A stretch of DNA of 64,000 bases from [Enterobacter] lignolyticus SCF1 (GTDB lineage: Bacteria > Pseudomonadota > Gammaproteobacteria > Enterobacterales > Enterobacteriaceae): the NCBI RefSeq assembly GCF_000164865.1, contig NC_014618.1, positions 661,753 to 725,752 on the forward strand. Direction: 5' to 3'. Made by a program: the position numbers and the translations under genes. Shown here piece by piece: positions 1-64,000 of this stretch (positions within the stretch are counted from its first letter, which is position 1; the number at the start of each line of letters is the position of its first letter). Below the pieces are notes generated by a model. That model saw only the letters and a list, made by a program, of their open reading frames with translations. It ran no database searches and was not told the DNA's origin.

Positions 1-609
1 CAGGGTAAACCGTTTAACGTTCGCGACTCGAACCTGATTTTTAAAATCAGGATCGTGAAGTCGTTTATCGGCACCGTCACTATTCCCCAGCAGGTCATGT
101 TTAACGTGTATGTAACCACCCATAGCGGCGATCCGTTATCCACCGTGGTTTATCAGATTACCTACAGCGGCACGATTACCGTGCCGCAGAGCTGCGAAAT
201 CAACGCCGGGCAAACGGTGCTGGTGGATTTCGGAACGCTCTACAGCGGCGATTTCAAAAACGCCGGACAAAAGCCGGACGACGCGCCGGTAAAAACCTTC
301 AATGTGCCCATCCAGTGCAACGGCAGCATTAACTATCCCGCTAACCTGACGCTGCGCGTCCAGGCCACGGCGGACGCCCATTTTACCCAGGCCGTCGCCT
401 CGGATAACGCCGACGTTGGCGTGGTCATCGCCGACCCGGGCGGCAAGGTGCTAACGCCGAACGACCTCAACAGCAATATTCCATTTACCACCGATGCTTC
501 CGGGAAGGCGAACGTCAGCCTGCAGGCGTACCCCATCAGCACGACGGGGAAATCGCCCGCGGAAGGCGTCTTTACGGCGCTGGCGTTCCTGCGCGTCGAC
601 TTTGCGTAA
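1..609 (+). CDS. Fimbrial adhesin/tip-subunit-like protein, 5'-partial (C-terminal pilin-like domain)
   Basis: Frame 1 is open from nt 1 with no upstream stop; the listed GTG at 55 is probably internal. The translation is beta-rich and Thr/Val/Gly-rich, like the chaperone-usher subunits encoded immediately downstream. The real start lies outside the window. Confidence 0.5.
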   Translation, partial: QGKPFNVRDSNLIFKIRIVKSFIGTVTIPQQVMFNVYVTTHSGDPLSTVVYQITYSGTITVPQSCEINAGQTVLVDFGTLYSGDFKNAGQKPDDAPVKTFNVPIQCNGSINYPANLTLRVQATADAHFTQAVASDNADVGVVIADPGGKVLTPNDLNSNIPFTTDASGKANVSLQAYPISTTGKSPAEGVFTALAFLRVDFA

Positions 610-614
610 ATCAG

Positions 615-1157
615 GTGAAGATGATGAAAAGTTACGTCTTATCAGGTCTGTGGCTCTGCGGGGCGTTTGCGGCCCATGCCGATGACGGCAGCTATAACCT
701 GAAGCTTACCGGCACCATTGTGGCGGAAACCTGCAATGTGGATGCGTCAAGCGAGACGCAGACCGTCAGGCTCGGGCAGTTCTCCACCGCCGATTTCCCC
801 ACCGTCGGCTCGACCTCCCGGTCTGCGCCGCTGCCGATTACGCTGACGGGCTGTACGCAGAATATTACCGGAGGGCAGGTGTGGTTTACCGGCACCGCCG
901 ATAGCGACGACCCGTCGCTGCTGGCCCTTTCCGATACCGGAATGGGCGCCGACGCGCAGATGGCGACGGGCGTGGCGGTGCAGATCCTCGACGGCAGTCA
1001 GTCTCCGGTCAGTATCAATAACACCCATTCTGCGGTGTACCCGCTGCACGCGGGAGATAACGTCCTGACCTTCAACCTGCGCTACATGTCGACGAAAAGC
1101 CAGGTAACCGCCGGGAACGCCACCGCGGTGATGTACTTTGACCTTCAGTATCAGTAA
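615..1157 (+). CDS. Fimbrial (pilin) subunit
   Basis: 180 aa with an N-terminal signal peptide (MKMMKSYVLSGLWLCGAFAAHA), a Cys pair and a C-terminal beta-strand ending ..YFDLQYQ, typical of chaperone-usher pilins. It starts 6 nt after the preceding gene. Confidence 0.7.
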   Translation: MKMMKSYVLSGLWLCGAFAAHADDGSYNLKLTGTIVAETCNVDASSETQTVRLGQFSTADFPTVGSTSRSAPLPITLTGCTQNITGGQVWFTGTADSDDPSLLALSDTGMGADAQMATGVAVQILDGSQSPVSINNTHSAVYPLHAGDNVLTFNLRYMSTKSQVTAGNATAVMYFDLQYQ

Positions 1158-1166
1158 GGGGCCAGC

Positions 1167-1685
1167 ATGAAACGGTTTGCTTTAGCGGCTTGCGTAAGCC
1201 TGGCGATGATGGCGCAACCCCAGGCGCACCAGGGAACGGTGTACGTCACCGGCACGATTACCGATAACACCTGCGCCGTATCGCCGGATTCGAAAAACCT
1301 GACCGTGCCGATGGGCGATGTCTCCAGCAAGCAGTTTTCCCGGGCGGGCGACGGCTCGCGCTATGAGCCTTTCGTCATCAACCTTGAGAAATGCGGCGGC
1401 GCGGCCAGCGGCGTCACCGTTCATTTCGCAGGGACGTCAGACAGCAGGAATCCGGCGCTGCTGGCGCTGACCGGCGGCGCGGGGTATGCCGCCGGCGTTG
1501 GCGTGGGGATCTACAACCCGGATAAGTCGCTCATCCCGTTGGGCGCAGAGAGCGGCAATACGCCGATCTCGCCCAACCAGGCGACGGTCGCCCTGCACTT
1601 TTACGCCCGCTATATCGCCGATGGCGACAGCGTCGCCGCCGGTACCGCGAATGCTTCCGCCACGTTTGTCCTTACCTATGCGTGA
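1167..1685 (+). CDS. Fimbrial (pilin) subunit
   Basis: 172 aa with a signal peptide, a conserved Cys pair (TCAVS...KCGG) and a pilin-like C-terminus ..TFVLTYA. Confidence 0.7.
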   Translation: MKRFALAACVSLAMMAQPQAHQGTVYVTGTITDNTCAVSPDSKNLTVPMGDVSSKQFSRAGDGSRYEPFVINLEKCGGAASGVTVHFAGTSDSRNPALLALTGGAGYAAGVGVGIYNPDKSLIPLGAESGNTPISPNQATVALHFYARYIADGDSVAAGTANASATFVLTYA

Positions 1686-2403
1686 CCGCTCGCTGATTTT
1701 TCCGCTGCTGCTGTGCCTGGCGGGGGCGTTGCTGCTGTTCAGCGCGATAGTGCAGGCGGGGGTGGTGATCGGCGGCACCCGCTTTGTGTATGCCGGGGGG
1801 CAAAAATCGATAAGCGTTTCAGTACGCAACAAATCGCAGGCGCCGTTTCTGGTTAACGCCCGGGTGGCTACGGGCGGCGAGTGGCAGGGCGTGGCGCAGG
1901 CTGATGGCGGGGCCGCGCCGTTTGTCGTCACGCCGCCGCTGCTTGTTATCCAGCCGCAGCGGGAAAATATCATCCGGATTATCTATACCGGCGGGCCGCT
2001 GCCTGCGGATCGCGAAAGCCTGTTTACCCTCAGTATTGCCGCCATTCCCGCCAGTAAGGCGCAGGCCAACAGCGTGCAGCTGGCGGTGCGTTCGGCGCTG
2101 AAGCTGATTTATCGCCCGACCGGGCTTAAGGGGGATGCGGCGTCGGCGTACAGCAACCTGCGCTGGCGGCGGGACGGCGCGGCGCTGCGGGTCAGCAACC
2201 CGGGGCCGTATTACGTCACGCTGTTTCAGCTCAGCATCGCCGGGAAAAGCCTGGACAATGCGGGCGTCGTCGCGCCCTTCGGGGAGCGTCGCTTTAGCGG
2301 CTGTCCGTCTTCTCAGCCCTGCCGGATTCGCTGGCAGTCGATCAATGATTACGGCCGGGTTATGCCGCCGGCAGCCGCCTTACTTCAACCGTCAGGCCGC
2401 TGA
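1678..2403 (+). CDS. Periplasmic fimbrial chaperone (PapD-like)
   Basis: The ATG at 1678 overlaps the stop of the upstream pilin gene (ATGCGTGA). The N-terminus MRDRSLIFPLLLCLAGALLLFSAIVQAGVVIGGTRFVY is a signal peptide followed by the conserved chaperone motif (GTRxxY..., SVxNxS). The 1486-1677 extension in the ORF track is an unstopped reading frame, not coding. Confidence 0.75.
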   Translation: MRDRSLIFPLLLCLAGALLLFSAIVQAGVVIGGTRFVYAGGQKSISVSVRNKSQAPFLVNARVATGGEWQGVAQADGGAAPFVVTPPLLVIQPQRENIIRIIYTGGPLPADRESLFTLSIAAIPASKAQANSVQLAVRSALKLIYRPTGLKGDAASAYSNLRWRRDGAALRVSNPGPYYVTLFQLSIAGKSLDNAGVVAPFGERRFSGCPSSQPCRIRWQSINDYGRVMPPAAALLQPSGR

Positions 2404-2473
2404 TCGTGCAGCAGAGGTGACGCAGTCCGCATCGGCGGGCGAGCGCAGTACAGGAGGGGGTTCGGGAAAACAG

Positions 2474-2499
2474 ACCCTCTCCGGTGAAGGAGAGGGTCA
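2474..2499. terminator. Bidirectional intrinsic terminator hairpin between the fimbrial chaperone and patA
   Basis: A perfect 10-bp stem, GACCCTCTCC-ggtgaa-GGAGAGGGTC, lies between convergent gene ends (2403 and 2512). Confidence 0.5.
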
Positions 2500-2511
2500 G
2501 GTGAAGGCGTC

Positions 2512-3945
<1,434 letters not shown>

Positions 3946-4261
3946 TTACGCCAGTCCGGAGCGAAGCGAGAAAATCGGGATAAACGCCAGGTAGATATTA
4001 TATGTAACAATATTTAATCATTTCGTTAACATTGTTGCAGGTTTTACTCCTGCCGCCTCAGCATAAACGCGGCGATTGGGCGAAAGAGATGCATCATCGT
4101 GGTGCAATGGCCGCACCTGCGGAGGGAAAGCGCACAAATTATAAGGTTTAAACGCAAATTGCGATCTACATCAAATTTAACAACTAAAGATAAACTGTTT
4201 ATCGCCGAAATAACAATAAGCCAAAGAATAAGTAACTTAACAACCTGCATAGGACGCACGT

Positions 4262-5782
4262 ATGTCTTCCCATCCCTACGTCACTCAGTGTGATTATGCG
4301 CTCGATGATGACACCACTCTCATGTCCACCACCGATCTGAATAGTTACATCACCCACGCCAACGACACCTTTGTGCAGATAAGCGGCTACCGGCTCGACG
4401 AGCTGACCGGGCAGCCGCACAATCTGGTGCGCCACCCGGATATGCCGAAAGCGGCATTTGCCGACATGTGGTACACGCTGCAAAAGGGCGAGCCGTGGAG
4501 CGGCATCGTCAAAAACCGCCGAAAGAACGGCGACCACTACTGGGTGCGCGCCAACGCGGTGCCGATGGTGCGCGACGGCAAAATCAGCGGCTATATGTCG
4601 ATTCGCACCAAAGCGCAGCCGCAGGAAATTGCCGCCGTTGAGCCGCTCTATAAGGCGCTGAATGACGGCCGCTGCAATAAGCGGGTGCATAAAGGGCTGG
4701 TGGTCAGCAAGCGCTTCTGGGGAAAACTGCCGGCAATGCCGCTGCGCTGGCGGACGCGCTGCGTGATGGCCGCGCTGTACGCGCTGCTGGCGGCGTCGCT
4801 GCTGGCGACTGGGGCGCACTGGCTGTCGCTGCTGGTCAGCGCGCTGATGCTGGCGGTGGGAACGCTGATTTTTGAATGGCAGATTGTGCGTCCGGTCGAG
4901 AACGTGGCGCGCCAGGCGCTGAGCGTCGCGACCGGCGAGCGCAACAGCGTTGAGCACCTCAACCGCAGCGATGAGCTGGGGCTGACCCTGCGCGCCGTCG
5001 GGCAGCTCGGGCTGATGTGCCGCTGGCTGATTCACGACGTATCGGGGCAGGTGGCCAGCGTCCGCCAGGGCAGCGATACCCTGGCGAAAGGCAATGACGA
5101 CCTGAATGAGCGCACGCGCCAGACGGTGGTCAACGTTCAGCAGACGGTCGCGACCATGAGCCAGATGGCGACCTCGGTGCAGAACAATTCGGCAACCGCC
5201 GCCGCTGCCGATAAGCTCTCTATTGCTGCAAGCGACGCCGCGACCCACGGCGGGCAGGCGATGCAGACGGTGGTGAAAACCATGGACGACATCGCCGACA
5301 GCACCCAGCGCATCGGTTCGATCACCGCCCTGATTAACGACATCGCGTTTCAGACCAATATTCTGGCGCTGAACGCGGCGGTGGAGGCGGCGCGTGCCGG
5401 CGAGCAGGGCAAAGGGTTTGCGGTGGTGGCCGGTGAGGTGCGCCATCTCGCCAGCCGCAGCGCTAACGCCGCCAACGACATCCGCAAGCTGATTGACGCC
5501 AGCGCCAGCAAGGTGCAGTCCGGCGCCGATCAGGTGCATGAGGCGGGTAAAACCATGGACGATATCGTCGAGCAGGTTCGCAACGTGACGCAGCTTATCG
5601 CGCAGATCAGCCACTCCACGTCGGAGCAGGCCGCCGGGCTGTCGGATCTGACCCGGGCGGTGGCGGAGCTGGACGCGATTACGCAGAAGAACGCCGGTCT
5701 GGTGGAGGAGAGCGCGCAGGTCTCCGCCATGGTGAAATACCGCGCCGGGCGGCTGCAGGACGCGGTAACCGTGCTGCATTAA
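4262..5782 (+). CDS. aer: Aerotaxis receptor Aer (PAS-FAD sensor plus MCP signalling domain)
   Basis: 506 aa. The N-terminal PAS region (MSSHPYVTQ...NRRKNGDHYWVRANAVPM) and the C-terminal methyl-accepting signalling domain (IAFQTNILALNAAVEAARAGEQGKGFAVVAGEVRHLASRSA) are near-identical to E. coli Aer as I remember it. The long antisense ORF at 4199-5779 is a GC artefact. Confidence 0.9.
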   Translation: MSSHPYVTQCDYALDDDTTLMSTTDLNSYITHANDTFVQISGYRLDELTGQPHNLVRHPDMPKAAFADMWYTLQKGEPWSGIVKNRRKNGDHYWVRANAVPMVRDGKISGYMSIRTKAQPQEIAAVEPLYKALNDGRCNKRVHKGLVVSKRFWGKLPAMPLRWRTRCVMAALYALLAASLLATGAHWLSLLVSALMLAVGTLIFEWQIVRPVENVARQALSVATGERNSVEHLNRSDELGLTLRAVGQLGLMCRWLIHDVSGQVASVRQGSDTLAKGNDDLNERTRQTVVNVQQTVATMSQMATSVQNNSATAAAADKLSIAASDAATHGGQAMQTVVKTMDDIADSTQRIGSITALINDIAFQTNILALNAAVEAARAGEQGKGFAVVAGEVRHLASRSANAANDIRKLIDASASKVQSGADQVHEAGKTMDDIVEQVRNVTQLIAQISHSTSEQAAGLSDLTRAVAELDAITQKNAGLVEESAQVSAMVKYRAGRLQDAVTVLH

Positions 5783-6369
5783 TCCAGTTGAGAGATATCC
5801 AGCGCCGCGCGGTCGATAATGCCGATTATCTGTTTGAGCTGCGCGTCGCTGAGCTCCTGCTGGTTAACCTTAAGATCCAGCACGGCCTTAAAGTTGTCCA
5901 GCGCGCGCTTCATCTGCGGATTTTTACGCAGCGCGTGGCCGACCATCCGCGCTTTCAGCCGCTCCTGAATATGCTTCAGATGCTCGTGGTGCGCCTCCAG
6001 CCACAGGCTGCCGTCATCGGTAATCGCAATTTTTTTACGTCCGCCGTCTTCCACATCAATAGTGATAAGCCCTTGATCCTGCAACAGCTCAAGGGTCGGG
6101 TAAATCACCCCCGGACTTGGGCTGTAGTTGCCCTGGGTGAGGTTCTCAATCTCTTTGATGAGCTCGTAGCCGTGGCTGGCGTTGCGGGTCAGGATATCCA
6201 GGATAACCAGCCGCAGCTCGCCGTGGCCGAAGAAGCGCTGGCGCCGTCCGCCGCCGTGCCCAGGCTCGCCGAACCCGTGTCCGCGCTCGCCAAATCCACG
6301 CCCGCCGCACGCCGGTTCATCACACCCGCGAGAATCATGTCCGAAGCCAAAACCGTGACGATGTCGCAT
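5779..6369 (-). CDS. yqjI: PadR-family metal-responsive repressor YqjI (NfeR) with a Gly/His-rich N-terminal metal-binding tail
   Basis: A PadR winged-helix core (LRLVILDILTRNASHGYELIKEIENLTQGNYSPSPGVIYPTLELL) follows a His/Gly/Cys-rich N-terminus, as in E. coli YqjI. It is divergent from yqjH and its stop overlaps the aer stop. Confidence 0.8.
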   Translation of the reverse strand: MRHRHGFGFGHDSRGCDEPACGGRGFGERGHGFGEPGHGGGRRQRFFGHGELRLVILDILTRNASHGYELIKEIENLTQGNYSPSPGVIYPTLELLQDQGLITIDVEDGGRKKIAITDDGSLWLEAHHEHLKHIQERLKARMVGHALRKNPQMKRALDNFKAVLDLKVNQQELSDAQLKQIIGIIDRAALDISQLD

Positions 6370-6390
6370 CGTATTGCTCCTGTGTAATTT

Positions 6391-6416
6391 GATATATCTA
6401 ATTTATATCTAAATTT
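6391..6416. promoter_or_regulatory. Putative YqjI operator (palindromic half of an inverted pair) in the yqjI-yqjH intergenic region
   Basis: GATATATCTAATTTATATCTAAATTT contains GATATATCTAAAT. This is the exact reverse complement of ATTTAGATATATC at 6557-6572, inside an AT-rich divergent promoter region. Confidence 0.5.
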
Positions 6417-6533
6417 TAAGATTTGCCAATAATGAGCTGCGACTATTTTTTAATTATTTGATTATATTGGTTTTATAGTGTTGCGTTAACCATTGTGGCG
6501 GTTATATCAAAAATTCGCTTGCTTTCCACTTAA

Positions 6534-6572
6534 TTAGCAATCATTATCATTTGCGTCAAATTTAGATATATC
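6534..6572. promoter_or_regulatory. Putative Fur half-box (AATCATTATCATT) plus a second YqjI operator repeat (CAAATTTAGATATATC) upstream of yqjH
   Basis: AATCATTATC matches the 3' half of the Fur consensus GATAATGATAATCATTATC. E. coli yqjH is Fur- and YqjI-regulated. The second operator copy pairs with the motif at 6391-6416. Confidence 0.4.
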
Positions 6573-6598
6573 TTTTTCTCTGCTTATGAGGGCGAACG

Positions 6599-7372
6599 AT
6601 GACCGATTTAACCCAGGCGACCCGCTATCCACGGCGCGTGCGCAATGCGCTGCGTTTTCGCACGCTGACCGTCAGGCGCGTTGAGCGCATTAGCGCCTGT
6701 TTTCAGCGCGTGGCGCTGGGCGGCGACGCGCTGGAGGGGTTTTCCTCCTGCGGATTTGACGACCACACGAAGCTCTTTTTCCCGCCGCCGGGCCACGATT
6801 TTACGCCGCCCACGGTGACCGACGACGGTATCGAATGGGGAGAGGGCGTGCGTCCGCCGTCCCGCGACTACACGCCGCTGTATGACGCCGCCCGCCATGA
6901 GCTGGTATACGACTTTTTTATTCATGACGGCGGCGTGGCGAGCCAGTGGGCGCTGGCGGCAAACGTGGGCGATAGCCTGACCGTCGGCGGTCCGCGCGGT
7001 TCGCTGGTGGTGCCGGAAGACTATGCCTGGCAGCTGTACGTCTGCGATGAGTCCGGTATGCCTGCGCTGCGCCGTCGTCTGGAGGCGCTGCGCGCGCTGC
7101 CGACGCCGCCGCAGGTCAAGGCTATCGTGACCGTTGGCGATGCCGCCTGGCAGGATTACCTCGCCGACTGCGGGTTCGCCATTGACTGGGTCGTAGGGCA
7201 CAGCGCGTCGGCGGTGGCCGCGCGGCTGGCGGCGCTCAGTGTGCCGCAGCAGGATTATTTTCTCTGGATAACCGGTGAGGGCGAGGCGGTGAAATCGCTG
7301 GTTACGCGCTATGAAGCGCAGGGCGTTGACCCGCAGCTGCTGCGCTACCAGGCGTACTGGCATCGCAAATAG
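6599..7372 (+). CDS. yqjH: Siderophore-interacting ferric reductase (FAD-binding, NfeF/YqjH)
   Basis: 257 aa that aligns along its length with E. coli YqjH as I remember it (RYPRRVRNALRFRTLTVRRVERIS...RDYTPLYD...GGPRGSLVVPEDYAWQLYVCDESGMPALRRRLE). Confidence 0.85.
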   Translation: MTDLTQATRYPRRVRNALRFRTLTVRRVERISACFQRVALGGDALEGFSSCGFDDHTKLFFPPPGHDFTPPTVTDDGIEWGEGVRPPSRDYTPLYDAARHELVYDFFIHDGGVASQWALAANVGDSLTVGGPRGSLVVPEDYAWQLYVCDESGMPALRRRLEALRALPTPPQVKAIVTVGDAAWQDYLADCGFAIDWVVGHSASAVAARLAALSVPQQDYFLWITGEGEAVKSLVTRYEAQGVDPQLLRYQAYWHRK

Positions 7373-7383
7373 CCCGCGCGGGG

Positions 7384-8361
7384 TTACGCCACTTCATCAA
7401 ACCCGGATTCGATAATCTGTTTTTGCAGAGTGGCGATGGTGTTGGCGAGCGCTTTTTCCTGCTGGCGGAAATAGGCCTCCGGGTCGGACAGCGAGGAAAT
7501 CAGCAGCCAGGCTCTCTCCCGCTCCAGGGCGCGCAGCTCCTGCAGCAGACCGGCGATTTGCTGCTTAATGGCGGTCATTTTCCGCTGCAGCAGCGTCAGG
7601 TCGTTGATAGCGTCGTGCGAGGTCAGCGGCTGCTGGCCGCGCATCAGGCGGGCCAGCAGGCTGCGAATGGTGGTGAGGTCGCCGCGCTGGCGCGCCTGGT
7701 TAAGCTGTACCATCATGTCGTTGGCCTGCGCTTTTAGCGCAGCGTCGACCAGGTCCGGATGGCAGAGCTTGCTGGCCTGTCGCCACAGCCGTTTCAGCTC
7801 CTGGCGGTCGGCCTGCGGCATGTTTTCCTGCAAATCGCGGCGCTGCTGCGCTTTTTGCTGCTGTTCGCGCCAGGTTTCATACTGCTCGCCCGCTTCGTCG
7901 CGGGCCGGGTCGACGGCGGGCTCGTCGCGACCTGTGCGCAGCTCCGCCTCCTGCCGGCGCAGCGTGGCTTCGGCCAGCGCTTTGCGCAGCCGCAGCACGT
8001 CGGTCATCAGCGGCCCGAGGCGCGACATATACAGGTCGTTAAATTCGTCCAGCCGGGCGATGCGCGCGTTGCGGGTGTCGAGCAGAGCGCACAGCTGCTG
8101 TTCCAGCGTTTTCAGCTCCAGCTTGCTGGCCGCGATGCGCGGGTCCTGCCAGTGAACCATAGCGCGCTGGTGCTGCAGCCAGGCGATAATATCGGCCATC
8201 GCCTCGCCGTAGCGCTGCTCTTCCAGCGCCAGCACGATAGCGAGCAGCGCGCCGTCCCGGGCGTCGTTTTTCAGGTGCGGCAGCTGGCTGGCGATGATGT
8301 CGGCATCTTCCAGTTCAATGGCGTTTTTGATGATTTCCAGTCGTTTGATGGGATTGCTCAT
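7384..8361 (-). CDS. J-domain-containing protein (DnaJ-like co-chaperone; internal HPD motif)
   Basis: 325 aa. The segment KRLWRQASKLCHPDLVDAALKAQANDMMVQLNQA is J-domain-like, with the HPD tripeptide. The rest is charged, helical and coiled-coil. Confidence 0.5.
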   Translation of the reverse strand: MSNPIKRLEIIKNAIELEDADIIASQLPHLKNDARDGALLAIVLALEEQRYGEAMADIIAWLQHQRAMVHWQDPRIAASKLELKTLEQQLCALLDTRNARIARLDEFNDLYMSRLGPLMTDVLRLRKALAEATLRRQEAELRTGRDEPAVDPARDEAGEQYETWREQQQKAQQRRDLQENMPQADRQELKRLWRQASKLCHPDLVDAALKAQANDMMVQLNQARQRGDLTTIRSLLARLMRGQQPLTSHDAINDLTLLQRKMTAIKQQIAGLLQELRALERERAWLLISSLSDPEAYFRQQEKALANTIATLQKQIIESGFDEVA

Positions 8362-8558
8362 GGGACGCCCGCTCAGACTCCATACCCTGCGATGGGTGGC
8401 AGATTACCATTCACGCCCCCGTGCTGCCAGCCGATAATTACATTACAAACCGCATTATTTCAATGCCTTAATCATTCAGCAGGAAATAAATCTTTAACGG
8501 AAATCCGCGTCCGAAAATGAGGGTTAAGCGCCGGTTTTCGCGCTTAACCCAGGCGGGA

Positions 8559-9707
8559 TTACGCCAGCTCAAACGCCTGCAGCAGGTCGGCCTTCAGGTC
8601 GTTCACATCCTCAATGCCGACGGACAGACGGATCAGCTGCGGCGTAATGCCGTTGGCGAGCCGCTGCGCCAGCGGGATAGAGGCGTGGGTCATGCTGAAC
8701 GGCTGGCTGACCAGGCTCTCCACGCCGCCGAGGCTTTCCGCCAGCGTAAAGAGCTTCAGGCGCCTGATAACCTGCGCGGCATAGCGCTCATCCCCGTTGA
8801 CGATAATTGAGATCATCCCGCCCGGCAGCGCCATTTGCCGACGGGCCAGCGCATACTGCGGATGCGATTCCAGCCACGGAAACAGCACGCGCTCCACCTG
8901 CGGCTGCTGGGTAAGCCACTGCGCGAGCGCCAGGGCATTGCTGCTGTGGCGCTCGACGCGCAGGCTCAGGGTGCGAATGCCGCGCAGCGTCAGGAAGCTG
9001 CTGAACGGGTCGAGTACGCCGCCGACGGCGTTTTGCAGATAGCCGAGCTGCTGCGCCAGCGCGTCGTTGTCGCCCACGACCGCAAGGCCGGCAACCACAT
9101 CCGAATGGCCGTTCAGGTATTTGGTGGCCGAATGCACCACGATATCAAACCCCTGGGTTAACGGCCGCTGGATAACCGGCGAGGCGAAGGTGTTGTCGAC
9201 AACGCTAATCAGCGCGTGGCGGCGGGCGATAGCGGCGATGGCCGCCAGGTCCGCCAGCTTCAGCAGCGGGTTGGTCGGCGTTTCCACCCAGATCATCTTC
9301 GTCTGCGGGCGGATAGCGGCCTCCAGCCCGGCGAGATCGTCCGGCTTCACCCAGCTGACCTGCAGCCCGGCGCTGCGGCCGCGCACGTTTTCGATGAGCC
9401 GCCACGTGCCGCCGTAGACGTCGTCGACGGCGATGATGTGGCTGTCTTTATCCAGCAGCTCCAGCACCGTTGAGACGGCGGCAAGACCGGAGGCGAACGC
9501 GTAGCCGCGCTTACCGCCCTCGAGCTCGGCGATAGCGGTCTCCAGCGCGTGGCGCGTCGGGTTGCCGCTGCGCGAATACTCATAGCCGGTATGCTGCCCC
9601 GGCGCGGGCTGCGCGAAGGTGGAGGTGGCGTAAATCGGCGGCATGACCGCGCCGTACGCGTCGTTAAAGGTTCCGCTATGCACGCTTTGCGTGGCGAGGT
9701 TTTTCAT
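8559..9707 (-). CDS. Cystathionine gamma-lyase (Cys/Met-metabolism PLP enzyme, reverse transsulfuration)
   Basis: 382 aa with the family hallmarks (SGNPTR, VHSATKYLNGHSDVVAGL). It sits 10 nt downstream of a CBS-type cystathionine beta-synthase. The pairing fits the Klebsiella mtcBC-type pathway. Confidence 0.75.
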   Translation of the reverse strand: MKNLATQSVHSGTFNDAYGAVMPPIYATSTFAQPAPGQHTGYEYSRSGNPTRHALETAIAELEGGKRGYAFASGLAAVSTVLELLDKDSHIIAVDDVYGGTWRLIENVRGRSAGLQVSWVKPDDLAGLEAAIRPQTKMIWVETPTNPLLKLADLAAIAAIARRHALISVVDNTFASPVIQRPLTQGFDIVVHSATKYLNGHSDVVAGLAVVGDNDALAQQLGYLQNAVGGVLDPFSSFLTLRGIRTLSLRVERHSSNALALAQWLTQQPQVERVLFPWLESHPQYALARRQMALPGGMISIIVNGDERYAAQVIRRLKLFTLAESLGGVESLVSQPFSMTHASIPLAQRLANGITPQLIRLSVGIEDVNDLKADLLQAFELA

Positions 9708-9717
9708 GGTGCTTTCC

Positions 9718-11091
9718 TTATTGCTGTGGGCGGCGGTTGCGCCAGGCGGTTAAGACATCAGAGCGGGTAATGAGCCCTAAAAACTGGCGATCGTCGACGA
9801 CGACCGCCACCTGGCCCCGGTCGAAAATGGCGTTCAGAGCCTGTTCCGGGGCGCGTTTATCCAGCAGTTCGACGCTGCGGGTCATGGCGGCGGTGACCGG
9901 CAGCGTGAAGCGTTCGCTGTCGCCCTGCACGTAGCGGACCAGATCCCACTCGTCGATGATGCCAACCACCTGACCTTCCTCCAGCACCGGGAGCTGTGAG
10001 ATATCGTACAGCCGCATGCGGTTGAGCACTGCGGCCAGGGTGTCGTCAGGAGAGGCGGTGACCGTCGCGCCCTCGTCGTGGCGCAGGGCGATAAAATCGC
10101 TCAGGTCGCCGACGGCGGGACGGGAGAGCAGCCCCTGCTGGCGCATCCAGTCATCGTTGAACATTTTCGACAGGTATTTATTGCCGCTGTCGCAGGCGAA
10201 GGTGACCACCCGTTTCGGTGTGGTCTGGGCGCGGCAGTAGCGCAGGGCCGCCGCCAGCAGGGTGCCGGTCGACGACCCGGCGAGGATCCCTTCAACTTTC
10301 AGCAGCTCGCGGGCGGTAGCGAACGCCTCGCCATCGCCGATGCGAAACGCGGTGCGCACCTGCTCAATGTGCGCCAGCGGCGGAATAAAGTCCTCGCCGA
10401 TCCCTTCGACCAGCCAGGCGCCGGGGTTGCCATAGCGTCCGGTTTCCACCCGATCGGCAAGAATGGAGCCTGCCGGGTCGGCCAGCACAAACTCCGTGGC
10501 CGGCGAGTGCTGGCGAAACCAGGCCTGCAGGCCGCCCAGCGTACCGCCGGAGCCGACGCCGACCACCACCGCATCAACCTGGCCGCCGAGCTGGTCGAAC
10601 AGCTCCGGCGCGGTGGTGCTGGCGTGCGCCAGCGGGTTGGCGTCGTTGTTGAACTGATCGATATACAGCGCGTCAGGGATGCTTTTGCTCAGACGCAGCG
10701 CGTAGTCCTGGTAATAGGCCGGGTGGCCTTTGCCGACGTCAGAGCGGGTCAGCACCACCTGCGCGCCGAGCGCCCGCAGATGGAAAATCTTCTCACGGCT
10801 CATTTTGTCCGGCACCACCAGGATAAGCGAATAGCCCTTCTGCGCGGCAATCAGCGCCAGCCCCAGCCCGGTATTGCCCGCCGTGGCTTCAATTAGCGTG
10901 CCGCCGGGCTTGAGGCGGCCGCTTTTCTCCGCCTCGGTAATCATCGACAGCGCCACGCGGTCCTTAATGGAGCCGCCGGGATTCTGGTTTTCCAGCTTCA
11001 GGAACAGCTCGCAAACGCCGGTATCCAGCTTGTGCAGCTGGATTACCGGGGTGTGGCCAATCAGGTCCGTTACGGAATGATAGATAGTCAT
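9718..11091 (-). CDS. Cystathionine beta-synthase (CysK-fold PLP domain plus C-terminal CBS pair)
   Basis: 457 aa. The N-terminal half is O-acetylserine sulfhydrylase-like (GSIKDR, TAGNTGLGLA, GSGGT). The C-terminal ~120 aa carry tandem CBS domains. Confidence 0.8.
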   Translation of the reverse strand: MTIYHSVTDLIGHTPVIQLHKLDTGVCELFLKLENQNPGGSIKDRVALSMITEAEKSGRLKPGGTLIEATAGNTGLGLALIAAQKGYSLILVVPDKMSREKIFHLRALGAQVVLTRSDVGKGHPAYYQDYALRLSKSIPDALYIDQFNNDANPLAHASTTAPELFDQLGGQVDAVVVGVGSGGTLGGLQAWFRQHSPATEFVLADPAGSILADRVETGRYGNPGAWLVEGIGEDFIPPLAHIEQVRTAFRIGDGEAFATARELLKVEGILAGSSTGTLLAAALRYCRAQTTPKRVVTFACDSGNKYLSKMFNDDWMRQQGLLSRPAVGDLSDFIALRHDEGATVTASPDDTLAAVLNRMRLYDISQLPVLEEGQVVGIIDEWDLVRYVQGDSERFTLPVTAAMTRSVELLDKRAPEQALNAIFDRGQVAVVVDDRQFLGLITRSDVLTAWRNRRPQQ

Positions 11092-11434
11092 CAGATGTCG
11101 CTCTGTAGAGAGAAGATGACCCGATGGTAGGGCGGCGAAATTTTTCCGATAAAGAATTTTTCACTGCCTTTTAGCGCGAAAAGGAATATGACGTGCTGTT
11201 TTAGCGGTCGGGATGGCAAGCCGTACGGCAGTGTGGAAGTGTCGATGTCTGAATAGAGCAAAAAAGGCGTTTTTTTCGCCATTTTTGCCCTGTTGTATCC
11301 GTGCGTATGCCGTTTTCAGCATAAACATTGCCGATATTTTGCTAATGCGGAGCAAACCCCTGTGCGGGCGCTTTAGCGCTGAGAAGTATAACCATATTCC
11401 ATTTATTTCTTTGAATTATAAGCCGCACTCCGGC

Positions 11435-11466
11435 TATCGTCTGGACGTCCATACTTCTGAATGTCC
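11435..11466. promoter_or_regulatory. Putative MetJ operator (about four tandem met-box-like 8-mers) overlapping the metN-like start region
   Basis: tATCGTCT GGACGTCC ATACTTCT GAATGTCC, compared with the met-box AGACGTCT, gives 5/8, 6/8, 6/8 and 4/8 matches. It lies immediately upstream of the transporter ATG. Confidence 0.3.
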
Positions 11467-11472
11467 ATAATA

Positions 11473-12495
11473 ATGATTGTACTCGAGCGTATTAATAAAA
11501 TTTTTGACCACGGCAAGACGCCCATTACCGCCGTGGACGACGTCAGTCTGCGCGTCGAAAAGGGGCAAATTTACGGCATTATCGGCTACAGCGGCGCGGG
11601 TAAGAGCACCCTGATTCGCCTGCTTAACGGCCTGGAAAAGCCGACGACCGGCAGCGTCACGATTAACGGCCAGCAGATCTCCGCCGCCAAAGGCGAGGCG
11701 CTGCGTCGGGCGCGGCTGAAGATAAGTATGGTGTTCCAGCACTTTAACTTGCTGTGGTCGCGTACGGTCAGCGAAAACATCGCCTTTTCAATGCAAATTG
11801 CCGGCGCGCCGAAGGCGCAGATCGCCGCCCGCGTGGCGGAGCTGATTGCGCTGGTAGGGCTGACCGGGCGCGAGAGGGCGTATCCGTCCCAGCTTTCCGG
11901 CGGCCAGAAACAGCGCGTCGGGATTGCCCGCGCGCTGGCCAATAGCCCGGATGTGCTGCTGTGCGATGAGGCGACCTCGGCGCTGGATCCGCAGACCACC
12001 GATCAGATCCTTGAGCTGCTGCTCGACATTAACCGTCGTTTCGGCCTGACCATCGTGCTTATCACCCACGAGATGCACGTGGTGCGCAAAATTTGCGACC
12101 GCGTGGCGGTGATGGAAAACGGCAAAGTGGTGGAAGAGGGCGAGGTGATTCGCGTGTTCACCCACCCGCAGCAGGCGATCACCCGCCAGTTCGTGCGTCA
12201 GGTGAGCCAGTACGCGGACGACGAAGATTTTGACCCTGAGCTGACCCGCGACCTGCAGGGTAGCGTGATTAAGCTGACCTTTACCGGGCACAGCACCCAC
12301 CGGCCGGTGGTCGGGGAGCTGACCCTGCGCTACGGCCTGCCGTTTAACATTCTGCACGGCAAGATGACCCAGACCGCCAACGGCGCGTTTGGCCAGCTGT
12401 GGGTGCACGTCAGCGCCAGCCAGGAGCAGCTCGCCAACATCCTTGCGGATCTTCAGCGTAGCGATATCGACGGCGAGGTGATTGCCCATGGCTGA
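11473..12495 (+). CDS. metN: Methionine-type ABC importer ATP-binding protein (MetN paralogue with C-terminal NIL/ACT-like domain)
   Basis: Walker A (GYSGAGKST), signature ([15 protein letters not shown]), Walker B ([11 protein letters not shown]) and a C-terminal regulatory domain as in MetN. ATGs at 11461 and 11473 are both possible; 11473 matches the E. coli MetN N-terminus (MI.L..I.K.F). Confidence 0.75.
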
Positions 12496-13156
12496 ACAAT
12501 GGTTTCCTCATTTGCAGTGGGACCTGCTGCTGGCGGCGACCCAGGAGACGCTGTATATGACCGCGCTTGCCGGCGCGGCGACGTTTGTGCTCGGCATCAC
12601 GCTGGGGCTGACGCTGTTCCTGACGGCGAAAGGCGGCCTGTTTCAGCACCGGACGGTGTACAGCGCTATCTCGCTTCTGGTGAACGTGTTCCGCTCGATC
12701 CCGTTCATCATCCTGATAGTTCTGCTGATCCCGTTCACCAAGGCCATCGTCGGCACCATTCTGGGAGCGGATGCGGCGCTACCGGCGCTGATAGTCGGCG
12801 CGGCGCCGTTTTACGCGCGGCTGGTCGAAATCGCCCTGCGCGAAGTGGACAAAGGCGTGATTGAGGCCACCCGTTCGATGGGGGCAAAACTGTCGACGCT
12901 GATTTTCCGCGTCCTGTTGCCGGAATCGTCTCCGGCGCTGGTGTCGGGGATTACCGTCACGCTGATTGCGCTGGTGAGCTACAGCGCAATGGCTGGGGTG
13001 ATTGGCGCAGGCGGCTTAGGCAACCTCGCCTATCTGGAAGGGTTTCAACGCAACCATAACGACGTCACGCTGGTGGCGACGGTGACCATTCTGCTCATCG
13101 TTTTCATCATCCAGCTTGTTGGCGACGTCATCACTTCTCTTTTAGACAAACGATAA
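12482..13156 (+). CDS. metI: Methionine-type ABC importer permease (MetI-like)
   Basis: 224 aa polytopic membrane protein with the EAA-loop-like motif (EATRSMGAKLSTLIFRVLLPES). It overlaps the metN stop. Confidence 0.75.
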   Translation: MPMAEQWFPHLQWDLLLAATQETLYMTALAGAATFVLGITLGLTLFLTAKGGLFQHRTVYSAISLLVNVFRSIPFIILIVLLIPFTKAIVGTILGADAALPALIVGAAPFYARLVEIALREVDKGVIEATRSMGAKLSTLIFRVLLPESSPALVSGITVTLIALVSYSAMAGVIGAGGLGNLAYLEGFQRNHNDVTLVATVTILLIVFIIQLVGDVITSLLDKR

Positions 13157-13173
13157 TACTTTGGGGCCATACC

Positions 13174-13986
13174 ATGAAAAAAACACTGACGTTGATTGCC
13201 GCAGCAACCCTGAGCGTACTGAGCGCCGCCTCCTGGGCCGATACCCTGACCGTGGGCGCCTCGAACGTACCGCACGCCGAAATTCTCGAGCAGGCGAAGC
13301 CGATTCTGGCAAAAGAGGGGATCGATCTGGAAATCAAGCGTTTCCAGGACTACATCCTGCCGAACACCGCGCTGGCGGGACGGGAAATTGACGCCAACTA
13401 CTTCCAGCATATTCCGTACCTCAACAGCGTGCTGAAGGATCACGCCGGGGATAAAGAGTATGACTTCGTTAGCGCGGGCGCGATTCATATTGAGCCGATC
13501 GGCATCTATTCGAAAAAATACAAATCGCTGAAGGACTTGCCGGAGGGCGGCAAGATCCTGCTGCGCGACGCGGTGGCGGAAGAGGGGCGTATTCTCTCGA
13601 TCTTTGAAAAAGAGGGCGTGATTACGCTGAAGCCGGGCGTTGATAAGGTGAAGGCGCGCATCAGCGATATCGTGGAGAACCCGAAAAAGCTGAAGTTCCT
13701 GCCGAACGTGGAGGCCTCTCTGCTGCCGCAGATGTATAAAAACAACGAGGGCGACGCGGTGGTGATTAACGCCAACTACGCCATCGACGCCGGTCTGGAC
13801 CCGGTGCACGACCCGATTGCGGTCGAAAGCGGTGAAAATAACCCGTATGCCAACATCATTACCGTGCATCGCGGCGATGAGAAGAAAAAGGATATCGTTG
13901 CGCTGGTCAATGTGCTGCACTCCAAAGAGATTCAGGACTGGATCCGCAGTAAATATAAAGGCGCGGTGATCCCGGTGAGCAACTGA
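13174..13986 (+). CDS. metQ: MetQ/NlpA-family substrate-binding lipoprotein
   Basis: 270 aa with a signal peptide (MKKTLTLIAAATLSVLSAASWA) and the NlpA-family core (GASNVPHAEILE...). It is the third gene of the transporter operon. Confidence 0.7.
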   Translation: MKKTLTLIAAATLSVLSAASWADTLTVGASNVPHAEILEQAKPILAKEGIDLEIKRFQDYILPNTALAGREIDANYFQHIPYLNSVLKDHAGDKEYDFVSAGAIHIEPIGIYSKKYKSLKDLPEGGKILLRDAVAEEGRILSIFEKEGVITLKPGVDKVKARISDIVENPKKLKFLPNVEASLLPQMYKNNEGDAVVINANYAIDAGLDPVHDPIAVESGENNPYANIITVHRGDEKKKDIVALVNVLHSKEIQDWIRSKYKGAVIPVSN

Positions 13987-14112
13987 TCACCGGCGCGCGT
14001 CCTCTGCGTGAGGCAGAGGGCGCGTTCCGCTGAAGACACTTCTTTACAGCATTACCATTGCCAAAACGCGCTCACCCTATAAGATAAGCCTCGTGAATAA
14101 TTGAGGCCGATC

Positions 14113-14472
14113 ATGATCAAGCGACAGCGAAAAGCCATTCTTCTTGTAGTCCTTGCCTGTCTGGTGGTGCTGGTATGCACCGCGCAGCGGATGGCGGGCC
14201 TGCACGCGCTGGTCATGAACGCCGCCGCCGTGACGCAGACCGCGTCGCCAACTCCGGACCGCGCCGAGGCGCCGGTTTCCCCCTGCGAGCTGAGCGCGAA
14301 GTCGCTGCTGGCCTCGCCGCCGGTGCTGTTTGAAGGGGCGATGGTCGCTATCGCGCTGCTGCTGGCCGTACTGGCGGCGATACCCTCGCGGCCTGTACGC
14401 CTCTGGCCTCCCCGCGTTATTTCCCCGCCCCGGCTACGGGTGCATCTACGATTATGCGTTTTCCGTGAATGA
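14113..14472 (+). CDS. scsA: Small membrane protein ScsA-like (suppressor of copper sensitivity locus)
   Basis: 119 aa with an N-terminal TM segment, upstream of scsBCD. The ATG at 14113 has GAGG 7 nt upstream; the ORF-track start at 14101 is a TTG. Confidence 0.5.
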   Translation: MIKRQRKAILLVVLACLVVLVCTAQRMAGLHALVMNAAAVTQTASPTPDRAEAPVSPCELSAKSLLASPPVLFEGAMVAIALLLAVLAAIPSRPVRLWPPRVISPPRLRVHLRLCVFRE

Positions 14473-14520
14473 GCATTGGCCTGACAACTCAGGTTAATCA
14501 ATCATTTATGGAGAATTTTC

Positions 14521-16527
14521 ATGCATATTTTATTCAGGCGGCTGCTGGTCTGCCTGCTATGGTTATGGCTGCCCGTCAGCCAGGCCGCCGACAGCGGCTG
14601 GCTGCGCGCGGCCGATAATCAACACGCCAGCGTCAGGCTGCGCGCCCAGACGCAGGACAGCGGCGAAACGCGCCTGCTGCTGGATGTCGCCCTCGAAAAG
14701 GGCTGGAAAACCTACTGGCGTTCGCCGGGAGAAGGGGGGATTGCGCCCGCCATCGCCTGGGAGAAACCGCTGGCGGTTACGTGGCGCTGGCCGACGCCGC
14801 AGCGTTTTGAGGTGGCCGGGATTTCGACCCAGGGCTATCACGGCAACGTCAGCTTTCCGATGACGATAGCCGGCGCGCCGCCGGTGCTGAAGGGCGTGCT
14901 GACGCTTTCAACCTGCAGCAACGTCTGCATTCTGACCGACTATCCCTTCTCGCTGGATATGTCCACGCCCGCGGGAGACCGCTTTAGCTACGACTTTACC
15001 CGCGCCATGGGCACGCTGCCGCGCCCTGACGGTCTGACCTCGCAGCTTAGCGCGTCTTATGCGCCAGGCACGCTGACGGTGACCGCCGTGCGCAGCGCAG
15101 GCTGGCCGCAGCCGTCGCTGTTTTTCGACAGCATGGAGGATGTGGATTTCGGTCGCCCGACCTTTTCCGTGACGGGCGATACCCTCACCGCCACTGTGCC
15201 GGTCAGCGACAGCTGGGGCGACGCCGCGCCGGATCTCAGCGGCAAGCGCGTGTCGCTGGTGCTGGCGGACAGCGGTCAGGCGCAGGAGAGTACGGTTACG
15301 CCCGGCACAGGCTCGCCCGCGGCTGGCGTTTCGCTGGGCTGGGCGCTGCTGATGGCGCTGGCGGGCGGGCTAATCCTCAACGTGATGCCCTGCGTACTGC
15401 CGGTGCTGGCGATGAAGCTGGGCTCGCTGGTCCAGACCCGGACCGCGGAGCGCGGCGCGGTACGGCGGCAGTTTCTGGCCTCCGTCAGCGGCATTGTGGC
15501 GTCGTTCCTTGCGCTGGCGCTGATGATGACGCTGCTGCGGCTCGGCAACCAGGCGCTGGGCTGGGGCATTCAGTTTCAGAACCCGTGGTTTATCGGCGTG
15601 ATGGCGCTGGTGATGGTGCTGTTTAGCGCCAGCCTGCTGGGCTTCTTTGAGCTTCGCCTTTCCTCCGGCGCCAGCACCTTCCTGGCGACGCGCGGCGGCA
15701 GCGGGCTGATGGGGCATTTCTGGCAGGGCGCCTTCGCCACGCTGCTGGCGACCCCTTGTACCGCGCCGTTTCTCGGTACCGCCGTGTCGGTGGCGCTGGT
15801 GGCGCCGCTGCCGCTGCTGTGGGGGATATTTCTGGCGATGGGCATCGGTATGAGCCTGCCGTGGCTTTTGATTGTCGCAAGGCCCGGGCTTGCGCTGCGA
15901 CTGCCGCGCCCGGGACGCTGGATGAACGTCGTGCGTATCGTGCTCGGGCTGATGATGCTCGGATCGTCCCTGTGGCTGATAAGCCTGCTGACGGCGCACA
16001 TTGGCCGCGGGCCGGTGCTGGGGCTGATGGCGGCGCTGGCGGCGTTGCTGTGGCTGGCGACGCTCTGGCGCTACCGCTGGCGTACGGCGCTGCGGGCGGG
16101 CGCGCTGGCGCTGGTAATTGCGGCGGCGGCTGGCGCGGTCTCCTGGCCTGACGGCTCAGAGACGTCGCGCGATCGGGTCAACTGGCGGCCGCTCAGCGAG
16201 CAGGCGATAGCCGATGCGCTGGCGAACCACCAGCGGGTCTTCGTCGATGTCACCGCCGACTGGTGCGTGACCTGTAAAGCCAATAAATACAACGTCCTGC
16301 TGCGTGATGACGTGCAGGATGCCCTCTCTGAACCGGATGTGGTCGCGCTGCGCGGCGACTGGAGCCGCCCTTCTGAAACCATCAGCCGGTTCCTGACCGC
16401 CCGCGGCAGCGCGGCGGTGCCGTTTAATCAGATCTATGGACCGGGGTTACCGCAGGGCCGCGTGCTGCCTGCGCTGTTAAGCCGCGAAGAGGTTATGACC
16501 ACCCTGTCCGATGCAAAAGGAAAATAA
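14521..16527 (+). CDS. scsB: DsbD-family thiol:disulfide interchange protein ScsB
   Basis: 668 aa. It has an N-terminal periplasmic domain (Cys pair CSNVC), a central DsbD-type TM core with conserved cysteines (NVMPCVLPVL, TPCTAP) and a C-terminal thioredoxin domain (DWCVTCK). Confidence 0.85.
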   Translation: MHILFRRLLVCLLWLWLPVSQAADSGWLRAADNQHASVRLRAQTQDSGETRLLLDVALEKGWKTYWRSPGEGGIAPAIAWEKPLAVTWRWPTPQRFEVAGISTQGYHGNVSFPMTIAGAPPVLKGVLTLSTCSNVCILTDYPFSLDMSTPAGDRFSYDFTRAMGTLPRPDGLTSQLSASYAPGTLTVTAVRSAGWPQPSLFFDSMEDVDFGRPTFSVTGDTLTATVPVSDSWGDAAPDLSGKRVSLVLADSGQAQESTVTPGTGSPAAGVSLGWALLMALAGGLILNVMPCVLPVLAMKLGSLVQTRTAERGAVRRQFLASVSGIVASFLALALMMTLLRLGNQALGWGIQFQNPWFIGVMALVMVLFSASLLGFFELRLSSGASTFLATRGGSGLMGHFWQGAFATLLATPCTAPFLGTAVSVALVAPLPLLWGIFLAMGIGMSLPWLLIVARPGLALRLPRPGRWMNVVRIVLGLMMLGSSLWLISLLTAHIGRGPVLGLMAALAALLWLATLWRYRWRTALRAGALALVIAAAAGAVSWPDGSETSRDRVNWRPLSEQAIADALANHQRVFVDVTADWCVTCKANKYNVLLRDDVQDALSEPDVVALRGDWSRPSETISRFLTARGSAAVPFNQIYGPGLPQGRVLPALLSREEVMTTLSDAKGK

Positions 16528-17159
16528 TGATGAAACTGTTGACTGCACTTCTCCTGCTCTGTTTTTCGGCGTTCAGCGTAGCGGCGCCCGCCGCCCCGGC
16601 GGCAGAGGACCCACCGCCAGCGGATTCCACGCAGGCGCAGCTGGAAGCGCTGCTGTTTAAAGATCCCAGCAGCCCGCGCATGGGGGCTGAGAAGCCGCGC
16701 CTGATCATCGTGACTTTCACCGATTACAACTGTCCGTACTGCAAGCAGTTCGATCCGATGCTGGAGAAGGTCGTGCACGATAACCCGGACGTGCAGCTTA
16801 TCGTGAAGCTGCTGCCGTTCAAGGGGCAGAGCTCGGTCAACGCCGCGAAGGCGGCGCTGTCGACCTGGCGCCAGCAGCCGGAACGGTTCTGGCCGCTGCA
16901 CCAGCGCCTGATGGCGAAGAAAGGGTATCACGATGACGCCAGCATCCTCGCGGCGCAGAAGAAGACCGGTACCGACGGCATCCGTGTGGATGAAAAAACC
17001 ATGGAGCCGCTGAAGATGAACCTGATTTTGTCCCAGGTGCTGGGCATTCAGGGCACGCCTGCGACCCTGATCGGCGATCAGATGGTGGCGGGCGCTATCC
17101 CGCAGGATGAACTGGAGGCGCTGGTGAAAGAGCAGCTGGCGAAAGCGCGTGCGGGCTAA
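16527..17159 (+). CDS. scsC: DsbA/DsbG-like periplasmic thioredoxin ScsC
   Basis: 210 aa with a signal peptide and a CPYC active site (DYNCPYCKQFDP). Its start overlaps the scsB stop. Confidence 0.85.
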   Translation: MMKLLTALLLLCFSAFSVAAPAAPAAEDPPPADSTQAQLEALLFKDPSSPRMGAEKPRLIIVTFTDYNCPYCKQFDPMLEKVVHDNPDVQLIVKLLPFKGQSSVNAAKAALSTWRQQPERFWPLHQRLMAKKGYHDDASILAAQKKTGTDGIRVDEKTMEPLKMNLILSQVLGIQGTPATLIGDQMVAGAIPQDELEALVKEQLAKARAG

Positions 17160-17649
17160 ACTGCGCCGCTGGCTGCGTGAAATCCTCATGCTGCTGCTGA
17201 TTGCCGCCGCGGCGATGTGGGCGATGGATACCCTGCGCAAACCCGCGCTGCCGCAGGGGTTTATCAGCACGCCACTGCATACGCTGGACGGCGAACAGGT
17301 TTTCCTGGCGACGCTGAGCCGCGAGCGGCCGTTGCTGGTTTACGTCTGGGCGACGTGGTGCGGGATTTGTCGCTACACCACGCCGTCCGTCGCAACACTG
17401 GCGCAAGAGGGCGGCAACGTGATGACGGTGGCGCTGCGTTCCGGCGATAACAGCACGCTGGAAAAATGGCTGTCACGCAAGGGATACGCGATACCCGTGG
17501 TTAACGACGCAACGGGTCAGCTTGCCCGTCAGTGGGATGTGCAGGTCACACCGACGCTATTGGTAATCGATAACGGCGAGGTGACCTCCATCACCACCGG
17601 CTGGACCAGCGGTTGGGGGATGCGTTTGCGGCTGTGGCTGGCATCGTGA
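17149..17649 (+). CDS. scsD: TlpA-like membrane-anchored thioredoxin ScsD
   Basis: 166 aa with an N-terminal TM anchor and a WCGIC thioredoxin motif (VWATWCGICR). Confidence 0.8.
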   Translation: MRAKLRRWLREILMLLLIAAAAMWAMDTLRKPALPQGFISTPLHTLDGEQVFLATLSRERPLLVYVWATWCGICRYTTPSVATLAQEGGNVMTVALRSGDNSTLEKWLSRKGYAIPVVNDATGQLARQWDVQVTPTLLVIDNGEVTSITTGWTSGWGMRLRLWLAS

Positions 17650-17772
17650 AGCGGTAAATGGCGCTGGGCCTGTTCATTACGGGCCTGGCGTCAAAAAGGC
17701 AGTAGTAAAGTTTAGAAATAAACGGTCTGAAGCACGGAATGCTACGAAGCACGATAAAGGACAGTATACTTT

Positions 17773-17997
17773 ATGAGCAGGTTAAATTTTGTACATGAGG
17801 TTGACGTGATGGATGATGCTGTACTGCATAGCGCAGGGTTAGACGAACTGTTGAGAATGCACCTGGACCGACACTTGCAGGGCGAAATACCGTACCTGCG
17901 GGCGCTGGAATTAGCCGTAGTGGAACTTAGCCGGGAAAACCGGGATATGAAAGCGCGACTGCTCGAATATTATAACGTGCAGGCTGGCGGACATTAA
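17773..17997 (+). CDS. Hypothetical small protein (74 aa)
   Basis: A stand-alone ORF with a reasonable gene context after the scs operon; no recognisable motif. Confidence 0.3.
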   Translation: MSRLNFVHEVDVMDDAVLHSAGLDELLRMHLDRHLQGEIPYLRALELAVVELSRENRDMKARLLEYYNVQAGGH

Positions 17998-18421
17998 TAC
18001 CATTATTGTCATCGGCAGGGGCGGGACGTCCTTGCCGGCCGTGGAAATACACAAGTACAGATGACGGTAGCCTGGCGCTGGACGGGTTATATATCATTTC
18101 CTTTCTTCCTATTTAAAAATGTAATCATTATTAACATCCAATGCTACTCTGTTTAAAGTTAAACGGAACGTTTCCTGTTTTTTCTGAAAAAGATACGTTG
18201 GCGCTCGGCTGTTTTATGTGATTAATGTCGTTAAATATATCCTGATTCATTCATCATGGGAATGTTGAAAATAAATCGATCGGTTATGTCTATTATTCCT
18301 GTACGTAAAAATGCAATGAATTTCCGATTTTGGTTTTACAATTAAGCGAAGTGAGGTTATTCCTGGAGGGAAATAAAACCGTTAAAACATAGCGCCAATA
18401 AAATATTCTAAGGAAATTCTT

Positions 18422-21043
18422 ATGCGCTATACATCCCGGTTGTCGCTATTATCACATTGCATTCTTTTATCGTTGACCTCTTTTGCCGTTCAGGCCAGCG
18501 CCACGACGCCATCCGTTCCCTGCGCCGGAGGTGATATAACGCAGACCTGCGGATTAAGCGTCTACACGGATAATAATTTCTATCAGGGAAGCGGTGATAA
18601 AGACGCGGTAATGGCGCAGGCGACCGCGACGAATATTTATATGGATGGCAACCGACGCGCTGGCGATACCCAGTCGCTTATCGTTAACGGTACGGATATG
18701 TCCGGGGCCTATATTCAGGCCAGCAAAGGGGGCACGGTTAACATCACCATGATCGACGGCGCCAGCGCGGATATGATCGAATCCGGAGATGCCGGACAGA
18801 CAACCAATACCGCGATTACGCTTGACGACGCGGTGCTAAAGGGGGAAGACGATTCAATCGCTTACACTCCGGGAGATGCGGCGGGCGACAAGGCGTACAT
18901 GATGGGCTCGGCGATTTTTATCGACCCGCTGGATGCCGGAAACCACAGCGTCGCAATTACCGACGGTAGCCTGGTGCAGGGGAGTATCGTGAGCGCAGGG
19001 GCCGGTGTGCAGACGATTGCGCTGAATAACAGTTCGTTGGTGAACGGAGGAATATATACCGGAAGCAATGCGTCAGCGACCACGATTGCCTTAACGAATT
19101 CGGTGCTGGACGCCAGCCAAAGTGAAATAGCGCAGCAGGCCGGGGAAATCGTCGCTGGGCTGAATGAAAAAGGCGTTGGACCTTTCAGCAATATAAATGT
19201 CCAGGAATATGATGACGTGGGTATTGCTGTGTACGGTAAATCTGCGATGGCGTTGAGCCTTAATAACAGTACGCTGACCGGCGATATTGCGCTGCTAAAC
19301 GAAGGTAATGATGCAGGGCCGGGAAGTATCAGCGTGACGATGGCGAATAATACCACCGTTAACGGTGATATGACCCTGGTTGGCCAGTCCAGTAATACCA
19401 TTACGCTTACCGACGACAGCACCCTGAATGGCGACGTCGATGCGGCGAATAATAGCGGCAATACCGCCCTCACTCTGGATAATTATTCTCGCATCAACGG
19501 CAATATCGCCCTCGGCAGCGGCAATGATACGGTGACGCTGACCCATGACTCGCAGGTGAACGGCGATGTGGATGCGGGCGCGGGCGACGATACGCTGTCA
19601 ATGGATGAGGGCAGCACGATTAGCGGCCAGATTAGCGATTTTGAAACGGTGAATACGGCGGGCAATAACAATATTAAGACCGACGCCATCAATGATACCA
19701 GCACCTGGAACCTGCAAAACGGTTCTCAGCTTACCGCACAGGAGACGGGCAGCAATGTTCAGGTCAATATGAGCGCCGACAGCTATGTTGACCTGGGGAC
19801 GGTGACCGGGACAAATGATGAGATCGTGGTGAACAGCGTAACGGCGGCGTCGGTGAACCAGCAGGATCAGGAGATTGGCACCTTCACAACGGCGGGGGAT
19901 GCCCCTCAAACCGCGGCGGCGGCAGCGTTTAGCAACGGCGAGCAGCAGGTGGAGAGCCGCAGCGGCGCCTACAACTACAGCAACAGTCTGGACGTGGTTG
20001 CGGCGCAGAGCGCGCTGCTCACGGCCAGCGATACCCAGAGCTGGGACATTTTGTTCAGCAGCTCCCGCAGCTCGCTGGCAAGCGATGTTCAGGGGCTGAT
20101 GGCCGGGCTGGACGCGGCGGAACAGGCAGGCCAGCTCATTACCGACGACATCGCCAACCACATGACGCAGATCCACCTGCAAAACCTGCGCGGGCACGTC
20201 GTCGGGGGCGCGCAGCTGTGGGGCGATTTCCTCTATCAGAACGGCGACGTCAGCGACGACGTTGATTACAACAGCATTACCCAGGGCGCGCAGGGCGGCG
20301 TGGACTGGACGATACCGCTCGCCAACGGCGACAGCCTTACCGCCGGTATGGCGTTAGGCTGGACCCGCAGCCGGGTTGAGGACAACAGCGGCGGCGAGAA
20401 CCGCTTTAAGGATACCGTTTACGGCAATTACTACAGCCTCTACGGCGGCTGGCAGCAGGCGCTGCGCGATAGCCGCTGGGGGATGTTTATCGACGGCAGC
20501 GTCAGCTACGGCGACATGCGCTACTCGCTGTCGGCACAGAACGTTACCGGGAATACCAGCGGAATGACGGAGGCGCTCAGCGGCTCCACCCGCGGCGACC
20601 TGTACGTCGCACAGGCGCGTACCGGGGTGAATATCCTGCTGCCGGCAGAGACGGTGCTGCAGCCGTACGTCACGCTGGGGTGGGATAAAGCCGCTGCGGA
20701 CGGCTACGCCGATAGCGAAATCGCGTTCAGCGATAGCCACGTCTCCTCATGGAACAGCAGCGTTGGTGTGCATCTCTCCACCACGGTGGCCTGTCTTGCG
20801 AAAAACACGACGCTGACGCCGTGGCTGGATATGCGCTATCAGGGACAGTTTAGCGATAACACCGATATCCGTGCGGCGGATTACCACAATACCGATGGTC
20901 ATAACCTGTCGCTGGGGATTTTCGGCGCCGGGATCAGCGCCACGATCGCCCACTCGGTAGCGCTTAATACCGGGGTCTATTTCGGGACCGGCGATGTGGA
21001 CAATAATGCCAGCGTTCAGGCAGGTATCAGCTACCGTTTCTGA
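18422..21043 (+). CDS. Autotransporter (type Va) with a repetitive passenger domain and C-terminal beta-barrel
   Basis: 873 aa. It has a signal peptide (MRYTSRLSLLSHCILLSLTSFAVQASA), Gly/Asp/Asn/Thr-rich beta-helix-like repeats (GDxDAGxGNDT) and a C-terminal barrel ending ..GISYRF, the aromatic terminal residue typical of outer-membrane proteins. A ~420-bp AT-rich region lies upstream. Confidence 0.8.
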   Translation: MRYTSRLSLLSHCILLSLTSFAVQASATTPSVPCAGGDITQTCGLSVYTDNNFYQGSGDKDAVMAQATATNIYMDGNRRAGDTQSLIVNGTDMSGAYIQASKGGTVNITMIDGASADMIESGDAGQTTNTAITLDDAVLKGEDDSIAYTPGDAAGDKAYMMGSAIFIDPLDAGNHSVAITDGSLVQGSIVSAGAGVQTIALNNSSLVNGGIYTGSNASATTIALTNSVLDASQSEIAQQAGEIVAGLNEKGVGPFSNINVQEYDDVGIAVYGKSAMALSLNNSTLTGDIALLNEGNDAGPGSISVTMANNTTVNGDMTLVGQSSNTITLTDDSTLNGDVDAANNSGNTALTLDNYSRINGNIALGSGNDTVTLTHDSQVNGDVDAGAGDDTLSMDEGSTISGQISDFETVNTAGNNNIKTDAINDTSTWNLQNGSQLTAQETGSNVQVNMSADSYVDLGTVTGTNDEIVVNSVTAASVNQQDQEIGTFTTAGDAPQTAAAAAFSNGEQQVESRSGAYNYSNSLDVVAAQSALLTASDTQSWDILFSSSRSSLASDVQGLMAGLDAAEQAGQLITDDIANHMTQIHLQNLRGHVVGGAQLWGDFLYQNGDVSDDVDYNSITQGAQGGVDWTIPLANGDSLTAGMALGWTRSRVEDNSGGENRFKDTVYGNYYSLYGGWQQALRDSRWGMFIDGSVSYGDMRYSLSAQNVTGNTSGMTEALSGSTRGDLYVAQARTGVNILLPAETVLQPYVTLGWDKAAADGYADSEIAFSDSHVSSWNSSVGVHLSTTVACLAKNTTLTPWLDMRYQGQFSDNTDIRAADYHNTDGHNLSLGIFGAGISATIAHSVALNTGVYFGTGDVDNNASVQAGISYRF

Positions 21044-21047
21044 AGCG

Positions 21048-21074
21048 AACACCCGGGTCACGCCGGGTGTTTTC
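21048..21074. terminator. Intrinsic terminator hairpin between the convergent autotransporter and djlC
   Basis: AACACCCGG-gtcacg-CCGGGTGTT followed by TTTC, between the gene ends at 21043 and 21097. Confidence 0.5.
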
Positions 21075-21096
21075 AAAGGGAGACAGCACGATTGCT

Positions 21097-22392
21097 CTAT
21101 TTGAAGAGTTTGAGCAGTTCGGAGAGAACGATTACGCAGATAGCGAAATAAAGTATCGCCCATATGGCTGAAAACCATGCAAAATTCATCCATTCCATCA
21201 TTTTCCATGGGCTGGATAGAATCCTGCTCATGATAATACCGGGCGCGCGGATAAGCGGGACGCCTTTCGGCCATGCCGCCCAGAACATAATGCAAAGTAC
21301 CAGAATAGCGAGCAGCGAGACGAGCGCCATTGCGCCATGTCCGGAGGGCGGGATGGCGATCACAGCGGCAAAAAAGAGCCCGCCGAAGAACAGCTGAATG
21401 ACAATGAGCGAAAGCATAAACTCCACAAAAAGGAAGCAGCTCAGCCATCGTGGCCTGTTACTTAATCCCATCATGAGAATGTCGCTGAGATACAGGTAAA
21501 ATACGACGATGACGATAGCCGTTATGCTGACGGCATGATGAACGTCCGGTAGCTGGAATAACGCGTTGAAGGCCAATCCCCAGAACACTAGCAGAAATAT
21601 GCCCTGCCAACTGAGCGTCAGGCGTCTCTGGCGCATAAACGTCAGCATCGCGGGGTTGAGCCGTTCAGCGATCTCGGGGTAGTAAGACGTAAGATGTTGA
21701 GCCTGGGAAACGAGCGCCTGCAGAAGTCCTGGCATCAGGCGAACCCAAAACGGCACATGATCGCGATCGCTTTTCAGTAGCCGAACCGCCGCTTTCGTTA
21801 GCAGCGTACCATGCGTTTCCTCGTTTGACATTTGCTGCCAGGCGCGGTTAATTTCCGTCTCCCGCAGGCGCTGCTGGATAGTGTGTTGTATCGGCGCGGG
21901 AATAATATGGCTGTAATCATATTCGTCAATCCCCCACGTCAGTAGTCCAGATACTCGTTCAAGAAGCCCTTCCGTGAGCCCTTGCTCTTCAGAGAGCGCT
22001 GCAGCCAGATGCTGGTGGAACTGTTGCTGCTGTAGCAAACTCCCCTGCGATGCGACTTTTGCCCATAGCCGGTTCATCGCCACGATCCCTGACATCTCCG
22101 TGTTAACCAACCGATGCGCCAGCGCCTGCATTTCTTCGGCGGTATAGAACGTTTTCGCCGTAGGGAGCGTCGCCTCGTCGGCGGAAGTCTGGGGTTGGGG
22201 AGGCGTCTCAATCTGTATTGGGGTGGCGCCGCCCCGAGCCTGCTGTTTGGCCGCATCAAAGGCTTCGCGCAATTGTTGATATCCTGTCGGGTCTCTGTCA
22301 GGGCGATGCGTTTTGAGCTGCTGGGCGTAGGCGCGACGGATTTCTGCTTCATCGCGTGTCGGGGCGATCCCAAGAACTTGCCAGATATTCAC
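21097..22392 (-). CDS. djlC: Membrane-anchored J-domain co-chaperone of HscC (DjlC/YbeV-like)
   Basis: 431 aa. The N-terminal J-like domain (IRRAYAQQLKTHRPDRDPTGYQQLREAFDAA) and C-terminal multi-TM region (FLLVFWGLAFNALF..., AVIAIPPSGHGAMALVSLLAILVL) give the DjlC architecture. It lies 4 nt downstream of hscC. Confidence 0.65.
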   Translation of the reverse strand: MNIWQVLGIAPTRDEAEIRRAYAQQLKTHRPDRDPTGYQQLREAFDAAKQQARGGATPIQIETPPQPQTSADEATLPTAKTFYTAEEMQALAHRLVNTEMSGIVAMNRLWAKVASQGSLLQQQQFHQHLAAALSEEQGLTEGLLERVSGLLTWGIDEYDYSHIIPAPIQHTIQQRLRETEINRAWQQMSNEETHGTLLTKAAVRLLKSDRDHVPFWVRLMPGLLQALVSQAQHLTSYYPEIAERLNPAMLTFMRQRRLTLSWQGIFLLVFWGLAFNALFQLPDVHHAVSITAIVIVVFYLYLSDILMMGLSNRPRWLSCFLFVEFMLSLIVIQLFFGGLFFAAVIAIPPSGHGAMALVSLLAILVLCIMFWAAWPKGVPLIRAPGIIMSRILSSPWKMMEWMNFAWFSAIWAILYFAICVIVLSELLKLFK

Positions 22393-24089
22393 GAGCGTAT
22401 TTCCTCATCATATGGTCGCAGAAATTGTTCTACGTACCCGCGAATCGTTGCAATACGACGAACATCCTGACTTTCCAGGGCCTGTTCAAACGCCGTCAGT
22501 AGCTCGTCAATCCGCTGGCGTTCTTCGCCGAGCAGATGTTCGTACAGGCGTGCGCAGCGTGTCAGTAATACCTGGTTCTCCTGACGATCCCGGGGATGCA
22601 GCTTCAGGTCAGTTAGCTTTTGCAGACTGGCGGCTATCTGCTCTTCGCTCATTTGTCCGGGGATTTTTTCGATAACCAGTCGCGATACCGTTGGACTGTT
22701 CTTGTAATGGCACTCGACTTCCAGCAGCCCGTCCAGCGTGTAAGTGAAGCGCACGTCGAGCGCCACTTCACCGGCGGGACGGGGCGGGACCTCAACCTGC
22801 ATTTCTCCAAGGAACACGTTATCCTGCACCCGGCGTCCCTCTCCCTGGTAAATTTTCAGCAGTACCGTGGTCTGGTTATCTTCAACCGTGTTAACGGTCT
22901 CCATTTTGCTTACCGGCAAGAAGGTATTGCGCTCAATGAGTGGTAGAAAGAACCCGGGCTCGAGCAGGCCAGCGTGACGTTTAGCCACTTCGACGCCAAG
23001 CGAAAAGGGCATGACATCGGTAAGGATAATGTCTTCAACGGCGCTATCAGCCATCACCATTCCCGCCTGCACGCCCGCTCCCAGCGCTACCGCTTCATCA
23101 GGATTCAGGTCATGGCGGGGAAAGCGACCGAAAAGCCGGGCGACGGTCTGACGTACGAGGGGCATTCGCGTCGCGCCGCCGACCATCAGGATATGGTCGA
23201 GGTCATGCAGTGAGAAGCGGGCATCGTGCAACGCCTGTTGAACCGGGCGCTGTAGCCGCGTCAGCAGCGACTGGCAACAGTCCGCCAGCGCGGCTTCCGT
23301 TAGCGTCCAGTGCCATTGGCGACCATCCCACTCAAGGGTGGCTGGCGCATTATCTTCGAGGCTGAGCGTCTGCTTCATGGCATCCGCCTTCGCCAGTAAT
23401 TCAGCCCTAAGCGCTGGCGATGGCGGTTTGAGTTCAGGGTGCTGGCGTAGCATCCACTGTACGATGGCTTCTGAGAAATCATCCCCACCCAGCTGCACGT
23501 CGCCACTGCTGGCACGCACCTCAACCACGCCTTCAAACATATCGATTATGGACACGTCGAAGGTGCCGCCGCCGAGGTCAAAGGTAAGATATTTTTGTTC
23601 GCGGTTGTCCAGCAAACCGAAAGCGAGGGAGGCGGCAGTTGGCTCATTGAGCAGGCGCGCGACCTCTAATCCGGCAAGACGGGCCGCATTTTTGACGGCA
23701 CGCCGTTGCACGTCATTAAAATAGGCCGGGACAGTAATTACCGCTCTGGTCAGCGGTTGTCCAAGCCAGGCTTCTGCATCCTGTTTTAGCTGACGCAGCA
23801 GTAGCGCAGATAACTCTTCAGCGCGGAACTGGCGTGTCCCGAGCGAAAGGGTAGCATCGGTTCCCATATACCGTTTAAAGCTTGCCTGCGTCAGCTGCGG
23901 AAAGCGCTGCAGGCGGTCACGCGCCGGACGGCCGATCAAAATATTGCCCTGTTCATCAAGACCAATGACTGACGGGGTGAGCACCTCTCCCCACTGGTTT
24001 GGGATCAGAACCGATTTACCGTTCTGCCAGAGACTTACCGCGCTGTTGGTTGTCCCGAGGTCAATCCCCATGACCTGCATGGTTGTCAT
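22389..24089 (-). CDS. hscC: Hsp70-family chaperone HscC (Hsc62)
   Basis: 566 aa with actin-like ATPase motifs (GIDLGTTNSAV, DLGGGTFDVS, NEPTAASLAFG). It is shorter than DnaK, as HscC is, and forms an operon with djlC. Confidence 0.8.
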   Translation of the reverse strand: MTTMQVMGIDLGTTNSAVSLWQNGKSVLIPNQWGEVLTPSVIGLDEQGNILIGRPARDRLQRFPQLTQASFKRYMGTDATLSLGTRQFRAEELSALLLRQLKQDAEAWLGQPLTRAVITVPAYFNDVQRRAVKNAARLAGLEVARLLNEPTAASLAFGLLDNREQKYLTFDLGGGTFDVSIIDMFEGVVEVRASSGDVQLGGDDFSEAIVQWMLRQHPELKPPSPALRAELLAKADAMKQTLSLEDNAPATLEWDGRQWHWTLTEAALADCCQSLLTRLQRPVQQALHDARFSLHDLDHILMVGGATRMPLVRQTVARLFGRFPRHDLNPDEAVALGAGVQAGMVMADSAVEDIILTDVMPFSLGVEVAKRHAGLLEPGFFLPLIERNTFLPVSKMETVNTVEDNQTTVLLKIYQGEGRRVQDNVFLGEMQVEVPPRPAGEVALDVRFTYTLDGLLEVECHYKNSPTVSRLVIEKIPGQMSEEQIAASLQKLTDLKLHPRDRQENQVLLTRCARLYEHLLGEERQRIDELLTAFEQALESQDVRRIATIRGYVEQFLRPYDEEIRS

Positions 24090-24321
24090 TATTATTCCTT
24101 AGATCGCGAAGTCAGATAATAAATGCCCCGCCCGAGCGTGTCGCAGGGGGTAGGGCTGATTTATGCGCCTGTTTCTCTTGTCAGACGACTCACTGCTAAT
24201 CAGAGGATGATAATATCAGATTGACCACAAAGACTTTCTGGAGATAAACGGCGTTAATTGGGCGTAATCTGCGATGGAGTATGTAAGGTCTCCATATGCG
24301 TCAGCGCAGCACTGCATATTT

Positions 24322-25416
24322 TCAGAAGCTATAGCCCATCTTCAGATAGATACCCGAGTTGTTGTCTTTGCCCATCGCGTATTCGAGGTTGGCGACGATA
24401 CCCGCTTCCGGTTTAAGCACATACTGGATACCGGCGCCCCAGGCGGGATAGACGTTTTCGCGATCGCCGCATGACAGCTTTTCGCCGTTGACCGAGTCCC
24501 CGTACAGGCAGGCGACGCCGACAAACAGGGTCGCCGTCCAGCGTTCCGCCAGCTGGTAGCGCTCCTCGACTTCTACTGACGACATATGCTGCGCCAGGTA
24601 TTCGCCGGGCGTATAGCCGCGAAGATAAACCGGAGAATAGGCGCCAACCGGCGCGCCGCTGGAGAACTGGTGACGGCTGCGTACCGCCAGCACATTGCCC
24701 TCGCCGTGCTGCCAGTAGCCGCGGTAGTCGACGCGGTAAATATCGAAATCCTGCTGTCCGCCCCAGGCGTCCAGATAGGCCATGTTGTTCAGGTTGAGGT
24801 ACCAGCCTTTGGTTGCCTTGAAGTCGCTGTCGCGGGAGTCATGCATCACTACCGCGCCGACGCCGCCGGATTTGTAGCCCACCAGCCCCATCTCATCAAG
24901 GATATCGCTGGTTGCCGGGTCCTGCCCCTGGAGCTCATAGTTGGAAGACGCCGCCTGCGCGCCGATAAACCAGTCGCCCTCCACGCGGTAGAGGTAGCGA
25001 AAGAAGGCGAAGCTGTAGTTATCGTTTGTCGCCAGCGACTGGCCGGAGCCGAGGTAGTTTTCGTAATCGTTATTGATATTCCCCACCATCGCGCCGCCCA
25101 GGATCCGGTGGCGATCCTCGCCGAAGGATGTTTTCGCAAAGACGTTGGCGATAAGCGATTCCGAGGTGGTGTATTTGGCCGAAACGCCAAACATCGAAGG
25201 GCGCGATTTTTCGTCAAAGCGGTGCATATACCCCACCATCAGCCCTCCCGCGGTGTCCAGCTTCGGGCTGGAGCTTAATAAGGGAACGAACAGCCAGGGC
25301 GAGGGGGCCTTCTTTTCTTCGCCGTTGTTGGTTTCCGTCCCGGCTGCGGCCGGAAGCGGCATAGCAATAAAGGTGAGCGCCATGGCCAGGCTGAGCGCGA
25401 GAATCATAATGGACAT
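24322..25416 (-). CDS. Outer-membrane beta-barrel protein (uncharacterised family)
   Basis: An ATG at 25416 with GGAG upstream precedes a signal peptide (MSIMILALSLAMALTFIAMPLPAAAG). The product has alternating amphipathic strands and a C-terminal ..YLKMGYSF with terminal Phe. The 64-codon upstream extension in the ORF track is not credible. Confidence 0.6.
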   Translation of the reverse strand: MSIMILALSLAMALTFIAMPLPAAAGTETNNGEEKKAPSPWLFVPLLSSSPKLDTAGGLMVGYMHRFDEKSRPSMFGVSAKYTTSESLIANVFAKTSFGEDRHRILGGAMVGNINNDYENYLGSGQSLATNDNYSFAFFRYLYRVEGDWFIGAQAASSNYELQGQDPATSDILDEMGLVGYKSGGVGAVVMHDSRDSDFKATKGWYLNLNNMAYLDAWGGQQDFDIYRVDYRGYWQHGEGNVLAVRSRHQFSSGAPVGAYSPVYLRGYTPGEYLAQHMSSVEVEERYQLAERWTATLFVGVACLYGDSVNGEKLSCGDRENVYPAWGAGIQYVLKPEAGIVANLEYAMGKDNNSGIYLKMGYSF

Positions 25417-25702
25417 CGAAAGCAGAGGCTCCGCAGAAAATGAACGAGAGGTTATTGGTCGCGTCGCATGTCGCGCCGGATGGTATACAGTACCGCTAAC
25501 CCGGCAACAGAGGTGACGAGCAGGGTGATAAATATCGTGTCGGCAATCAGCCAGTAAGCCTCGGTGTTGAACATGCTCAGGTCCCATAACAAGAAACCCG
25601 CGCATTCTGCATGGGTTTATCCGCGAGTTCTTGCGCTTTGGGTGCTAATGGGCAATGAAATGTTTAGCTATTCTTTTTGATTATTTGTGCAGGCGCAGGG
25701 CG

Positions 25703-26032
25703 CTACATACCGGAGAAGAGGTTCATGATGAGGCTGCCGGAGATTATCAGCATCATGGCGAAGACGGCGGGAAGGTCCGGCTTCTGCTTGTAGAGGATCA
25801 TGGCACACACCGTCACGCCGACGATGCCAAAACCGCACCACAGCGAGTAGGCTATGCCTACCGGAATGGTGCTCATCGCGCGGGTCAGCGCGAAGTAGCA
25901 CAGCCCATAGGCGCAGACGACCAGCGCCGACGGCGCCGGTCGGCGAAACCCGCGGGTCTTTTTAATCATCGACGTGCCGACAATTTCGGCGCTGACCGAC
26001 AGCGCCAGCCATAAAAATCCGGGATTACTCAT
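25703..26032 (-). CDS. mdtI: SMR-family transporter subunit (MdtI-like)
   Basis: About 109 aa with 4 TM helices and a GFRR motif, paired with the upstream SMR gene. The start is MSNPGF at 26032 or MTKRM at 26044. Confidence 0.55.
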   Translation of the reverse strand: MSNPGFLWLALSVSAEIVGTSMIKKTRGFRRPAPSALVVCAYGLCYFALTRAMSTIPVGIAYSLWCGFGIVGVTVCAMILYKQKPDLPAVFAMMLIISGSLIMNLFSGM

Positions 26033-26399
26033 GCGCTTTGTCACGCTCCTCGCGGCCCATTCGGGAAAACAGGTTCATGATGACGATCCCGCAGGCGATA
26101 ACCACCATACCGACAATGGCGGCGGTATCCGGACGCTGGCCGTAAAACAGCATCCCCAGGGTTGAGACCACCAGGATGCCGGCGCCGGACCAGGTTGCGT
26201 ACGCCAGGCCGACGGGGATCGTTTTAACCGCCCGGGAGAGCGCGTAGTAGCAGAGACAGTACAGCAGCACCAGCAGCCCCGGCAGCACGATTCTGGTCAT
26301 GCCTTCGCTGGCGCTCACCATTTTAAGGGCCGAGGTGGCGGAGGTTTCAGCAAGGATAACCAGCAGCATCCATAGCCAGCATTTTGTTTTGGACGACAA
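26025..26399 (-). CDS. mdtJ: SMR-family transporter subunit (MdtJ-like)
   Basis: 124 aa with 4 TM helices, the conserved membrane Glu (ILAETSATSALKMVSASEG) and a charged C-tail as in MdtJ. It overlaps the partner gene. Confidence 0.55.
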   Translation of the reverse strand: MSSKTKCWLWMLLVILAETSATSALKMVSASEGMTRIVLPGLLVLLYCLCYYALSRAVKTIPVGLAYATWSGAGILVVSTLGMLFYGQRPDTAAIVGMVVIACGIVIMNLFSRMGREERDKAHE

Positions 26400-26495
26400 G
26401 GGGTAAACTCCGGTTAGCGGTCAGGGCGGTATTGCGCAGCATTAGCGGCGCGATTATGCACGAGGTTTGTGACAACCAGATAACGGCGGGGCGCA

Positions 26496-27293
26496 TCAAC
26501 CGGTGGTTGCGCCTGCCGTCATGTTGACCACCGTCGCCGTCATGGCGCTGGCGCTGTCCGACGCCAGAAACGTCATGACGTCGGCTACCTGCGCAAGCGT
26601 CGGCAGGCGTTTTAGCAGAGTGCTGTGCGCGGCGCCGTCGACCCATTCCTCCACCGTGATGCCCATCGCCTGCGCCTTCGGCGCGAAGACCTCAGCGGTG
26701 TAAGAACCTGCCTGCACCGCGCCGACAATGGCGTGCGAGCGGACGCAAACAACGCGGATATTGTCGGGAGCCAGTTCGCTGGCGAGCGCCATTGAGAACG
26801 CTTCGATACCCGCGCAGCCGACGATGTGCCCGGAATGACCCGGCACCGCCATGGGGCCCGCAGGCGCCACCACCGTGATGAGCGCTCCGGCACGTTTCCC
26901 CCCCATATGGGGCGCGACGGCTTTGGCGATGTTGAAGTAGGCGGACAGAAACGGGGTGATGCCCTGCATGAACTCCGTCAGGGTGAGCTCTGCGAGGGTT
27001 TTCCCCTGATCGTGCGCAAAGCCGGTCGCATTGACCACGATATCGATACCGCCGATCCTGCGGGCCAGCAGCGCCGTCTGCTGCAGCATGGCCTGTTCAT
27101 CGAGAACGTCGATGATGCCGATGTCGGCCCTGCCGCCCGCCGTGCGGATGCTGTCCGCCACCCGCTCCAGCCGGTCCTGACGGCGGGCAATGAGACACAC
27201 CTGCGCCCCTTCGCGCGCCATCGCCTGCGCCACCGCGCTGCCAATAGCGCCGCTTGCGCCGAAAATGACGGCGACTTTGCCTGCGAGCAACAT
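26496..27293 (-). CDS. Short-chain dehydrogenase/reductase (SDR)
   Basis: GKVAVIFGASGAIGSAVA is a Rossmann TGxxxGxG motif at the N-terminus when the ATG at 27293 is used (MLLAGKVAVIF...). The 20-codon extension in the ORF track is unlikely. Confidence 0.7.
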   Translation of the reverse strand: MLLAGKVAVIFGASGAIGSAVAQAMAREGAQVCLIARRQDRLERVADSIRTAGGRADIGIIDVLDEQAMLQQTALLARRIGGIDIVVNATGFAHDQGKTLAELTLTEFMQGITPFLSAYFNIAKAVAPHMGGKRAGALITVVAPAGPMAVPGHSGHIVGCAGIEAFSMALASELAPDNIRVVCVRSHAIVGAVQAGSYTAEVFAPKAQAMGITVEEWVDGAAHSTLLKRLPTLAQVADVMTFLASDSASAMTATVVNMTAGATTG

Positions 27294-27862
27294 AGCCTGT
27301 CTCCTGTCTGCCAGAACCCAGCAAAAGTATGGGTGATAACACGGGTGATGCAAGCGAAGCGGGGTGATGGCGTCCGGCCAGACATTTTACCGCGAGAATG
27401 AGAGGTAAGAGACATTTTCCAGCCCGGCGGCGTGATACCTGTAAAGGTGAACCACCCGCGACAACACGGAGAGTTAAAACGATGTCAGATTCTCACACGC
27501 TACCAAAATTCGACAGCAGCACCTCATTTACCGGGCTGGATTTTCTCGCCCGCAGCCTGATCAGAATGGAGCAAAACGGCACGCGCCTCGAACCCGGTGA
27601 TATGGCCGGTAACATGACCGACGAGCAAAGAGAGATTTTTATGGCGCGGGTGGCGTTTCATCGGGATTGCCTGAGCCATAAAAACAGGTAGCGGCTCCGG
27701 GGCGCTTTTCACCCACGATACGGCTCGTTAGCGGTATTCTTCATTCATAGCTCACATTTGATCAATTAAATAGGGATTGAATGGATAAACCTTTTGATAC
27801 CGAAGCAAAATGTAGTCCATATTATAGCCTTGTACATCTCATGGATATTTTAAGGAAAGAAT

Positions 27863-28162
27863 ATGTCAGCGGTAATTGATAAAGCACTGGATTTTATTAA
27901 TGGGATGAACACATCATCTTCAGCGCCACACTCAATGGATGAAAGCACGGCTAAGGGCATTTTCAAGTACCTTAATGAGTTAGGCGCTCCGGCCAGCGCG
28001 GCTGATGTCTTTGCCCGAGGCGATCAAGAAGGCTGGAACCCTGGGTTTACTAAAACATTAGCGGGATGGGCGGAACGAATTGAGTCCGGTGAGCGTCTGG
28101 TTATTAAGAATCCTGAATACTTTTCATCTTACATGAAGGAAGAGCTGCGCGCCCTGGTATGA
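27863..28162 (+). CDS. Hypothetical protein (99 aa)
   Basis: A stand-alone ORF in a lower-GC stretch next to the IS remnant; no recognisable motif. Confidence 0.3.
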   Translation: MSAVIDKALDFINGMNTSSSAPHSMDESTAKGIFKYLNELGAPASAADVFARGDQEGWNPGFTKTLAGWAERIESGERLVIKNPEYFSSYMKEELRALV

Positions 28163-28230
28163 GGGGCCACTCTTTAAGAACTTCATTTAGCCAGGTGCTC
28201 TCACCTTCGATGTGAGGGCGCCGATATCCT

Positions 28231-29409
28231 CGGGCCTGTACATAAATTTGTGTAATTACCTGATTTTGATATGTTCAATCCAACATCAAAAGCAGGTTAA
28301 TTTATGGACGAAAAACAGTTGCAGGCTCTGGCTAACGAACTGGCCAAAAATCTCAAAACCCCTGACGATCTCAGGCAGTTCGATCGCCTGCTCAAGAAAA
28401 TCAGCGTTGAGGCAGCTCTCAACGCTGAAATGTCCCACCACTTCGGCTACGATAAAAACCAGACCCGGATCACCGGCATGGATAACCAGATCCTGTCGCT
28501 GTACGCCAATGACCACCCGCGAGATAGCGGCTGCGTTCAAAGAGCTGTATGACGCTGATGTCTCACCGGTGCTGGTATCGAAAGTGACTGATGCCGTTAT
28601 GGAACAGGTAATCGAATGGCAAAACCGGCCACAGGATGCGGTGTACCCCATTGTTTATCTTGACTGTATCGTCCTGAAAGTCCGGCATGACAGTCGTGTT
28701 ATCAACAAATCTGTGCTCCTGGCGCTGGGCATCAACATCGAAGGCCAGAAAGAACTACTGGGTATGTGGCTGGCCGAAAACGAGGGCGCGAAGTTCTGGC
28801 TTAACGTACTGACAGAAATGAAAAATCGCGGACTAAACGATATCCTCATCGCCTGTGTTGACGGACTGAAAGGGTTCCCGGATGCTATTAACACAGTCTA
28901 TCCGGAGGCAAGGATCCAGCTGTGCATCGTGCATAGGGTGCGTAACAGCCTGCGGTTCGTCTCCTGGAAGGACTACAAAGCCGTCACCCGCGACCTGAAA
29001 GCCATCTATCAGGCTCCCACGGAAGAAGCAGGTCAGCAGGCTCTGGACGCGTTCGCCGCAGCCTGGGACAGCCGCTATCCACAGATAAGCCGCAGTTGGC
29101 AGTCGAACTGGGCCAACCTGGCGATGTTCTTCGCTTACCCGGCAGATGTCCGCAAAGTCATCTACACGACCAATGCCATCGAGTCGCTGAACAGCGTAAT
29201 CCGGCGTGCCAGCAAAAAGCGTAAGGTGTTCCCGACGGATGACTCAGTGAAAAAGGTTGTGTGGCTGGCAATCCAGGCGGCCTCACAGAAATGGACGATG
29301 CCGCTGCGGGACTGGCGTATGGCCATGAGCCGCTTTATTATCGAGTTCGGTGACCGCCTGGACGGCCACTTCTGAGAAAAGGCATTTACACAGGATCGTG
29401 TACAGGGTC
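28231..29409 (+). mobile_element. Degenerate IS256-family insertion sequence (about 1.18 kb; internal deletion and frameshift)
   Basis: The ends are imperfect terminal inverted repeats, GGGCCTGTACATAAATTTGTGTAA (28231-28254) and its partner at 29386-29409 (rc GACCCTGTACACGATCCTGTGTAA). They flank an IS256/mutator-family transposase reading frame. Confidence 0.7.
28304..29375 (+). pseudogene. IS256-family (mutator-type) transposase, disrupted
   Basis: The N-terminus MDEKQLQALANELAKNLKTPDDLRQF... and the C-terminal ~330 aa (MTTREIAAAFKELYDADVSPVLVSKVTD...CVDGLKGFPDAIN...TTNAIESLN...) match IS256-family transposases. They are split across two frames near 28510, and about 40 aa are missing between GYDK and NQTRIT relative to intact family members. 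Confidence 0.75.
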
Positions 29410-29415
29410 CGCCAT

Positions 29416-30201
29416 TTACGACATCACCGTCTGGTACAACAGTTTATTCAACGTATGGACATCATCTTCCCGGCTATCCGGCAGGATGGGCGGGATCTCG
29501 CCTCGCGCCAGTTCTGCACGGATAAACGCATGCAGTCGCGGACGACGCGGACCATATTCCGCTTCACCCGCCCGCCGTTTGTGTACCAGCAGTTCATCGA
29601 TCTCCTGACGCAGCGGCGCATCCAGTTCACTTCCCGCCAGCAGTTCAGCAAAGCGCATCGGCGGTACACCCTTACCCGCTTCCACCCAACGTACAGCCAG
29701 CAGCGGGCGCAGCACATAGAAGTATTTTTTCAACCGCACGTCCTCGCCCTGCAGGTAGCCGCGAAAGTTTTTCCGCGCCATCGAATAGTAGTGCCAGCGC
29801 GCACGAAGCGGTGAGAACCATTGCGGGACCAGCGCCTTCAGCGCCGCGACCGTCTTCTCTTCCTGCTGATAGACGACCGGCGAATCCAGCCACTCGATTA
29901 GCGTCGGGTTCGCCCCTTTCAACAACCCCAGGGCTTTGCGCCATTCCCAGCCACAGACGTCCAGTTCATCGTCTATGGGCAGTTCGATCACGTCCCGTGA
30001 CGCGTTTACCCGCAGATACCATTCCGGCGGATGGACGTATAAAAACCGCACATCGTAATCGCTATCCGGCGAGGCGAATCCCCAGCCGCGACTACCGGAT
30101 TCGCAGGCATACAGCACCCTGACGCCAAAGCGTTCCTCCACTTCTTTAAGCTGCCGCGATACCCGCTCGCGCATCGCGGCGCTGACTGCATTTCCGGTCA
30201 T
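29416..30201 (-). CDS. RtcB-associated predicted nucleotidyltransferase
   Basis: 261 aa with an N-terminal nucleotidyltransferase-fold motif (YACESGSRGWGFASPDSDYDVRFLY). It lies 4 nt downstream of rtcB in the same operon. Confidence 0.6.
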   Translation of the reverse strand: MTGNAVSAAMRERVSRQLKEVEERFGVRVLYACESGSRGWGFASPDSDYDVRFLYVHPPEWYLRVNASRDVIELPIDDELDVCGWEWRKALGLLKGANPTLIEWLDSPVVYQQEEKTVAALKALVPQWFSPLRARWHYYSMARKNFRGYLQGEDVRLKKYFYVLRPLLAVRWVEAGKGVPPMRFAELLAGSELDAPLRQEIDELLVHKRRAGEAEYGPRRPRLHAFIRAELARGEIPPILPDSREDDVHTLNKLLYQTVMS

Positions 30202-30205
30202 TTTT

Positions 30206-31432
30206 TTATCCTTTTACACACACGACCTGCCGCAAGGTGTGAACCACCTCCACCAGCGAAGCCTGCGCCGCCATAACGGCATCAATGTCTTTGTAAGCCA
30301 TCGGAATTTCATCGATCACCTCGCTGTCTTTCCGGCATTCAACATGGGCAGTTGCGCGGATGTGATCGGCCACGGTGAAACGTTTTTTGGCCGCTGTCCG
30401 GCTCATGGTTCTTCCGGCGCCATGACTACAGGAGCAGAAACTCTCTTCATTCCCCAGTCCGCGCACGATAAAACTTTTTGCCCCCATTGAACCGGGGATA
30501 ATCCCCATCTGGCCTTTCTGCGCCGAAACCGCGCCTTTACGCGTCACCAGCACCTCTTCGCCAAAATGGTGTTCTTTCTGGACATAGTTGTGATGGCAAT
30601 TCACCGCCTCTTGTTGGGTCATAAACGGTTTGCTGACGATACGTGACAGTGCCGCCAGCACGCGGGACATCATCACTTCCCGATTTTGCCGGGCGAAATC
30701 CTGCGCCCACTCCACCGCTTCAATGTAATCGTCATAATGACGACTCCCTTCCTGGAAATAGGCCAGGTTTCTGTCCGGCAGGTTCGCAATATGCTGCTGC
30801 ATATCCTGCTGCGCCAGCGTGATAAACACGTTCCCGATGGCATTCCCCACGCCACGGGAGCCGCTGTGCAGCATCACCCATACGCGTTGTTGTTCATCCA
30901 GGCACACCTCAATAAAGTGGTTGCCGGTTCCTAACGTTCCCAGATGCTGATGGTTATTGGTTTTCAGCAACTGCGGGTATTTATCGGTCAGGCGTTTAAA
31001 ACGCGGCGCCAGTTGCCCCCAGTGAGCACTCACTTCTTCCGGCGGTGTTTCCCATGCGCCTTTATCGCGACGGGAACGCGTATTGGTGCGCCCATGTGGC
31101 ACCGCCTGCTCAATCGCGCTACGCAGCCCGTTGAGGTTATCCGGCAAATCGCCAGCCAGGAGCGAGGTGCGCACGGCTATCATGCCGCAGCCAATATCCA
31201 CCCCTACCGCCGCAGGAATAATCGCCCCTTTGGTCGGGATAACGCTGCCAATGGTTGACCCTTTGCCGAGATGCACATCCGGCATCACTGCCAGATGTTT
31301 AAAAATAAACGGCATTTTCGCCGTATTCAGCAATTGCTGGCGCGCCTCAGGTTCCACAGGGACCCCGTGGGTCCACATTTTCACCGGCGCCGCGTTTTGC
31401 GACGCCAAAAGCTCATACTCGTTATGCGGCAT
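30206..31432 (-). CDS. rtcB: RNA-splicing ligase RtcB
   Basis: 408 aa, highly similar throughout to E. coli RtcB as I remember it (MPDVHLGKGSTIGSVIPTKGAIIPAAVGVDIGCGM, HNYVQKEQHFGEEV, GSMGAKSFIVRGLGNEESFCSCSHGAGR). Confidence 0.9.
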   Translation of the reverse strand: MPHNEYELLASQNAAPVKMWTHGVPVEPEARQQLLNTAKMPFIFKHLAVMPDVHLGKGSTIGSVIPTKGAIIPAAVGVDIGCGMIAVRTSLLAGDLPDNLNGLRSAIEQAVPHGRTNTRSRRDKGAWETPPEEVSAHWGQLAPRFKRLTDKYPQLLKTNNHQHLGTLGTGNHFIEVCLDEQQRVWVMLHSGSRGVGNAIGNVFITLAQQDMQQHIANLPDRNLAYFQEGSRHYDDYIEAVEWAQDFARQNREVMMSRVLAALSRIVSKPFMTQQEAVNCHHNYVQKEHHFGEEVLVTRKGAVSAQKGQMGIIPGSMGAKSFIVRGLGNEESFCSCSHGAGRTMSRTAAKKRFTVADHIRATAHVECRKDSEVIDEIPMAYKDIDAVMAAQASLVEVVHTLRQVVCVKG

Positions 31433-31436
31433 ACTC

Positions 31437-32564
31437 TTATCCTTTAATATTCACTAAGCCGTGCAGAACCTGGTCCAGACCACCGAATACCGATATTTTA
31501 TCGATACGTTCCGCCACTCTTTCGAGGGTTTCCAGCTCTTTTAAACGCAGCGCCACCGGATTGTTTTCCATCACTTTTGCGGTGTTCAACAGCGAACGCG
31601 TCGCCGCAGTCTCTTCACGTCGGCGGATCACGTTGGCCTGCGCCGATTTCTCCGCTTCAACCAGACGGGAGAGTATGGTTTTCATATCACCCGGCAACAC
31701 GATATCTTTCACCCCTAGCGAGGCCACCTCGATACCATAAGGCGTCATACGGTTTTTCACCTGTGCGCTCACCACGTCGTCAATGATCTGCTTATCTTCC
31801 AGCAATTCATCCAGGGTTCGCGTTCCGACGGCCTCACGCAGGGCAAACTGCAATTCACGGTAGAGGTGATCCAACGGTTTGGTGAGCTGCGCAAATGCCT
31901 GTAACACATCGCTATAGCGCCAGTTCGCCGCCAGATTCAGACGCAGATTGACCTTATCCTTGGTCAAAATCTCTTGCCCACCCACTTCCAGCACCTGTAA
32001 GCGGGTATCCACCACTTCCACGTCAACCAGATGATTGACCTTCCAGTACGCCGTCAGACCTGGCGGCAACAAAGCCTGCGTCTCGCCATCAATTTTCAGT
32101 ACACCCGCATGCCAGGCGGGAACCTGCACGGCGAGCATCGCATCACGGCCTTTTACGGCGCCACTGCGTCGTGGTTGCAGCACCGCATTCATCACCCCGG
32201 CAGGTACCTGAACCTGACGGGTATCCATTCGTACCAGTTTCAGCGCCTCGTCAGCCCGCCAGTACAAACGGCGTGTTGAGGGCGGTACGATCTCCTGCAA
32301 CACGTCGTTCATGTACAACGCACCCACTTCGGCATCGGTTAAATCCACTGCCAGGCTGTAACGCGCAACCCACTCAGGCTGAAAGCGACGTAAGTACTCT
32401 GCCAGCGTTTCCGGTACTTCACTGCCATCCAGATTAACGACGAGCACCTGCGGCGTGCTGAACCACGGCAGACGGTGTTCTCCGGCCTCCAGAACCTGAT
32501 AGTAGTCGCCATTTTTAGCCAGTAACCCTAACTGGCCTTTACGTATAGTGATTTTCTTAGCCAT
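31437..32564 (-). CDS. SPFH/band-7 (stomatin-prohibitin-like) domain protein encoded first in the rtcB operon
   Basis: 375 aa. Its central region is band-7-like (beta/alpha with a long helix ...ILSRLVEAEKSAQANVIRRREETAATRSLLNTAKVMENNP). It is immediately upstream of rtcB with a 4-nt spacer. Confidence 0.5.
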   Translation of the reverse strand: MAKKITIRKGQLGLLAKNGDYYQVLEAGEHRLPWFSTPQVLVVNLDGSEVPETLAEYLRRFQPEWVARYSLAVDLTDAEVGALYMNDVLQEIVPPSTRRLYWRADEALKLVRMDTRQVQVPAGVMNAVLQPRRSGAVKGRDAMLAVQVPAWHAGVLKIDGETQALLPPGLTAYWKVNHLVDVEVVDTRLQVLEVGGQEILTKDKVNLRLNLAANWRYSDVLQAFAQLTKPLDHLYRELQFALREAVGTRTLDELLEDKQIIDDVVSAQVKNRMTPYGIEVASLGVKDIVLPGDMKTILSRLVEAEKSAQANVIRRREETAATRSLLNTAKVMENNPVALRLKELETLERVAERIDKISVFGGLDQVLHGLVNIKG

Positions 32565-32873
32565 AACTTTTTTCCTTTTAAAAAATCAGATGCGGGTGCA
32601 GAGGCGAAGCCACAGGGGAATTCCTTTTTGCCTGCGACACGGCGACATTACCGGCTACCTGTCTTTGGGAGGTTAACCATCCAACACCCCGTTTTTACTT
32701 CTTTGATTAACAACCAGTTTCATTGGGAGTATGAATCGGGAATCGAACCCATTGTTCAGGTGTCATCGGTTGACGGAACACATCGGGAATACAGCCTGTG
32801 CCGTTCCTGAGGTGCCGGCGGGGTTCAACCCCCTGCGCTTTCAACGTATTGACAGAAAAGTTATTGCCAGAAG

Positions 32874-32890
32874 CGTGCCAGGAACAAAGA
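32874..32890 (-). promoter_or_regulatory. Sigma-54 (-24/-12) promoter for the SPFH-rtcB-nucleotidyltransferase operon
   Basis: The minus strand reads CTGGCACGCTTCTGGCA. Against TGGCACG-N4-TTGCW it has correct GG/GC spacing and one mismatch. It is divergent from rtcR, which encodes a sigma-54 activator, and about 300 nt upstream of the first operon gene. Confidence 0.6.
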
Positions 32891-33014
32891 TTTGCAAAAT
32901 AATTTACTATTTAATTGATTTATAATGAATTATTTTTTATCCGGAGATTAAGGATTGCGGCGCTGAGTAGATTTTTTTATCTTTATATATCGATATTTAT
33001 CCTGTGAGATAAAA

Positions 33015-34586
33015 ATGAAAAAACGGCGGGTGGTGATTGGCGTTCTGGGGACGGTGCTGGACAGGCGAGGCAAACGGACAAATCGCTTTAAAAAATGGCG
33101 GCCCACGGTCGGCCTGTGCCAACAACCAGATATGCCGGTCGATCGTCTGGAGCTCATCCATCAACCACACGATGCCGGGATGTGCCAGCAACTGATTGAG
33201 GACATCAATTTACTCTCACCGCAGACGGCAGTGCGTTCGCATGCCATTGCCATCTCAGACCCGTGGGATTTTGAAGAGGTCTACGCCGCATTTCTCGATT
33301 TCGCCACTCACTACGACTTTGATACCGAAAACGAAGAGTATCTGGTGCATATCACTACGGGGACTCACGTTGCGCAGATATGCTGGTTTCTGTTGACGGA
33401 AGCCCGCTATCTGCCAGCCAGCCTGTTGCAAACCGGCCCGGCCGTCAGGGGTGCCACGGAGGAGGCGATCCCTGTGGGTATCTGCTCGGTGATCGATCTC
33501 GATTTAAGCCGCTATACCACGCTCACCAGCCGCTTTCAGCGCGAACAGCAGCAGTCGGTTTCTTTTTTGAAAGCCGGTATTGATACGCGTAATGCCACGT
33601 TCAACAAGCTGATTGACCGTATAGAGCGCGTGGCGCTGCGTTCCGGCGATCCCATTCTGCTGACCGGTCCCACCGGGGCGGGTAAATCCTTCCTCGCCAG
33701 GCGTATTTACGAGCTTCGCCAGTCCCGGCACCTGGTTGCCGGAAAACTGGTCGCCGTAAACTGCGCCACTCTGCGCGGCGACAACGCCATGTCCACGCTG
33801 TTTGGTCATGTGAAAGGCGCTTTTACGGGGGCGCTGACACCCCGTAGCGGTCTTTTACGTGAAGCCGATGGCGGCGTGTTATTTCTCGACGAGATCGCCG
33901 AACTGGGGCTGGATGAACAGGCGATGTTGCTGAAAGCGATTGAGGAAAAAACCTTTTTCCCGTTCGGTTCGGATAAAGAAGTTCACAGCGATTTCCAGTT
34001 GATTGCGGGAACCCACCGCGATATGCCGCAGTGGGTCGCAGAGGGGCGTTTTCGTGAAGATCTCTATGCCCGTATTAACATGTGGAGTTTTGCCCTGCCC
34101 GGACTTGCGCAGCGACGGGAAGATATTGCCCCCAACGTGGAGTTTGAACTTCAGCGTTTTTCCAGCAGTCAGCAGACCCAGATTCGTTTCGATAAAGAGG
34201 CGCGTGAACGCTATCTGACGTTTGCCTGTTCAGCGCAGTCGCAGTGGCGCGGTAACTTCCGCGAGCTGGGTTCATCCGTTGCCCGCATGGCAACGCTGGC
34301 CGAACAGGGACGCATCACGACAGACCTTGTTGACGAAGAAATTGCCTTACTGAAGGCGAGCTGGCAGGTCACGCCATCGCAACCAGCACTGGAGATGGAG
34401 ATTGACCTTTTCGATCGCCGCCAACTGGAAACCGTGCTTGAAGTGTGTCGTCGTAGCACGTCATTGTCGGAAGCCGGTCGTGAACTGTTCGCGGTTTCCC
34501 GTCAGAAGAAAACCAATCCCAACGATGCAGATCGCTTACGTAAGTACCTGGCGCGTTTTGGAATGCGCTGGGAAAATCTCAAATAA
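33015..34586 (+). CDS. rtcR: Sigma-54-dependent transcriptional activator RtcR (CARF-like N-domain, AAA+ domain, HTH)
   Basis: 523 aa, similar to E. coli RtcR as I remember it (GPTGAGKSFLARRIYELRQ, ESELFGH-like GAFTGA, C-terminal HTH). It is divergent from the rtcB operon. Confidence 0.9.
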   Translation: MKKRRVVIGVLGTVLDRRGKRTNRFKKWRPTVGLCQQPDMPVDRLELIHQPHDAGMCQQLIEDINLLSPQTAVRSHAIAISDPWDFEEVYAAFLDFATHYDFDTENEEYLVHITTGTHVAQICWFLLTEARYLPASLLQTGPAVRGATEEAIPVGICSVIDLDLSRYTTLTSRFQREQQQSVSFLKAGIDTRNATFNKLIDRIERVALRSGDPILLTGPTGAGKSFLARRIYELRQSRHLVAGKLVAVNCATLRGDNAMSTLFGHVKGAFTGALTPRSGLLREADGGVLFLDEIAELGLDEQAMLLKAIEEKTFFPFGSDKEVHSDFQLIAGTHRDMPQWVAEGRFREDLYARINMWSFALPGLAQRREDIAPNVEFELQRFSSSQQTQIRFDKEARERYLTFACSAQSQWRGNFRELGSSVARMATLAEQGRITTDLVDEEIALLKASWQVTPSQPALEMEIDLFDRRQLETVLEVCRRSTSLSEAGRELFAVSRQKKTNPNDADRLRKYLARFGMRWENLK

Positions 34587-34740
34587 GGGAATTGAGTATA
34601 ATTTGTTTGAATAATCCCCCTCCGCGCGATAAATAATAACTATGGTCAGGTTCGATCCTGACCGGTTTATAACAAGCAAACACCCCATACGTGCAAGGAA
34701 AACAGCAATATGATCCTACCTACGTAATGTGGACACAGCT

Positions 34741-35442
34741 CTAAGCGAGGTTCTGGTTTTCAAATTGCTCCGGGCTTAGACCGCCGCACGCACTGTGGCG
34801 ACGCCAGCGATTGTAGTCACACTCAATATAATTAAACACCGTCGTCCGCATTATTTCTCTGCTGGTAAAGTGTTCTCCGTGAATACATTCCACTTTCAGC
34901 GAATGAAAGAAGCTTTCCACACAGGCATTGTCATAACAGCAACCTTTTGCGCTCATGCTCCCCCGCAGATTATGGCGTTTCAGTAACGTCTTATAATCCG
35001 CTGAACAGTACTGACCACTGCGGTCCGTGTGAACAATGACATTTTCCGGACGTTTACGCCGTCAGAGCGCCATTTGCAGTGCATCGCAGACAAGTTGTGC
35101 TGTCATACGCGACGACATTGACCAGCCGATGACAGCACGCGACCACAGATCTATGACCACCGCCAGGTATAACCAACCTTCATCTGTACGTAAGTAGGTG
35201 ATATCACCTGCCCACTTCTGGTTTGGGCCACTGGCGTAAAAATCCTGTTTCAGCAGGTTCTCTGACACGGGCAAGCCGTGCTCACAGTAACTGACCGGAC
35301 TGAACTTGCGGGCCGCTTTCGCCCGCACTCCCTGACGACGCAGGCACCAGACATACCAACCGCTGCGGGCAACCCGAAGCACCCGGCACATGGCTTTGAC
35401 GCTGAACTCTGCCCGGTGGTTTTCGATAAAGACATACTTCAT
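34741..35442 (-). pseudogene. IS3-family transposase OrfB (DDE integrase core), interrupted
   Basis: Two fragments carry the IS3 OrfB N-region ([34 protein letters not shown]) and C-region ([24 protein letters not shown]). They are not joinable in one frame. Confidence 0.7.
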
Positions 35443-35738
35443 TTCAGGCGCTTCGCGAAGTATGTCGCGGCCTTTTGGAGAATGGCGAGTTCCTCAGCCT
35501 GCTCCGCCAGTTGCTGCTTGAGGCGTGCATTTTCAGCAGCCAGTTCACTTTCACGCTCCGACGAGGTCATTTGTTGATGTTGTTTGCTGGGCCTGGCATA
35601 AAGCTGAGATTCATAGAGACTAAGTTCACGGGCTGCGGCAGCCACACCAATACGCTCAGCAAGCTTCAGGGCTTCATTGCGAAATTCAGGTGTGTGCTTC
35701 TTACGTGTTTTTTTGCTGGTTAATGCTGGTTTTGTCAT
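35439..35738 (-). CDS. IS3-family transposase OrfA (HTH)
   Basis: 99 aa with a typical IS3 OrfA N-terminal HTH and a leucine-zipper-like C-terminus. Confidence 0.7.
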
Positions 35739-35932
35739 GAGTTACCTCTGGTTGAGAGTTTACTCACTTAGTCGCGTGTCCACTATTCGCGGGTAGGATC
35801 AATTGACTGTTACTAGAAGTCCAGAGACAAAATCCATGAATTGTTCACCGCCTTTTTATCGCCACTCAAAAAAAGATAACAAAAAGGCCACTCAGGAGAG
35901 TGGCCTAACTGTATGTATTTAATACTTAAATT

Positions 35933-35979
35933 TGGTGGCCCCTGTTGGGTTTGAACCAACGACCAAGCGATTATGAGTC
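35933..35979 (-). repeat. 47-nt 3' fragment of a tRNA-Ile(CAU)/ileX-like gene (anticodon loop to CCA); att-type repeat of the integrative element
   Basis: The minus strand reads GACTCATAATCGCTTGGTCGTTGGTTCAAACCCAACAGGGGCCACCA. This matches the 3' two-thirds of tRNA-Ile2, as I remember ileX (GACTCATAATCGCTTGGTCGCTGGTTCAAGTCCAGCAGGGGCCACCA), with compensatory T-stem changes. No 5' acceptor strand (GGCCCCT) follows, so it is not a complete gene. Confidence 0.6.
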
Positions 35980-36103
35980 ATAAAATAGGCATGTTTCTAA
36001 TCGTTCGCTATTGACGCTTATTGTATTTTTAATTGTCTATAATCAATCGGTTATGATGTTGTTTTTGTTTCTGATTGGTTGTCTCGTCTCCCCATTGTAC
36101 TAT

Positions 36104-36153
36104 CGTTACCTGACCCATTACCTGACCCAAAATGGGCATCGGGTCAGGTAACG
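36104..36153. repeat. TTACCTGACCCA motif cluster (two direct and one inverted copy) between the att repeat and int
   Basis: CGTTACCTGACCCATTACCTGACCC...GGGTCAGGTAACG has 13-bp perfect inverted arms. The same 12-mer recurs at 41433-41444 and as a 7-copy tandem array at 63880-63963. Confidence 0.6.
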
Positions 36154-36176
36154 CTTATCCTTAGAAAGGTAACCTC

Positions 36177-37511
36177 ATGGCCGCTAATCTTACCGAGACT
36201 GCTATACGCGGATTGAAGACAAAAAGCACGTCGTACTACGTGTGGAACAATAGTGCTCAGCGTGGTACCGGCAGGCTTGGCGTTAAGGTTCAGCCTTCAG
36301 GCAGCAAAGTTTTTTATTTCCGTTACTACGTTGAGAAAGGGAAGAAAGAGAAATTCATTCAGTTGGGCATCTGGCCTGAGATGAAACTGGTGACGGCCAA
36401 TGAGCTGGCGAAAAAATATGGTGCCTGGCTTATTGAAGGAAAAGAACCTCAGCAAGAGCTTGAGCAACAGCGCCTGGCCGAGCAGCACATCATGCAGCTT
36501 CATCGCTCGCAGGGCTCGTTTAAAGAGCTGGTACATGGCTACGTTAACAAGATGAAGCTCGACAATAAGCGGACCTGGGCCGATGTTCTGAAGCGTCTTG
36601 AAAAAGAGTGCTATTCAGTCATTCCTCGTGAGACCAAAGCGAAAGATGTCACGCCCTTACAGATCAAAACGATCTTGTCAGCCATTATCCAGCGTGATGC
36701 GGTGGTCCATGCAAACCGAATTCGTTCCTATCTGATGGCGGCATTCAACTACGGGCTTAAAGCCGATAACGATCCGATGAATACTAGCGTGGGCATTACG
36801 TTTGGGCTTGAAGTTAATCCGGTATCGGCTATACCGAAGCAGTCCTCAGCGGAGAAAGTCGGTGATATATGGCTAACGCTGGAAGAACTACGAGTCGTCA
36901 TGGAGCAGTTCGCTAAGGCAACTAACGTTGGGCCTTTGATGCAGCATCTCATCCGATTCTGTGTTTATGCGGGCGGGCAGCGTCCATTCGAAATGATTGC
37001 CAGCCAGTGGAGCGCGATTGACTGGCAGCAGAAGACGTTGCTGGTTATTGCCGATGTATCGAAAAACAAGCGTGAACACCTGATCCCGCTGACTGAATCG
37101 GCGTTACAGGAATTAGCCTCAGTGAAAGAGTTGACTAAGGAAAGTAACAGTCCCTACATCTTCCCACTCTCGACTAACGGCGAGCGACCGGTGCGCACCG
37201 ACAGTCTGGCGCGTTCCATCATGTATTTCAGAGCTTTTAATCCTGAATTTAAAGTATTCACAGCGCGAGATTTACGTCGGACCTGTAAAACGTTAATGGG
37301 GGAAGCAGGGATCAGCAAAGAGATCCGCGACCGTATCCAGAATCACGCTTTGAATGACGTCAGCTCGAAACACTATGATCGTTATGATTACTTACCTGAA
37401 AAGCGCAGGGCGCTTGAGATCTGGGAAGATAGGGTCAACAACTATCAGCGACAGCAGGAAAATAACGTTGTGAACTTGTTTGGACGGAGGCAAGAGCTTG
37501 GCAAAATATGA
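36177..37511 (+). CDS. int: P4-type (tyrosine recombinase) integrase
   Basis: 444 aa. It has an N-terminal arm-binding domain and a C-terminal catalytic domain (R..HxxR..Y motifs: LRRTCKTLMGEAG, HALNDVSSKHYDRYDY). It is adjacent to the tRNA-fragment att repeat. Confidence 0.85.
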   Translation: MAANLTETAIRGLKTKSTSYYVWNNSAQRGTGRLGVKVQPSGSKVFYFRYYVEKGKKEKFIQLGIWPEMKLVTANELAKKYGAWLIEGKEPQQELEQQRLAEQHIMQLHRSQGSFKELVHGYVNKMKLDNKRTWADVLKRLEKECYSVIPRETKAKDVTPLQIKTILSAIIQRDAVVHANRIRSYLMAAFNYGLKADNDPMNTSVGITFGLEVNPVSAIPKQSSAEKVGDIWLTLEELRVVMEQFAKATNVGPLMQHLIRFCVYAGGQRPFEMIASQWSAIDWQQKTLLVIADVSKNKREHLIPLTESALQELASVKELTKESNSPYIFPLSTNGERPVRTDSLARSIMYFRAFNPEFKVFTARDLRRTCKTLMGEAGISKEIRDRIQNHALNDVSSKHYDRYDYLPEKRRALEIWEDRVNNYQRQQENNVVNLFGRRQELGKI

Positions 37512-38112
37512 GCTTAATTCAGCAGAAGAGCGGTATCAACCGGGCTCTGGAGACTTGGTGCTGGCTAATAAGTTAGGGATCACTGATGAAGAGGAAATGG
37601 AGGCGCTGGAATCTGGCTTGCTGCTGATGCTTTATGAACAGCTATTTATCGAAGGCCAGCCGCCAGCGGCGCTGGCTTTTGAGCATATCAGTGGCTGGCA
37701 TCGTCAATGGCTGGGGAATGTATACGACTGGGCGGGGAGATTGCGTAATGCCAACTTAACTAAGGACGGTTTCCAGTTTGCCGCTGCCGACAGAATTCCA
37801 CTGCTTCTGGATGGTTTCGAGAGGCAATTTCTCTCTAGGTCTGGTGAGCTGAAATCTCTGGCTCGTCCAGAGCTGGTTCGTTATCTGGCTGAATGTCATG
37901 TGGAATTTATTTTGATCCATCCATTCAGAGAAGGTAACGGGCGTCTGTCGCGGCTTCTTTGCGATGTGCTGGCTGTGTTGGCGGGGAAGGGCTTACTGGA
38001 CTATAGCCTGTGGGATGAGCACAAGGCATTTTACTTCAAGGCGATACAGGCAGGCGTATCAGGGAACTACAGCCCCATGATGCAACTGGTGAGCGATATA
38101 TTGCCAGATTAA
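37480..38112 (+). CDS. Fic/DOC-family protein (probable AMPylation or phosphocholination toxin)
   Basis: 210 aa with the canonical Fic active-site motif HPFREGNGRLSRLL. Its start overlaps the int 3' end by 32 nt. Confidence 0.7.
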   Translation: MDGGKSLAKYELNSAEERYQPGSGDLVLANKLGITDEEEMEALESGLLLMLYEQLFIEGQPPAALAFEHISGWHRQWLGNVYDWAGRLRNANLTKDGFQFAAADRIPLLLDGFERQFLSRSGELKSLARPELVRYLAECHVEFILIHPFREGNGRLSRLLCDVLAVLAGKGLLDYSLWDEHKAFYFKAIQAGVSGNYSPMMQLVSDILPD

Positions 38113-38255
38113 CGGGCGAGGCCAACGGCTTTCGCCTGTGCCTGATTTTTTTTGAGTTGCTGCTCAATCTTTTGCACAGAAGCACCGGTTTCTATCGCGG
38201 TCGAGCTGGCAACGGCGCGGTAGATTTGAGCTTTTGTGATAGGCGATTTTTTCAT
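38112..38255 (-). CDS. Small Lys-rich ORF (47 aa) convergent with and abutting the Fic gene
   Basis: MKKSPITKAQIYRAVASSTAIETGASVQKIEQQLKKNQAQAKAVGLAR. It is below the ORF-track size cut-off, and its stop abuts the Fic stop. Confidence 0.25.
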
Positions 38256-38407
38256 GTAGTCATGTCTCCTTGCGTTATTCTGGAAATTTTAGAGGGTAAT
38301 GAGAATGCTTGCAAGGTATAGACTGAGTTCCACTTTAAGTTATATAAATCAATATATAAAGCACGTATAGTGCAAGCGGCGAAGCATCACACAGGACGAC
38401 CAGTTAA

Positions 38408-39196
38408 ATGACCTCAAAGCAGCCCGACTTTTACCCTCTGTCTATGGCATCTGAAAAGTATCATATCATGCCTGACAATATACTGAATGACTGGCTTGAT
38501 CATAAGGTTCCACTCTACATTCGGTTGGATGCTTTGCCATGCCGGATTGTCCGATATATTGGCGGTGACAACTTTCTTTTGAAACATTGGAAACAGAAAA
38601 TAAAAAGCGGAGTAGATTATTATCAGCACGAAGCCATGCCGGAATTTAAGATAAGGCAGTTTTACCCAGAGAAAAATGCAGAAATAGAGGCCCAACTTTT
38701 GGAAGGGGACCTGGGATTATGCCGTTATACCTATAATGGGCTCGCACATGGTTACTGGCGGGTAAAGGCTACACCTGTAACCCGTTTTGCTGAAGGTCCT
38801 TATGTGCTGACAGATATGGATACTGTCAGAGAAAATAATAATATTGCAGGTGCGATTGCGGTATATGGTAAAGACAACTGGGATTATTTGATATTTCCGA
38901 GTGAAGTTTTCCGAGATAAATCAGAACTGTTTTTTAATGCAAATGAGTTGCCACTACAAAGCGGAGAAAACATGTCCGGTGAGAAAAAAGAAAAACAAAC
39001 CCGCATTTCAAGGCCAGAAAGAATAGCTCTGTATGTCATGCTGAAAGAGCATTATCTTGATGGCAATGGTGAGGTTAATTTTTCAAAAATGGCGGAAATG
39101 CTTACGGTGACTGCCGGAAAACATGGATTTAGTGACTCATTTAGTGATGACACCATCGCTAAGTGGATAAAACGTATTGAGAATGAAAATCAATAG
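38408..39196 (+). CDS. Hypothetical island protein (262 aa)
   Basis: Low-GC ORF after a long AT-rich spacer with no recognisable catalytic motif. The start could instead be one of the internal Met codons. Confidence 0.4.
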   Translation: MTSKQPDFYPLSMASEKYHIMPDNILNDWLDHKVPLYIRLDALPCRIVRYIGGDNFLLKHWKQKIKSGVDYYQHEAMPEFKIRQFYPEKNAEIEAQLLEGDLGLCRYTYNGLAHGYWRVKATPVTRFAEGPYVLTDMDTVRENNNIAGAIAVYGKDNWDYLIFPSEVFRDKSELFFNANELPLQSGENMSGEKKEKQTRISRPERIALYVMLKEHYLDGNGEVNFSKMAEMLTVTAGKHGFSDSFSDDTIAKWIKRIENENQ

Positions 39197-39409
39197 CTAG
39201 CCTTCCGTTGGTAATGAAACGTCAGAATGGCGCGTCGTCCACTTTAAAGATGAAAAAATAATCAACATGTGACCGCGCCAGTTGAATAGTGAACCACAGA
39301 AACCGCATTAAGTCCCGCAATAAGCGTTGACACCTTAATAAGGTGTCCGCTGCTTTCATTCAGTTACCCATCTGCGACATGCTGCTTCCACTGAAACAAA
39401 GGAGGCAGT

Positions 39410-39646
39410 ATGAGTACAACATTTATTACACCTACTCCGGAAGAACGCCTGAAAGTCCTGCGTAATTACGGTGAGCAAAGCGAGCGTCTGGTTCGTGAAC
39501 GGGAGCGTCAGGTCATCACATCCATTTCTCGCTCTACCGCGTGGAAGCTTGAAAAGGCTGGCAAGTTTCCGCAACGTAAATCACTTGGGGTGAAGTCGTG
39601 TGGTTGGTTGCTTAGCGATCTTCTTTACTGGATAAACGAAAGGTAG
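39410..39646 (+). CDS. alpA: AlpA-family phage/island transcriptional regulator (excisionase-like)
   Basis: 78 aa with a typical AlpA HTH (ISRSTAWKLEKAGKFPQRKSLG...LLSDLLYWI). Confidence 0.8.
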   Translation: MSTTFITPTPEERLKVLRNYGEQSERLVRERERQVITSISRSTAWKLEKAGKFPQRKSLGVKSCGWLLSDLLYWINER

Positions 39647-39710
39647 TGGCTAAACATCTCCTAATTCAGCATTTATTTTTCTGACCCAAAATAGAGGATG
39701 GATAACATGC

Positions 39711-41228
39711 ATGTTTAAAAGAACTAAGAGTAAGCAGAATAGAGAACTTTGCTTGGAGTTTCAGACGCTCCCCACTTTTGTACAACGATTGATACGCTAT
39801 ATACATTATAAAACAGGTGCCGCAGTTGAGCTTATTTTAATAGTGTTGCTTGGTGTAATGGCGTATGCCTGTCAGGATAAATTTGATGTTCAGCTTAAAA
39901 ATGGGAAAACCTTTACATCGCTTTACCTCCTATTTTTAGCAAGATCAGGTAGCAGGAAATCAACCGTCTTCAGGTTATTGATGGAGGAAATCTATCGGCT
40001 GGAAAAAGAACTGAAAGATGATTTCCTGTTAAAGGAGAAAGTTTATGAGCAGAAATTCGCATCTTGGGAAGTAGAATTAAAAGAGTATAAAAAACAATAC
40101 AGTAAAGCTATTCGTCAGAAGAGCGGTGTAACTGAAGCACTTGAAGCACAGGAGGAATGCCATGCAAGAAAACCAGTTGCACCGATAAGAAAGTATCTTA
40201 CTAAAAACGATTCAACAAGTGAGGGACTTAGAAAGGTATTGGCGCAGGGCTCTCCGTCATTGATGCTCGGGTCTGATGAGGCCGGAGGGTTATTCGACGG
40301 TAATCTTTTCCGTAATACACCAGTACTCAACTCTCTTTGGGGAGAAGGGAAAATAGCAGACAGCAGGGCATCACGCGACAGCTACGATGTTGATGACGCA
40401 CGGCTAAGCATGTTGCTAATGATGCAACCTGGTTTGTTTGATTACTATCTTGGAAAACAGGGAAAAATTGCAAAAGACTCAGGATGGTTAGCTCGTTTAT
40501 TACCAATTGACATGGAACAAATACCTGAACTATGCATCATCCCTGATGATGCCTGTTCATGGTCTGATGAGCCAGAGCTTGAAGAATTTTTCTCTATTCT
40601 CACTAAGCATTTGCAAGATGGAATGAGACGTAGAGGAAAAAATGAAGAAAGAATCTGTATTACTTTATCTGAAGAGGCGAAAACGTTATGGGATAAACAA
40701 AGTCAACGAATTCGGGAACTAATGAAACTAGGAGAGGATCTGCACCACTACGATGATTTTGGTGCCCGATTTATGGAGCATGCTTCAAGAATTGCAGCAG
40801 TAATGCAAATGTTTATTACACCTGATTTACCAATAATTACTAAGGAGACATTAGTGTCAGCCTTTAAAATAACTGAATGGTGTCTTAATCATTTAATTGT
40901 AAAAATAGACGCTACCAGAAAGCCTAGTGACTCTGAAATATTGCTATTTTGGCTTGAGGAACATGTTATCAGTAATCAATCTTACGATTTCAGGAGACAT
41001 AGTATTCGTAGAGATGGTCCAAATTGTCTTAGGAACATCGAGCGCCTGATATCTGTTTTAAAAAAGCTTGAAAGTGAGAGGAAGGTTCAGTTATTCAAGG
41101 AGGGGGGCGTTGATTACGTGAAATTTATAGGTTCAGAAATGAAACCTGAAAATCTAGCAAATGTATTAAAAATACCTACACTTTCATCTGGATCAGTTGC
41201 TTTTAATAAGTTACCACGACCTGAATAA
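39711..41228 (+). CDS. DUF3987/YfjI-like protein (P4 alpha-like primase-helicase-associated family)
   Basis: 505 aa. Its position after alpA in a CP4-57-type backbone and the motif LFLARSGSRKST match the yfjI family. Confidence 0.6.
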   Translation: MFKRTKSKQNRELCLEFQTLPTFVQRLIRYIHYKTGAAVELILIVLLGVMAYACQDKFDVQLKNGKTFTSLYLLFLARSGSRKSTVFRLLMEEIYRLEKELKDDFLLKEKVYEQKFASWEVELKEYKKQYSKAIRQKSGVTEALEAQEECHARKPVAPIRKYLTKNDSTSEGLRKVLAQGSPSLMLGSDEAGGLFDGNLFRNTPVLNSLWGEGKIADSRASRDSYDVDDARLSMLLMMQPGLFDYYLGKQGKIAKDSGWLARLLPIDMEQIPELCIIPDDACSWSDEPELEEFFSILTKHLQDGMRRRGKNEERICITLSEEAKTLWDKQSQRIRELMKLGEDLHHYDDFGARFMEHASRIAAVMQMFITPDLPIITKETLVSAFKITEWCLNHLIVKIDATRKPSDSEILLFWLEEHVISNQSYDFRRHSIRRDGPNCLRNIERLISVLKKLESERKVQLFKEGGVDYVKFIGSEMKPENLANVLKIPTLSSGSVAFNKLPRPE

Positions 41229-41474
41229 CTTCAGAGTAACTGAGGTTATCCAGATTGATATTTTTTGTTCCTAAGGTCAGTAACGCTGCGGCTTTAGTTT
41301 AAATTATTAGGGAGGGCAATTAATGGGTTTTAACTGGTATATGTAATATACCTTCATTAATGTTCTAATCTTATATCTGTACATCCCCCTGCAGGGATTA
41401 TATCCAACATCACATGGGTAGCGTGAGGGCTACCCATTACCTAATGATTAATATTTACAGAATGAAGGATTATT

Positions 41475-42173
41475 ATGGAATCACAATATTTGCTTACCGA
41501 CGAAGAAATTGTCATGCTGACAACGGAAACCTCCAGAATGTATGACTCGCCCATTGATGGCTATATGCTTAACAAAGCACTTAACATGGTCTATAACAGC
41601 TTAGAACAGCATAAACGGATATTGGCTATTCGTACTGACCCGAGATTTGCAATGTCTCATGTACCGGGAGAACCTGATCTACCAATATGCTTCCAACAAG
41701 ATGATCCACAGGCAATCACTCGTTTCTTCGAGTCACTGAAAAGTCAGTTACGGGCGGATCACAAACGCTCTCGGAGAGCAGGAGATCCAACACTACCATC
41801 TTATGTGTGGTGCAGAGAACGCGATACCGGGGAGCACCCACATTATCACCTGATGTTGCTGTTTAATGCAGATGTGTATGGATACTTGGGCAATTACCAA
41901 GAACTCAATGCTAAAAATATGGCAACCCGAATACAGAAAGCCTGGTGCAGTGCTGTAGGGCTTGCTCACGAAGATTACGCAACATTAACTGAATTCCCAC
42001 CAAATGCTGTTTATAGGTTTAGCATCTTCGATGCTTTGGATCGTAACTCAGTCTACTGGGATTTCCTGATTCGACTGGCGTATCTGGCGAAAACCAGAAC
42101 AAAGGATGTTCACAGCGGTTACCGCAACTTTGGCACAAGCCAGTGTCCACGCTTAAGCGGATTAGCCTGCTAA
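41475..42173 (+). CDS. Inovirus Gp2-type/YfjJ-like protein
   Basis: 232 aa in the position of yfjJ in the CP4-57 gene order, with a conserved HPHYHLMLLFN-type motif. Confidence 0.55.
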   Translation: MESQYLLTDEEIVMLTTETSRMYDSPIDGYMLNKALNMVYNSLEQHKRILAIRTDPRFAMSHVPGEPDLPICFQQDDPQAITRFFESLKSQLRADHKRSRRAGDPTLPSYVWCRERDTGEHPHYHLMLLFNADVYGYLGNYQELNAKNMATRIQKAWCSAVGLAHEDYATLTEFPPNAVYRFSIFDALDRNSVYWDFLIRLAYLAKTRTKDVHSGYRNFGTSQCPRLSGLAC

Positions 42174-42506
42174 TAGCACTCTGGGTGAGGATAAATACCT
42201 CACCCAGTCAATTAACATAATTGATACATTTCTAGGTAAAAAATTCGATACAGTGTCTCGGTACCCTGCTACAACCTGCTACATGTAGCAGCTGTAGCAG
42301 TTCCCAAGAAGCAGCACATACATTTTGGGTCTAAGAGTTACTGGTATGATGTAGTCAACGACACCTGCAATTAACCGATCGATTATGATACAAAGGTGTC
42401 ATTGATGGCACACGAGATGTTGACTGTAGCCAGTTTGAAATAATCTTTTTCACATGTATGGCCTTTCTTATAGGAGAGGCCAATCTGAATCAACGATAAT
42501 CATTAT

Positions 42507-43145
42507 TTAAATAATCTGCGTTTCGGACGAAAAAATAGCATTCAGAACTTTGGTCGATTGCAATAACGTCTCTAGTGCAGTCCTCAGTGGAGAAAATACT
42601 TCATGTTCCACTGGAAATTCACCATACTCCTTCCAGCAATCAGTAAGTAATTTTGGATTAATGATAACAGGAAGAAAATAGTTACCTTTCCCCTTATCCA
42701 ATAGCCCTAACTCCCTAAGTTGCTCACGGTATTGCTGTTGAATAGTACTGGTATAGCTCGTAAGCTTTCTGGCCCCACCAAAAAATCCTGCATTCAATTT
42801 AAACTCAAAACCAAACTGCCCCTGCTCGGTTCCTGTACCAGTCAGAACGGCTAAAATATAATCATTTCCATCAGTAACTGTCGAACTGTTTTCAAACCAA
42901 TATTTGCAGTTAACGCCTTCAATGACCCAGGCTGGATGGCCTAGCCAGCAATAGTCCTGATGTTCATAATTTGCTTTACCTACCCAGTTGTTGTCTTTCA
43001 TAAATCGTTCAACACACTGATCAAAGCTTTTCCAGAAGGCAGGGCTTAAATGCTGTTCAAAATAAACAACAGCTTCGTTAAACATCTTTAGTTGCGAAAG
43101 AATCAGTATACCGGCCTGACGTTCCGCATCGCTGTGTGGATTCAT
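42507..43145 (-). CDS. Hypothetical protein (212 aa), last gene of a 3-gene cargo operon
   Basis: It lies 15 nt downstream of the nuclease-like gene on the same strand. Trp/Phe-rich, with no known motif. Confidence 0.4.
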   Translation of the reverse strand: MNPHSDAERQAGILILSQLKMFNEAVVYFEQHLSPAFWKSFDQCVERFMKDNNWVGKANYEHQDYCWLGHPAWVIEGVNCKYWFENSSTVTDGNDYILAVLTGTGTEQGQFGFEFKLNAGFFGGARKLTSYTSTIQQQYREQLRELGLLDKGKGNYFLPVIINPKLLTDCWKEYGEFPVEHEVFSPLRTALETLLQSTKVLNAIFSSETQII

Positions 43146-43160
43146 GTCTAATCCCTTAAA

Positions 43161-43949
43161 TTAAAATGTACGAACTCGATTAAGAAAGCAAAATGCGGCA
43201 TGGGCAGCCATTTGGCGTGAAGGCGAGTTTTCATTGGCAGAAATGAATTCTTTGTAATGTGCTTGCAACGAAGACACTAAAGCTGTGGCGAGATGTCGCC
43301 AAGAAATACAAGGAACATCCTCTGGTTTGAAATCTAAGCCACAGGTCAGCGGTTTTCCGCCACGAGGCGTTAAAAAGATAACGGCCCAAGGACGTGAGAT
43401 TGCGCGCAATTTAGCATCAGAACAGTATCGGGCGACTTGTTCTGGCTGTTCATACGCATCAATTTTCACCTCTATAAGCAGGAAAAAATTATCCGCATTG
43501 ATTTCTACATCAACACGATTGGTATTATCGCCAGTAGGATTAGTTTCAACCCGCACCCGACAATAGTGAAGGTAATCTTCAGGGATATCATTTCTGCTGT
43601 GCCGTATTGCCTGCAGGAATGCCTGTAAAGGTAGTCTCCCGAAACCATGAGTCCCCTCGGGATCAAGAAGCCAGGCAAGAACAGCTGTGTTACGAACTTC
43701 TTTACGCCCAAGACCTGCTACTTCCCAGGGATCAAAAGATAAAGATCGATGCTGAACAACTTTCAGTGGTTCAGAGAGCAGGCTGAAGAACTCAGTTAGC
43801 TGAGATGCATCAATATTTGTTTTTTTATCTTTTTCTCTGGCCCACTCCAGGTTTTTTGGCCATTGGTGAAAAAATTCCGGTAGCAACTCAGCCAGTGAAG
43901 AATTGTCATGTTCCATTAGATGCCCACTTAAAAAAGACGAATTGTTCAT
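43161..43949 (-). CDS. PD-(D/E)xK-like nuclease-fold protein (262 aa)
   Basis: The candidate motifs VDVEI...LLIEVKID (D-x13-E-V-K) follow WLLDPEGTHGFG. Its start overlaps the stop of the upstream 615-aa gene (ATGA). Confidence 0.45.
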   Translation of the reverse strand: MNNSSFLSGHLMEHDNSSLAELLPEFFHQWPKNLEWAREKDKKTNIDASQLTEFFSLLSEPLKVVQHRSLSFDPWEVAGLGRKEVRNTAVLAWLLDPEGTHGFGRLPLQAFLQAIRHSRNDIPEDYLHYCRVRVETNPTGDNTNRVDVEINADNFFLLIEVKIDAYEQPEQVARYCSDAKLRAISRPWAVIFLTPRGGKPLTCGLDFKPEDVPCISWRHLATALVSSLQAHYKEFISANENSPSRQMAAHAAFCFLNRVRTF

Positions 43950-45793
43950 ACTAGCGGCAATTCAAAACACTTCACCGGTTTCCCATCCTGCATTTCTACC
44001 AGTAACCGTGCAGATTGTGGTTGCTCTACCAGCAATCCCTGTTGGAATTGCCCGAACGACAAATGGGCTTCTTCAATAGCCATCTTTTGCTGCAGTAAAG
44101 TCGTTGTGGTCCATTTCCGCAGCAATACTTTATTGGCATTTGTCGTATTACTCTGTTCCGCCAGGGCACTGATGCTTTGTATTCTCTGCTGTAGCTGACG
44201 CTCAACATTTTCAATCACGCCGTCGAACTGCTGATAGGTATCTGCAATGGTTCTATGGCGCTGCTTGACGAGTTTCGAGTTCCGTTCGGCATGTGTCAGA
44301 AGATGCAACGCTTGCGCACGCACTTTCATGGTAAGGTCCCATTCGTGGATGCGCTCCTCAAGGACATTTTGCTGGTTTTGGATTTTTTGCGTAATTTCCG
44401 TACTGCCAAAGAGCCCACGATCTTTCAGCGATTGAATTTTGTCGCCAGTATTTGAAATATCAGTCAGCAAGTGTGCCTGCAGGGCGGAGAACTGGACTTC
44501 AATATCCTCCAGTTTTTGGCGTATTGCTGGCGAACATTGCTCCTCAATAACCACGGGAGTAATTTGCTGCAAATACTGTATGGCCCCAATGATCTCTGAC
44601 TTGCGCGCGTTATTCTGGAATGCAGAAACTTCACGTACCGCCTCAACAATTTCCGTCAATTTCTTGCTGATATCAGCCAGGTGCTTTTGCGCTAGCACGG
44701 CAGAAGCAACATTCAACAACATACCGGCGTTAACAAGCTGACTGAGTTTGTCAGGATTCAGCAGAACGGCATGTTCTTTAATCCCTTTTTCTCCCAGGCT
44801 GAAGCCTCGGAAACCTGGGCCATCTTTTACACTCGCCAGAGGACCATTAATAATGACCTCCATATATTGATGGCTGGCAATATGTGTAGAGGCCGCCAGA
44901 GAGGGTAATGTTTGCAACAGTGGGCTCAACCGTGAAATACCGGTAATATCCTGCTCCTGCATCGCACCGGTGTTGATACTTTCCGAAGGTGGAATTGTAG
45001 CAACCGTAAGCGCAGGTTGGTGAATATCATGCCCAAAACCCCAGCGTTGATCGTATATGAGAGCAGGCATCGTGGCGGATGATGGCCGGGTGGCAAGCCG
45101 GAACTGGCGGGAGTTTTTTAAGCGAATCCAGGCAATTTGCACCACGCAAGGCAGTGTCACTCGAAACGCGGGGTTTGAGATATCATAGGCCGTATACAAG
45201 CCGGTAATAGCCAGGCCAACTGGCCCTGTTAATACACCCAACACACGCCCGATGCCAAGCCCTGCAATTAAAGGTAGCACTTTGCCTGCTGTCGTTTGAG
45301 CAAGGCCATTGGCAACTAATGCCGCTTTCTGCCAGACGGGGATGTCCAGACTGACAGAGGCGCTAATGCCCATACCACGCAGAATCTGGCGGCGCTCATC
45401 ATCCGACATTTTTTTCCATGATGAGGTAAAGACACAGTCAATAATCAGCGCTTCTTTTTCTTCTACCGATGCAGCGGCCTGAACCTTCATCTTCAGATGG
45501 CTGGCAACGTCATCTACAATTTCGCTGTAGCTGACGCCATTGCGACGAAACAGATTCACGAACGTATTACCACCGAAATGCTGTAACTCCCGTACAAGCA
45601 GGCGCAGAGTTTCTTCATCAGGTATATCCTGGTGTTTGGCGTCCTGTAATACGGCCTTTACGCTGTCTGACATGGAAAAACCAAACTTACCGGTGTTAGT
45701 GACGTAATCGATCAGCAGATCTATATCGCCTTTATCTGCGTTCAACAGCAGTTGAACCAGCGCTTCATCACCCTGGATATCTATCTCACTCAT
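43946..45793 (-). CDS. Large membrane-associated coiled-coil protein (615 aa; N-terminal soluble domain, Gly-zipper hydrophobic segment, long C-terminal coiled coil)
   Basis: A hydrophobic, Gly-rich stretch (ALVANGLAQTTAGKVLPLIAGLGIGRVLGVLTGPVGLAITGLYTAY) is followed by roughly 300 aa of Q/E/K-rich heptad-like helix. No NTPase motifs are present. Confidence 0.45.
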   Translation of the reverse strand: MSEIDIQGDEALVQLLLNADKGDIDLLIDYVTNTGKFGFSMSDSVKAVLQDAKHQDIPDEETLRLLVRELQHFGGNTFVNLFRRNGVSYSEIVDDVASHLKMKVQAAASVEEKEALIIDCVFTSSWKKMSDDERRQILRGMGISASVSLDIPVWQKAALVANGLAQTTAGKVLPLIAGLGIGRVLGVLTGPVGLAITGLYTAYDISNPAFRVTLPCVVQIAWIRLKNSRQFRLATRPSSATMPALIYDQRWGFGHDIHQPALTVATIPPSESINTGAMQEQDITGISRLSPLLQTLPSLAASTHIASHQYMEVIINGPLASVKDGPGFRGFSLGEKGIKEHAVLLNPDKLSQLVNAGMLLNVASAVLAQKHLADISKKLTEIVEAVREVSAFQNNARKSEIIGAIQYLQQITPVVIEEQCSPAIRQKLEDIEVQFSALQAHLLTDISNTGDKIQSLKDRGLFGSTEITQKIQNQQNVLEERIHEWDLTMKVRAQALHLLTHAERNSKLVKQRHRTIADTYQQFDGVIENVERQLQQRIQSISALAEQSNTTNANKVLLRKWTTTTLLQQKMAIEEAHLSFGQFQQGLLVEQPQSARLLVEMQDGKPVKCFELPLV

Positions 45794-45828
45794 GAAAATA
45801 CCTCTGCCATATTCATCACCAAAATCTA

Positions 45829-48744
45829 TTAAAACCCGCGCATCCCATTGATAAATGTTTCAATCACATCACGCACACGGTCATAGACACGTGCCCGCAC
45901 GTTTTTGCGTTCCAGAATCTTCGGCGTCCAGGTCAGCGTTTCTGCCACTTCATCCTCTCGCGGCATCACGTCGGTAAAGAGGTAGTTATCCAGTAAGCCG
46001 GTCAGTTTGATGGAGTCGAGTCGCTCTTCGCTGCACAGGGTAGCCAGCGCCTTACCTTTTTCCTGTTCGACATAGGCTTCAAACACCTGAGTGATATCTT
46101 CGTCATGCGAGGCATGCAGCAAACTTTTTTCAATAAAGTTATCGATAAGCTCACGTTTACTGCGCAGCGTGACGTCGCTGTCGACAATATCCATGATCTT
46201 TTTCTTCTGCTCCTGCTGCTCTTTTGGCGGCATCGCCTGAATGCCTGCCAGCAGACGCAGAATGTAGCCGACGTTAATTTCGTCGCGATGAATCAGCGAG
46301 ACTTCAAAATCCACGTCTTCAAGAATCGAGACTTTCTCTTTACTGGAGTGCTTTTTCACCTTGTCGTGAATATCGAGGTACTTACTGGTGAAATCCGCCA
46401 GCGTCTGGTCCGATAGCGGTTTAGCCGCATCGTCAAAATCGGCAAAGCTTTCGAGGATGTTTTTCAAACGCATCACATCGCGAAATGCTGTTACAAATGC
46501 CAGCTGTGCCTCTTCATCCGGTAAACCGTCCACGCTCTCCACCGTTGGCGTCAGCGCTAACAAACGATCTACAGCGTCCTGATAATCCCCAAAGTACTCG
46601 TCAAAGGGCTTCACCAGCACCACAGAAGAAGCATCTTTGTTCGAGAACAGGGCAATAGCATCGTCGGTCGCTTTCTTCAGATTACGAAAGCAGACAATAT
46701 TCCCGTGGCTTTTCTTTTCGTTAAGGATGCGGTTAGTGCGGGAAAACGCCTGTACCAGGCCGTGAAAACGCAGGTTTTTATCAACATACAGCGTGTTCAG
46801 CGCAGGGCTGTCGAAGCCGGTGAGGAACATATTCACTACCAGAAGAATATCGATGCCTTTCTCTTTGGTGCGCTGAGCAATATTTTTGTAGTAATTGTAG
46901 AAGCTCTTTGAATCATTGGCCGAGTAACTGGTGCCATACAGCTCGTTATAATCCTCAATAAAACTATCCAGATGATCGCGACTTGAGGTGTCAACTTTCG
47001 CCCCCTGCGGCAGGCTGATATCTTCTTCATCCAGCAGGCCGTTTACCGCCTCTTTATCACTTTTGTCCGCTTCATTGGCGGCGTAGGTGAAGATGGTGGC
47101 AATCTTTAACGGCTTGTAATTGGCATCCGCCGCTTGCAGTGCGGCCTGCTTTTCTTTAAAGAGTTTGTAGTAGGTGATCAGCATATCGACTGACCCGACG
47201 CAGAACATAGCGGTGAACTCGCGATTGCGAGTCTTGGCGTTATGATGAGCAAGGATATAGTCGGTGATTTTGCCCAACCGGATGTCGCTTTCCATTACCT
47301 CTTTGGTGTCGATATCTTCCACATCAATATCGATCTCATTGCTGCTCTCTTTGCGCTTGTACGTACCGACATATTCCACGGCAAAGCGCAGAACGTTTTC
47401 ATCCCGGATAGCGTCGACAATCACGTATTTATGCAGGCATTTATCGAACAACAGTTCGGTGGTCTGTTTGACACCGTTGGTGATATTGACGTTATTGGCA
47501 AAGATTGGCGTCCCGGTAAAACCAAACAGCTGAGCATTCTCGAAGAAATTCACGATCGCTTTATGCGTATCACCGAACTGGCTGCGGTGGCATTCATCGA
47601 AGATAAAGACGATGCGCTCTTTGCGCAGGTGTGCGAGCTGCGCTTTATACCCTTCATGGGTGATAGCGTTATTCAGCTTCTGAATAGTGGTCAGGGTCAG
47701 TTTGGTGCTGCTTTGCTTAAGATGTTTTATCAGCGTACTGGTGTTGTTGGTGGTATCCACGCTGTCTTTCGCAAAGCCGTTGAACTCTTTCGCCGTCTGA
47801 TAATCCAGATCCCGGCGATCGACCACAAAAATGACCCGATCCACTTCTGGCATTTCCATGATCACCTGACTGGCTTTGAACGAGGTCAGCGTTTTACCGG
47901 AGCCGGTGGTGTGCCAGATATAGCCGTTCTCCGGCCGTCCCTGCTTGTGGAGATTGTCCTTCACATGGTGGATCATCGCCTCACAGGCGTAAAACTGATA
48001 GGGGCGCATCACCATCAGGCACTTACGGGTTTCGTTCAGCACTGTGTAGTGAGTGATCATTTTGGCGATGTGACACACTTTCAGAAATGCGTCGGTGAAT
48101 TTCTCCAGCGCTTTGAGCGGATTATTCTTTTCATCGGTCCAGAAGAAGGTCTGCTCGAAATGGTTGGCGCGGTTGTTGGCGTAGTATTTGGTATCCACGC
48201 CGTTGCTGATAATAAAGATCTGCACATACTGGAACAGGCCGCTGCCGACCCAGAACGCATCGCGATGATAACGATTGATCTGATTAAAGGCTTCTTTCAG
48301 CCCCAGGCCGCGACGCTTAAGTTCGATCTGCACCAGCGGCAGTCCGTTGATCAGCAGCGTGACGTCGAAGCGAGTTTTGCGTGTGTTTTGCTCGGCGTTG
48401 AACTGCTTCACCTGACTCGTTACCTGAAACTCGTTCTGGCACCACTCCTCTTTATTGATAAAGCTGAGCCATTTCTCGGTGCCGTCATCTCGCAATAACT
48501 GGTAGCGATCGCGCAGGATCTTAGCGCGATCGATGACTTCATTGCCTTTGGTTAGATGCAAAAAAATACGGTTAAATTCGCTATCAGTTAGCGGAGCTTG
48601 CTCCAGCCGGTTGTGAATTTCGATCTGCTTTCGCAGGTTGGCTTTCATACTAGCTTCATCGGTGACATTCACCCGTTCATAGTGCATGCCCACCAGCTGC
48701 TCCACCAGCTGCGTTTCTAACTCGTATTCGCTTTGCGTTGCCAT
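45829..48744 (-). CDS. hsdR: Type I restriction enzyme R subunit (HsdR, type IC/EcoR124-like)
   Basis: It has a PD-(D/E)xK nuclease region, SF2 helicase motifs (TGSGKT, DECH, FTGTPI) and a type-IC-like helical C-terminus. The start is MATQSEYELE at 48744 (AAGG upstream), or 48810 if extended. Confidence 0.85.
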   Translation of the reverse strand: MATQSEYELETQLVEQLVGMHYERVNVTDEASMKANLRKQIEIHNRLEQAPLTDSEFNRIFLHLTKGNEVIDRAKILRDRYQLLRDDGTEKWLSFINKEEWCQNEFQVTSQVKQFNAEQNTRKTRFDVTLLINGLPLVQIELKRRGLGLKEAFNQINRYHRDAFWVGSGLFQYVQIFIISNGVDTKYYANNRANHFEQTFFWTDEKNNPLKALEKFTDAFLKVCHIAKMITHYTVLNETRKCLMVMRPYQFYACEAMIHHVKDNLHKQGRPENGYIWHTTGSGKTLTSFKASQVIMEMPEVDRVIFVVDRRDLDYQTAKEFNGFAKDSVDTTNNTSTLIKHLKQSSTKLTLTTIQKLNNAITHEGYKAQLAHLRKERIVFIFDECHRSQFGDTHKAIVNFFENAQLFGFTGTPIFANNVNITNGVKQTTELLFDKCLHKYVIVDAIRDENVLRFAVEYVGTYKRKESSNEIDIDVEDIDTKEVMESDIRLGKITDYILAHHNAKTRNREFTAMFCVGSVDMLITYYKLFKEKQAALQAADANYKPLKIATIFTYAANEADKSDKEAVNGLLDEEDISLPQGAKVDTSSRDHLDSFIEDYNELYGTSYSANDSKSFYNYYKNIAQRTKEKGIDILLVVNMFLTGFDSPALNTLYVDKNLRFHGLVQAFSRTNRILNEKKSHGNIVCFRNLKKATDDAIALFSNKDASSVVLVKPFDEYFGDYQDAVDRLLALTPTVESVDGLPDEEAQLAFVTAFRDVMRLKNILESFADFDDAAKPLSDQTLADFTSKYLDIHDKVKKHSSKEKVSILEDVDFEVSLIHRDEINVGYILRLLAGIQAMPPKEQQEQKKKIMDIVDSDVTLRSKRELIDNFIEKSLLHASHDEDITQVFEAYVEQEKGKALATLCSEERLDSIKLTGLLDNYLFTDVMPREDEVAETLTWTPKILERKNVRARVYDRVRDVIETFINGMRGF

Positions 48745-48802
48745 CAGTGTGTAGTGCCTTTTATTATTTTGTAGGCCCGGAGTTGGTCGGGCCGGATGAT
48801 TT

Positions 48803-49987
48803 TTATACAAACATTTGCTGGAGCAGGCCTTGCTTCCAGGTTTTCAACTTGTCCAGTTCTGCTTTTTTGACGGCGATTTTATCGTCAAGAGCAGAGAGGA
48901 AGTTGGCGATTTTGCTTTGTTCTTCCAGACATGGATAGAAAACAAATGTTGATGAAATGGTATCCCAATCAGCTCGTGGCATTTTAGAACCTGTTGATTT
49001 ATTAGCTAGATTAATAAAAAAATCAGTCTGAATAAATTGGTACAAATAAGAGTTGTTTATTAAAATCCCCTTGAAAACCCAAATTTCAGAAGAACATACG
49101 CCATCAAAAGTAGCTAATATGTATTTTCTGAGATACGGACGTAGTTTCCCGAAAAGAACATCTCCTTTTTTAAATACATTCTTTATGCTTTGCTGCTGTG
49201 TTGAATCCAACGTGGTTAATAACTGCCCATCCCTCTGCGAAATACAGTCCATTTCGATGCAAGGATAATTTATCCCACTTAGGGGATTGTATTTTTTACT
49301 TTTATTAGAGAATAAAGATGAGATTTCATCGTAATTCCACTCAGGAAACTCTTCCCCATTCTCATCTTTAAACCGTAATTCCTGATTAAAAATCTTCTGC
49401 ATCATGCCTTTTTTGTACTGGCATAGCAGGTCGTACTGCTGGTTCAGTAACGTGATTTTATCGTCAACCGAGGAAAGAAAATCAGCGATTTTGGTTTGTT
49501 CATCATATTGGCAAAGGGGGATTTTTATTTTCCCTATTTCTTTTAGGGATAAAAAAGGTTGGGCTCCACCAGAGGTTAGCTCATGAAATAATTTTTTAGC
49601 ATTTTTTCTTTGAACCTGAAGCAAATAAAAAGGATATATTTTGTTTTTATTAGGCTTTACCAATGCGACATTTTTCAAACTAAATTCGTAATCCACGGTA
49701 TTTAACGCACAAGTGCCCGTTCCAGCGCCAATATTAACGATTAAGAGATCATTTTTTTCTGGATTACATCTTTTATAAATAAATGAATGGGTTAACTTAT
49801 CAAGATAATAGCAATTTTTATAATCGATATAACCATCTTTAACATGGATTGCTGTTAAATAAGGAACCCCTTCACTCGTAGTATCCGGCGTATCGTGAGT
49901 ACCATCAGTAATCTTTGTCGCTAATTTCGACAATAGAGTCATCGTCCATTCTTCTTTAAACCCCCCAAACCGCAACTTCGGCACCAT
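48803..49987 (-). CDS. hsdS: Type I restriction-modification specificity subunit HsdS (two TRDs)
   Basis: 394 aa with the canonical HsdS N-terminus (MVPKLRFGGFKEEW), two variable TRDs and central and C-terminal conserved coiled-coil repeats (QTKIADFLSSVDDKI, QSKIANFLSALDDKI). Confidence 0.85.
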   Translation of the reverse strand: MVPKLRFGGFKEEWTMTLLSKLATKITDGTHDTPDTTSEGVPYLTAIHVKDGYIDYKNCYYLDKLTHSFIYKRCNPEKNDLLIVNIGAGTGTCALNTVDYEFSLKNVALVKPNKNKIYPFYLLQVQRKNAKKLFHELTSGGAQPFLSLKEIGKIKIPLCQYDEQTKIADFLSSVDDKITLLNQQYDLLCQYKKGMMQKIFNQELRFKDENGEEFPEWNYDEISSLFSNKSKKYNPLSGINYPCIEMDCISQRDGQLLTTLDSTQQQSIKNVFKKGDVLFGKLRPYLRKYILATFDGVCSSEIWVFKGILINNSYLYQFIQTDFFINLANKSTGSKMPRADWDTISSTFVFYPCLEEQSKIANFLSALDDKIAVKKAELDKLKTWKQGLLQQMFV

Positions 49988-51594
49988 TACTTATTCCCCT
50001 CCGCCAATGTAAACGGCGAATCAATCCCCAGCGCCTTGCAGAACCCGGCAATAGTCTTATCAATCTCCGCCACTTTCCCTTCCAGATCACGGATTTCCTG
50101 CGCCACGGCGTTGAGATCAATCTCTTCTTCCGCTTCAAAGGTATCGACATAGCGAGGAATATTTAGGTTGTAATCGTTGTTACGGATCTCTTCCAGCGTC
50201 GCGATATGGCTGTATTTCTCGAGTGCTTTCCAGTCGTTGTAGGTATCGGCGATTTTATCGATATGCTCGGGCAACAGTCGGTTCTGGGTTTTCACCTTCT
50301 CAAAATCGTTGCTGGCGTCGATAAACAGAATACTGTCGTTGTGCTTACGACACTTGCGCAGTACCAAGACGCAGGTCGGAATGCTGGTGCCGTAGAAGAT
50401 ATTGGCAGGCAGGCCGATCACCGCATCGATGCAGTTCAGCTTCTCAATCATAAACTGACGAATATGGCCTTCCGCTGCGCCACGGAATAGCACGCCGTGT
50501 GGCAGAACCACCGCCATGGTGCCGTCATCTTCCAGGTGATGGAACATATGCTGTACAAACGCCATATCAGCCTTGCTGGACGGTGCCAGTTTGCCGTACT
50601 GGGCAAAGCGGTCATCGTTCATAAATAGCGGACTAGCGCTCCACTTGGCGGAGAACGGTGGGTTGGCGACGATGGCGTCAAATTTCAGATGCGTATGCTG
50701 CGGGTGTTCCAGCGTATCTTCCTGAATGATTTCAAAATCGGCATAGTGAACCCCGTGCAGGATCATGTTCATACGCGCCAGGTTGTAGGTGGTACGGTTC
50801 ATTTCCTGACCGTAGATTTTACCCACCGATGAGGCTTCACGCTTCACGCGCAATAACAAAGAGCCAGAGCCACAGGTCGGGTCATACACATTTTTGAGCT
50901 TCAGCTTGTGAGTGGTGACGATTTTAGCCAGCAGAGTGGAAACCGGCTGTGGGGTATAAAATTCACCTGCTTTCTTACCTGCGCCTGAGGCGAACTGGCC
51001 GATCAGGTACTCGTAGGCATCCCCCAGAATGTCGGAACTGGCTTCGCTCAGGTTAAAGCTCAGTTTGTCGAGTTCAGTGACGACTTTGCCGATCAATTCG
51101 TTTTTCGCTTTCGCAGTATTACCAAGCTTGCTTGAGCCTAAATCGAGATCTTCAAACAGGTTGCTGAAGTCATCCGCAGAATCAGTGCCCAGCGTGCTCT
51201 GTTCAATGTTGCGTAGGGTAGTGGCGAGGTCTTCCAGAATAAAGCCAGTACCTGTGCCTTTGGGGTCTTTAGCCACACGTTCTGCCATGGTGTGGAACAA
51301 ATCCGTTGGCGGTAGGAAATAGCCTAAAGTTTGGATACTGTCCTCTTTTACCGCATCAACGATATCCTGATACGCCGGATGTTCCGCAGTCAGTTCATTG
51401 TACTGAATGCCATCTTCCGCCAGAATTTTGTTCGCATACGCGACAAATTTTTCTGACAGGTATTTGTAGAAGATAAAACCTAGGCAGTAGTCGCGGAATT
51501 CATCGGCATTCATTTTACCGCGCAGGGTATCGGCGATATTCCACAGGCGGCCTTGCAGTTCACTTAAATTTTGCGCTTCAATCTGGGGAGACAT
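49987..51594 (-). CDS. hsdM: Type I restriction-modification N6-adenine DNA methyltransferase HsdM
   Basis: 535 aa with the N-terminal HsdM_N domain (LWNIADTLRGKMNADEFRDY), an AdoMet motif (DPTCGSGSLL) and the catalytic NPPF (VANPPFS). Confidence 0.9.
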   Translation of the reverse strand: MSPQIEAQNLSELQGRLWNIADTLRGKMNADEFRDYCLGFIFYKYLSEKFVAYANKILAEDGIQYNELTAEHPAYQDIVDAVKEDSIQTLGYFLPPTDLFHTMAERVAKDPKGTGTGFILEDLATTLRNIEQSTLGTDSADDFSNLFEDLDLGSSKLGNTAKAKNELIGKVVTELDKLSFNLSEASSDILGDAYEYLIGQFASGAGKKAGEFYTPQPVSTLLAKIVTTHKLKLKNVYDPTCGSGSLLLRVKREASSVGKIYGQEMNRTTYNLARMNMILHGVHYADFEIIQEDTLEHPQHTHLKFDAIVANPPFSAKWSASPLFMNDDRFAQYGKLAPSSKADMAFVQHMFHHLEDDGTMAVVLPHGVLFRGAAEGHIRQFMIEKLNCIDAVIGLPANIFYGTSIPTCVLVLRKCRKHNDSILFIDASNDFEKVKTQNRLLPEHIDKIADTYNDWKALEKYSHIATLEEIRNNDYNLNIPRYVDTFEAEEEIDLNAVAQEIRDLEGKVAEIDKTIAGFCKALGIDSPFTLAEGNK

Positions 51595-51640
51595 AGTTCT
51601 TCCTGTTGTTTTTCTTCGTCACAAGGGATGACGTAATGAG

Positions 51641-52213
51641 TCAAATCATACCACTGAGCAGGCTCAGGATCTGTTGTTCACTCAGGGCAGCAATCTGCTG
51701 CTGATAAAAGCGTTTTTCTCGCGCCGCCAAATAGAGCCCTCCCATCGCTTTTTGCTGTGCGAGTGGCGGGAGGGAGACGGTAAAATTTTTCAGTTCATTA
51801 ACAGCGATACGCTGTACGACGGTAGAACCCTGTGTGGTCTGAATCCGCTGACGTCGTCCCTCCGGGCTTTCATTGAAATGCCAGAGGAACCACGCGGCAT
51901 CAATCCGGCTGGTATCCACATCCACTTTGACGTAGTTATTACCTAAGATACGCCCGGCATTTTCGGCACTCACACGAACAGCCTTGCCATGGATCAGGCT
52001 GATGACAACATCTCCTTTCTGCGTAATCACAACATCCTGATGTGTTTTAACCCACTGCTCTTTCTCCGCGGACACAAGACCTGACTGCCAGTCATCTACC
52101 AGAAACTGTTCGGTCGCATAGAAACGAAATGCGGGCCCATCTGCACTTTGCTGGATACGGCTGATGTGCGAGCCTGCCGTAAACGTAGCTATTTCCTTGT
52201 AGGTGAGCAGCAT
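51641..52213 (-). CDS. Solo/truncated HsdS-like protein (single TRD plus conserved helix) upstream of hsdM
   Basis: 190 aa: one TRD-like beta-rich domain followed by an HsdS-type conserved helix (LPPLAQQKAMGGLYLAAREKRFYQQQIAALSEQQ). It is half the size of a full HsdS. Confidence 0.5.
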   Translation of the reverse strand: MLLTYKEIATFTAGSHISRIQQSADGPAFRFYATEQFLVDDWQSGLVSAEKEQWVKTHQDVVITQKGDVVISLIHGKAVRVSAENAGRILGNNYVKVDVDTSRIDAAWFLWHFNESPEGRRQRIQTTQGSTVVQRIAVNELKNFTVSLPPLAQQKAMGGLYLAAREKRFYQQQIAALSEQQILSLLSGMI

Positions 52214-52493
52214 TCAAACTCCGAATAAAGATAAATTACATATGCTTTGTGCGGTGTAGCATACTCATGCTGAATAGATTAAATCAAGTAATTTAAATTT
52301 ATTACGCGTGCTCGTGATCAAATTTTTTCTGGTAAGAATAGCGTTATATAGTGCTCAGATATCAGGTTGAACACCAAAAAAATCATTCATAACTTCAAGT
52401 TTTAAAACATGAGAACCCTAAATGGCTTGCTGATGTTAAATGTTATTGAAATTAATGATTTTTATTGGCAAGGCAGTCTTTCATTAAAGGATA

Positions 52494-54815
52494 ATGAGAA
52501 TGCATTTGAGAAAGCTGGCAGTCCGTAATTTCAGAAGGCTGCACGATGTTGTTATCGATCTTGCGTCAGACATTTCAATTTTCGTAGGGGCGAATAACAG
52601 TGGTAAGACTTCTGTCGGTCATGCACTTCAACTATTCACCGGTAAAAGCCGATTCAATATTCATGACTTCAATGCTGAATGTTGGACTGACATTGTCACA
52701 TTTGGAGAAGGGGCGGATGCTGCGTCGCTACCTTCACTGGAACTTGATATTTGGTTTGAAGTAACACCGAATGATGTTCATCGTGTAGTCGATCTTCTCC
52801 CCAGCCTATCGTGGTCAGGTTCTCTGGTTGGAATGCGCGTTGCTTTTTCCCCCATCAATCCTGAAGAAATCCGTTCGCGCTTCCTCGCAGTACGTCAGCT
52901 TGCTATCGATGCCACACCTAAAGATGAAAATGGAACTCTCAAATACGATCCTTCACCTCGTAATCTTTGGGAATATCTTCGCGATAGACTCAATGACGAA
53001 TATGAACTCCGCTATTATGTTCTTGATCCCGCACATTTCAATGCGGAAATGATATCCGAGGAAGGCTATGAGCCTACTCCGCTCACAGGGCGTGATCGAA
53101 GTGGTCGCGAAATACTGAACAGCCTTATCCAAATCAACTTTTTGAATGCTCAGCGTCATCTTTCAGATGGTTCCGGAGGTTCCCGTTCGGAGGATCTTTC
53201 TCGTGTTCTCAGCCGTTTTTACGGACGAAATCTTGAACAAAAAGGTGAAGATTACGAAGCATTAATTGCTTTAGCTGCGTCTGAATCAGCTTTCAATCAG
53301 CATCTTGAACGCGTTTTTGCACCTACGCTGAAAAGTCTGGCGAAACTCGGATACCCTGGACTTTCAAACCCACGCATGATGATTCGTTCGGCCTTAGATC
53401 CGGCGCAGATCATGAACAACCAAAATGGGGCCGTAATACATTACGCGCTGGGGGAGGATGACGGTAATCCTACCCCACCAACACTACCCGATAGTTATAA
53501 CGGGCTTGGATTTAAGAATCTGATCTTTATGGTTGTTGAATTACTCGACATCCACAACCAATGGTTAGCAATAGAAGAGAATCGACCACCGGTTCACCTG
53601 ATTTTTATTGAAGAGCCAGAAGCTCATCTCCACGCACAGTTACAGCAGGCTTTTATACGCAAGATAATGGACCTTCTTGCCATGGAGAGTCAGGAGCTTA
53701 TGCACTACACCACTCAAGTGGTGGTGACTTCTCATTCAACTCATATTCTTTACGAACGTGGTTTTCGGCCGATCCGTTACTTTCGGCGGAAGCGTTCATC
53801 AAATATGTCGGCAACAGATGTGCTCAATCTCTCTGTTTTTTATGATAATACTGATCCTGAAATTCGAGATTTTCTTGAGCGTTACTTGAAGCTGACCCAT
53901 TGTGATTTGTTTTTTGCCGACGGGGCTGTACTTGTAGAAGGCAATGTTGAGCGGCTACTGCTCCCGCAAATGATTGCTACCGCCGCACCTAGATTAAAAT
54001 CCTCTTACCTAACAGTCCTTGAGATTGGCGGTGCTTTTGGCTATCGATTCCAAAAACTAATTGAATATCTTGGGCTTACTACACTCATTATTACTGATCT
54101 GGATAGTGTGTACTGTACCCCTCCGGAACAGGATGCAACAGAAGCTCGAGCAGATGAGTTAGATGGTCTTGCAGAAAATCCGGCTGCAAATGATGATGGC
54201 GAGGAACCTGATGATGATGAGGAAGAACAGGCCAACACAGAAACACCAGGAAAGGCTTGTATTGCCAGTCATCCTGGAGCTATGACCTCTAATCAAACAC
54301 TTCGGCAGTGGTTACCGAAATGTGACACCGTTGTCGCTTTATGGGAAGCAACTGAGGAAATGAAAATACAAAGCCGCACAGCTGAGTGTGACGCTTTGGT
54401 TCGTGTTGCTTACCAGTGCCAGACAGATGTTACATGGAAAGAGGAAACACTGGCACTTGCTGGTCGTACTTTAGAGGAAGCTTTTGCACTTGAAAACCTG
54501 TCTTGGTGTCAGGATGTGAGCTGTAAGCCACTCAAGCTACGCATTGCCAGAGCTGTAAGTATGGACCTACTGCAACTGGCCCAGCGCATTCACAAACGCG
54601 TGCAATCAAAAAGCTTCAGTAAAACTGATTTTGCTCTGAATTTACTTCTTAAAAAACCGGATGAATGGTCTGTCCCAACATACATTGCTGAAGGATTAAA
54701 ATGGCTCGAAGCTGAAATAGCCCCGCCGGAACTAGAAGTTGCAGAAGGTCAGGAAGAGAATGTTCAGGATATGTCCGTCGCTCTGGCTGAAACTGATGGT
54801 GGGAGGGTTGCATGA
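52494..54815 (+). CDS. OLD-family ATP-dependent nuclease (ABC-ATPase N-domain plus TOPRIM; Gabija GajA-like/class 2 OLD)
   Basis: 773 aa. It carries a Walker A (FVGANNSGKTSVG), ABC signature and Walker B region (LIFIEEPEAHLH), a C-terminal TOPRIM-like acidic motif (DGAVLVEGNVERLLL) and an acidic low-complexity insert (DDGEEPDDDEEEQ). Confidence 0.65.
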   Translation: MRMHLRKLAVRNFRRLHDVVIDLASDISIFVGANNSGKTSVGHALQLFTGKSRFNIHDFNAECWTDIVTFGEGADAASLPSLELDIWFEVTPNDVHRVVDLLPSLSWSGSLVGMRVAFSPINPEEIRSRFLAVRQLAIDATPKDENGTLKYDPSPRNLWEYLRDRLNDEYELRYYVLDPAHFNAEMISEEGYEPTPLTGRDRSGREILNSLIQINFLNAQRHLSDGSGGSRSEDLSRVLSRFYGRNLEQKGEDYEALIALAASESAFNQHLERVFAPTLKSLAKLGYPGLSNPRMMIRSALDPAQIMNNQNGAVIHYALGEDDGNPTPPTLPDSYNGLGFKNLIFMVVELLDIHNQWLAIEENRPPVHLIFIEEPEAHLHAQLQQAFIRKIMDLLAMESQELMHYTTQVVVTSHSTHILYERGFRPIRYFRRKRSSNMSATDVLNLSVFYDNTDPEIRDFLERYLKLTHCDLFFADGAVLVEGNVERLLLPQMIATAAPRLKSSYLTVLEIGGAFGYRFQKLIEYLGLTTLIITDLDSVYCTPPEQDATEARADELDGLAENPAANDDGEEPDDDEEEQANTETPGKACIASHPGAMTSNQTLRQWLPKCDTVVALWEATEEMKIQSRTAECDALVRVAYQCQTDVTWKEETLALAGRTLEEAFALENLSWCQDVSCKPLKLRIARAVSMDLLQLAQRIHKRVQSKSFSKTDFALNLLLKKPDEWSVPTYIAEGLKWLEAEIAPPELEVAEGQEENVQDMSVALAETDGGRVA

Positions 54816-56689
54816 CCAGTCGCATTGGTAGCCCTGATACACAGGCAGATATTGATGTTCGTATTTGTCTGGATAGCTCGCCACCACGTTCATTTGTCAT
54901 GGTGGCTGGTGCTGGTTCAGGTAAAACAACATCTCTTATTAAAGCCTTGGCACATTTGGCTGATACCCGTGGTTCTGCTTTACGTCGTGCCGGGCAAAAA
55001 ATATCCTGTATAACGTATACAGAAGTAGCTGTTGGTGAGATTGCCGCTGACGTTGGTAACTCACAGTTATTTCATATTTCAACCATTCATAGCTTTCTTT
55101 GGTCGATCATCCGACCTTTTCATTTAGATATCGCAAAGTGGGTCGTAGCGCGAATACATGAAAAAATAGCTGAAAAGCAAGCCCATTATGATAAGCCCAG
55201 AACACAAGCTAAAACAAAATCTCGTCTTGAAGATGAAATTGCCTATCTCTCTGCTCAACTTGAGTGCATTGATGATATTGATAAATTTATCTACGGGACA
55301 GGAAGTAACTATGCTAAGGGTATTCTAGGACACGATGATATTCTTAAACTCGTCCCTGCTTGTGTTGAGGCTCATCCACTTTTGAGAAGGATTGTAGCCA
55401 AGCGCTTTCCATTTGTTTTTGTCGATGAAAGTCAGGATACCGATCCTGATGTGATCTCTGCGCTTCGAACTATTGCTAATGACAATCCTGACATGTGCAT
55501 AGGATTTTTTGGTGATCCGATGCAGAAAATCTATATGAGCGGAGCTGGTGCTATTCCGTTAAGTGATGGGTGGGCTGAAATTACAAAACCAGAGAATTTC
55601 AGATGTCCGACGTCTGTACTTGGTGTTATCAATTCGATTCGAGCTTCTGGGGATGGCCTCCAACAAATTCGTGGCCGAAAAACTATCGTAGATGGTGTTG
55701 AACAGACTGTATTAGGCACAGTGAATCTTTTCATCTTGCCTTCAAATGTGGAACGAAGTGCCTATCTCACATCTGTCAGACGTTACCTTGCAAATGAAAC
55801 TAGCGATGAACAATGGCTAAGTGATACACGCGAAGGTGATGTTCGTCTGCTTGTTTTGGTGCATCGTATGGCAGCTAATCGACTGGGATTCCCTAATTTA
55901 TTTTCTGCCCTTACTGATAAAGCACCGATGAGCTTGAGTGAAGGGGTGAACGATGGGTCAGCTTGGCCGCTTCGCCCATTTGTCCAGCATATCCTTCCAA
56001 TTTTTGCGGCGGCTCAGGCAAACGATCAATTTCAGATTATGTCGATTATGCGTAACGAGTGCCCAAAGCTGGAGCCATCACGACTGCATGGTCAAGCTAT
56101 GGTGGCAGTCTTAAATGAACTACAACAAGGCATCAATGGCCTGCTTGCACTGTTGGAAGATGGATCGCAAGCAACAGTTCGGGATATATTGCGACACGTT
56201 AGAGACTGTGAACTGCTACGTCTTGACGATCGTTTTGATAATCATTTAAGTGATGAACCTGTGAACGATGGTAATGATGACTTCGAAAATGTTCAGAACT
56301 ATCTAAGATGCAATGCCCATGAACTTTGGGCGTACCGACGCTACCTTTCAGAGGAATCACCTTTTGCCACTCATCATGGTGTAAAAGGTGCACAGTTCGA
56401 GCGAGTGTTGGTTGTTATCGATGATGAAGAGGCTCGCTTCAGCCAATATTCGTATGGAAAATATTTTCAATACATTCCCCTATCCGACAATGATCTAGCC
56501 AATCTTGAAGAGGGGAGAGAGTCAGTACTCGACCGTACTCGTCGTCTTTTTTATGTATGTTGCTCCCGTGCACTGAAAGACTTGGCTGTTGTCATCTTTG
56601 TTCCAGATGTCGCCGTCGCTCAAGCGGCAATTATTGCGCAAAATTTATTCCCGGCATCGGTAATTCTAAGGGCGCACGATCTGGTCTAG
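54812..56689 (+). CDS. UvrD/PcrA-like SF1 helicase (Gabija GajB-like partner)
   Basis: 625 aa with a Walker A (VAGAGSGKTTSL), motif II (VFVDESQDT) and C-terminal helicase motifs (YRRYLSEESPFATHHGVKGAQFERVLVV). Its start overlaps the OLD stop (ATGA). Confidence 0.65.
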   Translation: MTSRIGSPDTQADIDVRICLDSSPPRSFVMVAGAGSGKTTSLIKALAHLADTRGSALRRAGQKISCITYTEVAVGEIAADVGNSQLFHISTIHSFLWSIIRPFHLDIAKWVVARIHEKIAEKQAHYDKPRTQAKTKSRLEDEIAYLSAQLECIDDIDKFIYGTGSNYAKGILGHDDILKLVPACVEAHPLLRRIVAKRFPFVFVDESQDTDPDVISALRTIANDNPDMCIGFFGDPMQKIYMSGAGAIPLSDGWAEITKPENFRCPTSVLGVINSIRASGDGLQQIRGRKTIVDGVEQTVLGTVNLFILPSNVERSAYLTSVRRYLANETSDEQWLSDTREGDVRLLVLVHRMAANRLGFPNLFSALTDKAPMSLSEGVNDGSAWPLRPFVQHILPIFAAAQANDQFQIMSIMRNECPKLEPSRLHGQAMVAVLNELQQGINGLLALLEDGSQATVRDILRHVRDCELLRLDDRFDNHLSDEPVNDGNDDFENVQNYLRCNAHELWAYRRYLSEESPFATHHGVKGAQFERVLVVIDDEEARFSQYSYGKYFQYIPLSDNDLANLEEGRESVLDRTRRLFYVCCSRALKDLAVVIFVPDVAVAQAAIIAQNLFPASVILRAHDLV

Positions 56690-56877
56690 CATGAATTTTA
56701 TACGGACAATAATGGGCAACAACTACTACACGCATGACCGGATATAGTGCTGGTTTTGTTAAAAGACACCTGCATTCTAAAATTTTTCAGACATATATCA
56801 TTTTCCTGAACGCAACATCATTACGGCGAATTCCTCAAGGATTCGCCTTTTTTGTTTTATTTGTCTCAGGAGATGTC

Positions 56878-57741
56878 ATGAGAAATCGGGAAGGCCTGCA
56901 GCCGCTGCAGAACTCACTTTCTGGCTTGCCGCAATGGGTTTCTGAACGCATTTTGCACCAGGTAAGCCAGTTAACCAACTATGTGCCAGTGATCGGTATT
57001 ATGGGCAAAACCGGAGTAGGTAAATCATCCCTTTGCAATGCTCTTTTTGCCGATAAGGTGTCACCTGTCAGCGATGTTACTGCCTGCACTCGCGACCCCT
57101 TATGCTTTCGCCTGCAGGTGGGCGAACATGCTATGACTATCGTCGATTTACCTGGTGTCGGAGAAAGTGGTGCACGTGATATTGAATACGCTGCACTTTA
57201 CCGCAAGCAGCTTCCCCGACTCGACCTGATACTGTGGCTGATTAAGGCCGATGACCGAGCGCTGGCGGTGGATGAGCACTTTTATCATCAGGTGATTGGT
57301 GAAGCATACCGGCATAAGGTGTTGTTTGTTATCAGCCAGTCCGACAAGGTTGAACCCGCCTGCGGTGGTGAAAAGCTGTCCACAGAGCAGAAACAAAATA
57401 TCGGCCGCAAAATCTGTCTGCTGCATGAGTTGTTCCAACCTGTAAACCCTGTCTGTGCGGTGTCGATACGTTTGCAGTGGGGGCTGCGGGTGATGACTGA
57501 ACGGATGATTCGGTGCCTGCCACGGGAGGCCAGTAGTCCGGTGGCGGTACAGCTTAGTGCTCCACTTCGTACCGATGCCGTTAATAAAAAAGCACGTGAC
57601 GATTTTGGTGAAACGGTCGGCTCGGTACTGGACACAGTAAGTTCCATGCCCCTGATACCGGCCCCGGTTCGGACAATTATCCAGGCTGTACGCGACATCG
57701 TAGTATCAGTCGCTCGTGCAGTCTGGAATTTCTTCTTCTGA
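56878..57741 (+). CDS. YfjP/YkfA-family small GTPase (prophage CP4-type)
   Basis: 287 aa from the ATG at 56878 (CAGGAG upstream). It has a G1 P-loop (GIMGKTGVGKSSLCNALF) and a G3 (DLPGVGE), in the position of yfjP in the CP4-57 order. Confidence 0.7.
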   Translation: MRNREGLQPLQNSLSGLPQWVSERILHQVSQLTNYVPVIGIMGKTGVGKSSLCNALFADKVSPVSDVTACTRDPLCFRLQVGEHAMTIVDLPGVGESGARDIEYAALYRKQLPRLDLILWLIKADDRALAVDEHFYHQVIGEAYRHKVLFVISQSDKVEPACGGEKLSTEQKQNIGRKICLLHELFQPVNPVCAVSIRLQWGLRVMTERMIRCLPREASSPVAVQLSAPLRTDAVNKKARDDFGETVGSVLDTVSSMPLIPAPVRTIIQAVRDIVVSVARAVWNFFF

Positions 57742-57771
57742 AAATTAACCCTTCTAACCTGTAGTTTCCTG

Positions 57772-57806
57772 AGCCCTGCCGCCATTTTGCGGCAGGGCTT
57801 TTTTGC
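57772..57806 (+). terminator. Rho-independent terminator after the yfjP-like gene
   Basis: AGCCCTGCCGC-cattttg-CGGCAGGGCT followed by TTTTTTGCTTTT. Confidence 0.6.
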
Positions 57807-57836
57807 TTTTATTTATCCATCATGAGGAGTCTGCTT

Positions 57837-58664
57837 ATGACCCGTCTGGCTTCGCGCTTTGGCGCAGCAAACCTTATTCGTCGTGATCGTCCGCTAACCC
57901 GTGAAGAGCTGTATCTCGTGGTACCCAGTGTGTTCAGTGAGGATAAACACGAGTCACGTAGTGAAAAATACACCTACATACCCACCATATCCCTGCTGGA
58001 CAGTCTGCAGCGCGAAGGCTTTCAGCCCTTTTTTGCCTGTCAGACCCGCGTGCGTGACCCAGGGCGTCGTGAGCATACAAAGCATATGCTGCGCCTGCGT
58101 CGGGAGGGGCAAATTACCGGCAAACAGGTGCCGGAAATTATTCTGCTCAACTCCCATGATGGCACCAGCTCATATCAGATGCTGCCGGGGTTATTTCGTG
58201 CGGTGTGTCAGAACGGCCTTGTTTGCGGTGAGTCGTTTGGCGAGGTGCGGGTGCCGCACAAAGGAGATGTGGTGAGTCAGGTGATTGAGGGAGCGTATGA
58301 AGTGCTGGGGATTTTTGACCGTGTGGAAGAGAAGCTGGATGCCATGCAGTCGCTGATGCTGCCGCCACCTGCACAACAGGCTCTGGCACAGGCTGCACTG
58401 ACGTACCGTTTCGGTGAGGACCACCAGCCGGTGACAGCGCCTCAGATACTCTCCCCACGCCGCTGGCAGGATGAGAGTAATGATCTGTGGACCACCTACC
58501 AGCGTATTCAGGAAAACCTGATTAAAGGCGGGCTCACTGGTCGAAGTACAAAAGGTGGGCGAACACATACCCGCGCCGTGCGTGGTATCGACGGCGATGT
58601 GAAGCTTAACCGGGCACTGTGGGTGATGGCGGAAGCCATGCTCAGTGGTTTCCGGCCTGCGTGA
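57837..58664 (+). CDS. YfjQ/DUF932-family protein
   Basis: The sequence is near-identical along its length to E. coli YfjQ as I remember it (MTRLASRFGAANLIRRDRPLTREEL...RVRDPGRREHTKHMLRLRREGQITGKQVPEIILLNSHDGTSSYQ). The ATG at 57837 has GAGGAG upstream. Confidence 0.8.
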   Translation: MTRLASRFGAANLIRRDRPLTREELYLVVPSVFSEDKHESRSEKYTYIPTISLLDSLQREGFQPFFACQTRVRDPGRREHTKHMLRLRREGQITGKQVPEIILLNSHDGTSSYQMLPGLFRAVCQNGLVCGESFGEVRVPHKGDVVSQVIEGAYEVLGIFDRVEEKLDAMQSLMLPPPAQQALAQAALTYRFGEDHQPVTAPQILSPRRWQDESNDLWTTYQRIQENLIKGGLTGRSTKGGRTHTRAVRGIDGDVKLNRALWVMAEAMLSGFRPA

Positions 58665-58890
58665 GTTCACATTTTACCTCTGGCATGGTTATTAAAATGT
58701 GAATAAATGACACACCCTGTCATTTCGGGTGCACAGAACTTGCCGGTTAAATCATCAGAAATCCACGCAGGTCTGATAATCACTGGCTTCATGCGCTTCC
58801 CAAATTAATTCCCGTCGTGGACATATCCTGTCACCCCTCTCCTTTAGAATCTTATTTCTTTCAGTCAGTTAACAATGCGGAGGAACTTCC

Positions 58891-59601
58891 ATGCCACTGA
58901 CAGAGCGCCGCTACGACAGGCTGGCGGTCAGGCTGTCGCTGATTATCAGCCGTCTTGTGGCGGGTGAAACGTTAGAGATGCAAAAACTGGCAACCGAGTT
59001 TGATGTGTCGGTCCGTACCCTGTACCGGGATTTTCGCGAACGACTGATGTATCTGGACCTCGAGTGTCATCAGGGATGCTATCGCCTGCGGACCGGTGCA
59101 GGTCCGCAGGGTGAACTGGATGTGCTGACTTTTGCATACCGGGCCGGGCTGGCCGATATCTTTCCGGGGCTGGACCGGCGTCTGGCGGGCGCACTGCTGG
59201 CATCGGATGGAACCCCTTGCCTGGTGTGGCAGTCACCACAGCCGATAACGGCCACCAGCCCGCTGGTATTTTATCGGCTGGTCAGCGCCATCACCGGCAG
59301 CCAACGTGTATTGCTGCTCGCGGATGGTGAACGTTGTGACGGACTGGCTCCGTACCGTCTGATATTTCTCGACGGCTGCTGGTACCTCACCGGTGAACTT
59401 AACGGGCATATAACCGTGCATCCTCTGGCGACCATCCATGCAGTGACAATCCTGAACACCACTTTTACCCCGCGAAAACGTCTCAGCCAGTTAACCACAC
59501 AGGCGGGCTTTATCCGGGCCCTTCCGCACTTCAGCTGTATTCGCGAAGTCCTGTCACTGGGGCCTTCTGATGAAGAGCCTGGCAGAACTTTGGCTCAATG
59601 A
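58891..59601 (+). CDS. YfjR/YafY-type HTH-WYL transcriptional regulator
   Basis: 236 aa with an N-terminal DeoR-like HTH (LEMQKLATEFDVSVRTLYRDF) and a WYL-like C-terminal domain, in the position of yfjR. Confidence 0.7.
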   Translation: MPLTERRYDRLAVRLSLIISRLVAGETLEMQKLATEFDVSVRTLYRDFRERLMYLDLECHQGCYRLRTGAGPQGELDVLTFAYRAGLADIFPGLDRRLAGALLASDGTPCLVWQSPQPITATSPLVFYRLVSAITGSQRVLLLADGERCDGLAPYRLIFLDGCWYLTGELNGHITVHPLATIHAVTILNTTFTPRKRLSQLTTQAGFIRALPHFSCIREVLSLGPSDEEPGRTLAQ

Positions 59602-59887
59602 CTTATGTTAAGAAGGAAAAACAATGACCTGGCATTACGAGAGAAATGGAATACGTCGCGATAATGTACCTGAAGACGACATCACCGACCTGATTATGCT
59701 CGGTGAACCGACCACTGGCATCTGCTATATAGACAGGAGGTCATCGAACTGAAACTGAATTCATCTCACTGTTAGCATTTGTGTTAATGCATAAAACATA
59801 CTCTCAGCTAACGACCAAATTTAAAGTAGTGGTTACCACAGCCGATACTTACCATCTGATCTTTCTACATTTTCAAAAAGGATACTC

Positions 59888-60757
59888 ATGAAAATATTAT
59901 TTATTGCCCTGACACTTTTTTTAAGCTTTTACGTAAGCGCCTCAACGATGGAAGATGCCGCCAAATGCACAGATAATTGCCCTTATCCAAGGGAACTGTA
60001 CAAGTCTGACAAAAATTTTGCGGCAGAGCTAAACGATAACTTGAAATCTATTGGTATTAAGAATCCACTTTCTCCTGAGGGCTTACTGAACGGTGTTGAA
60101 ACACCAGTAGAACGTTATGGAGATGGTAAAAATTTTATACTGGTAGGTAGTATATGTGGAAGTGATTGTTTCACCAGTTTCAAATTTCTTTTTGATTTAA
60201 ATACACAGAAAATGAAATCAGCCTTGATTGAAAATGGCAAAGTAACTCTTATGGGTAACCCAACTCAAGATATAGTTAATTTTCTGCTTAAAGACGAAAA
60301 TGTGGTTATTCCTAAAGTGCAAACTGCTACTGCAGAGCGCAATGATATTCCTGCTAACACTATTTGGTCATTCAAGGATCCAAATGGGCGTGTGCTGTGG
60401 GATGTATGCGGTGGAAAACAAAGTTCATGTACTATAGTTTTAGCCGCTACTAACAGAGTGGCAGTTGTTAACCGCAAGTCTACCAACGGTTGTGCGCTGG
60501 GCGATTTCTATGTCGTAGCAAAACCAGAAAAGACTTGGAATCAATACGATACAGGAACTTGCAGTAGCAATGCCTACTTCAGTCAAGGCACGATGAATAA
60601 CGGTCAATATCGTACTGTTGATGTCCGTCTTAACGGTGAACTCGTTAAGCGATTTCCTGTAGAGTATTGGTCGTTGGTTAAATCATTTTCTGGTGAAAAT
60701 CGGCCAAAATGGAAAGAAAAAACCACAGGGAAACAATTTTTTGAAACTAATGAGTGA
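59888..60757 (+). CDS. Secreted Cys-rich hypothetical protein (289 aa, low GC)
   Basis: It has a signal peptide (MKILFIALTLFLSFYVSAST) and multiple paired Cys, with no recognisable domain. It lies in the CP4-57 yfjS/yfjT slot. Confidence 0.45.
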   Translation: MKILFIALTLFLSFYVSASTMEDAAKCTDNCPYPRELYKSDKNFAAELNDNLKSIGIKNPLSPEGLLNGVETPVERYGDGKNFILVGSICGSDCFTSFKFLFDLNTQKMKSALIENGKVTLMGNPTQDIVNFLLKDENVVIPKVQTATAERNDIPANTIWSFKDPNGRVLWDVCGGKQSSCTIVLAATNRVAVVNRKSTNGCALGDFYVVAKPEKTWNQYDTGTCSSNAYFSQGTMNNGQYRTVDVRLNGELVKRFPVEYWSLVKSFSGENRPKWKEKTTGKQFFETNE

Positions 60758-61031
60758 GAATTTCTATCATGACAATAGACTGTGATTTACTGATTTAAAA
60801 AATAGATTACCCTCAGTTTAAATTGGCGTAGAAAATAATCAAAAAAGTTCATCTAGTCTGTCATCCTCATGCCCCACAACCAAGTTGGGGGGCATGCCAG
60901 TTAAACTAATAATGTCTATTCAAGTATCATTTTTAGTTTTATTAAAAATTAATAAAACTCATTTTTAAAAATTCTTTTATTACCTATACACCAGCCATCG
61001 TCGCTGGCGTTTTTATTGACGGAGAATATCC

Positions 61032-61490
61032 ATGACGACACAAACGCAATGCGAATTGATGTCCGCTAATGAACCTCAATTTGACCTTACTTCAACACCA
61101 GTACCTGACGAACAGCGTCTCGATTTCTGGCCGCTGTACTTTGGCGATATCCCGCAATGGATATCGCTGGAACCCCGTATTTTCGCCTGGATGGAGCGCT
61201 TTTGTGATGAGTACAGCGGTGGTATCTGGTCCTTTTACACGCTCAGCAGCGGCGGCGCGTTTATGGCCCCTGATGCTGACGGGGACGATAAATGGCATCT
61301 GTTCAACGGCATGAGCGGCAATGGTGCGGAAATGAGCGCGGAAGCCGCAGGTATTGCTGTCTGCCTGATCGAATACAGCCATCACGCTTGTCGCACCGAA
61401 TGCGATGCCATGACGGAGCACTATTACCGCCTGCGGGATTACGCCCTGCAGCACCCTGAATCCAGCGCCATTCTGCGCATTATTGATTAA
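61032..61490 (+). CDS. Antirestriction protein (YfjX/KlcA-ArdB-like family)
   Basis: 152 aa with conserved WPLYFGDIPQWISLEPRIFAWMERFCDEYSGGIWSFYTLSSGGAFMAPD, typical of CP4-type antirestriction proteins. Confidence 0.75.
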   Translation: MTTQTQCELMSANEPQFDLTSTPVPDEQRLDFWPLYFGDIPQWISLEPRIFAWMERFCDEYSGGIWSFYTLSSGGAFMAPDADGDDKWHLFNGMSGNGAEMSAEAAGIAVCLIEYSHHACRTECDAMTEHYYRLRDYALQHPESSAILRIID

Positions 61491-61498
61491 GGATACTC

Positions 61499-61981
61499 AT
61501 GATGGAACAGTCACTTATCCCACAGGCTCCGGCACTTCCATTGACCGCACAGCGCACGGTAAAACGCGCTTTAACGCTGCTTGACCGACACCTGCGAGAA
61601 ACAGGTGTAGCATTCACCTCCACTCAGGCTGCCCGTGACTGGCTGAAACTGAAAATGGCGGGACTGGAGCGCGAAGAGTTTATGGTGCTGTATCTGAACC
61701 AGCAGAACCAGTTGATTGCCCATGAAATCCTGTTTGCCGGTTCTATTAGCAGTACCGAGGTACATCCTCGTGAGGTGGTCAAACGCGCCCTGTACTTCAA
61801 TGCGGCAGCAGTGATACTGGCGCATAACCACCCTTCCGGCGACACCACGCCCAGCCAGGCAGATAAGACCATTACGCAGCGTCTGGTGCAGGCGCTCCAG
61901 CTCATTGATATCCGTGTGCCTGACCACCTTATCGTCGGTGGCTCGCAGATATTGTCGTTCGCCGAACATGGTCTGCTCTGA
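61499..61981 (+). CDS. RadC-like JAB/MPN-domain protein (YfjY family)
   Basis: 160 aa with the JAMM motif HNHPSGDTTPSQAD. Confidence 0.8.
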   Translation: MMEQSLIPQAPALPLTAQRTVKRALTLLDRHLRETGVAFTSTQAARDWLKLKMAGLEREEFMVLYLNQQNQLIAHEILFAGSISSTEVHPREVVKRALYFNAAAVILAHNHPSGDTTPSQADKTITQRLVQALQLIDIRVPDHLIVGGSQILSFAEHGLL

Positions 61982-61989
61982 GGTATTAC

Positions 61990-62211
61990 ATGAAAATTAT
62001 CAGTAAACGCCGGGCGATGACGATTTACCGCCAGTATCCGGCCTCCCGCATTTTTCGATACTGCACCGGCAGATACCAGTGGCACGGCAGTGTCTGTCAT
62101 TACACCGGTCTGGCCGTTCCTGACATTCCCGGCGTGCTGGCTGTATACGCTGAACGCCGCCAGGACCGCGACGGACCTTATGCCTGTCTGATGAGTATCA
62201 CTCTGAACTGA
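61990..62211 (+). CDS. DUF987-family small protein (YpjJ/YeeT-like)
   Basis: 73 aa in the conserved position between radC-like and the cbeA antitoxin. Its sequence (RYQWHGSVCHYTGL) fits the family. Confidence 0.6.
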   Translation: MKIISKRRAMTIYRQYPASRIFRYCTGRYQWHGSVCHYTGLAVPDIPGVLAVYAERRQDRDGPYACLMSITLN

Positions 62212-62229
62212 CAATAAAGGTGGTTATAA

Positions 62230-62547
62230 ATGAGCAACATTACATGGGGCCTGCAGCGGGATACCACGCCGCGTCTGGGAGCCCGTCTGGTACAGGAGGG
62301 CAACCAACTGCATTATCTGGCTGACCGGGCCAGTATCACCGGTAAATTCAGTGACGCCGAATGCCGGAAGCTGGATGAAACATTCCCGCACTTTATCAGC
62401 CAGATGGAATCGATGCTGACCACTGGTGAAATGAATCCTCGCCATGCCCACTGTGTCACCCTGTACCACAACGGTTTTACCTGCGAAGCCGATACCCTTG
62501 GCAGTTGCGGCTACGTATACATCGCTGTTTACCCCATCCAACGATAA
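62230..62547 (+). CDS. cbeA: Type IV antitoxin CbeA/YfjZ/YeeU family
   Basis: 105 aa, near-identical to E. coli YfjZ/YeeU as I remember them ([45 protein letters not shown]...[10 protein letters not shown]). Confidence 0.85.
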
Positions 62548-62567
62548 CGAATTTCACGAGAGAAAGC

Positions 62568-62909
62568 ATGAAAACTCTACCTGCTATAATTTCGCGGGCG
62601 GCGAAGCCCTGTCTGTCGCCCGTTGCAGTCTGGCAAATGCTACTTACACGCCTGCTGGAAAAACACTATGGTCTGACCCTGAACGATACGCCGTTCTGTG
62701 ATGAAACCGTTATACAGGAACATATCGATGCCGGTATTACGCTGGCTGATGCCGTTAATTTTCTGGTGGAAAAATACGGACTGGTTCGTATCGACAGGAA
62801 TGGATTTATCTGGCAGGAACAATCACCTTATCTTCGGGCCGTTGATATTCTGCGAGCGCGGCAGGCAACTGGCTTATTGCGACAAAGCCGTAACAACGCA
62901 ATACGTTGA
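62568..62909 (+). CDS. cbtA: Type IV toxin CbtA/YpjF/YeeV family (cytoskeleton-targeting)
   Basis: 113 aa from the ATG at 62568 ([43 protein letters not shown]...). This matches the YpjF/YeeV toxins. The upstream extension in the ORF track overlaps cbeA and is unlikely. Confidence 0.85.
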
Positions 62910-62988
62910 ATATTGCGTACAACCTTCCCGAATTACATTCCTGATCTTTCTCCCTTGTTTACTTATTGCATAATGCGCCTGCCATTAC

Positions 62989-63858
62989 TTGGTGGGCGCG
63001 TTTGCTTTTTACGGACAAACTATCATGCAAACAGAAGCTGAAGTATTAACCGAACATAGCGAGCTAATTTACTCGACCAGTATTGAACGCATAGTGACAG
63101 GCCGCGATACAGCACTAAAAAAGATCGAGCAACTCATCCAACAACTTGATGCCATCTCACGGTTAACCTCAGAAATTGGCGGGGGTACAGCGCAAGACTG
63201 GGCGATGAAGGCCGGGCACCGTTACGATAGCTGGATGACCGAAAAGGTAGATAAAGCGCTGCCTGCCGTCACCCGCAATATTGACTGTAGTATCTGGCGA
63301 GACTTGATGTTGAAGTCTGGCATGATGGCCTTGATGGATGCTCAGGCCCGTGACCAGTGGCATAAGAACCTGGAGGAGGGGGAGCTACCCGCCATTAGCG
63401 AGGCGAATATCCTCAGTACTTTTGAGCAGCTACATCTGAACAAAATGGATGTATTTGAGCGTGGCATTATCAATGTCTTCAAAGGGCTGTCGTGGGATTA
63501 CAAAACCAATAGTCCCTGCAGCTTTGGTAAAAAGATCATCGTCAACAATTTGGTGACGCATAACCGCTGGGGATTTAGTTTGAATTGGGGTTGGCGTAGG
63601 GATCAACTGGCGGATCTGGAGCGAATGCTATTTCTGCTGGATGGTAAACCGATACCCGAAAACCGTGGCGATGTTACTACACGGTTGATGGAGCATATTC
63701 GGGACAACCCTTCGAAGGATGTCTACGAAGATGATTTTTTCAGTATCCGTTATTTTCAGAAAGGAACCGCGCACATCACTTTTAAGCGGTACGATCTGAC
63801 AGAAAAGATGAATGATATTGTGGCGAAGCACTATCCGGGGATGCTGGCAGCGAGATGA
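62989..63858 (+). CDS. DUF4942-like protein conserved downstream of cbtA in CP4-type islands
   Basis: About 277-289 aa. The start is ambiguous: 62989, or 63025 at MQTEAEV. The position and size match the yeeW/ykfB-type genes. Confidence 0.45.
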   Translation: MVGAFAFYGQTIMQTEAEVLTEHSELIYSTSIERIVTGRDTALKKIEQLIQQLDAISRLTSEIGGGTAQDWAMKAGHRYDSWMTEKVDKALPAVTRNIDCSIWRDLMLKSGMMALMDAQARDQWHKNLEEGELPAISEANILSTFEQLHLNKMDVFERGIINVFKGLSWDYKTNSPCSFGKKIIVNNLVTHNRWGFSLNWGWRRDQLADLERMLFLLDGKPIPENRGDVTTRLMEHIRDNPSKDVYEDDFFSIRYFQKGTAHITFKRYDLTEKMNDIVAKHYPGMLAAR

Positions 63859-63879
63859 AGAGGGCAGGGAGGCAATTCC

Positions 63880-63963
63880 TTACCTGACCCATTACCTAAC
63901 CCATTACCTAACCCATTACCTAACCCATTACCTAACCCATTACCTGACCCATTACCTGACCCA
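63880..63963. repeat. Seven tandem copies of the 12-bp unit TTACCTRACCCA
   Basis: The array is TTACCTGACCCA x1, TTACCTAACCCA x4, TTACCTGACCCA x2, directly after the DUF4942 gene. It is the same motif as next to int (36106-36151) and at 41433-41444. Confidence 0.9.
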
Positions 63964-64000
63964 AATCGCATCCAAAGAAAAAGGAGTCAGACGATTTCTC

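What the first reader, a model, noticed from the sequence alone, without database searches (positions are those of the whole stretch)
63880..63963. 12-bp TTACCTRACCCA iteron-like motif: 7-copy tandem array at the distal end, inverted pair beside int, single copy before the yfjJ-like gene
The same 12-mer occurs in three places. It occurs as 2 direct plus 1 inverted copy at 36104-36153, forming 13-bp perfect inverted arms between the att repeat and int.

It occurs once at 41433-41444, embedded in a 9-bp perfect hairpin (ATGGGTAGC...GCTACCCAT) upstream of the yfjJ-like gene. It occurs as 7 perfect tandem copies at 63880-63963 near the distal end of the island.

The distribution, next to the integrase and near the far end, suggests arm-type binding sites for the integrase or for AlpA or a Xis-like factor. 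Alternatively they could be iterons for a replication initiator of the satellite-like element. There are no spacers, so this is not a CRISPR array.
Basis: seen in the sequence. Interest (0 to 1): 0.5.

Follow-up and report, generated by a model that had tools for sequence, protein, structure and literature searches.

The report
Expanded integrase arm-site repeats of island
The 12-base repeats sit on both sides of the attachment site of a mobile genomic island, in the layout annotated as arm repeats in phage P4, so they are most likely docking sites for the island's own integrase; only the growth from two to seven copies in this strain is unusual.

Summary
The repeats are real. There are 7 perfect tandem TTACCTRACCCA units at 63880-63963, and 2 direct units plus 1 inverted unit at 36106-36151. 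The third "copy" at 41433 is a rotated 13-nt partial match, and relatives do not conserve it.

The window comes from [Enterobacter] lignolyticus SCF1. It holds an island of about 28 kb inserted in tRNA-Ile(CAU). The two repeat clusters lie on the two arms of the island's att site:
- one lies 57 nt from the tRNA 3' end;
- the other lies 124 nt from the 47-nt tRNA fragment and 48 nt before the int ATG.

All 47 loci found in about 35 species place the dimer in one of these two positions. Spacing is fixed even where flanks and cargo are unrelated.

Integrase homologues of 81-50% identity carry a tandem 12-mer dimer at the same place, often with an inverted copy. The motif changes with the integrase lineage. 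One variant motif was also found on a distal arm at the 57-nt spacing.

The phage P4 record annotates the same layout as "attP arm sequence repeat".

Verdict: these are arm-type integrase sites of a P4-family recombination module. The distal dimer has expanded to 7 units, probably by slippage. The iteron reading is rejected. Binding by AlpA is not excluded. This is a new member of a known kind, of modest interest.

The parts
63880..63963 (+). Distal (P-arm) cluster of arm-type repeats: 7 tandem 12-mers TTACCTRACCCA. Relatives have 2. The two units nearest the core are G-type, like the dimer in relatives.
   Evidence: Relatives have 2 copies at this position, 57-58 nt from the tRNA-Ile 3' end. 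Yersinia rohdei has 3 copies.
63964..64000 (-). Start of the 57-nt spacer between the array and the tRNA-Ile 3' end. It contains the left half of a terminator-like hairpin (AAGGAGT...). The window ends here. By analogy the intact tRNA-Ile(CAU) would begin at about 64021, outside the window.
   Evidence: The sequence matches the spacer of L009 and L014, where the hairpin and the intact tRNA follow. The tRNA position is inferred.
36106..36129 (+). Int-proximal (P'-arm) dimer of the same 12-mer, in the same orientation as the distal array.
   Evidence: Same position in 13 genome loci and in E. coli strain 1506, whose int matches at 77% nt; the ~417 E. coli genomes with a similar ~77% int match were not inspected for the dimer.
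36140..36151 (-). Inverted copy (TTACCTGACCCG), 10 nt after the dimer and 25 nt before the int ATG. It corresponds to the inverted repeat at the P4 int start.
   Evidence: Present in the 89-98% Int clade and absent in the 85% clade.
35935..35981 (-). 47-nt 3' part of tRNA-Ile(CAU): the att core repeat at the int end of the island. The likely crossover is at the anticodon loop TTATGAG, 35973-35979.
   Evidence: identical to the 3' part of the tRNA in L001. The T-arm polymorphism pattern and truncated junctions place the exchange at the anticodon loop (inference).
36177..37511 (+). Tyrosine integrase with an N-terminal arm-DNA-binding domain: the proposed reader of the 12-mers.
   Evidence: Pfam Arm-DNA-bind_3 1.2e-12, Phage_int_M, Phage_integrase. 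BLASTP against P4 Int gives E 5e-12 at 20% identity. Identical to ADO46943.1 of [Enterobacter] lignolyticus SCF1.
36041..36053 (+). Exact IHF consensus (AATCAATCGGTTA) between the core and the int-arm dimer: a possible bending site.
   Evidence: One of only 4 matches in the 64 kb. Kept in the E. coli 1506 clade but not in more distant lineages. Weak evidence.
36075..36103 (+). Possible weak int promoter: TTGGTT, 17 nt, TACTAT. It ends 2 nt before the first 12-mer, so bound integrase would sit over the transcription start.
   Evidence: Read by eye. Both blocks are conserved in the diverged E. albertii / E. coli 1506 arm. The consensus scan did not call it. Inference only.
39410..39646 (+). AlpA-family small DNA-binding protein: candidate excision factor and the alternative reader of the repeats.
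   Evidence: Pfam Phage_AlpA 3.7e-14. Homologues follow int in L059, L060, L064 and L065.

Best explanation
The 12-mers are the arm-type binding sites of a P4-family tyrosine integrase. That integrase moves an island of about 28 kb in and out of tRNA-Ile(CAU).

In the excised circle the layout would be, in order:
1. the DUF4942 gene;
2. the [12-mer]n cluster;
3. a 57-nt spacer;
4. the 47-nt tRNA 3' part, with crossover at the anticodon loop;
5. a 124-nt spacer with an IHF-like site;
6. the [12-mer]2 dimer;
7. 10 nt;
8. the inverted 12-mer;
9. 25 nt;
10. int.

The N-terminal arm-binding domain of Int would hold these sites while its catalytic domains hold the core. That bridges arm and core into the recombination complex.

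The int-side sites lie just downstream of the likely int promoter, so the same binding would also repress int, as in P4 and KplE1.

The seven-copy array is the normal distal dimer enlarged by replication slippage. The four inner units carry a G-to-A change at a position that is G in all but one of the related motifs, so they may be weaker or inert sites.

What is shown: positions, spacing, conservation, co-variation with the integrase lineage, and equivalence to the P4 layout. What is inferred: binding by Int, autoregulation and slippage.
For: **Both arms.** The dimer is the only long word shared by the two att arms, in the window and in 10 genome pairs.

**Only two contexts.** All 47 loci from about 35 species that contain the dimer place it in one of two positions.
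- 33 loci have it 57-58 nt before a tRNA-Ile 3' end.
- L003 has it about 58 nt before a truncated tRNA-Ile 3' fragment; this one was classified by eye.
- 13 loci have it 126 nt after the tRNA fragment and about 48 nt before an int homologue.

**Independent of flanks and cargo.** In Vibrio, Salinivibrio and Providencia the flanks and cargo are unrelated (HipBA, HamA). The dimer and its spacing are nevertheless the same.

**Co-variation with the integrase.** Int homologues keep a tandem 12-mer dimer at the same place, often with an inverted copy, but the sequence differs.

| Int identity | Motif at the int arm |
|---|---|
| 81% | TTACCTGACCCA/...CCTC |
| 70% | CTACCTGACCCA |
| 57% | TTACGTCACCCA |
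| 54% | TTACTACAGGTA |
| 53% | TTACTTGACTAA |
| 50% | TTGTTTGACTAA |

**Variant motif on a distal arm.** TTACGTCACCCA x2 also occurs on a distal arm, exactly 57 nt from a tRNA-Ile 3' part (L070).

**Domain.** The integrase has the Arm-DNA-bind_3 domain.

**P4 precedent.** The P4 record NC_001609 annotates 12-bp 'attP arm sequence repeat' features in the same arrangement: two tandem on each arm and one inverted at the int start.

**CP4-57.** K-12 CP4-57 shows 12-bp-period dimers on both arms plus an inverted copy before intA.

**Autoregulation precedents.** Panis 2010 (PMC2951348) shows that arm-type sites overlapping an int promoter give autoregulation. It also reports that P4 Int represses its own gene by direct DNA binding, citing Piazzolla 2006.

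**Slippage.** Copy number also varies elsewhere: 3 and 4 units on the int arm in L051 and L052, and 3 on the distal arm in Y. rohdei.
Against: - No binding data exist for this integrase.
- An AlpA-family gene travels with int in most of these islands, and its sequence diverges in step with the motif too. Co-variation therefore does not separate Int from AlpA.
- The simple promoter scan does not call a promoter upstream of int.
- The strict IHF consensus is kept only in close relatives.
- The Vibrio and Salinivibrio genomes with a TTACCTGACCCA distal arm gave no second hit. Their int arm either differs from the exact pattern or is missing.
- For the variant motif, the int arm (L061) and the distal arm (L070) come from different contigs.
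Confidence: 0.8

Rival explanations
1. The 12-mers are binding sites for the island's AlpA-family protein, acting as recombination directionality factor or transcription factor, rather than for the integrase. AlpA would coat the direct repeats, bend the arms and control int.
For: - An AlpA gene is present at 39410-39646 and in most related islands.
- AlpA divergence tracks the motif classes as well as Int divergence does.
- Directionality-factor sites are typically direct repeats about one helical turn apart (abstract of PMC7498355).
Against: - The sites lie on both arms and in inverted orientation next to int. That is the pattern of integrase arm-type sites in P4, as the record annotates them.
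- By textbook knowledge, directionality factors usually occupy one arm.
- The Xenorhabdus locus L058 keeps the motif but has no AlpA gene within 3 kb downstream of int.
- The integrase carries a dedicated arm-binding domain that needs such sites, and no other shared repeat exists in the arms.
Confidence: 0.1
2. The array is a set of iterons for a replication initiator of a satellite-like element, such as the DUF3987/YfjI or Gp2-like protein.
For: - Tandem direct repeats resemble iterons.
- The island encodes DUF3987 and an inovirus-Gp2-like protein.
- In P4 the cis replication region lies close to the attP arm.
Against: - The repeats keep a fixed distance to the tRNA core on both arms in 47 loci.
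- They are retained in islands with unrelated cargo.
- They co-vary with the integrase.
- They are normally only two units long.
- In the P4 record the replication repeats (8 and 10 bp) are annotated separately from the 12-bp att arm repeats.
- The partial match near the Gp2-like gene is not conserved.
Confidence: 0.02
3. The repeats are operators for some other regulator of int or of the neighbouring genes. Alternatively, the five extra units are a neutral microsatellite with no role at all, with only the ancestral dimer functional.
For: - The seven-copy state was seen only in this strain. Of the 47 genome loci, 46 have 2 units and one has 3.
- The first 20 of the 50 E. coli matches end after about two units. 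Two of them were read directly and have 2 units.
- The inner units carry a substitution at a position that is G in all but one of the related motifs.
- A 46-aa minus-strand ORF across the array is a by-product of the repeat.
Against: - The neutral-expansion part is compatible with the main explanation and is already included in it.
- A separate regulator is not needed to explain the both-arm geometry, and none is conserved next to the sites.
Confidence: 0.08

Closest known systems
Satellite phage P4 attP 'arm sequence repeats' (annotated in NC_001609; from memory, first described by Pierson & Kahn 1987)
   Same: - The units are 12 bp.
- Two tandem direct copies lie on each side of a core that is the 3' part of a tRNA gene.
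- One inverted copy lies at the start of int.
- The integrase has the same domain make-up.
- The spacings are similar: 53 nt and 112 nt in P4 against 57 nt and 124 nt here.
   Different: - The motif sequence is unrelated (TTGGGGGCAT.. against TTACCTGACCCA).
- The integrases share only 20% identity.
- The target is tRNA-Ile(CAU) rather than leuX.
- The identity block is 47 nt against a 20-bp core.
- The tRNA reads in the opposite direction relative to int, so int lies at the end far from the intact tRNA.
- The distal cluster is expanded to seven units.
KplE1 (CPS-53) IntS arm-type sites overlapping the intS promoter (Panis et al. 2010, PMC2951348)
   Same: The arm-type sites lie between the tRNA-derived core and the int start. 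The att arm overlaps the int promoter region, which gives negative autoregulation.
   Different: - The integrase lineage and motif are different.
- Binding and regulation are demonstrated in KplE1 and only inferred here.
- In KplE1 int adjoins the intact tRNA. Here it adjoins the tRNA fragment.
Cryptic prophage CP4-57 of E. coli K-12 (IntA, AlpA, YfjI, YfjJ ... YfjZ-YpjF)
   Same: - The island gene order is the same: int, alpA, DUF3987, yfjJ-like, then antirestriction, radC-like, DUF987 and cbeA/cbtA.
- Its two arms carry 12-bp-period dimers: TAGGCCCAttgaTAGGCCCA, and TAGGACCAacaaTGGGACCA. An inverted copy lies before intA.
   Different: - IntA is only 26% identical to this integrase.
- The target is ssrA.
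- The motif is different and more degenerate.
- I know of no published assignment of these CP4-57 repeats; I only saw them in the sequence.
ICEMlSymR7A IntS P1-P5 arm-type motifs (PMC11963761)
   Same: The attP of a tRNA-integrating element carries several short arm-type motifs. All are required for integration, and IntS bound to attP shuts off intS.
   Different: There are five dispersed 10-bp motifs rather than tandem 12-mers. The element is conjugative and comes from a different bacterial class.
Plasmid or phage iterons (for example the P4 ori/crr repeats)
   Same: They are short tandem direct repeats bound by an element-encoded protein.
   Different: Iterons sit at an origin next to a replication gene. 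These repeats sit at fixed distances from the recombination core on both arms, and they follow the integrase lineage.

Membership tests
P4-type attP arm repeats (integrase arm-type sites) | A tyrosine integrase with an N-terminal arm-type DNA-binding domain is encoded next to the site | tested here: met
   Pfam Arm-DNA-bind_3 (1.2e-12), Phage_int_M and Phage_integrase. BLASTP against P4 Int gives E 5e-12.
P4-type attP arm repeats (integrase arm-type sites) | The same short motif lies on both arms flanking the core of the attachment site, and differs from the core sequence | tested here: met
   The distal cluster is 57 nt from the tRNA 3' end and the int cluster is 124 nt from the tRNA fragment. 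The dimer is the only long word shared by the arms.
P4-type attP arm repeats (integrase arm-type sites) | P4 layout: tandem 12-bp direct pairs on each arm plus an inverted copy at the int start | tested here: met
   Window searches compared with the P4 features and sequence. The inverted copy is missing in the 85% Int clade.
P4-type attP arm repeats (integrase arm-type sites) | Motif specificity follows the integrase lineage | tested here: met
   Homologues from 81% to 50% identity carry different 12-mers at the same position. One variant is also found on a distal arm. AlpA co-varies too, so this does not identify the protein.
P4-type attP arm repeats (integrase arm-type sites) | The integrase binds the motif, and the motif is needed for recombination | not testable with these tools
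   This needs EMSA or footprinting and attP mutant recombination assays.
Iterons of a replication origin | The repeats lie at an origin, next to or recognised by a replication initiator gene, and do not depend on att geometry | tested here: not met
   Spacing to the tRNA core is fixed in 47 loci. The repeats are present in islands with unrelated cargo. No replication gene is adjacent.
Recombination directionality factor (Xis/AlpA-type) sites | Direct repeats confined to one arm, between the core and the outer arm-type site | tested here: not met
   The motif is on both arms and also inverted. Actual binding by AlpA is not testable here.
Dispersed genomic repeats (REP-like) | Many copies scattered through the chromosome, outside mobile-element ends | tested here: not met
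   The 36 kb of non-island DNA in the window has no in-register match to the unit at <=1 mismatch; two rotated 1-mismatch hits (19538, 27973) fit chance. All 47 dimer loci in the species-representative genomes are att arms.
CRISPR array | Repeats separated by unique spacers | tested here: not met
   The units are head to tail with no spacers.

The most novel reading that the evidence does not exclude
The copy number of arm-type sites may be a slippage-prone 'dial'. Expansion or contraction of the 12-mer clusters (2, 3, 4 and 7 units seen) would change how much integrase is captured on each arm. That would heritably tune int autoregulation and the excision or integration frequency of the island. 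On this reading the seven-unit SCF1 allele locks the island, or alternatively destabilises it.
Probability: 0.12. Interest if true: 0.5.

Novelty: new member of a known kind. Interest (0 to 1): 0.27.

Why it matters
The work gives a concrete, testable map of the recombination module for a widespread family of islands. These islands target tRNA-Ile(CAU) in Enterobacterales and Vibrionaceae and carry defence cargo. Here the cargo is Gabija and a type I restriction system; in the Vibrio relatives it is HamA and HipBA.

The map covers the core at the anticodon loop, the two arm clusters, their spacing, and a series of integrase-motif pairs. That series could be used to study how arm-site specificity evolves, or to build orthogonal integration tools.

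The biology itself is expected for a P4-family integrase. The seven-copy expansion is a curiosity unless it proves to affect island mobility.

Tried and rejected
- **Copy at 41433 as a third site: rejected.** It is a rotated partial match. The non-hairpin part varies among five relatives.
- **Iterons: rejected.** Geometry, cargo independence and the separate repeat classes in the P4 record argue against them.
- **A coding or RNA role for the array.** The only ORF is a 46-aa minus-strand by-product absent from two-copy relatives. There is no Rfam match anywhere in the window.
- **Literature search for the motif.** The only hit was an unrelated paper. Searches for ileX islands and for P4 arm sites found no description of this motif. 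Piazzolla 2006 is not held.
- **Distal arms for the other variant motifs.** Scans of the viral collection for TTGTTTGACTAA, TTACTTGACTAA and TTACTACAGGTA dimers found nothing. The metagenome scan gave only one more int-arm example.
- **Separating Int from AlpA by co-variation: failed.** Both diverge in step with the motif.
- **Consensus promoter scan upstream of int.** It found no plus-strand site. The promoter I propose is weak and was read by eye.
- **ARAGORN on the window.** It finds no tRNA in the window, because only a 47-nt fragment is present and the intact gene lies just past base 64000.

Full report
**1. The observation**

The array at 63880-63963 is seven head-to-tail copies of TTACCTRACCCA. 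Position 7 reads G,A,A,A,A,G,G (TRF gives 7.0 copies).

A second cluster lies at 36106-36151. It has two perfect direct copies, then 10 nt, then an inverted copy with one mismatch. This gives 13-bp perfect inverted arms at 36104-36116 and 36141-36153.

At <=1 mismatch there are 11 matches against 0.25 expected, and no shuffle reaches 11.

An independent assembly of a public read set (Logan contig L068, run SRR070256) reads G,A,A units and then breaks inside the array. So the variant units are not an artefact of one assembly.

The claimed third copy at 41433-41444 is only a rotated 13-nt identity, ACCCA|TTACCTAA.

**2. Context**

The window is from [Enterobacter] lignolyticus SCF1. RtcR and the integrase are identical to ADO46941 and ADO46943.

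At 35935-35981 the minus strand carries the last 47 nt of tRNA-Ile(CAU). ARAGORN finds no full tRNA in the window. From there to the window end runs a CP4-57-like island with these genes:
- integrase, 36177-37511, with Arm-DNA-bind_3, Phage_int_M and Phage_integrase domains;
- Fic;
- AlpA, 39410-39646;
- DUF3987/YfjI;
- a YfjJ/Gp2-like protein;
- a type I restriction system;
- Gabija GajA/GajB;
- antirestriction, RadC-like, DUF987, CbeA and CbtA proteins;
- DUF4942, ending at 63858.

In E. coli relatives the DUF4942 gene is followed by two copies of the 12-mer. Then comes a 57-nt spacer with a terminator-like hairpin, then the intact tRNA-Ile on the minus strand, at either ileX or ileY. The last 37 nt of the window match that spacer. 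By inference the intact tRNA starts about 20 nt past the window end.

The two clusters are therefore the two arms of the island's attachment site.

**3. Comparative evidence**

*Where the dimer occurs.* A scan of one genome per species for the dimer found 47 loci in about 35 species. These include Enterobacterales, Providencia, Vibrio and Salinivibrio. Every locus falls in one of two contexts:
- 33 loci have the dimer 57-58 nt upstream of a tRNA-Ile 3' end, after the last island gene;
- L003 is the same kind of locus, with a truncated tRNA fragment (classified by eye);
- 13 loci have the dimer 126 nt after the tRNA fragment and about 48 nt before an int homologue.

*Independence from flanks and cargo.* In the Vibrio group the flanks and cargo are unrelated (HipBA, HamA). 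The dimer and its spacing are unchanged there. The pattern search fixes the motif itself, so the informative facts are position, spacing and the unrelated surroundings.

*Shared words.* In the window and in 10 genome pairs the dimer is the only long word shared between the two arms.

*Copy number.* It is 2 almost everywhere:

| Copies | Arm | Where |
|---|---|---|
| 3 | distal | Yersinia rohdei (L042) |
| 3 and 4 | int | two IMG/VR contigs (L051, L052) |
| 7 | distal | this window only |

**4. Co-variation with the integrase**

I fetched upstream DNA for integrase homologues. All lie about 190-200 nt after a tRNA 3' fragment. Most carry a tandem 12-mer dimer about 45-70 nt before the ATG, often followed by an inverted copy. 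The sequence changes with the lineage:

| Int identity | Motif | Source |
|---|---|---|
| 81% | TTACCTGACCCA / TTACCTGACCTC | Xenorhabdus |
| 70% | CTACCTGACCCA TTACCTGACCYG | metagenome, Providencia |
| 57% | TTACGTCACCCA CTACGTCACCTG, plus inverted copy | metagenome |
| 54% | TTACTACAGGTA, four direct copies | Zobellella |
| 53% | TTACTTGACTAA x2, plus inverted copy | V. parahaemolyticus |
| 50% | TTGTTTGACTAA x2, plus inverted copy | Salinivibrio tandem junction L031 and metagenome L053 |

The prediction that a variant motif should also occur on a distal arm was met once. IMG/VR contig L070 has TTACGTCACCCA x2, then exactly 57 nt with a hairpin, then the tRNA-Ile 3' part.

AlpA diverges in parallel with Int. 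This series therefore ties the motif to the recombination module, but it does not by itself say which protein reads it.

**5. What is known**

The GenBank record of satellite phage P4 annotates six 12-bp 'attP arm sequence repeat' features:
- two tandem on one arm, 53 nt from the core;
- two tandem on the int arm, 112 nt from the core;
- one inverted, overlapping the int ATG;
- one inside int.

This is the layout seen here. The window integrase is a distant P4 Int homologue with the same domains.

K-12 CP4-57 shows 12-bp-period dimers on both arms plus an inverted copy before intA.

Panis et al. 2010 (PMC2951348) showed that IntS arm-type sites overlap the intS promoter and give negative autoregulation. 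They also report that P4 Int represses its own gene by direct DNA binding, citing Piazzolla 2006.

ICEMlSymR7A has five required arm-type motifs, and attP-bound IntS shuts off intS (PMC11963761).

I found no paper that mentions this particular motif.

**6. Mechanism proposed**

*Shown.* The two-arm geometry, the fixed spacing, the co-variation with the integrase lineage, and the equivalence to P4.

*Inferred.*
- Int's N-terminal domain binds the 12-mers while its catalytic domains bind the core at the anticodon stem-loop.
- Crossover is placed at TTATGAG (35973-35979) for three reasons. In several genomes the intact tRNA carries an island-type T-arm while the int-side fragment keeps the native one. 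A secondary-site insertion (L013) keeps only ATTATGAGTC. Truncated junctions end at that point.
- An exact IHF consensus lies between the core and the dimer (36041-36053). It is one of 4 matches in 64 kb and is kept only in close relatives.
- Conserved TTGGTT-17-TACTAT blocks end 2 nt before the first 12-mer. Bound Int would then occlude the start of int transcription. The consensus scan does not call this promoter.
- The seven-unit array is most simply a slippage expansion of the distal dimer. The two core-proximal units keep the ancestral G-type sequence and the 57-nt spacing. The four A-type units alter a G that all but one of the related motifs keep, so they may bind poorly.

**7. Rivals**

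It is less likely because the sites lie on both arms, because an inverted copy exists, and because the integrase has a dedicated arm-binding domain.
- Iterons are rejected.
- The copy upstream of the yfjJ-like gene is rejected. The hairpin there is conserved, but the TTACCTAA part is not.

**8. Verdict**

This is an ordinary and well-understood kind of feature: P4-type arm repeats. It was previously undescribed for this integrase lineage and is unusually expanded on one arm in this strain. Novelty: new member of a known kind. Interest: 0.27.

Noticed in passing
window 41336-41352 and 41414-41437: A perfect palindrome GGTATATGTAATATACC and a 9-bp-stem hairpin (ATGGGTAGC-N6-GCTACCCAT) lie upstream of the YfjJ/inovirus-Gp2-like gene (41475-42173). 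Both are invariant in five islands whose flanks are 75-84% identical. They could be an operator or nick site for the Gp2-like protein.
   Followed up: partly
window 52494-56689: A Gabija defence pair: GajA (E 6e-260) and GajB (E 2e-234) by PADLOC. Next to it are a type I restriction-modification system (45829-51594, minus strand), a JukA-like N-terminal domain protein (43946-45793) and a PD-(D/E)XK protein (43161-43949). The island is a defence island.
   Followed up: partly
L031 (Salinivibrio sharmensis), L044, L047, L041, L003: In these loci the distal arm and a tRNA 3' part truncated at the anticodon loop abut another integrative element. In L031 that element is a second island whose integrase has its own 12-mer (TTGTTTGACTAA). 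These are tandem arrays of different islands in the same tRNA-Ile gene.
   Followed up: partly
L013 (Tenebrionibacter intestinalis): The int arm is joined to non-tRNA DNA that shares only ATTATGAGTC with the normal site. This looks like a secondary-site insertion that marks the crossover region.
   Followed up: no
window 35935-36177 and the window end: The integrase gene sits at the end of the island far from the intact tRNA and is transcribed towards it. In CP4-57 and KplE1 int adjoins the intact tRNA. The intact tRNA's 3' part and its terminator hairpin are supplied by the island's distal arm.
   Followed up: partly
window 63831-63971 (minus strand): A 46-aa ORF encoding GNGL/GNGS repeats runs through the array. 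It exists only because the 12-mer is in frame, so relatives with two units cannot encode these repeats.
   Followed up: yes
window 37480-38112: A Fic/DOC-family gene overlaps the 3' end of int by about 30 nt. It travels with int in most close relatives.
   Followed up: no
L066 693-751 and L067 482-506 (E. coli K-12 CP4-57): The arms carry 12-bp-period dimers: TAGGCCCAttgaTAGGCCCA before intA, with an inverted TGGGCCTA, and TAGGACCAacaaTGGGACCA about 75 nt before the ssrA 3' repeat at the far end. These are probably the IntA arm-type sites.
   Followed up: partly
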